Below, piece after piece: positions 1 to 32,000 of a DNA stretch of 32,000 nucleotides (positions are counted from its first letter, which is position 1; every line of letters begins with the position of its first letter). Under the pieces are notes generated by a model. The model was not told the DNA's origin and did not search any database. It saw only the letters and a list, made by a program, of their open reading frames with translations. The position numbers and the translations under genes are program-made. The DNA comes from Flavobacteriaceae bacterium (GTDB taxonomy: Bacteria > Bacteroidota > Bacteroidia > Flavobacteriales > Flavobacteriaceae). Location: positions 1,950,001-1,982,000 of the forward strand of contig OZ245049.1 of the NCBI GenBank assembly GCA_965224465.1. The letters run 5' to 3'.

Positions 1-1653
1 AACGGGCATTACTTTTGGAGTATCTGTACGTACTTCAAACTGTACTTCTTTATCTACTTCCTCCTGCTTCACTGTTTTTTTAACTGCTGTAAATTTATCC
101 TCTAGATCTGTATAATCATCTAAACTAAAATGAACAACTTCTTCCTCTTGTTTTACTGGGGCTATTGGCTCAGGCATTACTACCTCTATAGCGCGAATTT
201 CTGGAGTTGTTTCTACAATGGAAGGTTCTTTATTCGTTACAATAGGCAAATCAAACGTAAGTCTTGTTTGCTGTGCTATATCTTGAGTTGGCGCTATATT
301 TTCAACAACAGGAGCTGGCTCTGGAGACGTAACATTTGTGATTATAAAATCCTCTTCCTTCACAGGTTCAGCAATTACTTCATCATAAACCACTTCTATA
401 TTACGAATCACTTCCGAAGTTGGAATTATGGAAATTTCCTGCATTTCTTTCTCGTCAAACAACTGATGAACAATAGGAGTACTCTCTACTACAGCAACAT
501 CTTCAATCATCGATTCAGGCGATGCTACAGGGCTTGTCACAGGGCTTGTCACAGGAGTACTTATTGGAGTACTTATTGGATTTTCTTCCCCAAAATTATA
601 CGTTACTCCTTGCTCATCTTCTAACGTATGAATTATTTTTTTAGCTTCAACATTTGATATTTCATGCTGTTGATCTTTATTAAACCCAGTGGCAACAATT
701 GTAACGGCAATAGAATCACCCAGGGACTCATCTTCACCAACCCCCATAATAATGTTTACATTTGATTTAGCTTCATCTTGAATAAAATCATTGATTTCAC
801 CAATTTCGTCAATTGTAATTTCATCAGAACCACTCACGATCAAAAGCAACACATTTTTTGCTCCCGTAATTTTATTATCATTTAACAAAGGAGAATCTAG
901 CGCACTGGATATGGCTTGTTCTGCACGGTTTTCACCTGACGCAGTAGCAGATCCTAAGATTGCTGTTCCACTATTAGACAAAACCGTTTTAGCATCTCTA
1001 AGGTCAATATTTTGAGTATAGTGATGGGTAATTACTTCCGCAATTCCTCTAGCAGCAGTAGACAACACTTCATCTGCTTTGGAAAACCCAGCTTTAAATC
1101 CTAAATTACCATAAACTTCTCGTAATTTATTATTATTAATCACTACCAAGGAATCTACAAAACCTCTTAACGTATCAATTCCAGCAGCAGCTTGATCATT
1201 TCTTCGTTTCCCTTCGAAAGAAAAAGGCATGGTAACAATACCTATTGTTAATAGATCCATCTCTCTAGCAACTTTTGCAATTACTGGAGCCGCACCTGTA
1301 CCAGTACCCCCACCCATTCCAACAGTCAAGAAAACCATTTTGGTATGGGTACCAAGCATCATTTTAATATCTTCAATACTTTCTCTTGCAGCTTCTTCAC
1401 CAACTTCTGGGTTTGCACCTGCACCGAGTCCTTCTGTCAAGGTGACTCCTAGCTGAATTTTATTTGGTATTGAACTACTGTCCAATGCTTGCGCATCTGT
1501 ATTGCAGATTACAAAATCCACTCCTTTAATACCTAAAGAATACATGTGATTTACGGCATTACTACCTCCACCACCGATCCCGATGACCTTGATTACATTT
1601 GACTTATTCTTTGGTAAATCAAATGAGATGTTGTTAAAATTTGTACTTTCCAT
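1..1653 (-). CDS. ftsZ: Cell division GTPase FtsZ; 551 codons with no stop, so the 3' end lies beyond the window start
   Basis: Hand translation of the reverse complement from ATG at 1653 gives [57 protein letters not shown]... and the tubulin signature [18 protein letters not shown]. The frame stays open to position 1. It follows ftsA in dcw order. It is missing from the ORF track only because no stop codon falls inside the window. Confidence 0.95.
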
Positions 1654-1662
1654 AATGCTAAT

Positions 1663-3009
1663 TTATTCTGCGTTGTCTAAAAAATCACGAAACTTATCAA
1701 ACCACTTATCAAAAAAGGGCCTTCTTGCTACGGTATTTTCTCTTATTATCTCTTCTACTTTTTCTTCTTTCTTTTCGTCTGCCAACTGCTCTTGTGCATG
1801 TACAGCTCTAATTTGTTGTGCTACTTTTTCTCTTTTCAGCTTTTCTTCTACATCTCTCAATCCATTCATCAATAAACCAACAGCAGTTGCATATTGAGGA
1901 CTCGATAAACTCTCGTCAGACCCACTAGCTAAATGTTCGTTTGGATACCCAATTCGTGTATCCATACCCGTAATATACTCCACCAATTGTTTGATGTGTT
2001 TTAATTGAGCACCTCCACCGGTTAAAACAATTCCTGCAATTAATTTTTTCTTCGGCTCATCATAGCCATATCCTTTGATCTCAGAAAACACTTGTTCTAT
2101 AATTTCTACTACACGAGCATGAATTATCTTCGACAGGTTTTTTAGTGTAATTTCTTTTGGGTCACGTCCTCTTAACCCCGGAATAGAAACAATCTCGTTG
2201 TCTTTATTCTCTCCAGGCCATGCGGATCCAAATTTTGTTTTTAATAATTCCGCTTGCTTTTCTATAATAGAGCACCCTTCTTTGATATCCTCTGTAATTA
2301 CATTCCCTCCAAAAGGTACAACTGCGGTATGTCTAATAATTCCATTTTTAAAAATAGCTAAATCTGTAGTACCACCTCCTATATCAATCAATACAACACC
2401 TGCCTCTTTCTCTTCTTCACTTAAAACCGCTTCTGCAGAGGCTAAGGGTTCCAAGGTAATACCAGCCAATCCTAAGCCAGCACTTTTAACACATCTTCCT
2501 ATATTTCGGATAGAAGAAACTTGCCCAACTACCAGATGAAAACTCGCTTCAAGCCTACCTCCGTACATTCCTATTGGTTCTGTAATTTCTGACTGACCAT
2601 CTACCTTAAAATCCTGAGGCAATACATGAATAATTTCCTCTCCTGGCAACATGGTTAGTTTATATACTTGCTTTTCCAACAGCAATAAATCATCCGCACA
2701 AATCACCTCATCTGGATTTGCTCTACTGATATAATCACTATGTTGTAGACTTCTTATATGTTGACCCGCAATACCTACAACAGCCTCGTTTATATGTAAT
2801 CCCGAAACTGCCATCGCTTCATCTACCGCTTGCTGAATAGACTGAATGGTTTGCGTAATATTATTTACAACTCCTCGGTGAACGCCCAAACTTTTGGCCT
2901 TACCCATACCGAGCATTTCAATTTTTCCGTGTTCATTTTTTCGTCCAATCATTGCTACAATCTTTGTTGTACCAATATCCAATCCTACTGAAATATCATT
3001 GTGTTCCAT
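1663..3009 (-). CDS. ftsA: Cell division protein FtsA (actin-like ATPase)
   Basis: 448-aa ORF with the phosphate-1 motif VGLDIGTTKIVAMIG and DIGGGTTDLAIF, plus a C-terminal amphipathic helix FFDKWFDKFRDFL. It sits between ftsQ and ftsZ. Confidence 0.95.
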   Translation of the reverse strand: MEHNDISVGLDIGTTKIVAMIGRKNEHGKIEMLGMGKAKSLGVHRGVVNNITQTIQSIQQAVDEAMAVSGLHINEAVVGIAGQHIRSLQHSDYISRANPDEVICADDLLLLEKQVYKLTMLPGEEIIHVLPQDFKVDGQSEITEPIGMYGGRLEASFHLVVGQVSSIRNIGRCVKSAGLGLAGITLEPLASAEAVLSEEEKEAGVVLIDIGGGTTDLAIFKNGIIRHTAVVPFGGNVITEDIKEGCSIIEKQAELLKTKFGSAWPGENKDNEIVSIPGLRGRDPKEITLKNLSKIIHARVVEIIEQVFSEIKGYGYDEPKKKLIAGIVLTGGGAQLKHIKQLVEYITGMDTRIGYPNEHLASGSDESLSSPQYATAVGLLMNGLRDVEEKLKREKVAQQIRAVHAQEQLADEKKEEKVEEIIRENTVARRPFFDKWFDKFRDFLDNAE

Positions 3010-3012
3010 AAC

Positions 3013-3735
3013 TTACTTTTTTGTACACACAACTTGATTGTTGTATTTTAAATTTATTACTGAATACTTTTCTATACTTTTATCTGCCATTGCCTTTTTA
3101 AAAAACACATTCAGCTTGCTTATTTTCTCTTTCAATCTTACAATTTTACCAAATGCAATACGCTGTTTCCCAACACGTAATTGCAATTCGTATTCTTTAT
3201 TATTTTTCTTCTTAATACCTACAATTTGTTGCTTCAAAAAGGGGTCGCTTTTCAATGCCATAACCAATGCATAAACATCTTTAAAATCAGCAGCGTCAAT
3301 TCTCCCAGTTACCAAGGGTACACGTGCCGAATAATTAGACGATAAGGGCATTTTTTGTCCCAATCTATCCATATAAAAACTGCCTTTATAACTTAACACT
3401 CTTGCAATCGGCTTACGTTGCCTCACTTTTGTTACAAAATCATTGTCTACGGTTAAGTAACTTACTGCACCTTCGACCATTGGATGACGCAAAACTTTTT
3501 TTTCCAAATCCTGTAAATTTACTATAGATTTTGCTCGTTTCTCTAATGATTTACCATTTTGTTTTAACAATTTATTAACCATCGCATAATTCATGAATAA
3601 GTTTTCTCCATCTTCAAATACAACAATCACTTTAGCAATTGGTCTCTCTTTATTTTTGTGATTTGAAAAACCAATCAACAATAACAAAAATGATACCAGC
3701 AACCCTCCTTTTATATATGTCGAATTTATTTTCAC
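3013..3735 (-). CDS. ftsQ: Cell division protein FtsQ/DivIB-like
   Basis: 240-aa ORF with a single N-terminal TM segment (GGLLVSFLLLLIGF). It lies between murC and ftsA and overlaps the murC stop by 4 nt. Confidence 0.8.
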   Translation of the reverse strand: MKINSTYIKGGLLVSFLLLLIGFSNHKNKERPIAKVIVVFEDGENLFMNYAMVNKLLKQNGKSLEKRAKSIVNLQDLEKKVLRHPMVEGAVSYLTVDNDFVTKVRQRKPIARVLSYKGSFYMDRLGQKMPLSSNYSARVPLVTGRIDAADFKDVYALVMALKSDPFLKQQIVGIKKKNNKEYELQLRVGKQRIAFGKIVRLKEKISKLNVFFKKAMADKSIEKYSVINLKYNNQVVCTKK

Positions 3736-5072
3736 AGTACAAATTCTTTGGTTACCTTTTTTATTTCAATACTTATATCTCCTGCCCCCATCATTACAAC
3801 AACCGCTGCATTTTCTTTTTTGATAGCATCCATTAAATCTACTTTTGACACTAACTGTTTATCTTTTAAAATAATTTTACTTAACAACCATTCAGAAGTA
3901 ATTCCTTTAATTGGCAACTCTCTTGCTGGGTAAATATCCAACAAAATCAGACTATCAAACCTAGCCAATGCCAAAGAAAAATCATTCGAAAAATCTTTTG
4001 TCCTACTAAATAAATGAGGTTGAAAAACCGCCAATATTTTCTTGCCTGGATACATTTCATTTACTGCATCTGCCACTACATTTATCTCTGTAGGATGATG
4101 CGCATAATCATCTATCAACACAAAGTTTTCTCTATTAATTCGGTATGAAAACCTACGTTCTATTCCTTTAAAACTCAAAAAGGACTTCACAATATCTTTG
4201 GGTTTTAATCCATATTGATGTGCCATTGCAAAAGCAGCCAAGCTATTCAGTACATTATGCCTACCAGGCAACTGTATCTGTACATTTCTAATTATTTCAT
4301 CCCTTATTTCTATATCAAACTGATAATTCCCTTTGACAATCTTTACATTTCTAGCACAGTAATCTGAATCGTCTTCTATTCCATAAGTCAAGCCTTTGAT
4401 AGGCAATCCATTTTTTACAATAAGAGTTTCCGAAACCAACTTTGAAAATTCCTTAAACGCATCTATCAATACCTCGCCAGACCCATAAATATCTAAATGA
4501 TCTGCATCCATAGAAGTAATACAAGCTATATTAGGCGATAAATGCAAAAATGAACGGTCAAATTCATCTGCCTCTACAACTGTTACTTTGGTACCACCCA
4601 AAATTAAATTGGAATGATAATTTTCCGAAACACCCCCTAAAAAAGAAGTCGCATGTACGTTATTTTCTTCCAATATATGCCCCAACATTGTTGAAGTAGT
4701 CGTTTTCCCATGCGTTCCCGCAACCGCCAAACAGTTTGATTTACTTGTTATCAAACCTAACAATTCAGCCCTTTTTAATATTTGAAAGCCTTGCATTTTA
4801 AAATACTGCAACTCGGTATGAGATGCTGAAACTGCAGGAGTATAAATAACCAACGTATGTTCTATATCTTTAAAACGAGCGGCAATCAGGTCAACATCAT
4901 CCACATAATGAATGGAAATCCCAACTTCCTGTAACTTTTTCGTCAATTCAGTTTCCACACGATCATAGCCAGCCACGGCAACATCATTTGCATTAAAATA
5001 ACGTGCCAAAGCACTCATTCCAATACCTCCAATGCCTACAAAATAAACACTATGTATTTGATCTAAACTCAT
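3732..5072 (-). CDS. murC: UDP-N-acetylmuramate--L-alanine ligase
   Basis: 446-aa ORF with [12 protein letters not shown] and the Mur ligase P-loop [11 protein letters not shown]. It is in dcw order. Confidence 0.95.
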
Positions 5073-6169
5073 AAACTAACTCTTATTAATTTTTCTATTT
5101 CATCCGCTATTTCTTGCGTTGCATTTGGCAATGCCATTTTCTTGATGTTTTCTGACAGTTCCACCTGTAACTTTTGATCAGACAACAAACCTCCAAACAC
5201 AATTTGAAACTGATCTTTATCTCTTTCTGCTAACAATAACGCGGCTTTATTTTTTACCACTGCCATTGCATTTTTTGTTTGATGATCTTCTGCCACATTT
5301 GGCGAAGGAATAAACAAAACAGGTTTCCCTACAATACACAACTCAGAAATAGATCCTGCACCTGCTCTACTAATAATAATATCCGCAGCCGCAAAGGTCA
5401 AATCCATTCTATTTAAAAAAGCATGTACTTGCACATCCGTATTCTGATTGTATTTTTTATAGTGTTCTATATACAACGATCCCGCTTGCCAAATCAATTG
5501 AACGTTGCTTTTCTTAAAAAAACCAAGCTGATTCTCTATCAATTTATTCACTTCTCTAGCCCCTAAACTTCCTCCTAGTACCAACACCGTTTTCTTAGAA
5601 GGATCAAGCTTAAAAAAAGCCAATGCTTCTTCTCTTTTTGAGGATATCTCTAATAAATCCTGACGCACTGGATTTCCCGTTTTAACAATTTTATCTTTAG
5701 GAAAAAAAGCATCCAAACCATCATAACCCACACATATCTTTCGGGTAATTTTACTCAATAATTTATTCGTAATTCCAGGATATGAATTTTGTTCTTGAAC
5801 CAATGTACTTATCCCCATTTTGGCGGCAACAAAAAGTGTTGGTCCACTTGCAAATCCACCTGTACCGATCACCACTTGAGGCTTAAAACGTTTTACAATC
5901 CAAAAAGCGTTCCATATACTACTCAATAATTTAAACGGAAACAACAAATTCTTCAATGTCAATTTTCGTTCCACCCCGGTAATCCACAATCCTTTAATAG
6001 GATAGCCTTCTTGAGGCACCTTTTCCATTTCCATCCTTCCTTTTGCTCCAACAAACAAAATATCAGGATTTTGAAAACGTTTTTTCAATTCGTTCGCAAT
6101 AGCAACTGCAGGATATATATGTCCTCCTGTTCCACCTCCACTTACTATTATTTTAACCGATGGTCTCAT
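5069..6169 (-). CDS. murG: Undecaprenyldiphospho-muramoylpentapeptide beta-N-acetylglucosaminyltransferase
   Basis: 366-aa ORF with the N-terminal motif [12 protein letters not shown]. It overlaps the murC start by 4 nt. Confidence 0.95.
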
Positions 6170-7361
6170 ACAATACTTCTAAAGGGTTGTCTAATAGTGG
6201 ACCTGTACTTTTTTCGTCCACATTCAATAATTCATGTTTTGATGACGACACACTTAAAATAATCCCAAAGGAAAAACATGTCATCCAAATAGATGTCCCA
6301 CCACTACTTATAAAAGGCAGTGTTTGCCCCGTAACAGGGAATAGATTTGTGGCTACCGCCATATTTATCATGGCTTGAAAAATAATGGGCAATCCAACTC
6401 CAATAACCAATAAGGTTCCAAAAATTGTTTGAGCACCTTTCGCAATCACCAATATCCGCACCAGTAATATTAGGTATAATACTATTGTTACAAGCCCACC
6501 TATCAATCCAAATTCTTCTACAATAATCGCAAATATAAAATCGGAAGAAGACTGAGGTAAAAAGTTTTTCTGAATACTTTTTCCTGGACCACGACCATAC
6601 AAGCCTCCCGTAGCAATAGCAATCTTAGCTTTTGTTACTTGATAGCCCTCTTCTTTATCATTAGAAAAATCACTTATCCTACTAATCATAGTATCCACTC
6701 TATTTGGCATCGCATCTGGAAAAGCCTTTGCTACCAATACAAAAAAGGCCAATGACAGGAGTCCAATTCCTATAACACCAAGCAATTGTCTCCAAGGATA
6801 CCCACCCAAAAACACCAATAGTAAAATCAACATAAAGACAATGGCAGTAGTTGAAAAATTTGCAGGTAAAATAAGCGCTAAGACAAAAGCCACTGGAAGC
6901 CATAATAAAAACACAGACTCTTTAAAAAGAATCACTTTTTCTTTGTTTTTAGCTAAATATCGCGCTACATAAATCATAAGAACCACACTGGCTAGTGTAG
7001 AAGTTTGAAAACTCATCCCCACTACAGGAATCCGAATCCACCTACTCGCATTTGCCCCTGCAATAATGGTCCCTTGCGCCAAGGTATACATCAATAATAG
7101 CACTACAAAAGGCAACATAATAGCAGAACCTCCACTAAAATATCGATATGGAATTTTATGAACTCCATACATAATTACAAAGCCCAGTATTAATAACATT
7201 GCATGCTTAAACAATGCTGCATAAGGGGAACTCGCCGACCCAGCAACATACACCAAATTGGTACTAGCACTAAATACAGGCGCAAAGGAAATAACGGCTA
7301 TTAAAAAAATAGTCATCCACAACCCTCGATCTCCTTTAAAATTATCTAAAAATTTTGTCAT
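6153..7361 (-). CDS. ftsW: SEDS-family peptidoglycan glycosyltransferase FtsW
   Basis: 402-aa polytopic membrane ORF carrying the FtsW/RodA/SpoVE signature [21 protein letters not shown]. It lies between murD and murG. Confidence 0.9.
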
Positions 7362-8696
7362 TTATAAATTTCGTACTGCTATTTTAAATTTATCTCCACG
7401 ATCTTCGTAGTTCTCAAACAAATCAAAACTTGCACAACAAGGCGACAACAAAACAGTATCTCCCTCTTCTGCAATTTTTGCTGCAACTTTTACAGCTTCC
7501 TCCGCTCCCAATGTTTCCACAATTAAGTCTACAACACTCCCAAACGTTTCTTTTATTTTTAAGTTATCAACTCCCAAACAGACAATAGCTTTCACTTTTT
7601 CACGAACTAAAGGCATAAGATCAAAATAATCGTTCCCTTTATCTACACCTCCAACAATCCATACTGTAGGCGCCCTCATGCAGTCCAATGCATAATAAGT
7701 TGCATTTACATTTGTCGCTTTGGAATCGTTCATATAGGAAACACCTCTCACTTTCATAACTGGCTCTAATCTATGCGGTACGCCTTCAAAATCCTCCAAG
7801 CTCTCACGAATAGATTGCTTTCGAACTTTCAATAATTTAGCTGTCATCGCAGCCGCCATCGCATTTTTTGTGTTGTGTTTCCCTTGCAATGCTAATGTTT
7901 TTATATTCATTATCTTTTCTTCGCCGTTAAGCTTTATAATTAGTTCTTGACCTTTTAAATACACCCCTTGTTCTAGTTCTTTTTCCAAAGAAAAAGGAAG
8001 TAATATGGGTCTTATTTTATTTTTTGACAACCATGCGTTGATGACCGAATCATCAGCGTCATAGATGAGATAATCTTTTTCTGTTTGATTTTTAGTAATC
8101 CGAAACTTTGCTGCTACATATTTTTCAAAATCATATCCATACCTGTCCAAATGATCGGGAGAAATATTTGTAATAACAGCAATATGAGGGGAGAAATCTA
8201 CAATCCCATCCAGCTGAAAACTACTCAGTTCTAATACATAATTTTCTATTTCCGATTCCGCCACTTGCTGTGCAAAACTTTCACCGATATTTCCTGCTAC
8301 AGCAACATCCACTCCAGCATTCGACAAAATGTGATGTGTCAACAGAGTGGTCGTGGTTTTCCCATTAGACCCTGTAATCCCAACAATGGTAGCAGCACAA
8401 TATTTTGACGCGAATTCAATTTCTGAAATCACTGGAATATTTTTCCTCAACAATGCGACAACAATTGCTACTGAATCTGGTATCCCAGGACTTTTCATAA
8501 CAACATCCGCAGCTAAAACAATCGCTTCCGTATGCTTACGCTCTTCAAATGCGATTTTATTTTTTACTAAAACCGACTTGTATTTTTCCTTTATTGTACC
8601 GTAATCCGAAACAAACACCTCATAGTTCATTTTCTTTGCAAGTATAGCTGTCCCTACACCACTTTCACCACCGCCAAGAATTACAATCTTTTGCAT
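7362..8696 (-). CDS. murD: UDP-N-acetylmuramoylalanine--D-glutamate ligase
   Basis: 444-aa ORF with ILGGGESGVG and the P-loop GITGSNGKTTTT. It is in dcw order. Confidence 0.95.
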   Translation of the reverse strand: MQKIVILGGGESGVGTAILAKKMNYEVFVSDYGTIKEKYKSVLVKNKIAFEERKHTEAIVLAADVVMKSPGIPDSVAIVVALLRKNIPVISEIEFASKYCAATIVGITGSNGKTTTTLLTHHILSNAGVDVAVAGNIGESFAQQVAESEIENYVLELSSFQLDGIVDFSPHIAVITNISPDHLDRYGYDFEKYVAAKFRITKNQTEKDYLIYDADDSVINAWLSKNKIRPILLPFSLEKELEQGVYLKGQELIIKLNGEEKIMNIKTLALQGKHNTKNAMAAAMTAKLLKVRKQSIRESLEDFEGVPHRLEPVMKVRGVSYMNDSKATNVNATYYALDCMRAPTVWIVGGVDKGNDYFDLMPLVREKVKAIVCLGVDNLKIKETFGSVVDLIVETLGAEEAVKVAAKIAEEGDTVLLSPCCASFDLFENYEDRGDKFKIAVRNL

Positions 8697-8697
8697 G

Positions 8698-9921
8698 TTA
8701 TCTCAATTTCAAGGTTACAATACTCAATACTGCCAACAAAATTCCAATAATCCAAAATCGCGTTACTATTTTACTTTCGTGATACCCAGATTTTTGAAAA
8801 TGATGATGTAATGGCGCCATTTTAAAAATACGCCTTCCTGTTCCGTATTTCTTTTTGGTATACTTAAAGTAACTCACTTGCATCATAACAGAAACAACCT
8901 CTATAAAAAAGATTCCTGCTAATAACGGAATCAGCATTTCTTTTCTTACTGCAATTGCTAAAACCGCTATAATCCCACCAATGGTTAAACTTCCTGTATC
9001 ACCCATAAAAATTTGAGCAGGAAATGTATTGTACCACAAAAAGCCAATTAAAGCCCCCATAAAGGCAGCAATAAAAATGGTCATTTCTCCCGAGTTAGGG
9101 ATGTACATCACATCCAAGTAATTGGCCAATAGAATATTTCCTGACACAAATGTAAAAACACCCAATGCCAACACTATTATTGCCGAAGAACCCGCCGCCA
9201 AACCATCTATTCCATCCGATAAATTCGCTCCATTAGACACTGCTGTAATTATAAAAATCACAATAGGAATAAACAATATCCAAGCATACGACTGGCAATT
9301 ATCTCCTAAAAAAGACAATACTGACGAATAATCAAATTCATTATTCTTTATAAAAGGAATGGTTGTTTTTGTTGACCGATGAGCTTCTCCAAAAAACTGC
9401 TTCTGCCCTGTTTCAACGTTTACAATAGGAGTTTCAAGCTTATCTTTCATCGTTACATCTGGATGAAAAAACAACATAGAACCCACAATCAATCCAAGTC
9501 CAACTTGACCTAATATCTTAAACCGTCCCTTTAAACCTCCCTTATCCTTCTTAAATACTTTTATATAATCATCAATAAACCCTATCAATCCCATCCACAG
9601 CGTGGTAATGATTAACATAATGATATAAATATTCTCTAGTTTAGCAAACAACAGTACGGGGATCAACGTAGAGAAAATAATAATTAAGCCACCCATAGTA
9701 GGTGTACCAGATTTCTCAACCTGCCCTTCCAATCCAAGATCTCTCACAGATTCTCCAACCTGCATTTGCTGTAAGTAATCTATCACACGACGTCCGTAAA
9801 TAGTAGAAATAAGCAACGAGATTACAAAAGCCATTGCCGATCTAAAAGTAATATACTGAAAAACACCTGCCCCTGACAAGTTGTAATGCGTATCTAAATA
9901 ATTAAATAAATAATATAACAT
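8698..9921 (-). CDS. mraY: Phospho-N-acetylmuramoyl-pentapeptide transferase
   Basis: 407-aa polytopic ORF with the motifs [27 protein letters not shown] and APLHHHF. Confidence 0.95.
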
Positions 9922-9922
9922 C

Positions 9923-11386
9923 TTATTTTCCTAGTTGATTTAAAAGTTCTGTAACCGTTTCGAAGTCATCAAAATGATTCTTGACTCCGTTTATATCTTG
10001 ATAATTTTCATGCCCTTTCCCTGCAATTAATATAATATCACCAGAAACTGCCATTTTACATGCTGCTTTTATGGCTTGCTTCCTGTCTGCTATCACAAGT
10101 GTTTTAATAGCATCTTGTGCTTCCACTCCAGCTTCTATTTCAGAAATAATCACAGAAGGATCCTCTGTACGCGGGTTGTCTGAAGTAAAAATTACTTGAT
10201 CACTCAACTGCGCGGCAATTGCTCCCATTTTTGGACGCTTGCTTCTATCTCTATCTCCTCCACAGCCTACAACAGTCAACACTTTTTCGTTTCTTGTTCT
10301 AATAGCTGATATTGTTTGAAGTACATTTTTTAAAGCATCTGGAGTATGCGCATAATCCACAATCACCGTAATTCCTGAAGGAGAAACTACATGTTGAAAT
10401 CGTCCTGAAACGCTTTTTAAATTACTGATCAACTTCAATCCCTCTAACTCCTCCATACCCAACAATTGAGTCACTCCAAAAATTGCCATTAAATTATACC
10501 CGTTGAAGTGTCCAATTAACTGTGTCCACAATTCATGTTTGTTCGCAATCAATAACATTCCAGCAAACGAACTCTCTAAAATTTTGCCTTTAAAATCAGC
10601 CAATGTCTTTAAGGCATAGGTGTGTTTTTTTGACTTCGTGTTTTGCAACATAAACAGTCCATTTTTATCATCGGCATTTACCAATGAAAAAGCAGATTTA
10701 GGCAATTGATCAAAAAACATTTTTTTGGTATCCCTATATTCTTTAAATGTGTTGTGATAATCTAAATGATCGTGCGTTAAATTCGTAAACACCCCTCCTT
10801 CAAAAGACAAGCCTACAGTTCTTTTCTGATGAATCCCATGAGAACTCACTTCCATAAAACAGTACTCACAACCATTCTTCACCATCAAATCAAGATATTT
10901 ATTGATTGTCAAAGAATCTGGCGTTGTATGAGAAGTACTATAAGAAACCTCATCAACCATAATTTTAATTGTAGATAACAAGCCTACTTTATACGCTGCA
11001 TTTTTATATAAATGATACAACAATGTAGCAATGGTAGTTTTACCATTTGTCCCTGTAATACCTACCAGTTTTAATTTTCGAGAGGGATTCTCGTAATAAT
11101 TAGCTGCCATTACTGCAAGAGACTCCGAAGAATCACCTACCTGAATATACACTACACTTTCTAATAATATTTCAGGTAAGACCTCACAAACAACAACTAC
11201 AGCACCGTTTTTAACAGCATCGTTTATATAAATATGACCATCCACAACAGATCCTCTCTGCGCCACAAAAACATCGTTTTTCTGTACAGATTTTGAAGAA
11301 AACAAAATTTCTCGAATCTCCACCGCTACATCTCCAATAATTTGGACAATAGCTACGTCTTTCAATATGTCTTTTAACACTTTCAT
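9923..11386 (-). CDS. murE: UDP-N-acetylmuramoyl-L-alanyl-D-glutamate--2,6-diaminopimelate ligase
   Basis: 487-aa ORF with the P-loop [10 protein letters not shown]. The DNPR motif ([10 protein letters not shown]) is typical of meso-DAP-adding MurE. There is a TAATG stop/start overlap with ftsI. Confidence 0.93.
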
Positions 11387-13365
11387 TAGGCCACTTTTAA
11401 ATATATTACTGCTCCTTTTTTAATTTTGACACCCACCTTAATCGACTGATCTTTAACCGTTCCTACACCATCAATCCTAACTTTTAACCCTAAATTTTCA
11501 AGAAAAGGAATCGCATCCATTCCTGCCATTCCTATAACCTTTGGTATTTTACTAAACGCTTTTTCTGACTTCCTATCAAATTGCTTATAGGACTTCAAAA
11601 CACTCGTAAAACGAGGGGGTGTTTTATCCACTTCATCTATGATATAATTAGATGTATATATTTTTTGTGCAATATCTTTAAAAACAGGCCCTGCTACATC
11701 TGCTCCATAATAACCAGACTTCCGGGGTTTATACACCATTACATAGCAGGTGTATTTTGGATTTTCCGCAGGAAAAAAACCGACAAAAGAAGCTGAATAC
11801 GCTCTTTTTTGATTTTTCTTCCAATACTCTACTTGAGCAGTTCCTGTTTTTCCTGCCATAGAAAAATTGGGTGAATACAAACTTTTAGCTGTACCTCTTT
11901 TAACTACATTTTTTAAAATTTCCTGTACTTTTTTGGTGGTTTCTATAGAACAAATTCTATTATTAATAACTTCAGATTCAAACACCGTATGTGTTACACC
12001 TTGTGCAGAAAGTTCCTTCACAAATCTAGGTTTTACCATTTTCCCATTATTTGCAATTGCGTTGTAAAAAGTAAGTACTTGCATAGGTGTTAAAGAAACT
12101 TCGTATCCGTAAGACATCTGGGCCAAGGACAAACCACTCCAAGATTTATCTTTTGGATGCGGAATTTTAGGGGCTCCTTCTCCCTTCATATGCAATCCTA
12201 TTTTCTTATCCAATTCCATATCACACAACCCTTGAACAAATCTCTCAGGATTCGACTTATAATACTTCTGTATTAATTTCACAATTCCGACATTAGAAGA
12301 TACCTCTATCACTCTTGCTGCCGAAATCTTCCCATAGCCTTTATGGTTTGAGTCCTTTATTATATGATTTTTTACTCTAAAAGCCCCTCCTTGCGTATCC
12401 ACTACAGATGCGGTATCTATTAAACCATCTTCCATCCCTACCATTAGCGCTGCCAACTTAAATGTAGATCCCGGTTCGTAAGAAGAACCTACCGCGTAAT
12501 TCAATCGCTCGTAGTATTTCCCATTTCTCCCGCGTCCCAAATTAGAAATCGCCAAAATATCTCCAGATTTCGTATCCATAACTATTGCACAACCATGATC
12601 TGCATCGTGTTTTTCAAGCTGACGTAACAAGGAATGATGCGTAATATCTTGTATATTAACATCCAAAGTCGTCAACACATCCAACCCATCTACAGGTTCT
12701 CTTTCGTTATTATCATTAATAGGTCTCCATTGTCCTTTTGCTATCTTTTGTTTTTTACGAATCCCTGTCTTTCCTTTTAAATATTTACGATACGCTCCTT
12801 CAATCCCAGGTGCCCCTCTATAATCGTCATAACCAATAAAACGTTCCGCTATTTTACCCAACGGCCTAGCTCTTACACTTGATTGTTCCGCAATAAAGCC
12901 ACCTCTATAGAGTCCTAAATTAAATATCGGAAACTTTCTCATTTTCATATAATCGTTATAGCCAATATTTCTAGCGATGAACAAATAACGTTTCTTAGCT
13001 GCCCGTGCTTTGCGCAACTTTTTCTCCCAAGCTCTAGGAGTACTCCCTAACATATTGGCCAATTCTTTTGCTAGCCCAGCAACATGTTTTTCGAAATTTT
13101 CCAATTTCACAGTAACCAAATCCATTCTAATTTCAAATTTAGACATAGAAGTAGCCAATAAACTACCGTCTGCAGCAAATACATTTCCTCTATTTGCACG
13201 CACAGTATCCCTTTTTATATTAATTTCTTCAGAAAGACTGCGGTATCTATCTCCTTCTACAAACTGGATCGTCACCATTTTATAAATAATAAGCAGCAAG
13301 AAAAACAGCATCCCTATAGAGACGATGATTAATTTATTTACGATATCTTTTTTTTCTACTGCCAA
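11386..13365 (-). CDS. ftsI: Class B penicillin-binding protein (FtsI/PBP3-type transpeptidase) with a C-terminal PASTA-like domain
   Basis: 659-aa ORF with an N-terminal TM anchor and the SxxK (GSTFK), SxN (SSN) and KTG (KTGT) motifs. It is in the dcw position. Confidence 0.9.
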   Translation of the reverse strand: MAVEKKDIVNKLIIVSIGMLFFLLLIIYKMVTIQFVEGDRYRSLSEEINIKRDTVRANRGNVFAADGSLLATSMSKFEIRMDLVTVKLENFEKHVAGLAKELANMLGSTPRAWEKKLRKARAAKKRYLFIARNIGYNDYMKMRKFPIFNLGLYRGGFIAEQSSVRARPLGKIAERFIGYDDYRGAPGIEGAYRKYLKGKTGIRKKQKIAKGQWRPINDNNEREPVDGLDVLTTLDVNIQDITHHSLLRQLEKHDADHGCAIVMDTKSGDILAISNLGRGRNGKYYERLNYAVGSSYEPGSTFKLAALMVGMEDGLIDTASVVDTQGGAFRVKNHIIKDSNHKGYGKISAARVIEVSSNVGIVKLIQKYYKSNPERFVQGLCDMELDKKIGLHMKGEGAPKIPHPKDKSWSGLSLAQMSYGYEVSLTPMQVLTFYNAIANNGKMVKPRFVKELSAQGVTHTVFESEVINNRICSIETTKKVQEILKNVVKRGTAKSLYSPNFSMAGKTGTAQVEYWKKNQKRAYSASFVGFFPAENPKYTCYVMVYKPRKSGYYGADVAGPVFKDIAQKIYTSNYIIDEVDKTPPRFTSVLKSYKQFDRKSEKAFSKIPKVIGMAGMDAIPFLENLGLKVRIDGVGTVKDQSIKVGVKIKKGAVIYLKVA

Positions 13366-13366
13366 C

Positions 13367-13693
13367 TTATTTTTTCTTTTTATTCAAAACTCTTATAAGT
13401 GTAGGAGGCTCCACACTGGGACCTAACCCTAACGTATCAACTCTTTTCCGAATACCAGATTCCAACTTTAACTGCATCGAAATTGTTCTAGTATCTACAA
13501 AATGCGCTTGCAATTCTTTAATCTCTTTATTCAACTTCGCTATTTCCATCACTTTAGCATCGGAACGATGAGAACTAGAAATCATGATCAAAATCAACAA
13601 CACCACAAAAAGAATCACACGCCAATTCCGCATACCTTCTTCTTCTGTTAAAAACCTACCTTTTAACACATTAAAAAACCAATTCTTAATCAA
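13367..13693 (-). CDS. FtsL-like small bitopic cell division protein
   Basis: 108-aa ORF with one TM segment (VILFVVLLILIMISS) followed by a coiled-coil-like stretch (KVMEIAKLNKEIKELQAHF). It occupies the canonical ftsL slot between rsmH and ftsI. Confidence 0.7.
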   Translation of the reverse strand: MIKNWFFNVLKGRFLTEEEGMRNWRVILFVVLLILIMISSSHRSDAKVMEIAKLNKEIKELQAHFVDTRTISMQLKLESGIRKRVDTLGLGPSVEPPTLIRVLNKKKK

Positions 13694-13698
13694 CCTTA

Positions 13699-14601
13699 TT
13701 AACTTTTAGTTGCTATTCTTAATTTTGCACTGCGTGCTCTGTTGTTTTCTGCAATTTCATCTTTTGTAGGAATTATCAATTTCCCTACCTTCTTAAGAGG
13801 TACTTTTATATTTCCAAAAAAATCTTTCTCTGGCAAACCTTCAAATTTACCGTGCTGAATAAAACGCTTTACCAAACGATCTTCTAACGAATGATAAGAG
13901 ATAACACTAAGCCTCCCTGTATCCGTAAGAATCTCCGGTATTTGGCTTAAAAAATCCTTTAACACCTCTAACTCTTGATTTACCTCTATGCGTACCGCTT
14001 GATAAATCTGTGCTAAAATCTTATGCTCTTTACTCGCTGGCAAAAATGGTTTTAAAACCGTTTTTAACTCAAAACTTGTTTTTATACGATTCTCTAAGCG
14101 CGCTGCTACTATTTTTTTTGCAATCGCTCTCGAATTCCTTAGCTCTCCATACTGAAACAATATATTGGCTAAATCTTCTTCCGAATAGCTATTGATAATT
14201 TTTGATGCGGACAAATCACTTTGTTGATTCATTCTCATATCTAAGTCACCATCAAATCGAGTTGAAAAGCCTCGTTCAGAAGCATCGAATTGATGAGAAG
14301 ACACCCCTAAATCTGCCAATACACCATCTACTTTTTTTACACCATAAAAGCGTAAAAATCGTTTTACATTTTTAAAATTTTCTTCTATTAAAACAAAGCG
14401 GCTATCCTCAATTTTATTTACTACAGCATCTGGGTCTTGATCAAAAGCAAACAAACGCCCTTGCTCCCCTAAACGACTCAATATTTCTCTAGAATGTCCT
14501 CCGCCACCAAAAGTCACATCTACATACACTCCGTCAGGATTAACATTTAACCCATCTACACTCTCCTTTAACAATACTGGATTATGATACATCTTCATCA
14601 A
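13699..14601 (-). CDS. rsmH: 16S rRNA (cytosine1402-N4)-methyltransferase
   Basis: 300-aa ORF with YHNPVLL and the SAM motif VDVTFGGGGHS. The start could be any of three nearby Met codons (14601, 14598 or 14592). Confidence 0.9.
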   Translation of the reverse strand: MMKMYHNPVLLKESVDGLNVNPDGVYVDVTFGGGGHSREILSRLGEQGRLFAFDQDPDAVVNKIEDSRFVLIEENFKNVKRFLRFYGVKKVDGVLADLGVSSHQFDASERGFSTRFDGDLDMRMNQQSDLSASKIINSYSEEDLANILFQYGELRNSRAIAKKIVAARLENRIKTSFELKTVLKPFLPASKEHKILAQIYQAVRIEVNQELEVLKDFLSQIPEILTDTGRLSVISYHSLEDRLVKRFIQHGKFEGLPEKDFFGNIKVPLKKVGKLIIPTKDEIAENNRARSAKLRIATKS

Positions 14602-15049
14602 AATTTAAATTCCCCATTACTTCTTCTGCCAAATCACCAAAGTCTTCGTCGTCATTAATAAACGCCTCGTACTTATCTTTATCCCAAACTTCAATTTTTT
14701 CTCCCTGACCTATCAATACTATGTTTTTGGAAATACCAGAAAACAGTAATAAATCCTTTGGAATTAAAAATCGAGCTGCCGAATCAAGCTCTACTTTTTT
14801 TATTCCCGCTGTCAATTGACGCACAAACTTGTCGACTTTACGATTAAACCTATTCAATTTCCCTACTTTCTTCATCATCACATCCCATTCATTTTTCGGG
14901 TACAAATCCAAACAAGATTCAAAGACCGATCTTTTCAACACAAAGCCATCTTCCAACACCTCAGCAAGTTGCTTTCGAAACGACATAGGCATAGCCACAC
15001 GCCCTTTGGCGTCTGCTTTGCACTCATATGTCTCGATTAAATTGATCAT
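14582..15049 (-). CDS. mraZ: Transcriptional regulator MraZ
   Basis: The track ORF runs to 15103, but the MraZ-like N-terminus begins at MINLIETYECKADAKGRVAMP (ATG at 15049). There is a second half-domain, DSAARFLIP. The 54-nt upstream extension would cover the promoter and GTGGG repeats, so the shorter start is preferred. Confidence 0.85.
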   Translation of the reverse strand: MINLIETYECKADAKGRVAMPMSFRKQLAEVLEDGFVLKRSVFESCLDLYPKNEWDVMMKKVGKLNRFNRKVDKFVRQLTAGIKKVELDSAARFLIPKDLLLFSGISKNIVLIGQGEKIEVWDKDKYEAFINDDEDFGDLAEEVMGNLNFDEDVS

Positions 15050-15070
15050 TACGAACCTATAGTTTGACAT

Positions 15071-15113
15071 CAAAAATAGATAAAATTTCCCATAATATCC
15101 CACAATAACCCAC
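15071..15113 (-). promoter_or_regulatory. Candidate dcw promoter -7 box plus three MraZ-type direct repeats
   Basis: The minus strand reads GTGGG-ttatt-GTGGG-atatt-ATGGG (plus-strand CCCAC/CCCAC/CCCAT at 15109-15113, 15099-15103 and 15089-15093, exactly 10 bp apart). This is followed by TATTTTTG (15078-15071), which matches the Bacteroidota -7 consensus TAnnTTTG and lies 22 nt before the mraZ ATG. Confidence 0.55.
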
Positions 15114-15239
15114 TTTGTTGATAACTTTTGACATAAATCACAGTTTCTAGATATAAAATTGAAGATTAGAGAGTTAAAAGTAATTTTAACACCTCATCAA
15201 TACAATGATTAAAAAAATCGTATTTTGGCATAAATTAGC

Positions 15240-15247
15240 TATCTTTG
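15240..15247 (+). promoter_or_regulatory. Candidate Bacteroidota -7 promoter box (TAtcTTTG) for the plus-strand hydrolase-engB-rluA genes
   Basis: Exact TAnnTTTG match 23 nt upstream of the ATG at 15271. The nearest upstream TTTG is only 12 nt away, so the -33 element is not convincing. Confidence 0.35.
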
Positions 15248-15270
15248 CGTAGTTAAAAAACCAACTATAA

Positions 15271-16035
15271 ATGACCCAACAACTAATCAAAGAAGACAAA
15301 TTCAGCTATTTAGAAAAAGGCGAAGGTCAACCTATAATTGTCCTACATGGACTTATGGGCGCTCTAAGTAACTTTGAAGGTGTGTTAAATCATTTTTCAG
15401 AAATAGGTTATAAAGTTATCATCCCTGAATTGCCTATATTTGAACTTCCTATCTTAAAAACAAACATTAAGAATTTATCTAAGTTTGTAAAAGAGTTTAT
15501 TGAGTTTAAAAAATTGAACGATGTTGTTTTATTAGGGAATTCACTTGGAGGCCATGTAGCATTGTATTTTGCGAATAACCACCCCGAAATGCTTAAAGCC
15601 ATGGTACTTGCAGGAAGTTCTGGATTGTACGAAAACTCCATGGGAGATACGTACCCTAAAAGAGGTGATTACGAATACATTAGAGAAAAAACATCCAATG
15701 TTTTTTACGATCCAAAAGTCGCCACCAAAGAACTTGTTGATGAGGTATATGATATGGTCAACGACCGCAGAAAAGCGATTAAAATTTTAGCCATTGCTAA
15801 AAGTGCCATTAGACACAATATGTCGAAAGATTTACCAAGTATAACAACTAGAACTTGTTTGATTTGGGGAAAAAACGACACCGTTACTCCTCCAGAAGTA
15901 GCATTTGATTTTGAAAAATTATTACCAAACGCAAGTCTATATTGGATAGACAAATGTGGACATACTCCAATGATGGAACACGTTGATATATTTAACGGAT
16001 TGCTAGAAAATTGGTTTAAAGAATACAATATTTAA
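15271..16035 (+). CDS. Alpha/beta-fold hydrolase
   Basis: 254-aa ORF with an HG oxyanion motif (IVLHGLMG), the nucleophile elbow GNSLGG, and a C-terminal GHTPMMEH. Confidence 0.85.
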   Translation: MTQQLIKEDKFSYLEKGEGQPIIVLHGLMGALSNFEGVLNHFSEIGYKVIIPELPIFELPILKTNIKNLSKFVKEFIEFKKLNDVVLLGNSLGGHVALYFANNHPEMLKAMVLAGSSGLYENSMGDTYPKRGDYEYIREKTSNVFYDPKVATKELVDEVYDMVNDRRKAIKILAIAKSAIRHNMSKDLPSITTRTCLIWGKNDTVTPPEVAFDFEKLLPNASLYWIDKCGHTPMMEHVDIFNGLLENWFKEYNI

Positions 16036-16036
16036 G

Positions 16037-16645
16037 ATGAAAATTAAAACAGCTAGATTTATTATTAGCAATACCGACGTTAACAAATGTCCAACAGATT
16101 CAATTCCAGAATATGCATTTATAGGAAGATCTAACGTTGGAAAATCGTCGTTGATTAATATGATCACCGATCATAGTAAATTAGCTAAAACATCTGGTCG
16201 CCCAGGGAAAACACAATTAATTAATCATTTTAAGATTAATGAAGAATGGTTTCTGGTGGATTTACCAGGCTATGGATATGCCAAAGTTTCTAAGAAATTG
16301 CGGTCCGGATTTCAAGGTTTTATAAAAGACTACTTTGAGCAACGTCAACAACTTGCATGTACTTTTGTATTGATAGATTGTAGACATGAACCTCAAAAGA
16401 TCGACTTAGAATTTATGGAATACCTAGGAGAAAACGGCATTCCTTTTTCTATTGTTTTTACAAAAACAGACAAGGTAAAACTTTCTGAACTAAACAAGAA
16501 CATTGCTTTTTACGAACGTCAAATGAAAAAAGGAGCTTGGGCGGAAATGCCTAAATGGTTTGTTAGTTCCGCAACTACATCCGAAGGGAAAAAGGAAATA
16601 TTAGAGTATATCAACCAAATAAATGTTGATTTAAGCAAACTTTAA
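16037..16645 (+). CDS. engB: Ribosome biogenesis GTP-binding protein YihA/YsxC/EngB
   Basis: 202-aa ORF with G1 GRSNVGKSS, G3 DLPGYG and G4 TKTDK. Confidence 0.92.
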   Translation: MKIKTARFIISNTDVNKCPTDSIPEYAFIGRSNVGKSSLINMITDHSKLAKTSGRPGKTQLINHFKINEEWFLVDLPGYGYAKVSKKLRSGFQGFIKDYFEQRQQLACTFVLIDCRHEPQKIDLEFMEYLGENGIPFSIVFTKTDKVKLSELNKNIAFYERQMKKGAWAEMPKWFVSSATTSEGKKEILEYINQINVDLSKL

Positions 16646-16647
16646 AA

Positions 16648-17340
16648 ATGGCATCTACCGTAGCTACACTAGAGGTTTTATACGAAGACAACCACTTGGT
16701 GATTGTCAATAAAAAAGCTGGCGATATTGTCCAAGGCGACAAGACTGGAGACATGCCTCTTAGCGATATCGTAAAAGGGTATATCAAAAAAAAATACAAC
16801 AAACCTGGCGACGTTTTTTTAGGCGTCGCGCATCGGTTGGATCGCCCTACTACGGGTGTTATTATATTTGCTCGAACCTCCAAAGCTTTGGAGCGCTTGA
16901 ATAAAATGCTTCGAGAGCATGAGATAAAAAAAACCTACTGGGCATTGGTCAAACAACTACCTCCCCTACAAAAAGACACCTTGGTTCATTTCTTAAAAAA
17001 GAATCCAAAAAACAATAAATCTACCGCTCACACTTCAGAAATAAAAGAAAGCAAACGAGCTGTACTCCATTACAATGTCTTAAAATCTCTGAATACGTTT
17101 CATTTATTAGAAGTAGACCTTGAAACAGGAAGGCATCATCAAATTCGCTGTCAACTTTCAAAAATAGGCAGTCCTATTAAAGGCGATTTAAAATATGGTT
17201 TTAACCGCAGCAATAAAGACGCAAGCATCAGTTTACACGCACGTCATATTCAGTTTATTCACCCTGTAAAAAAGGAACCTATTTCTATAACAGCTCCTTG
17301 TCCTAAAGACCCTGTTTGGAAAGCTTGTGAGGAAAACTAG
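16648..17340 (+). CDS. RluA-family pseudouridine synthase
   Basis: 230-aa ORF with the catalytic motif HRLDRPTTGV and ETGRHHQIR. Confidence 0.88.
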   Translation: MASTVATLEVLYEDNHLVIVNKKAGDIVQGDKTGDMPLSDIVKGYIKKKYNKPGDVFLGVAHRLDRPTTGVIIFARTSKALERLNKMLREHEIKKTYWALVKQLPPLQKDTLVHFLKKNPKNNKSTAHTSEIKESKRAVLHYNVLKSLNTFHLLEVDLETGRHHQIRCQLSKIGSPIKGDLKYGFNRSNKDASISLHARHIQFIHPVKKEPISITAPCPKDPVWKACEEN

Positions 17341-17468
17341 TTTATAAAAAAAACCTTATCACAGAATATATCAACGGAAAGCATTAAGTAAGTCGCGGCA
17401 ATCCTCGCAATAACTTACGCCATTGCGAAAAAAGCACGACTGGAGCAATCTCATACACAGCAATAAAC

Positions 17469-18755
17469 TTATAATTTTAAAGCGCTTTTCATTTTTCCTT
17501 TAATTTCCTCTAAACATAAATTACCAATACTTCCTTCATGCGTATGGTTCACTATTTTTTCTGGATTAAAAGTTCCTTCTTGTATTTCTTTACCCACTAT
17601 TTTATAAGCATCTCTAAAAGGAATCCCTTGTTGCACTAAAGTATTCACTGCTTCCACACTGAATAAGTACGTGTATTTATCATCCTCCAAAATAGTTGTA
17701 TTTACCTGTATATTTCCTAAGGAATAATGGAGCATTTCTAAACAAGATTTTAAAGTTGAAAAATTAGGAATTAAACTCTCCTTTAACAACTGTAAATCTC
17801 TGTGGTAACCACTTGGAAGATTATTTGAAATCAACGTCATTTCATAAGGCATTGCCTGTAGCTTATTACATTTCCCTCGGATCAATTCAAAAACATCTGG
17901 GTTTTTCTTGTGTGGCATAATACTAGACCCTGTAGTTAACTCGTCTGGAAATGCAATAAATCCAAAATTCTGACTCATGTACAAACAAATATCCATACTC
18001 ATTTTAGACAAGGTTGCCGCCACACTACTCAACGCAAAAGATATAGATTTCTCCAGTTTCCCTCGTCCCATTTGTGCTGCTACAGAATTAAATTTTAACG
18101 TCTTAAAACCTAATAATTGGGTAGTCATCGTTCTGTCAATTGCAAATGAACTTCCATAACCAGCCGCAGAACCTAAGGGATTCTGATCAGCTACTTTTAT
18201 GGCTGCATTTACAAAATACATATCGTCTATCAAACTCTCTGCATAGGCAGAAAACCACATTCCAAAAGAAGACGGCATTGCTATTTGCAAATGCGTATAC
18301 CCTGGCAACAAAACTTTTTTATAACGTTCTGCCAAGGACATCAACAGGTCAAATAAGGCTTTTACATCGCTTTTAACTTCCTGTAATTTATCTTTAGAGT
18401 ACAACTGAACATCTACCAACACTTGATCATTTCTAGAACGAGCTGTATGAATTTTTTTTCCTGCATCTCCCAATTTCTCCGTTAATAAATACTCAATTTT
18501 TGAATGTACATCTTCAAAAGTATCTTCAATAACAAAAGTACCTGCCTTTATTGTTTCAGCGATACTTCCAAGCTCTTTCACCAACGCATCACACTCATCG
18601 CTTGTCAAAACACCAATGCTCGACAACATTTTTGCATGTGCAATATTTCCAATCACATCATATTTTGCCAATTCTAAATCTAACTCTCTATCATTACCTA
18701 CGGTAAAAATATCTATTTTCTTATCGGTTGAAAACCCTTTATCCCAAAGTTTCAT
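17469..18755 (-). CDS. argH: Argininosuccinate lyase
   Basis: 428-aa ORF with the fumarate-lyase superfamily signature GSSIMPHKKNPD. It is the last gene of the arg cluster. Confidence 0.95.
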   Translation of the reverse strand: MKLWDKGFSTDKKIDIFTVGNDRELDLELAKYDVIGNIAHAKMLSSIGVLTSDECDALVKELGSIAETIKAGTFVIEDTFEDVHSKIEYLLTEKLGDAGKKIHTARSRNDQVLVDVQLYSKDKLQEVKSDVKALFDLLMSLAERYKKVLLPGYTHLQIAMPSSFGMWFSAYAESLIDDMYFVNAAIKVADQNPLGSAAGYGSSFAIDRTMTTQLLGFKTLKFNSVAAQMGRGKLEKSISFALSSVAATLSKMSMDICLYMSQNFGFIAFPDELTTGSSIMPHKKNPDVFELIRGKCNKLQAMPYEMTLISNNLPSGYHRDLQLLKESLIPNFSTLKSCLEMLHYSLGNIQVNTTILEDDKYTYLFSVEAVNTLVQQGIPFRDAYKIVGKEIQEGTFNPEKIVNHTHEGSIGNLCLEEIKGKMKSALKL

Positions 18756-18833
18756 TTCTTATCTATTTTATTTATTTGTACTTGTAATATTGATATGCAT
18801 AATTTTTAATCAAAACAAATTTAACACCAAAAA

Positions 18834-18987
18834 CATATCCAAATGACGGTTTAGAAATGAAAATTATTTTTTTATTTTAGCTAGGCGAAAAACGGATGGA
18901 TAGCCTTAGGCTATCGTTCTGTTTTTCAATAACGCTAGAACGTATAACAATCTATTTATATTGGTTATTTTAGATTTTAATTGGCAT
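18834..18987. repeat. Intergenic repeat family, copy A (long form with a roughly 80-bp structured insert)
   Basis: The 5' module CATATCCAAATGACGGTTTAGAAATGAAAAT aligns to 29045-29075. The 3' module AACAATCTATTTATATTGGTTATTTTAGATTTTAATTGGCAT aligns to 29077-29115 and 29941-29980. The interior holds the hairpin GAAAAAC-GGATG-GATAGCC-TTA-GGCTATC-GTTCT-GTTTTTC. Confidence 0.8.
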
Positions 18988-18993
18988 TATTTA

Positions 18994-20052
18994 TTACTGC
19001 ATCACTTTGGACAATAACTCCACATAAATCTCTATCCCTTCTTCAATTTCATTTATATAGATAAACTCATTCGCCGAATGTGACCTTAGCGTATCTCCTG
19101 GCCCCATTTTTACTGACGGGCAGCTCAAAACAGCCTGGTCAGACAAGGTTGCCGAACCATACGTCTTACGTCCCATGGCAATACCAGCTTGCACTATTTT
19201 ATGATCTAACGGAATGGAGGAAGAATTTAAGCGCAAAGATCTTGCCTGTAAATCACATACCGTATGCTGTTGAATAATTTCTAATACCTCTTGGTTAGAA
19301 TAAGCATCGGTCACACGAACATCTACTACAAAATCACATATTGCTGGAATTACATTGTGTTGGTGTCCCGCATTTATCTGAGTCACTGTCATACGAACCT
19401 CTCCTAATGATTTTGATGTTTTTGAAAACTTATAAGATTGAATCCACGCCACATCTTTGAGCGCTTGATAAATAGAATTCACACCCAAACCATGCGCTGC
19501 ATGCCCTGGCTCTCCAATAGATTTTCCATCAATCACCAACAGTCCTTTTTCTGCAACCGCCATTTCCATTTGCGTAGGCTCTCCAACAATTGCTACATCA
19601 ATTTTCGGGATAATAGCCAACATAGAATTCAATCCATTAGGACCAGAACTTTCCTCTTCTGCCGATGCTACTATCACCAAATTATACGCCAAATCCGCTT
19701 GCTCATAAAAATAAGTAAACGCAGCTAATAAAGACACCAAACAACCGCCTGCATCATTACTTCCTAGACCAAACAATTTACCGTCTTTTACAAAAGGATC
19801 CAGTGGATTATTCGTGTAACCTTTATTCGCCCTTACCGTATCGTGATGTGAATTCAATAAAATAGTAGGTTTACTCGCATCATAATGTTTATTTACTGCC
19901 CATACATTATGTACTGAGGTCTCAAAAGGAATGTGATATTTCACAAACCAATCCGCTATGTGTTTTGCCGTTCCTTGTTCCTCTCCAGAGAGAGATTGTG
20001 TTTTTATAAGTTTTTTAAGCAATTCAATTGCTTCTTTTTTTAATTCTTTCAT
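18994..20052 (-). CDS. argE: M20-family metallohydrolase (N-acyl-ornithine/citrulline deacylase, ArgE-like)
   Basis: M20 motifs NSHHDTV and GLGSNDAGG, within the arg operon. The likely start is MKELKKEAIELL (ATG at 20052), which leaves 1 nt between it and the argB stop. The track ORF extends to 20085. Confidence 0.85.
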   Translation of the reverse strand: MKELKKEAIELLKKLIKTQSLSGEEQGTAKHIADWFVKYHIPFETSVHNVWAVNKHYDASKPTILLNSHHDTVRANKGYTNNPLDPFVKDGKLFGLGSNDAGGCLVSLLAAFTYFYEQADLAYNLVIVASAEEESSGPNGLNSMLAIIPKIDVAIVGEPTQMEMAVAEKGLLVIDGKSIGEPGHAAHGLGVNSIYQALKDVAWIQSYKFSKTSKSLGEVRMTVTQINAGHQHNVIPAICDFVVDVRVTDAYSNQEVLEIIQQHTVCDLQARSLRLNSSSIPLDHKIVQAGIAMGRKTYGSATLSDQAVLSCPSVKMGPGDTLRSHSANEFIYINEIEEGIEIYVELLSKVMQ

Positions 20053-20053
20053 T

Positions 20054-20830
20054 CTATAATTTAATATTAGTACACGTTGTAGCATCTGATGAAATCATGT
20101 TTATATTCCCAATTTTAATAGTTGACACCCCTCGGTGTAATGCGCTAAAGCAATTTTCTAATTTAGGCAGCATCCCCTCAGAAATAATTCCTTTTTCCAA
20201 AAAATCAGCATAGGTTTTTGTGTTTAATTGTGTAATCACCGAATTCAGGTCTTTGATATCTGTCAACACTCCTTGCAGCTCAAAACAATACAGCAGTGCG
20301 ACTTCAAAACTAGCACTCATAGCAATTGCAACTTCACTCGCAATAGTATCCGCATTTGTATTGAGTAATTGACCTGCACCATCGTGTGTCAGAGCACAGA
20401 AAACGGGTGTGAGACCTGACAAAATCAATGCTGTAATACTTTTTGAATTTACGTATTTTACATCCCCTACAAAACCATAATCAATGGTTTTTACAGGTCG
20501 CTTTTCAGACACAATCGTATTTGCATCTGCACCTGTTAAGCCAATAGCATTACACTTATTTTTCTGCAATCCAGCTACGATATTTTTATTCAACAAACCT
20601 GCATAAGTCATGATAGCAACATCGAGATTCGCTTTGTCAGTAATTCTTCTTCCATCAACTAAGGTAGGACTCAATCCTATTTTTTTTGCAAATTCTGTAG
20701 CAGATTTACCACCACCGTGTACTAGAATTTTAGGACCTTGTATTTTTGAAAACCGAACGAGAAACAGTGCTAGCTCTTTTGTATCTTCTATCACATTTCC
20801 GCCTATTTTCACAATAGTTAATTTAGCCAT
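20054..20830 (-). CDS. argB: Acetylglutamate (N-acylglutamate) kinase
   Basis: Amino-acid kinase motifs VKIGGNV and VHGGG. The likely start is MAKLTIVKIGG (ATG at 20830), 6 nt after the argF' stop. The track ORF extends to 20866. Confidence 0.9.
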   Translation of the reverse strand: MAKLTIVKIGGNVIEDTKELALFLVRFSKIQGPKILVHGGGKSATEFAKKIGLSPTLVDGRRITDKANLDVAIMTYAGLLNKNIVAGLQKNKCNAIGLTGADANTIVSEKRPVKTIDYGFVGDVKYVNSKSITALILSGLTPVFCALTHDGAGQLLNTNADTIASEVAIAMSASFEVALLYCFELQGVLTDIKDLNSVITQLNTKTYADFLEKGIISEGMLPKLENCFSALHRGVSTIKIGNINMISSDATTCTNIKL

Positions 20831-21773
20831 TTCCCAGTATTTTTTTAAGTACAATTTGCGCTGCAAACTCTCTGTTTTCAGCTTGTTTTATGTGCAACGA
20901 ATTATCAGAATCCAATACCTCATCCGCCACCACAACATTTCTTCGAACAGGCAAGCAATGCATAAATTTTCCGTTATTTGTCAATTTCATTTTTTTACTT
21001 GTAACCATCCAAGCAACGTCTGTACACTTAACTTTACCATAATCATTATAAGAACTCCAATTTTTCACATACACAAAATCTGCGTTTTCAAATGCTTTTT
21101 CTTGATTGTATTCAATAGGAATATCTTTCGTGATTTCAGTATTCAATTCGTAGCCTTTCGGATGTGTAATCACAAAATCCGCCTCTTGCAATTGCATCAT
21201 TTTAACAAATGAATTTGCCACTGCATGAGGCAATGCTTTAGGATGTGGCGCCCAAGAAAGCACAATTTTAGGTTTTCGACCAATAATCTTATTTTCCTCT
21301 ATGGTAATGGCATCTGTCAAAGCCTGTAATGGGTGCCCAACTGAGCTCTCCATATTTACAATTGGAACAGAAGCATATTTCACAAAACTACGCAACACCA
21401 ACTCAGACTCATCAATTTTCTTATCTACCAAACTAGCGAAAGCACGAATCCCAATAACATCTGCATATTGTGATACAACTTGCGCTGCTTCTTTTACATG
21501 TTCTGATTTCCCTTGATCCATCACCGTTCCATCTTCGTATTCCAACGCCCAACCATCTGTACCAAAATTCATCACAATCACATCCATGCCTAAATTCTGT
21601 GCAGCTTTTTGGGTACTCAATCTGGTACGTAAACTGTTATTAAAAAACAATAAACAAATCGTTTTATCAACGCCCAATGTTTTATATTTCAGTTTATCTT
21701 TCTTCAATGCAATGGCATCCTGTACCGTTTCGTTAAAGTTTTCTAAATCATTAATGCTTGTAAAATGTCTCAT
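20823..21773 (-). CDS. argF': N-acyl-L-ornithine carbamoyltransferase (ArgF'-type, acetyl/succinyl-ornithine transcarbamylase)
   Basis: 316-aa ORF with SLRTRLS, HPLQ and HCLPVRRN. It lacks the ornithine-binding DxxxSMG loop of classical OTCase. By my recollection of the Bacteroides fragilis ArgF' sequence, it is similar along its whole length. Confidence 0.88.
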   Translation of the reverse strand: MRHFTSINDLENFNETVQDAIALKKDKLKYKTLGVDKTICLLFFNNSLRTRLSTQKAAQNLGMDVIVMNFGTDGWALEYEDGTVMDQGKSEHVKEAAQVVSQYADVIGIRAFASLVDKKIDESELVLRSFVKYASVPIVNMESSVGHPLQALTDAITIEENKIIGRKPKIVLSWAPHPKALPHAVANSFVKMMQLQEADFVITHPKGYELNTEITKDIPIEYNQEKAFENADFVYVKNWSSYNDYGKVKCTDVAWMVTSKKMKLTNNGKFMHCLPVRRNVVVADEVLDSDNSLHIKQAENREFAAQIVLKKILGNG

Positions 21774-21774
21774 A

Positions 21775-22557
21775 CTATATTGATGTGATTTTTGTAAAAA
21801 CCGAAACCTCGTCTAGGGCTTTGATTAAAAATTGATCCTCTAAACCATTTACTATCCATGTTTCGATACCTGCTTTTTGCGCTATCTGAGCTGCTTTTAT
21901 TTTTGATTGCATACCTCCCGTTCCTCGACTGGATTGCTCTGAAGAAATCTCTTTTTCAATGGCACTAATATCACTGGTTTCCTTTACCGTTTCAGAACAT
22001 CCATTCCGTATAGATTTTTTTGTATACACACCATCTGTATTGGTTCCTATCACTAACAAGTCAACGCTTAACAATACTGCTGTAAGAGCAGCAAGCTTAT
22101 CATTATCACCAAACTTAATTTCATCGGTTGCTACGGTATCATTTTCGTTGATGATAGGAATGTAATTATTAGCCACTAAAATATTGATCGTATTTACAAT
22201 ATTGTCACGCGATTGTTTTTTTTCAAAATCAGAGTAAGACAATAGACATTGAGACGTTAACAGTCCCAACTCTCTAAAATTTTCTTGAAAAATACGCATT
22301 AAATGAGGTTGCCCAATAGATGCCAATGCCTGTTTTACATTAATTGCTTCTCCTTTGCTCTCCAACTGTACAAACTGCTTGGCAGCTGCAATGGCGCCAG
22401 AACTCACAATAATAAATTCATACGCATCACTCAAGGATTTGATTTGGCGTGCAATGTCTTCTATTTTCCCTCTAGAAATATAATCAGACTCTTTGGTCAA
22501 TACATTGGTTCCTATCTTGAGTAGGATTCTTTTTTTATCTCGTTTGTCCATTTCCAA
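21775..22557 (-). CDS. proB: Glutamate 5-kinase (short form, no PUA domain)
   Basis: 260-aa amino-acid-kinase-fold ORF with LLKIGTNVLT, SSGAIAAA and GDNDKLAA. It overlaps the proA stop. Confidence 0.9.
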   Translation of the reverse strand: MEMDKRDKKRILLKIGTNVLTKESDYISRGKIEDIARQIKSLSDAYEFIIVSSGAIAAAKQFVQLESKGEAINVKQALASIGQPHLMRIFQENFRELGLLTSQCLLSYSDFEKKQSRDNIVNTINILVANNYIPIINENDTVATDEIKFGDNDKLAALTAVLLSVDLLVIGTNTDGVYTKKSIRNGCSETVKETSDISAIEKEISSEQSSRGTGGMQSKIKAAQIAQKAGIETWIVNGLEDQFLIKALDEVSVFTKITSI

Positions 22558-23737
22558 AAATATACCATTTATTAGTTACTAAATGTTGCAATCCCATAGG
22601 ACCTCGATGATGCAATTTATCTGTACTTATTGCCAACTCTCCTCCCAAACCAAACTGACCACCATCTGTAAACCTAGTAGAAGCATTGTGATATACAGCA
22701 GCGGCATCCACAGCTGTCATAAATTCTTCTGCTACTTTTTCGTTTTCAGTAACAATCACGGCAGAATGTCCACCTCCATAGGTGTTGATTTTATGAATTG
22801 CTTCTGAATTTGTAGCGACTTGCCCAATTACAATTTTATAATCTAAGAATTCTTCGTACCATACCTGTTCGTTTTCTATCGCAACCACCCCTTCCAAAGA
22901 GCTCATTTTTTCATCTCCTAAAACACGGACATTAGCCAATTCTAATTTTTTTATTAAAACTTTTAAAAAAGTTGCTTTATGAGGCATATTTGCATGAACC
23001 AACACCTTATCTACGGCATTACACGCAGACACCTTGGCTGTTTTTGCATTGAGAATAATTTGAATAGCAGTTTCTACATCAGCCTCCTGATCTACAAAAA
23101 CAAAATTATTCCCCCTTCCACTAACAATTACTGGGCAACGCGCATTTTTCTTTACAAAAGCTATTAATTTTTCACCACCTCTAGGAATAATCAAATCAAT
23201 TTTCTGAGTAGGGTTTTCTAAAAACACCTGCGTTTCAGCTCTTGAAAGGTTTAAATACTCCACCCATTCCGTTGAAATATTACATTGCGACAAAGCCTCG
23301 TGCCATAATGCTACCAATTTCAAATTTGAGTGAATCGCTTCCTTCCCTCCCTTTAACAGAATTTTATTTCCTGATTTAAAAGCAATCCCTACAGCTTCCA
23401 CTGTAACATCTGGACGGGATTCATAAATGATTAAAACAGTCCCAAAAGGCGCCGTTTTATTACTGATTTTTAATCCGTTTTCATGTTTAAAATCATACAA
23501 TTGTTTCCCTAAAGGATCCGATTCATTTGCCAATTCATAAAGAGACATCACCATCTCATTTACCTTCCCATCATCCACTTTTAAACGGTCAAATACCGCT
23601 ATATCATCTCCTTTATAATTGGAAATATCCAAGGCATTTGCTTTTAACAAGTCTTCTTTCCCTGTCGCTATTAATTTTGACATACATAGCAAAACATTGT
23701 TTCTTTGATTGGTTGTTAGCATTTGTGTAGTACTCAT
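22535..23737 (-). CDS. proA: Glutamate-5-semialdehyde dehydrogenase (gamma-glutamyl phosphate reductase)
   Basis: 400-aa aldehyde-dehydrogenase-like ORF with IPRGGEKLI, ACNAVDKVLVH and NASTRFTDGGQFGLG. It overlaps the argD stop by 4 nt. Confidence 0.92.
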   Translation of the reverse strand: MSTTQMLTTNQRNNVLLCMSKLIATGKEDLLKANALDISNYKGDDIAVFDRLKVDDGKVNEMVMSLYELANESDPLGKQLYDFKHENGLKISNKTAPFGTVLIIYESRPDVTVEAVGIAFKSGNKILLKGGKEAIHSNLKLVALWHEALSQCNISTEWVEYLNLSRAETQVFLENPTQKIDLIIPRGGEKLIAFVKKNARCPVIVSGRGNNFVFVDQEADVETAIQIILNAKTAKVSACNAVDKVLVHANMPHKATFLKVLIKKLELANVRVLGDEKMSSLEGVVAIENEQVWYEEFLDYKIVIGQVATNSEAIHKINTYGGGHSAVIVTENEKVAEEFMTAVDAAAVYHNASTRFTDGGQFGLGGELAISTDKLHHRGPMGLQHLVTNKWYIFGNGQTR

Positions 23738-24858
23738 AAGATTTTTTTTAAGGCGGTTATAAAAACATCTATTTCTTTGGTACTAATCGATAAAGGAGGT
23801 AAAATTCTAAGTAATTTTTTATTCATAGCAGCTCCCGTAAATATATGCTCCTCATAAATTAATTTCTTACGTAAATCACCCACTTCAAAATCAAATTCCA
23901 AGCCGATCATAAGCCCTTTTCCTTTGATGTTTTTCACCGCAGGAATACGCATTGCTTGGGCTATAAAATATGCAGAAACAGATTTCACATTCTCCATTAA
24001 TTGTTCCTCTTCTATAATTTGTAAGACTGCCAAACCAGCAGCACACGCCAAGTGATTGCCTCCAAATGTTGTCCCTAACATTCCATAAGTAGCCTTTATA
24101 GATTCGTGTATCAACACCCCTGCCATTGGATATCCATTCCCCATTCCCTTTGCTACGGTAATTATATCTGGTTTTATCTGATGCGCTTGAAACGCAAAGA
24201 AAGTACCACTACGACCATAACCCGATTGGATTTCGTCCAAAATCAATACAGCTTCATACTTCCAACATAATTTCTCCAGCACTTTAAAAAACAAGGTAGT
24301 CCCTTCATCTAATCCACCAACACCTTGAATTCCTTCAATAATAACAGCACAGACATCTCCTTTTTCTAAGTTTTTCTCTAGTAAAAACAAATCGTTTAAA
24401 GGTAAAATAGTCACAGGATTATGCATATTTATTTCTGCTTGAATCTTTTTATTATCCGTAACAGACACGCTTGCTGATGTGCGTCCATGAAAAGAATTCT
24501 CAAAAGAAATAACCCTGCTTTTTCCTGTGGTAAAAGAAGCCACTTTTAAGGCGTTCTCATTGGCTTCGGAACCCGAATTACACAAAAACAAATTATAATC
24601 CTCACAATTGGAAACTTCCCCCAATTTCTTTGCCAACTGTTGCTGTAATGGATTTTGAATGGCATTGGAATAAAACCCAATTGCATCAAGTTGACTTTTT
24701 ATTTTCTCAACATATACAGGATGTGAATGCCCTACAGAGATCACTCCATGCCCCCCGTATAAATCCAAATATTCTTGATTCTTATCATCCCAAACACTAC
24801 TTCCTTTTGCCTTTACAGGAGTTACGTCATACAATGGGTATACATCAAATAAATTCAT
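23734..24858 (-). CDS. argD: Class-III PLP aminotransferase (N-acetyl/succinyl-ornithine aminotransferase)
   Basis: 374-aa ORF with SGSEANE, DEIQSGYGRSG and the PLP lysine context TVAKGMGNG. Confidence 0.9.
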   Translation of the reverse strand: MNLFDVYPLYDVTPVKAKGSSVWDDKNQEYLDLYGGHGVISVGHSHPVYVEKIKSQLDAIGFYSNAIQNPLQQQLAKKLGEVSNCEDYNLFLCNSGSEANENALKVASFTTGKSRVISFENSFHGRTSASVSVTDNKKIQAEINMHNPVTILPLNDLFLLEKNLEKGDVCAVIIEGIQGVGGLDEGTTLFFKVLEKLCWKYEAVLILDEIQSGYGRSGTFFAFQAHQIKPDIITVAKGMGNGYPMAGVLIHESIKATYGMLGTTFGGNHLACAAGLAVLQIIEEEQLMENVKSVSAYFIAQAMRIPAVKNIKGKGLMIGLEFDFEVGDLRKKLIYEEHIFTGAAMNKKLLRILPPLSISTKEIDVFITALKKIL

Positions 24859-24859
24859 A

Positions 24860-25654
24860 TTAAATCTGGTTTATTTTATTAAAAGAAGCCACCAATCCTT
24901 TGATCAATGCACTACTCATTCCTTCATGTTCCATTTCGTTCAATCCAGAAATAGTACAGCCTCTTGGTGTGGTAACTTTATCAATTTCTTGTTCTGGATG
25001 GCTTTCGGATTTCAACAATAAACTAGCAGCACCCAAACACGTTTGGACGGCTAATTGTTGCGCCTCATTAGCATCAAACCCCAACTGAACAGCCCCTTGA
25101 GAAGTTGCACGAATCAAGCGCAACCAAAAAGCAATTCCGCTAGCGCAAATAACTGTTGCGGCCTGCATCAGCTCCTCCTCTACACACATCGTAACCCCCA
25201 AAGCACCAAAAATAGTTTTGGCATAACCTATGTTTTTCTTCCCTTTTAAATTAGCACTTAAGCAAGTCATAGATTCACCTACAGAAATTGCGGTATTTGG
25301 CATGCATCGAATAATAGGTATTCCTTCCCCTAAAAACTCAGAAATCTGTATGATCTTACGTCCAGTAACTACCGATATTACCGTATGTTTTTTAGGATTT
25401 AAAAACGGTTTTATCTCTTTTAAAACTCCTTCTAACTGCGCTGGCTGAACAGCAATAATAATAATATTAGATTTCTTCACCAACTCTACATTATCTGAAG
25501 TCACAGTTACCCTAGGTAATTCAGACCACGAATGCAAAGATTTCACATGTCGTTTAGATAAATATAAAGACATAAAACGAATATCATCATGACTTAAAAT
25601 CCCCAAGGCTATAGAGTAGCCTAAATTTCCGACTCCGATAATTCCTATTTTCAT
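24860..25654 (-). CDS. proC: Pyrroline-5-carboxylate reductase
   Basis: 264-aa ORF with the Rossmann motif MKIGIIGVGNLG and a ProC-like C-terminal dimerisation domain (VTTPRGCTISGL). Confidence 0.9.
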   Translation of the reverse strand: MKIGIIGVGNLGYSIALGILSHDDIRFMSLYLSKRHVKSLHSWSELPRVTVTSDNVELVKKSNIIIIAVQPAQLEGVLKEIKPFLNPKKHTVISVVTGRKIIQISEFLGEGIPIIRCMPNTAISVGESMTCLSANLKGKKNIGYAKTIFGALGVTMCVEEELMQAATVICASGIAFWLRLIRATSQGAVQLGFDANEAQQLAVQTCLGAASLLLKSESHPEQEIDKVTTPRGCTISGLNEMEHEGMSSALIKGLVASFNKINQI

Positions 25655-25666
25655 ATTAATTTTTTT

Positions 25667-26662
25667 TTAAAATGATGATGCTTTTAATTGAAGACCTTCT
25701 TTCTCACAAAGTCCAAACATCAAATTCATATTTTGCACCGCCTGTCCGGAGGCACCTTTTAATAAATTATCAATCACCGTTGTAATAAATAATTGTTTCC
25801 CATGCTTTTCTACATGAATAAAACAATTATTGGTATTAACCACCTGCTTTAAATGCACAGGATTAGTACTCACATGTGTATACGGGGCATCTTTATAATA
25901 GTCCGTAAATAATTGAGATGCTTCTGTTTCTGTTAAATTACTTTCTAAATAAATACTAGCAAAAATTCCCCTAGAAAAATTTCCTCTATTGGGAATAAAT
26001 AAAATATCATCTGTCGTGTTCTTTTGTACAACATCTTTATTTTGCAAGCCTTGTAAACTTTCCGAAATCTCATCTAAATGCTGATGATTAAACGCTTTGT
26101 AGACAGAAAAATTAGCAGACCTCCAACTAAAATGAGTAGTTCCCCCTGGGGAAATACCAGCCCCTGTAGACCCTGTAGTTGCATTTACGTGAATGGTTGA
26201 ATTTAACTTTTGTGCTTTTGCCAAGGGTAAAAGCCCTAATTGTATCGCCGTTGCAAAACAGCCAGGATTTGCAATGTTTGAGGCTTTTTTCACTTCCTCT
26301 TTTTGCATTTCTGGAAGCCCATAAACAAAAGTTCGCCCTCCAAAAACTCGATCTTTCAACAATCTAAAATCATTTGATAAATCAATAATTTTTGTGGTCG
26401 CCGAAAAGTGATGCTCGTTTAAAAAAGCGGTAGAATTCCCATGTCCCAAACACAAGAAAACAACATCCACATTTAAGTTTACAACAGTCGTAAAAGAAAT
26501 CGCTGTTTCTCCTAATAAATCTTGATGCACATCATACAATTTATTACCTCCATTAGATGTGCTATACACAAAATCAATGTGAACATTGTTGTGATGTATC
26601 AACAATCTAATAAGCTCACCTGCCGTATATCCGGCACCACCAATTATACCTACTTGTATCAT
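25667..26662 (-). CDS. argC: N-acetyl-gamma-glutamyl-phosphate reductase
   Basis: 331-aa ORF with GIIGGAGYTAGEL and the catalytic-Cys context NPGCFATA. Confidence 0.93.
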   Translation of the reverse strand: MIQVGIIGGAGYTAGELIRLLIHHNNVHIDFVYSTSNGGNKLYDVHQDLLGETAISFTTVVNLNVDVVFLCLGHGNSTAFLNEHHFSATTKIIDLSNDFRLLKDRVFGGRTFVYGLPEMQKEEVKKASNIANPGCFATAIQLGLLPLAKAQKLNSTIHVNATTGSTGAGISPGGTTHFSWRSANFSVYKAFNHQHLDEISESLQGLQNKDVVQKNTTDDILFIPNRGNFSRGIFASIYLESNLTETEASQLFTDYYKDAPYTHVSTNPVHLKQVVNTNNCFIHVEKHGKQLFITTVIDNLLKGASGQAVQNMNLMFGLCEKEGLQLKASSF

Positions 26663-26664
26663 AC

Positions 26665-27846
26665 TTATGAATTAACGTTGTGATAAATTTTATTTTGTGT
26701 ACTCAATATTTTTATAAACCCTTTAGCATCATCAGCCGTCCAAGCCTTATTCACTTCCCCATATTCTCCAAACTCAGATTTCATTAAATCATGTTTAGAA
26801 TCTATACCATCAATCACAAAATGATACGGCATTAGGGTGACAAATACTTTTCCTGACACTGTTTTTTGAGAATCTGTCAAAAACACCTCAATATTTCTCA
26901 TCACAGGATCTAAATATTGCCCTTCATGGAGCAACATCCCATACCAATTTCCTAATTGCTCTTTCCAATATTGCTGCCATTTGGACAAGACATGTTTTTC
27001 TAACATATGATGCGCTTTAATTGTAACCATAGCGGCAGCAGCTTCAAAACCAACCCTTCCTTTAATTCCTATAATCGTATCGCCAACATGCATGTCTCTA
27101 CCAATAGCAAAAGACGAAGCCAATTTTTCCAATTTCAGAATAGCATCTACTGGACTGTGTAATTTTCCGTTTAGACCAACCAATTCACCTTTTTTAAAAT
27201 GCAACGTAATTTTCATTGGCGCTTGCTCTTGCAATTGACTTGGATAGGCTTCCGAAGGCAAATTCTGATGTGAAGTCAAGGTTTCTACACCTCCAACACT
27301 GGTTCCCCAAAGTCCTTTATTAATAGAATATTTTGATTTTTCCCAAGATGCTTCAACCCCATTTTCTTTTAAATAATCAATCTCTTCTTGTCGCGACAAT
27401 TTCAGATCTCTAATAGGTGATAATATTTCAATTTCTGGCGCTACAGTTTGGAAAATCATATCAAATCTAACTTGATCATTTCCAGCCCCAGTACTTCCAT
27501 GTGCAATATAATCAGCATCAATACTCTTTGCGTAATTCACTACTTCTATGGCTTGAAAAACTCTTTCAGCACTTACAGACAATGGATAGGTATTGTTTTT
27601 CAATACATTTCCAAAAATCATAAATTTGACAGCTTTTTGATAAAAATCCTCTATGATATTTACGCTTTTATGAGAGGTAACACCCATCTGATACGCTTTG
27701 GTTTCTATCACTTTCAATTCTGCTTCCGTAAAACCTCCAGTATTGATTAATACACTGTAAATTTCTAGGTTTTTTTCTTTGGATAAATATTTTACACAAT
27801 ACGATGTGTCCAATCCTCCACTATATGCTAATACTACTTTTTTCAT
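26665..27846 (-). CDS. argG: Argininosuccinate synthase
   Basis: 393-aa ORF with the ATP-PPase motif AYSGGLDTS and GSTGAGNDQVRF. Confidence 0.95.
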   Translation of the reverse strand: MKKVVLAYSGGLDTSYCVKYLSKEKNLEIYSVLINTGGFTEAELKVIETKAYQMGVTSHKSVNIIEDFYQKAVKFMIFGNVLKNNTYPLSVSAERVFQAIEVVNYAKSIDADYIAHGSTGAGNDQVRFDMIFQTVAPEIEILSPIRDLKLSRQEEIDYLKENGVEASWEKSKYSINKGLWGTSVGGVETLTSHQNLPSEAYPSQLQEQAPMKITLHFKKGELVGLNGKLHSPVDAILKLEKLASSFAIGRDMHVGDTIIGIKGRVGFEAAAAMVTIKAHHMLEKHVLSKWQQYWKEQLGNWYGMLLHEGQYLDPVMRNIEVFLTDSQKTVSGKVFVTLMPYHFVIDGIDSKHDLMKSEFGEYGEVNKAWTADDAKGFIKILSTQNKIYHNVNS

Positions 27847-27898
27847 CTTTTACTATTTTAAACATGTAGACTTTCACCTACCATTGTTGTATTTTTTA

Positions 27899-28525
27899 TT
27901 ATATGTTTTTTTTATTCTTTTTTTTCAAAAACAAGGCCTGTTTTATTTTCTTGAGTCTGTTGAGCACCTTAAATTTAGCAGGAGATACTTTTGTGTTTTT
28001 TTCATGTTTCGGATCGTACAACATTCCCGTACACAAACACATTTTTTGCTCCGTTCTCTTTAATACGTCAAAATTCACACAGGTTTTACATCCATCCCAA
28101 AAAGCCTGATCTGAGGTCAACTCCGAAAACGTAACAGGCTGATATCCCAACTCGTAATTTATCTTTAAGACTGCCAAACCAGTGGTAATTCCAAATATTT
28201 TTGCCTGTGGATATTTCTCAATAGAATACTTTAATATTTTTTCCTTAATTTTTTTTGCCAGTCCTCTTTTTCTAAAATCGGGATGTACAATCAATCCAGA
28301 ATTCACTACAAATTCCTTATTATCCCACGTCTCTATATAACAAAACCCCGCAAATACTCCTTTCTCTAAAGCAATCACAGCATTCCCTAATTCAATTTTC
28401 TGAATGATATAAACAGGTGTTCTTTTTGCAATTCCTGTCCCTCTATCCTGGGCCGAAATAGCAATAGTTTCACAAATGAGATCTGCAAATTTTATATGCG
28501 AATTGTTAGCAACTACAATTTCCAT
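27899..28525 (-). CDS. GNAT-family N-acyltransferase, first gene of the arg operon (putative N-acyl-glutamate synthase)
   Basis: It has the acyl-CoA binding motif A HPDFRKRGLAKKI. The likely start is MEIVVANNSH (ATG at 28525); the track ORF extends 48 nt further to 28573. Confidence 0.8.
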   Translation of the reverse strand: MEIVVANNSHIKFADLICETIAISAQDRGTGIAKRTPVYIIQKIELGNAVIALEKGVFAGFCYIETWDNKEFVVNSGLIVHPDFRKRGLAKKIKEKILKYSIEKYPQAKIFGITTGLAVLKINYELGYQPVTFSELTSDQAFWDGCKTCVNFDVLKRTEQKMCLCTGMLYDPKHEKNTKVSPAKFKVLNRLKKIKQALFLKKKNKKNI

Positions 28526-28888
28526 TGCGTTTTTGTATATTTTCCTAAAGCGTATAAAACGATTGTAAAACAATCCTTCTGAATGCTTTTTGGTATTAAT
28601 TATTATGTTTTTTTTGAAATTAAAAGCGGACTCACCACTTTCTTAAAGATATAACGCCCTAGGGGCGACGGCGGTAGCGTCGTAAAGAAATAGATGCAAC
28701 CACAAAAGATACACTAACAGATGTTAGGATATATAAAGCTTGAATGTAAAAAAAATGTTGCAAAATAAAAATGGTACTAATGAAAATAAATAGTTAAACT
28801 TCCCTACTAAAGATTAGCGCAAGGGGCGGCGGCTCTCAAGGCGACAGCGGCGAATGTTTGTAAAACTATATGTATTTATGTTTTTCAT
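28526..28888 (-). promoter_or_regulatory. Long 5' leader of the arg/pro operon with two Arg-codon-rich islands (candidate arginine attenuator)
   Basis: See the leader findings for detail. An ATG mini-ORF sits at 28888-28814 and a second RRYRRRP-stop island at 28703-28659. GC hairpins lie at 28666-28682 and 28655-28667. Everything else in the leader is very AT-rich. Confidence 0.55.
28814..28888 (-). CDS. Candidate leader peptide MKNINTYSFTNIRRCRLESRRPLR (24 aa, six CGC Arg codons)
   Basis: Hand translation, codon by codon, of the reverse complement of 28814-28888. It has an ATG start and a TAA stop, and sits 288 nt upstream of the GNAT/arg operon on the same strand. Confidence 0.5.
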   Translation of the reverse strand: MKNINTYSFTNIRRCRLESRRPLR

Positions 28889-29044
28889 CTGTACAATGAT
28901 ACAACAAATAATTAAACCCGCAAGTAAATGTTTTATTTAATTCTTCCTAAACCACATCATACGCATCAAACTCCAATAAAAAAATCTTCCTATAGACCCC
29001 AACCTCCCTGTTTTATGAATCATAAAAACAAATAATACCAAATA

Positions 29045-29115
29045 CATTTCCAAGTGATGGTTTAGAAATGGAAAATAACCTATTTATATCTGGCATTTTG
29101 GATTGTAGTTGGTAT
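29045..29115. repeat. Intergenic repeat family, copy B (short form with no insert)
   Basis: CATTTCCAAGTGATGGTTTAGAAATGGAAAATAACCTATTTATATCTGGCATTTTGGATTGTAGTTGGTAT joins the 5' and 3' modules of copy A directly. Confidence 0.8.
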
Positions 29116-29335
29116 GACAGAGAATTACACCAAGACCATCGAAATTAACAATAAGAATATCGTTGGACCGCTTGAGTTTTTTTTAAAAAAAAACAACACA
29201 TACCCAGAAACTATTATAGACCTAACGGAAATAACGTCAAGTTTTGGAAGTTTATTGATGATATATGGGGATTGGCTTTTATTTAACAGAACAACTAAAA
29301 GAAACAACCAAGTTTACTTTTTTATATATTTGTAA
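29114..29335 (+). CDS. Hypothetical 73-aa ORF, doubtful
   Basis: Its only support is an open frame with a plausible mixed composition (MTENYTKTIEINNKNIVGPLEFFLKKNNTYPE...). No recognisable motif was found, its ATG lies inside repeat copy B, and a 60-aa ORF is open on the opposite strand. Confidence 0.2.
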   Translation: MTENYTKTIEINNKNIVGPLEFFLKKNNTYPETIIDLTEITSSFGSLLMIYGDWLLFNRTTKRNNQVYFFIYL

Positions 29336-29760
29336 ATGTATTTGTTTACAATAACATTATTTTGTAAACTTAAAGATTTACAAAAAATGAGAAATAAGCC
29401 AAACTCAATGTAAAGGACAGTCTAACGGACATTTTGTCCCTTATAAGCTAAGGGAAAGAAAAGAGTTTTCTTATAAAAAAATAACAGAAAATACGATAGA
29501 AGAAGGATGGAAAATAAAAACGAAATGACAATCGAGTAGACGGCTCTGACTGATATAGCCAGAGTGCGCCTCTCACACCACCGTACATACGAGCTTCGTG
29601 ACGCCTGCCGCTGGGCACATTTCAAAACCAAGAGAATTAAAATTCTCTCAATTTTAAAATGGTAAAAAAAACAGCAGACAGAGTTTAAATTACACAACCG
29701 TCTGTACCCTTTTCGTACAAGTCTAGATTTGGGTTTGGTAGTCTTTAAAATTGGACTTTA

Positions 29761-29872
29761 TTATTCACCTCCTTCTTATTTTTTAGAGGTGTTCATGATA
29801 GCTTCGCAGTTATTCACCTCCTTCTTATTTTTTAGAGGTGTTCATGATAGCTTCGCAGTTATTCACCTCCTT
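29761..29872. repeat. 49-bp direct tandem repeat, about 2.3 copies
   Basis: The unit TTATTCACCTCCTTCTTATTTTTTAGAGGTGTTCATGATAGCTTCGCAG occurs identically at 29761-29809 and 29810-29858. A third copy, TTATTCACCTCCTT, is truncated at 29859-29872. Confidence 0.95.
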
Positions 29873-29877
29873 AATAA

Positions 29878-29980
29878 TTGTTAAAGGCATCCATGAGGTC
29901 GTTCCTCCGTTCTGTTTTTTAACAAGACTAGAACGTAAAACAACCTATTTATATCGGTCATTTTTGATTGTAATGGGTAT
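29878..29980. repeat. Intergenic repeat family, copy C (insert-type interior plus 3' module; 5' module not recognisable)
   Basis: CGTTCTGTTTTTTAACAAGACTAGAACGTAAAACAACCTATTTATATCGGTCATTTTTGATTGTAATGGGTAT aligns with 18915-18987. It has its own long hairpin, TTGTTAAA...GAGG-TCGTT-CCTC...TTTAACAA. It ends 7 nt from the permease stop codon. Confidence 0.75.
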
Positions 29981-29986
29981 AATTAT

Positions 29987-31891
29987 TTACAAGGGCCAAA
30001 AGTACAAGATTAAGGGTGTCCCAAGTACTACAATAAGAATCTCTAAAGGCAATCCCATCCTCCAATAATCCGAAAACTTATATCCACCTGGACCAAGTAT
30101 CAGTGCATTGCATTGATGTCCTATAGGTGTAAGAAAAGCACAGGAAGCACCTACAGCAACTGTCATTAAAAACGGATCAATACTAACGCCCATAACCAAG
30201 GCGATCTCTACGGCTATAGGCGCCATAATAAGGGCAGTTGCCGCATTATTAATAACATCCGAAAGCGTCATTGTAATAACCATAATTAAGCCCAAAACAA
30301 ACCATAAAGGCATCCCTTCCGTAACAGATAGCATAAGCTTAGCAATTAAACCTGTCGTAGCAGTTGTTTGAAGCGCATTACTAACGGGAATCATTGCACC
30401 TAACAAGACAATAATAGGCCAATCTATATGTTTATATAATTCGCGAATAGGCAAAATACCCGTAAAAATATACATTAAAATTGCCCCTACAAAAGCAATG
30501 GTAATAGGAACAATACCTAGCATACTCACAATAATAGCAACAAAAAAGATACTCAAGGCAATACTTACTTTCGAAAACACACCAACCGCTAAATTCCTAT
30601 CTGCTAAAGGAATAAGCTCTAAAGTACTTATAATATCGTCTAAATTATCGGTATTCCCTTGTAAAAGCAATACATCTCCCACACGAAAATCAACATTTCC
30701 TAAACGTTTCCGAATCGGTTGTCCTTGACGAGCAATAGCCATAAGTATTAAGGTATTGGCACTTTGTTTACGTAAAAAAGCTCTGTTTTGACCTTCTAAT
30801 AAAGATTCTGGAGTGATCAACACTTCCCTAAAAAAAGTACTGTATTTATCTTTTAACTGATCAATCCGCTCCCTCATTAATTTAGATAGGCGTAAATTAT
30901 ATTCATCCATCATTAACCTAAGTTCCAAAGGGTCCGCTTTAATTTGAAACCTATCACCTTGCACTATAACATGATCATAATTTGGAGAATGAATGGTTTC
31001 ATCGTTTAATATATGACCAAAAATAGTAAGTCTATCTTTTGTGAAATTTTCTATTTCATCGATACGCAGGCCTATAAATTTAGATTGAGCTGGGATCCTA
31101 ACTTCCGTAATATATTCATCAATTGAGAACAATGCTCCTTTACCTGATTTTTTTAAGGAAGTTTTTGGAATCAACCTCCAACCTATAACAGCTACAAACA
31201 AAACCCCCATAATTGCAATAACACCACCCACTGGACTAAAATCCAACATGGTAAATGCTTCTGGTTGAAATTCTGTAAGATCAATATTCTGAGACCTAAA
31301 ATACCTAGCCTCCAAGGAATTTATATCCTGAAGAGCACGTATTTTTAAATCGAGTAGTTGGGTTTTTCTAAAAGTAGCTATTATAATATTAGGAGGTGTA
31401 CCTATCATAGTGATCATCCCTCCTAAAATACTAGCAAAAGCCAATGGCATCAGTAATACACTAGGAGATCTTTTCCTTTTGACCGAACTTTTAAGAGCAA
31501 CTGGTAACATTAATGCAAGTGCTCCTACATTGTTCATAATAGCAGAAAGTACCATTACAACGCCACTTAAACTAGTGATATGCGTTAGTTTAGTACCCGA
31601 AAAAGGAGCTATCCTCCTAGATATTAGATCTACAACACCTGAATTACGTAAAGCCCTACTAATAATAAGAACTAAAGCTACCGTTATAACGGCTGGATGC
31701 GCAAAACCAATAAACAGATTGGAACCTTCAGGAATTAAATTTGAAGTACCTCCTCCTAGTAATTCGTCCACAACAAACAAGACTCCTAAGGAAATCATTG
31801 AAACAATATCATATCTAAATTTACCCCAAATAAAGAGAATAAATGTCATTGTAATAATCAATAGAATGGCAATTTGATCTGTAGTCATCAT
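29987..31891 (-). CDS. SLC13/DASS-type anion permease with two central TrkA-C (RCK_C) domains
   Basis: 634-aa polytopic ORF. Hydrophobic N- and C-terminal halves flank two soluble repeats of about 70 aa (…EVRIPAQSKFIGLRIDEIE…VIVQGDRFQIKAD… and …LITPESLLEGQNRAFL…FRVGDVLLLQGN…). Confidence 0.85.
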   Translation of the reverse strand: MMTTDQIAILLIITMTFILFIWGKFRYDIVSMISLGVLFVVDELLGGGTSNLIPEGSNLFIGFAHPAVITVALVLIISRALRNSGVVDLISRRIAPFSGTKLTHITSLSGVVMVLSAIMNNVGALALMLPVALKSSVKRKRSPSVLLMPLAFASILGGMITMIGTPPNIIIATFRKTQLLDLKIRALQDINSLEARYFRSQNIDLTEFQPEAFTMLDFSPVGGVIAIMGVLFVAVIGWRLIPKTSLKKSGKGALFSIDEYITEVRIPAQSKFIGLRIDEIENFTKDRLTIFGHILNDETIHSPNYDHVIVQGDRFQIKADPLELRLMMDEYNLRLSKLMRERIDQLKDKYSTFFREVLITPESLLEGQNRAFLRKQSANTLILMAIARQGQPIRKRLGNVDFRVGDVLLLQGNTDNLDDIISTLELIPLADRNLAVGVFSKVSIALSIFFVAIIVSMLGIVPITIAFVGAILMYIFTGILPIRELYKHIDWPIIVLLGAMIPVSNALQTTATTGLIAKLMLSVTEGMPLWFVLGLIMVITMTLSDVINNAATALIMAPIAVEIALVMGVSIDPFLMTVAVGASCAFLTPIGHQCNALILGPGGYKFSDYWRMGLPLEILIVVLGTPLILYFWPL

Positions 31892-32000
31892 TTTTTAAAA
31901 ACACGTATTTTTAATATAAAAAGGATATTCCTTTTTATAAGACTCTTACTTTTTTATTGTAAAAACTCCTTAAACACACCCTAAACAAGTTACTAATTCA

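Follow-up and report, generated by a model that had tools for sequence, protein, structure and literature searches.

The arginine operon in the window (the whole 32-kb stretch of DNA that was analysed) is preceded by a leader which, as we read it from sequence comparison and folding models, probably (we put the chance at roughly 0.6) senses the supply of arginyl-tRNA in a translation-coupled manner, through stalling of ribosomes on runs of CGY codons. The leader would direct the synthesis of two small peptides in series, encoded by ORFs packed at their 3′ ends with the arginine codons CGC and CGT, and translation of the first of these, ORF1, would begin right at the 5′ end of the mRNA, because its start lies about 5 nt past the -7 box of a putative promoter. 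With arginyl-tRNA scarce, ribosomes would stall on the CGY runs; one held on the terminal run would block the folding of a hairpin, H1, and shield the ORF's C-rich end, and transcription, or survival of the mRNA, would extend into GNAT-argG. With arginine plentiful, the ribosome would reach the stop codon and depart, H1 (and a second hairpin, H2) would fold, and the transcript would be attenuated, either at the U-rich tract 3′ of H1, through a pause or weak intrinsic termination, or through the action of Rho or an RNase on the vacated leader. The parts of this scheme that we infer are that the ORFs are translated, that ribosomes stall, and which way the regulation runs (see Table 1 for the features).

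Table 1. Features of the arginine operon and its leader in the window
Feature	Position	Strand	Description
Regulated operon	17469-28525	-	GNAT-argG-argC-proC-argD-proA-proB-argF'-argB-argE-argH; NCBIfam and Pfam matches
Hairpin H3	28561-28575	-	GAUUGU-UUU-ACAAUC, then GUUUUAU; z = -4.1
Hairpin H2	28622-28642	-	GAAAGU-GG-UGAGU-CC-GCUUUU; -8.8 kcal/mol, z = -4.2
U-rich tract 3′ of H1	28645-28654	-	TTATATCTTT
Hairpin H1	28655-28667	-	CGCCC-CUA-GGGCG; -7.7 kcal/mol, z = -2.1
Proximal leader ORF (ORF2), putative	28659-28763	-	34 codons, TTG start (28761-28763), MQHFFYIQALYILTSVSVSFVVASISLRRYRRRP then stop, ending in SLRRYRRRP
ORF2 Arg codon run	28665-28682	-	CGA CGC TAC CGC CGT CGC, direct reading
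Inter-ORF motif	28776-28799	-	GTTTAACTATTTATTTTCATTAG in the window, CAGTTTATTAATTTTCATT in Lutibacter; from alignments and printed sequences
Distal leader ORF (ORF1), putative	28814-28888	-	24 codons, ATG start (28886-28888), MKNINTYSFTNIRRCRLESRRPLR then stop, six CGC
Promoter-like Bacteroidetes -7 box	28894-28901	-	TATCATTG, 5 nt 5′ of the ORF1 ATG

The preliminary description of this DNA had singled out ORF1 as an ATG-initiated ORF of 24 codons with six CGC arginine codons among its last 12, and direct re-reading of the minus strand returns the same frame: ATG AAA AAC ATA AAT ACA TAT AGT TTT ACA AAC ATT (codons 1-12), then CGC CGC TGT CGC CTT GAG AGC CGC CGC CCC TTG CGC TAA (codons 13-24 and stop), with arginine at 6 of the 12 terminal codons and CGC at all six. 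What it had said of the setting holds as well. The ORF1 stop lies 288 nt from the GNAT ATG (28525), a start which is fixed by the lengths of the homologs (204-208 aa); the ORF is a GC island in an AT-rich leader (0.55-0.65 against about 25% GC around it); the operon makes arginine, to judge from the NCBIfam and Pfam matches of its genes from GNAT-argG to argH; and CGC is a minor codon, a rarity that now holds on a much larger sample because it was counted over 9572 codons in 28 long ORFs of the window. Arginine accounts for 3.6% of the codons in these ORFs, and is specified by AGA in 35% of the cases, CGT in 22.5%, AGG in 18%, CGA in 13%, CGC in 7% and CGG in 4%. Closer to the operon lies ORF2, with arginine at five of its seven terminal codons; its start codon in the window is TTG, and in Polaribacter GTG, so that it is less surely translated than the ATG-initiated ORF. 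Among the 751 small ORFs of the window (8-60 codons, both strands), ORF1 and ORF2 have the two highest arginine densities.

One check suggested earlier was to ask whether the leaders of orthologous GNAT-argG operons keep a short ORF with an arginine run while its other residues drift, and this is what we found. If an ORF is called Arg-rich when it has at least three arginines in its last 12 codons, then 46 of the 78 orthologous leaders have both ORFs, 25 the proximal one only, 7 the distal one only and none has neither; lineages without the proximal run retain the distal one. ATG-initiated ORFs with at least 4 arginines in 10 codons occur on the operon strand in 67/78 leaders and on the antisense strand in 3/78, and the same criterion is satisfied by 14 of 1560 dinucleotide shuffles (0.9%). 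The Arg-codon leader element is present in at least 12 named genera and, at every locus examined, stands solely before the arginine operon; a pattern scan of metagenomes gave, among the matches listed, 119 of 120 that were chance matches in GC-rich DNA and one genuine match, again 5′ of GNAT. The peptides drift around a conserved run, as illustrated by MKIYNSNITARIPSRLSGLRRRTR, MITSRRNKLCTTISPSLRLRNRRR, MHTSNKTNQISLRRRRPMRRS and MKIYKLNTTVLTPPPTFRMRRIVR. CGC (157) and CGT (96) make up about 90% of the codons in the runs, ahead of CGA (12), AGA (11) and AGG (2), though AGA is the common arginine codon of the genome; a need for C-rich sequence at the RNA level could account for part of this bias. 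In the proximal ORF, the GTACGNCGN ... CGNCGC arrangement of the run is kept across leaders, the median open length of the frame is 41 codons as against 13 and 16 in the other two, and the position of the start is fixed, with ATG in Tenacibaculum and locus L079, GTG in Polaribacter and TTG in Lutibacter and the window. Codon-position periodicity of substitutions was weak (0.84/0.82/0.93) and uninformative on translation.

The proposal that ORF1 is itself an arginine-sensing leader peptide survives in part. An Arg-rich distal ORF is indeed conserved, being present in 53 of the 78 leaders (about two thirds of the lineages) and exactly 24 codons long at 37 loci (Lutibacter, window clade, Polaribacter), but it is ORF2, H1 and H2, nearer to the operon, that make up the near-universal core. 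In the leaders compared, the distal ORF is missing from Lutibacter type A, Galbibacter, Joostella, Robertkochia, Maribacter, Leptobacterium and Sinomicrobium. The sequence comparisons thus cast ORF1 as a putative extra distal sensor, not the core of the system, and the proximal ORF as a leader peptide that appears to be nearly universally conserved. The hairpin directly 3′ of ORF1 folds no better than shuffled sequence (z = -0.6).

H1 is built from the end of the proximal ORF: the last Arg codon and bases 1 and 2 of the Pro codon form its 5′ arm, and the UAG stop straddles loop and 3′ arm, its UA being the final two bases of the loop and its G the first base of the 3′ arm. It is found in nearly all leaders, with a median free energy of -6.8 kcal/mol, and is then followed by a T-enriched tract (5.6 T in the next 10 nt versus a background of 3.6), which is broken up in most lineages; in Lutibacter type C the hairpin is strong (-11.6 kcal/mol) and has a U-rich tail (7-8 U per 10 nt). 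In H2, the apex GGUGnGUCC, with the loop GGUGAGUCC, is near-invariant apart from the middle loop base, which is free to vary, and an apical G-C pair that is A-U in 5/16 and 10/38 sequences of two sets. In 32 of the 35 distinct variants all six pairs of its outer stem form, and compensatory changes in the arms are numerous; covariation was assessed by anchored stem counting, RNAalifold on cross-genus MAFFT alignments suffering from register shifts. The two hairpins are 31 nt apart in the window and 31-35 nt across loci. Their joint pattern occurs once in the window where none is expected, and exactly once in each of the 61 loci, out of 80, that match it; on the 78 orthologous leaders and five further genera, the H1/H2 module appears to be nearly universal. 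H2 was considered as an intrinsic terminator and discarded, since its tail has 3.0 T per 10 nt, which is at or below background, and is essentially U-free in Polaribacter. A third hairpin, H3, is specific to the window clade, where it sits in an extra stretch of about 45 nt before GNAT; locus L004 has a compensatory version of it (GAGUGU/AUACUC).

At the other end of the leader, the layout TAnn(T/A)TTG-N5-ATG is kept in Lutibacter, the window clade and loci L067 (TACATTTG) and L068 (TAGGTTTG), and may be compared with the Bacteroidetes -7 consensus TAnnTTTG (PMC9723704). The position of the box implies a putative transcription start so close to the ATG that the leader mRNA would be leaderless or nearly so. 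Between the ORFs, where the inter-ORF motif is conserved, the distal stop and the proximal start keep a distance of 45-59 nt across loci.

How a stalled ribosome could be converted into a change of expression was approached through partition functions computed with a ribosome mask in four states (free, at the first Arg pair, at the last Arg codon, at the stop), to which H1 alone responds. H1 is lost when the modelled ribosome occupies either the last Arg codon or the stop, two states that are indistinguishable at equilibrium, while a ribosome at the first Arg pair is too far 5′ to open the hairpin. A closely coupled ribosome that has not stalled would also occlude H1, so that the scheme calls for a further kinetic component, for instance pausing of RNAP, Rho or an RNase. 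A classical antiterminator was sought in 22 representative leaders (L012, which has no H2 core, was left out) by testing both halves of H2 for duplexes with the upstream ORF and with the H1/spacer region, and rejected, as no conserved, covarying alternative partner emerged for the arms of H1 or H2. The weak partners of the H2 arms differ by genus, being UUGGUUCC in the Galbibacter group and ACGCCGC...UUCC in Polaribacter, Tenacibaculum and L068, with none in Lutibacter type A. A classical terminator/antiterminator pair was not found, and candidates for the output step are the occlusion of H1, Rho, an RNase, and a factor that would bind H2. Other schemes were tried and set aside: hungry-codon frameshifting through H2, for which the frame is not consistent and the alternative frames pass H2 in 34% and 41% of the leaders; a cascade of the erm type, where stalling on the distal ORF would free the proximal start, the region of which is 50-97% unpaired in every state; and T-box-like pairing with the tRNA acceptor end, anti-Shine-Dalgarno likeness or a TAR-like Arg-binding bulge in H2 (by eye), none of which holds cross-genus. 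UGGN in H2 is limited to the window clade, the bulge is missing in Lutibacter, and the conserved part is GGUG only.

The most novel of the readings is a composite one, which we hold to be less likely than not: the leader may be a non-classical attenuator in which tandem peptides, the first of them made from a leaderless mRNA, report arginyl-tRNA charging by way of CGY codons, and H1-H2, with its invariant GGUGnGUCC and constant spacing, would be a new structured RNA. Its reader might be a regulator that binds RNA, Rho or an RNase, or else the RNA might respond directly to arginine or a metabolite related to it. A rival reading is that H1-H2 is a structured RNA read by a protein or small ligand, perhaps an arginine-responsive RNA-binding regulator or arginine itself, and that the Arg codons are a by-product of C-rich strands, the ORFs not being sensors at all. 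The conservation of the H2 apex far beyond what a simple stem needs, its free middle loop base and the constant H1-to-H2 spacing point that way, as does the failure of duplex searches and partition functions to reconstruct a terminator/antiterminator logic. So do locus L036, where H1 and H2 are kept with a mere remnant of the proximal Arg run, locus L055, where H2 is kept and a degenerate GC hairpin replaces H1, and the version of H1 seen in Salinimicrobium and Antarcticibacterium (CGCAC/GUGCG), in which a compensatory change maintains the hairpin despite an altered encoded residue. However, the Arg runs extend outside the stems, the first Arg pair lying 15-30 nt 5′ of H1 and the whole distal ORF elsewhere; the frame is specifically open, with a conserved start; the number of arginines varies by whole codons (RRP, RRRP, RRRRP) while the remaining peptide drifts; retention of the two runs, distal and proximal, is complementary; L012-type leaders, which have lost the H2 core, still have the distal Arg ORF; and no riboswitch or leader family of Rfam matches. 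We therefore regard a structured RNA without sensing ORFs as unlikely.

Control of the operon by a DNA-level repressor such as ArgR, with the ORFs and hairpins serving a role unrelated to arginine (mRNA stability or constitutive pausing), would agree with established knowledge, arg genes being usually regulated by the ArgR/AhrC repressor. It would also give a meaning to a palindrome, GTTAATTATTAAA(C), which lies about 43 nt 5′ of the -7 box in some 20 Lutibacter loci and could be an operator; we judge its likeness to an ARG box against what we take to be the consensus. But the palindrome is restricted to Lutibacter and does not occur in the window, no argR gene was found within the 32 kb, and a repressor offers no explanation for the specific enrichment of Arg codons, almost all of them CGY, or for their complementary retention, before an arginine operon, all of which makes this reading improbable. 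Equally little speaks for arrest peptides that would sense free arginine in the ribosomal tunnel and stall at RRP-stop when arginine is high, even though Arg-Arg-Pro beside the stop recurs (RRRP, RRRRP, FPRP and RRPLRA, each then stop) and a stall at high arginine would have the right regulatory sign, provided that the arrested ribosome favoured attenuation. Thr takes the place of Pro in Salinimicrobium and Antarcticibacterium (RRT-stop and RRTFVRA-stop), together with the compensatory change that keeps H1, and it is therefore the hairpin, not the residue, that is selected. Furthermore, the sequence 5′ of the proximal run is variable and the peptide ranges in length from 21 to 39 residues, the stop is 0-6 codons past the Pro codon (the extreme being L001, with RRRPVGRYIL then stop), and the distal ORFs end in widely different sequences. 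Finally, a chance open frame within a GC-rich patch, to which one might be led by CG-rich runs giving Arg codons on both strands and by the Arg-dense stop-to-stop segments that the antisense strand has too, is already refuted by the comparative data, namely the strand and shuffle counts obtained once a start codon is required and the conservation over at least 12 genera despite divergent sequence.

To our knowledge, arginine is not in the textbook set of biosynthetic operons controlled by leader peptides, arg regulons being normally ascribed to ArgR/AhrC. Searches with Rfam 15, whose families include the His, Leu, Thr and Trp leaders and guanidine riboswitches, gave no match over the whole window at the gathering thresholds and two noise matches only at E ≤ 10 in 28000-29600, and no leader peptide of an arginine operon was found in Rfam 15 or in the open-access literature. 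The earlier suggestion that an Arg leader may be undescribed accords with these searches, although sensing through Arg codons of a small upstream ORF is known (PMC6386406, PMC13009471); what is new is its putative application to an arginine biosynthetic operon, together with the unusual anatomy. If the stalling scheme is true, it would extend leader-peptide control to a further amino acid, and supply an annotation rule for Flavobacteriaceae, which are widespread in marine and soil habitats: each genome would have a new RNA motif and two small ORFs that are not annotated. A further consequence would be ribosome-based sensing with no obvious terminator/antiterminator switch, from a probably leaderless mRNA. 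Initiation in the phylum, Bacteroidota, is not based on Shine-Dalgarno sequences. That lineages lose and keep the two sensors in complementary fashion would amount to a natural experiment on cis-regulatory redundancy, and the leader a ready reporter of arginyl-tRNA charging in Bacteroidota. Should the composite reading be the true one, arginine biosynthesis in Flavobacteriaceae would be controlled by an RNA family not recognised before, either in place of ArgR or in addition to it.

The preliminary description had likened the architecture to that of trpL and hisL, and the likeness goes as far as a leader ORF with a conserved run of cognate codons, but not to a conserved antiterminator or a canonical terminator. 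Like the trpL, hisL, leuL, thrL, pheL and ilvL attenuators, the arg leader has a short ORF on the operon strand, cognate codons at its 3′ end, a drifting peptide and, probably, a very short 5′ UTR. Unlike them, it is specific for arginine, has two serial ORFs in many lineages, shows neither a mutually exclusive antiterminator nor a canonical terminator of GC stem plus U run, and places the stop inside or just past a 5-bp hairpin built from the last sense codons. It has, in addition, a hairpin with a sequence-invariant loop and no match in Rfam, a collection that does contain a Bacteroid-trp motif. In the pyrBI leader of E. coli, the ORF and the attenuator hairpin overlap, and what keeps the hairpin from forming is the ribosome, not an antiterminator helix. 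The arg leader shares this overlap, and the ribosome itself would prevent folding; but pyrBI senses RNAP pausing at low UTP, whereas the arg leader would sense ribosome stalling, so that the kinetic logic is not directly transferable. Arrest peptides, such as the fungal arginine attenuator peptide, TnaC and SpeFL, need a conserved peptide and a free ligand, and TnaC and SpeFL have their output through Rho. They resemble the arg leader in being small upstream ORFs with a critical 3′ end beside the stop, and differ from it in that its peptide drifts and the residue past its Arg run changes along with compensatory hairpin mutations.

Flavobacteria themselves have leader-peptide attenuation at their his, ilv, trp and aromatic operons (PMC9723704, SI D9). 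Another related system is orf34 of Salmonella speF, where pausing at consecutive Arg codons at low arginine alters mRNA folding, and the outputs are Rho termination and RNase G decay and not a classical terminator switch (Ben-Zvi et al. 2019, PMC6386406). These outputs are a plausible model for that of the arg leader, even though orf34 governs ornithine decarboxylase, has two Arg codons as against runs of 4-7, belongs to a different phylum and bears no sequence or structural similarity to it. In S. aureus, the small leader peptide rbfL detects a limited supply of arginine via slow Arg-codon decoding (Kohl et al. 2026, PMC13009471); it occludes the adjacent rbf ribosome-binding site and therefore represses under starvation. 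It differs from the arg leader in using rare AGA/AGG codons, in being 8 codons long and in having no link to arginine biosynthesis, but in both arginine limitation is, or would be, read through slow decoding of particular Arg codons; and consecutive Arg codons, as in speF orf34 and rbfL, are present and conserved in the arg leaders.

When both strands of the window are scanned, the two leader ORFs rank first and second in Arg density among 751 small ORFs. The distal ORF had been described as an Arg-rich, 24-codon GC island built on a minor codon and lying 288 nt upstream of the first operon gene, and all of this is borne out: on direct reading CGC makes up 6 of its last 12 codons, its GC content is 0.55–0.65 vs about 25% in the leader, and 288 nt separate its end from the ATG of GNAT, the acetyltransferase gene that heads the arg/pro operon. 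Across the long ORFs of the window (9572 codons), Arg accounts for 3.6% of codons; AGA is the commonest Arg codon (35%), while CGC contributes 7%. The proline genes proC, proA and proB lie among the arg genes in what looks like a single operon, so in this organism a leader specific for arginine would control proline synthesis as well.

Features of the leader, the operon and their surroundings in the window
Feature	Position	Strand	Description
Distal leader ORF	28814-28888	-	ATG start, 24 codons, MKNINTYSFTNIRRCRLESRRPLR*
Inter-ORF AT-rich motif	28776-28799	-	GTTTAACTATTTATTTTCATTAG
Proximal leader ORF	28659-28763	-	TTG start, MQHFFYIQALYILTSVSVSFVVASISLRRYRRRP*
Hairpin H1	28655-28667	-	CGCCC-CUA-GGGCG, -7.7 kcal/mol, z = -2.1
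Hairpin H2	28622-28642	-	GAAAGU-GG-UGAGU-CC-GCUUUU, -8.8 kcal/mol, z = -4.2
Hairpin H3	28561-28575, tail to 28554	-	GAUUGU-UUU-ACAAUC then GUUUUAU, z = -4.1
Operon	GNAT ATG at 28525	-	GNAT-argG-argC-proC-argD-proA-proB-argF'-argB-argE-argH
Interleaved arg and pro genes	21775-25654	-	proC, proA, proB among arg genes
Tandem repeat	29761-29872		49-nt unit, 2.3 copies, 100% identical
GC-richer patch	29530-29700	- (provisional)	-59 kcal/mol, z = -4.8 vs shuffles
Cell-division/cell-wall cluster (start)	9923-15070	-	mraZ, mraW/rsmH, PBP transpeptidase, Mur ligase

By its GNAT protein, the organism is related to Lutibacter. For comparison, 80 orthologous loci were collected through homolog alignment, from contigs representing one genome per species, and five more genera were added by exact protein look-up; the sample covers Lutibacter, Polaribacter, Tenacibaculum, Galbibacter, Joostella, Robertkochia, Marixanthomonas, Maribacter, Salinimicrobium, Antarcticibacterium, Leptobacterium, Sinomicrobium and other Flavobacteriaceae. 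An Arg-dense ORF (ATG start, 8–60 codons, at least 4 Arg in 10 codons) is present on the operon strand in 67 of 78 usable leaders, vs 3/78 on the antisense strand, a relevant control given that CG-rich runs encode Arg whichever strand is read, and 14/1560 in dinucleotide shuffles. When Arg runs (clusters of Arg codons) are scored, both are present in 46 leaders, the proximal one alone in 25 and the distal one alone in 7, and no leader lacks both. The check proposed in the preliminary description, a comparison of the leaders of orthologous GNAT operons, therefore finds an Arg-rich ORF in 78/78, and the other positions drift as expected: distal peptides diverge strongly among genera, the Arg runs at their ends being retained. 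The complementary retention of the two runs is, in our view, the strongest single argument for selection on Arg codons as such. On these comparative grounds an arginine-sensing leader peptide is very plausible, and we give translation-coupled arginine sensing by the leader a probability of about 0.6.

The conserved core is the proximal element and not the distal ORF first noticed. Every genus has, within the ~130 nt preceding GNAT, GUACGNCGN, a U/C-rich stretch and CGNCGCCC-loop-GGGY, i.e. H1, followed by an AU-rich spacer and by H2 with its apical G(G/A)UGnGU(C/U)C; a short pyrimidine-rich stretch and then an A-rich run lie 3′ of H2. The window contains the exact H1-H2 pattern a single time (0 expected); the pattern is present in 61/80 loci, exactly once in each of these and always upstream of GNAT. 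The Arg frame upstream of H1 is open over a median of 41 codons, vs 13 and 16 for the other frames. The proximal start lies 28-29 codons upstream of H1 in Tenacibaculum and L079 (ATG), Polaribacter and L068 (GTG) and Lutibacter (TTG), 32 codons in the window clade, i.e. the loci closest to the window (TTG), and 36-37 codons in Galbibacter, Joostella and Robertkochia (ATG). The stop codon falls either within the H1 loop (+6) or immediately past the hairpin (+15). In the window, the proximal ORF ends with CGA CGC TAC CGC CGT CGC CCC TAG. The 5′ arm of H1 consists of the final Arg codon and the first bases of the Pro codon; the UAG stop straddles the hairpin, U and A being the last two loop bases and G opening the 3′ arm. 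H1 is followed by UUAUAUCUUU, and the H2 core lies 31 nt after the H1 start. Searches of Rfam 15 at permissive or gathering thresholds gave no match to the leader ORFs, H1 or H2. H3 lies inside a ~45-nt insertion between H2 and the GNAT start, found only in the window clade, and has a compensatory version, GAGUGU/AUACUC, in locus L004; it could serve as an extra, weak terminator or as a pause site.

Arg codons in the proximal runs are CGC (157), CGT (96), CGA (12), AGA (11) and AGG (2), and in the distal runs CGC (120), CGT (31), CGA (8), AGG (7) and AGA (4). The preference for CGC/CGT fits sensing through the tRNA reading CGU/CGC; a requirement for C-rich RNA could partly lie behind the same choice. 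At the RNA level, the outer stem of H2 keeps 6/6 pairs in 32/35 distinct variants despite many changes in its arms (GAAAAC/GUUUUC, GGAGCU/GGCUCC, GGAGUC/GACUCC, GGAGUU/AACUCC, AGAAUU/AAUUCU and GGAACC/GGUUCC among them), and its apical G-C pair is replaced by A-U with both sides changed. H1 is mostly invariant or shows wobble variation only; in Salinimicrobium and Antarcticibacterium it becomes CGCAC-loop-GUGCG, the compensatory exchange replacing the Pro codon by one for Thr. The conserved feature is the hairpin rather than an Arg-Arg-Pro peptide motif, which weakens the view that the leader peptides are arrest peptides.

Among the loci compared, the median dG of H1 is -6.8 kcal/mol, and the tract after it is T-enriched (5.6 of 10 nt vs a background of 3.6); the tail after H2 has no such enrichment (3.0 of 10), and in Polaribacter it carries almost no U. 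When a ribosome footprint was masked on the mRNA at four positions, H1 was the only responsive element in the model: it is predicted to form in free RNA and with a ribosome on the first Arg pair, and to be lost once the ribosome covers the last Arg codon or the stop. In the favoured model, the presence of a ribosome on the terminal CGY (CGC/CGT) run would control H1 folding, with attenuation at or downstream of H1. This model has a gap: even without stalling, a ribosome in close coupling would keep H1 from folding. A kinetic element (RNAP pause, Rho or RNase) would have to separate a departing ribosome from a staying one. The pause might be at H2, whose constant distance from H1 points to a role in spacing. 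Two further ideas, read-through of H2 by frameshifting and an erm-type cascade linking the leader ORFs, found no support.

The distal ORF is best seen as a putative, optional sensor. It occurs in the window clade, Lutibacter types B and C (leader variants), Polaribacter, Tenacibaculum, L067, L068 and Salinimicrobium, and is missing from Lutibacter type A, Galbibacter, Joostella, Robertkochia, Maribacter, Leptobacterium and Sinomicrobium; in type A, the distal 5′ part is joined directly to the proximal Arg run. Its length is exactly 24 codons in 37 loci, and 45-59 nt separate its end from the proximal start. A TAnn(T/A)TTG box, likened to the Bacteroidetes -7 promoter element (consensus from PMC9723704), precedes the distal ATG by 5 nt, an arrangement suggesting an mRNA that is leaderless or nearly so. 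Some Lutibacter lineages show erosion of the distal run (R to C) beside an intact proximal run; type C (L012, L017, L038, L048, L036, L055) has lost the proximal run and kept the distal one. H1 is strong in L017, L038 and L048 (-11.6 kcal/mol, with 7-8 U in the next 10 nt). In L012, L017, L038 and L048 (about 2300-2500), the proximal frame has neither Arg run nor stop codon and is open through H1 up to the GNAT start, and the H2 core GGUGnGUCC is lost too; type C is a natural variant that could show which leader parts are essential.

Other sequences accompany the leader. The inter-ORF motif, CAGTTTATTAATTTTCATT in Lutibacter, lies there ~20 nt after the distal stop, with ATTTTGCAA then at the proximal start; it was considered as an internal promoter, but its match to the -7 element is imperfect. 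A palindrome, GTTAATTATTAAA(C), ~43 nt upstream of the -7-like box in L005 (2299-2311) and ~20 other Lutibacter loci (including L007, L010, L012, L016 and L056), is absent from the window and from the other genera compared; a DNA-binding regulator might use it as an operator. The perfect tandem repeat is just downstream of the CitMHS transporter gene, and its unit carries, on the minus strand, AAGGAGGTGA, a strong Shine-Dalgarno-like sequence unusual in a Bacteroidetes genome, with a matching CACCTC inverted repeat. The GC-richer patch, situated between the arg leader and the transporter gene, had no Rfam or tRNA match; its predicted folding makes it a candidate unannotated structured RNA. The cell-division/cell-wall cluster is standard and ordinary.

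In flavobacteria, leader peptides with canonical terminators are described for his, ilv, trp and aromatic operons (PMC9723704, SI D9); neither that main text nor the SI D9 list includes an arginine one, and the B. thetaiotaomicron transcriptome paper reports generic leader-like small ORFs only. Searches of open-access full texts found no leader peptide described ahead of an arg biosynthetic operon, in line with the suggestion that an Arg-codon leader may be undescribed. Arg-codon sensing ORFs are known from speF and rbf (PMC13009471), whose targets and anatomy differ; in Salmonella speF orf34, Arg-codon pausing acts through factor-dependent outputs (PMC6386406), a precedent for its working through Rho/RNase-type outputs. 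With the classical attenuators the leader has the sensing principle in common, and this part of the original proposal is very plausible on comparative grounds. The proposal as a whole is supported in part: the element exceeds it in size and departs further from the classical scheme. The classical systems have an antiterminator, whereas a search among the leaders found no conserved one; a possible counterpart of their terminator is H1 with its T-enriched tract, strong in Lutibacter type C.

Follow-up and report, generated by a model that had tools for sequence, protein, structure and literature searches.

This locus raises a simple question: what is a run of arginine codons, closed by a stop codon and lacking an in-frame ATG, doing ahead of an operon for arginine and proline biosynthesis? 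On the minus strand of the window (the whole 32,000-nucleotide stretch of DNA that was analysed), positions 28703-28659 read GTG GTT GCA TCT ATT TCT TTA CGA CGC TAC CGC CGT CGC CCC TAG, so that arginine occupies five of six codons and is followed by proline and the stop codon TAG (28661-28659). The first-pass annotation had read these codons, the missing ATG and a frame that stays open back to 28793 with a TTG at 28763, all of which we confirm on the sequence; the open frame has 44 codons. The island is not a chance feature. It is the top seven-codon window for CGN codons (5/7) in all six frames of the 32 kb; windows with at least four CGN codons number ten in total, eight of them at the island, against about two expected from shuffles. 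The 25-mer with the highest G+C of all 32 kb (20/25) also sits here, in DNA of 35.6% G+C overall, and CpG occurs six times where 1.2 are expected. The arginine codons of the island are CGC or CGT only, and the background of arginine codons in the window's genes is 57% AGA plus AGG and 4% CGC (4-8% for CGC among genomic arginine codons).

A gene for a GNAT N-acyltransferase (27899-28525, minus strand; identified by NCBIfam scan and homologues) follows the island, its ATG (28525) 134 nt downstream of the island stop, and we take it as the first regulated gene. The NCBIfam scan reads the minus-strand operon as GNAT-argG-argC-proC-argD-proA-proB-argF'-(argB)-argE-like-argH, down to 17469, with argF' an N-acyl-ornithine carbamoyltransferase and the argE-like gene a deacylase. 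The GNAT protein belongs to the family Flavobacteriaceae, its nearest named relatives being those of Lutibacter at ~75% identity. Our comparison drew on reference genomes, which supplied 80 orthologous loci together with the 2 kb upstream of each; the window's own leader brings the total to 81. The earlier suggestion that the arginine codons form a regulatory element of an operon leader, kept in relatives, is supported: the exact Arg-Arg-Pro-stop, written CGY CGY CGC CCN TAA/TAG and followed by GGGTG, is present in 55 of the 81 leaders, its stop ~90 nt before the GNAT start, and most of the remainder have the unit in variant form. Arg-rich ORFs are present in nearly all 80 orthologous leaders. 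To judge by these comparisons, the Arg-codon leader is widely conserved before the arginine/proline biosynthesis operon of Flavobacteriaceae. In the closest relative (L001) the whole leader is ~95% identical to that of the window, versus 88% for the encoded protein, and the identity starts at about the promoter, from the -7 box onward, with the sequence upstream unalignable. A covariance model built from the relatives and the window itself matches the window at 28606-28695 of the minus strand with 59.3 bits (E=1e-16), a score that is partly circular because the window is among the 76 training sequences.

Conservation extends to the structure of the RNA. The hairpin CGCCC-CUA-GGGCG (H1; 28667-28655, minus strand) folds with a dG of -7.0 and a pair probability of 0.99, and its family consensus is CGCCC-GUAA-GGGUG. 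Its loop had been described as the TAG stop codon; the stop is indeed at the loop, but the loop itself is C-U-A, and UAG takes its U and A from the end of the loop and its G from the start of the 3' arm, at the edge of the stem. The tail 3' of H1 is U-rich, as first described (UUAUAUCUUUAA, 28654-28643, minus strand), and across the family this linker is 55% T and 6% G. What the first-pass annotation missed is a second conserved hairpin, H2, which follows H1 after ~14 U-rich nt in the family and in the window spans 28642-28622 of the minus strand as GAAAGUGG-UGAGU-CCGCUUUU, with the core GGUGAGUCC at 28636-28628. This loop core, GGUGAGUCC or GGTGAGTCC, is found in 76 of 81 leaders and is exact in 60. 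In a 76-sequence alignment, on which covariation was measured, 92.6% of cells in H1 and H2 are paired, and the covariation score is 0.260 versus 0.133 in shuffles (0/500 reach 0.260) and at most 0.084 in slid controls. All five outer pairs of H2 covary (at column 64:80, for example, 32 sequences have A-U and 30 have C-G), the U.G pair of the window is C-G in L001, and RNAalifold recovers H2 unguided. H1 is mostly invariant, with a single covarying pair (35:42; C-G in 70, A-U in 5), and this hairpin, with the stop in or next to its loop, is conserved. The A-U variant, CGCAC-GUAA-GUGCG, occurs in five leaders, from Autumnicola, Zunongwangia, Salegentibacter and one MAG, and is probably a single evolutionary event; it turns the last residue from proline to threonine. 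Upstream of the island lies another hairpin, H0 (CUAAC-AUCU-GUUAG, 28727-28714, minus strand; pair probability ~0.88), whose stem is kept and whose loop differs in L001, and family-wide there is a hairpin of variable sequence at this place (mean z -1.15).

H1, H2 and the arginine codons also travel together outside the reference genomes. A scan of metagenome contigs with the 14-mer of the H2 loop gave 120 matches, and 80 of these were listed as loci. Stem arms surround the 14-mer in five of these 80, and all five have H1 and the arginine codons (73-81 bits). GNAT and/or argG lie directly downstream in four of the five, and in the fifth (L127) the contig ends just after argG begins. We rejected the possibility that H2 is a generic hairpin used elsewhere, as the other listed matches are chance occurrences, nearly all inside long ORFs. 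Thus, among the loci listed, an H2 with arms occurs only with H1 and the arginine codons, which makes the three one unit tied to the arg operon. Rfam 15 contains no relevant match at E<=10 for positions 27800-30000 of the window and none at E<=1 for 12 consensus-type orthologous loci.

Is the arginine frame translated? An in-frame ATG is present in 54 of 74 leaders, versus 22 and 9 in the other frames, and the stop falls at one fixed position of the H1 loop in 63 of 74, with the other 11 placing it 9-18 nt further downstream, past the loop. The frame is a 26-28-codon ORF in most genera, and the peptide of a large group of them, 26-28 residues long, follows the pattern MK...[S/P]F[T/V/A]P[T/V/R]RRRP; beyond the arginine run, the leader peptides have in common only the loosely kept motif [S/P]F.P. 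Ahead of the leader ATG stands a -7 box of the Bacteroidetes sigma-A type (TAnnTTTG). In published data this box lies at -12 to -5 (PMC9723704), 4-5 nt from the transcription start (PMC6847099), and the transcription start so predicted is 0-4 nt from the leader ATG in 61 of 70 leaders. The leader ORFs are therefore predicted to be leaderless, a type of mRNA that is rare in flavobacteria (5.5%; PMC9723704).

The island itself has no in-frame ATG in the window and in 19 other leaders, where the codon at the expected start is TTA, ATA, CTA, GTA, GCA, GAA or TTG (TTA in the window). We examined ten ATG-less leaders from different genera for a coding signature in the six codons before the invariant CGC. 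Per-site divergence rises from 0.20 to 0.38 to 0.55 over codon positions 1, 2 and 3, and synonymous codon-pair differences amount to 71/204 in the arginine frame versus 13/179 and 17/173 in the shifted frames; codons -12 to -7 of the same leaders have no such periodicity (0.62/0.66/0.65). The three-nucleotide periodicity and the synonymous excess suggest that a very short ORF is translated in these lineages, or was so very recently. For the window's island these relatives lend indirect support, and the start of its ORF is uncertain, whether GTG 28703, ATT 28691 or none, and the window's own island would either use a weak non-ATG start or act as RNA only.

The leaders are of two types. In type A a single ORF runs from the transcript 5' end into H1. 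In type B, to which the window belongs, a leaderless Arg-rich ORF1 is followed by a U-rich zone and, ~140 nt later, by H0, the H1 island and H2. In the window a Bacteroidetes-type sigma-A promoter can be read from the sequence of the minus strand, with a -33 TTG (28923-28921) 19 nt upstream of the -7 box TATCATTG (28901-28894; consensus TAnnTTTG, placed by the published position rules) and a predicted transcription start at G 28889, 1 nt before the ATG of ORF1. ORF1 (28888-28814, minus strand) encodes MKNINTYSFTNIRRCRLESRRPLR followed by a stop, with six arginines in 24 codons, all CGC; one residue is changed in L001 (MKNTNTY...), and Arg-rich equivalents lie at about -300 in type B leaders. 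By folding, a hairpin (CCCU...AGGG) forms around the ORF1 stop and, with the U-rich zone after it, covers 28813-28744 of the minus strand, and a UUUUCAU in this zone is able to base-pair with AUGAAAA at the A-rich beginning of ORF1. T density after ORF1 reaches 10-11 per 12 nt in 13 of 15 type B leaders and 9 in the window. This hairpin and U-rich zone are, on the folding model, a probable first attenuator or terminator (T1), and together with ORF1 they look like an upstream tier that resembles a more conventional attenuator. In type B the island spans ~9 codons, x-R-[R/P]-x-F-x-R-R-P-stop, and starts with ATG in several genera (MRRNFPRRP, MRRFFPRT). It had been proposed that the island and ORF1 are duplicated modules. 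The codon string does recur, but the RNA module does not, the ORF1 region scoring 5.9 bits (E=7.5) versus 59.3 for the island.

Overall, we believe that the arginine/proline operon of Flavobacteriaceae is preceded by a conserved cis-regulatory leader that acts as a ribosome-mediated attenuator, with the island as its sensor end, and we put the probability of this reading at roughly 60%. The anatomy of the leader is consistent with it: a CGY arginine run fused to the 5' arm of H1, a stop in the H1 loop or its 3' flank, H2 downstream, and between H2 and the first gene a stretch of RNA that is rich in A, C and U, poor in G and some 55 nt long (about 100 nt in the window). The C content before the stop (-40 to -1) reaches up to 59%, and is 48-59% in the last 20 nt, the G content at +40 to +79 is 2-11%, and the untranslated RNA from stop to first gene measures ~90 nt in the family and 134 nt in the window. 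Suppose that charged tRNA-Arg, of the kind that reads CGY, is scarce. A ribosome would park on the arginine codons and cover with its footprint both the C-rich stretch and the H1 5' arm; H1 would stay unfolded, the C-rich RNA would be masked, and transcription would run on into the operon. With arginine plentiful, the ribosome would reach the stop and leave, H1 would fold beside H2, and the naked leader would be shut off. In the window the H1 island would be the second tier of such control, and ORF1 with its U-rich, terminator-like zone the first. The arginine codons lie one to three codons before the stop, and thus the two states would differ by occupancy (ribosome present or released) and not by position; a ribosome at the stop would cover H1 as well, so that the discrimination would have to be kinetic. 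To judge by its base composition, the exposed leader, C-rich and poor in G, would most likely be entered by Rho; weak, factor-assisted termination in the U-rich linker and a factor that reads the H2 loop are alternative outputs. At the same time, the attenuator model explains the island itself and leaves three things unexplained: the invariant loop of H2, the missing terminator and the short ORF without an ATG.

A more specific proposal is also more tentative. Here H1 and H2 would constitute a new class of structured RNA, in which the invariant GGUGAGUCC hairpin has a dedicated reader, be it RNA polymerase, the ribosome itself or a protein, that turns the presence or absence of a ribosome on the arginine codons of a leaderless mini-ORF into a decision on transcription or stability, with no terminator/antiterminator pair involved. 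We regard this as possible, at odds that are clearly unfavourable. Were it true, attenuation would have a form specific to Bacteroidota, and an arg operon would for the first time be known to be controlled by an attenuator that senses arginine. Several other roles for the H2 loop were considered and rejected. We found no conserved partner for it within the leader, where the only matches are G.U-rich ones to U-tracts at shifting positions, and a pseudoknot was rejected on the same grounds. The 3' end of Bacteroidota 16S rRNA reads ...ACACCUCCUUUCU, and the complementarity of the H2 loop to it is ~5 nt (AGGUG), weak for an anti-Shine-Dalgarno binder. GNRA loops are known to dock on receptors from the group I intron literature, and the GUAA loop of H1 might be imagined to dock on the GG:CC pairs of H2; since the H1 loop differs from GUAA in 30 of 76 leaders, such docking cannot be general.

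The switch proposed in the first-pass annotation fares about equally: there, two overlapping hairpins would partly exclude one another, CGCCC-CUA-GGGCG with its U tail would be an intrinsic terminator relieved by a paused ribosome, and the ending Arg-Pro-stop would act in the manner of TnaC. We consider it doubtful as a whole, and its parts do not fare alike. Both hairpins can be drawn, CGACG/CGUCG at 28682-28666 with a dG of -4.8, but this first hairpin is out-competed in the window (pair probability ~0.04, against 0.99 for H1) and is not kept in the family, where 42.4% of cells are paired versus 42.2% in shuffles, with slid controls equal. The overlapping-hairpin switch is therefore not a conserved design. 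The idea that a stalled ribosome opposes a terminator hairpin stands in its first half: a ribosome on the arginine codons would cover the 5' arm of H1, and when ribosome footprints are included in the folding, H1 is the only conserved helix that depends on the position of the ribosome, with H2 forming in all states. Its second half is doubtful. H1 followed by UUAUAUCUUU is the sole terminator-like site in the window's leader by a simple scan, and the linker after H1 is U-rich family-wide, but H1 has only 5 bp (-7 kcal/mol), and by a simple U-run criterion a terminator-like tail directly follows H1 in only 22 of 76 leaders (and H2 in 9 of 76). The hisG leader of Flavobacterium psychrophilum, by contrast, ends in a strong 9-bp terminator stem (PMC9723704). 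No antiterminator emerged either, as no alternative pairing among the 5' end, the segment before the arginine codons, the linker, the H2 arms and the tail beats cross-species controls; one helix between the 5' end and the pre-Arg segment, P0, is weakly favoured (-8.45 vs -6.82). Published expressome geometry further suggests that a ribosome following RNA polymerase in close coupling would keep H1 from forming under plentiful arginine as well, and the terminator would therefore have the wrong regulatory sign. Finally, the TnaC-like ending does not survive: proline becomes threonine in the five leaders in which the stem change is compensated, giving Arg-Thr-stop, and 11 of 74 leaders have their stop 9-18 nt further downstream. 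With proline dispensable and the stem compensated, the conserved feature is the stem and not a Pro-stop peptide end.

Somewhat less probable still is a structured RNA that acts independently of translation. In this account H1 and H2 would bind a protein, another RNA or a small molecule, the arginine codons would be kept for reasons of RNA (a C-rich binding or Rho-loading site), and ORF1 would be the sole sensor in two-ORF leaders. Such an RNA would fit the near-invariant and, within the leader, partnerless loop of H2, the retention of the unit in the 20 leaders without an in-frame ATG, that of the window among them, the folding of H2 at any ribosome position, and a leader that is closer to that of L001 than is the protein encoded behind it. 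It fits poorly with the start codon, fixed stop and constant length of the arginine frame in most genera, and with the third-position variation and synonymous excess that the ATG-less leaders show in the arginine frame only; nor does the unit match an Rfam family. The modelled H1-H2 unit is small, with 13 pairs and no obvious ligand pocket, which also counts against this account.

Very improbable is a small hydrophobic membrane peptide with a basic C-terminus (LQHFFYIQALYILTSVSVSFVVASISLRRYRRRP) translated from the TTG at 28763, whose 34-codon frame is open and does run through a hydrophobic stretch into RRYRRRP, but has no ATG, owes its hydrophobicity to T-rich composition, is conserved in neither sequence nor length across other genera, differs from L001 mostly by non-synonymous changes, and corresponds to aperiodic upstream codons in relatives. 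Two further candidates were set aside. The plus strand at 28670-28680 carries GGCGGTAGCGT, which we take to be an 11/12 match to the ops element of E. coli; it is antisense to the operon and not kept in L001, and so we regard it as a coincidence. A hairpin at the start codon of the GNAT gene, considered as a regulated step, is a modest feature only.

How, then, does a leader of this kind compare with known systems? With the classical attenuators of Proteobacteria (trpL, hisL, leuL, thrL, pheL, ilvL) the leader shares an ORF rich in end-product codons (island and ORF1 alike lie upstream of the arg/pro operon) between promoter and biosynthetic operon, an RNA structure that overlaps the ORF, and a codon choice biased to particular isoacceptors. 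It differs from them in that there is no canonical terminator of G+C stem and U-run and no detectable antiterminator, in that the regulatory codons stand at the extreme C-terminus, where they form part of the 5' arm of the stop-bearing hairpin, and in that the ORF is leaderless and followed by an extra hairpin with an invariant loop. Closer in phylogeny are the leaders of other Bacteroidota, among them the Bacteroid-trp leader of Rfam (RF01692) and those of ilvE, hisG and aromatic operons, which share the phylum, the general idea and the lack of any involvement of a Shine-Dalgarno sequence; the amino acid is different, and there is no similarity of sequence or structure, the Rfam scans being without a match. 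Leader peptides have been reported in F. psychrophilum for ilvE, hisG, trp and aromatic operons, and arg is not listed among them (PMC9723704).

Arrest peptides offer a different comparison. TnaC of the tna operon and SpeFL of speF likewise have leader ORFs that end near a C-rich region, with arginine or proline before the stop, where a ribosome held in place could block Rho. In TnaC the sensor residues W12, D16 and P24 stand at fixed spacing and are joined by an invariant Pro-stop, and no such set of sensor residues and Pro-stop is found in the leader peptides we compared. Both systems sense a free ligand through conserved residues, stall at the stop and switch on catabolic or polyamine genes, whereas here only the arginine run is conserved and the expected logic would be stalling at hungry codons, with a biosynthetic operon switched on. 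Judged by its peptides, the leader is not a TnaC-type arrest peptide. Consecutive arginine codons are also used by orf34 (speFL) of Salmonella (PMC6386406). The fungal arginine attenuator peptide, encoded by the CPA1/arg-2 uORF, is a short upstream ORF that controls an arginine-pathway gene; it is eukaryotic and dependent on scanning, its peptide senses free arginine and stalls at termination, and, by a reading of the peptides alone, its sequence is unrelated. In pyrBI of E. coli, as here, a leader ORF crosses a regulatory hairpin and the position of the ribosome decides folding, but pyrBI senses UTP through RNA polymerase pausing and not tRNA charging, and has a canonical terminator.

In the literature available in full text outside subscription journals, we found no description of a leader peptide for an arg operon, and the leader apparently has not been described so far. 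With its alignment and covariance model the leader is a candidate for a new RNA family, and the two could serve genome annotation and the prediction of regulation by arginine. Bacteroidota do not use Shine-Dalgarno sequences, and a leaderless ORF, sensor codons placed in a stop-bearing hairpin, an invariant H2 and no obvious terminator together make this a good system in which to study how attenuation works in such a phylum. The arginine operons of E. coli and B. subtilis are controlled by the repressors ArgR and AhrC, and are not known to be subject to attenuation. In this context, an arginine sensor coupled to translation would represent a different solution from the repressor control of these model bacteria, and one that is apparently used across the Flavobacteriaceae, a major group of polysaccharide degraders in the sea and in soil.

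The operon behind the leader (17469-28525, minus strand) brings arginine genes together with the proline genes proC, proA and proB, and the conserved C-terminal end encoded in the leader is Arg-Arg-Arg-Pro, with more Pro codons immediately 5' of it. Judged from codons and gene content, the leader might respond to proline in addition to arginine. The stop codon that follows lies in the loop of the Arg-codon hairpin, H1, and occupies columns 38-40 of A2, the 76-sequence leader alignment, where it is TAA in 53 cases and TAG in 7 in the alignment as it stands, to which 4 gapped T-A cells can be added, with no case of TGA. The H1 loop is GUAA, a GNRA-type tetraloop, in 46 of the 76 leaders.

Further upstream, the first mini-ORF, MKNINTYSFTNIRRCRLESRRPLR, and a U-rich zone span 28888-28744 on the minus strand. 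The mini-ORF is leaderless, since its first base and the predicted transcription start are 1 nt apart, and pairing is possible between its A-rich 5' end and the U-rich zone some 25-35 nt beyond its stop. This long-range arrangement is repeated in other two-ORF leaders, with 10-11 T per 12 nt, and together the mini-ORF 5' end and the U-rich zone look like a separate upstream attenuator. The ~1.1 kb 5' of the leader promoter (28930-29986) holds no ORF of at least 100 aa and cannot be aligned to its counterpart in the closest relative, L001; a strong hairpin lies there near 29616-29664, and the miRNA match that it gave is weak and spurious.

On the plus strand, GGCGGTAGCGT (28670-28680) agrees with the E. 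coli ops element at 11 of 12 positions. Since this stretch runs antisense to the operon and is not conserved in the closest relative, the match is probably a coincidence of the Arg-Tyr-Arg codons.

After H2, the covarying hairpin, and before the start of the N-acyltransferase (GNAT) gene, the window and L001 carry ~45 nt more than other genera. This surplus contains a hairpin, GAUUGU-UUU-ACAAUC, followed by GUUUUAU (28575-28550, minus strand; dG -2.8); L001 has exactly the same stem.

At its C-terminus the GNAT protein has a conserved tail with a very high Lys content (27899-28000, minus strand; consensus ...SKVLSRLKKIKQALFLKKxKK in alignment A1), which is unusual for an acetyltransferase and, from its composition, would be compatible with nucleic-acid binding. 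The start codon of the GNAT gene is part of a small local hairpin, ..CAAUG GAAA UUG.. (28531-28505, minus strand), and the same position was compared in the 80 orthologous loci. In 72 of 81 leaders two or more nucleotides of the AUG are paired, and the mean dG is -5.7, as against -3.8 when the upstream 20 nt are shuffled. Such a hairpin could be relevant in a phylum without Shine-Dalgarno sequences.
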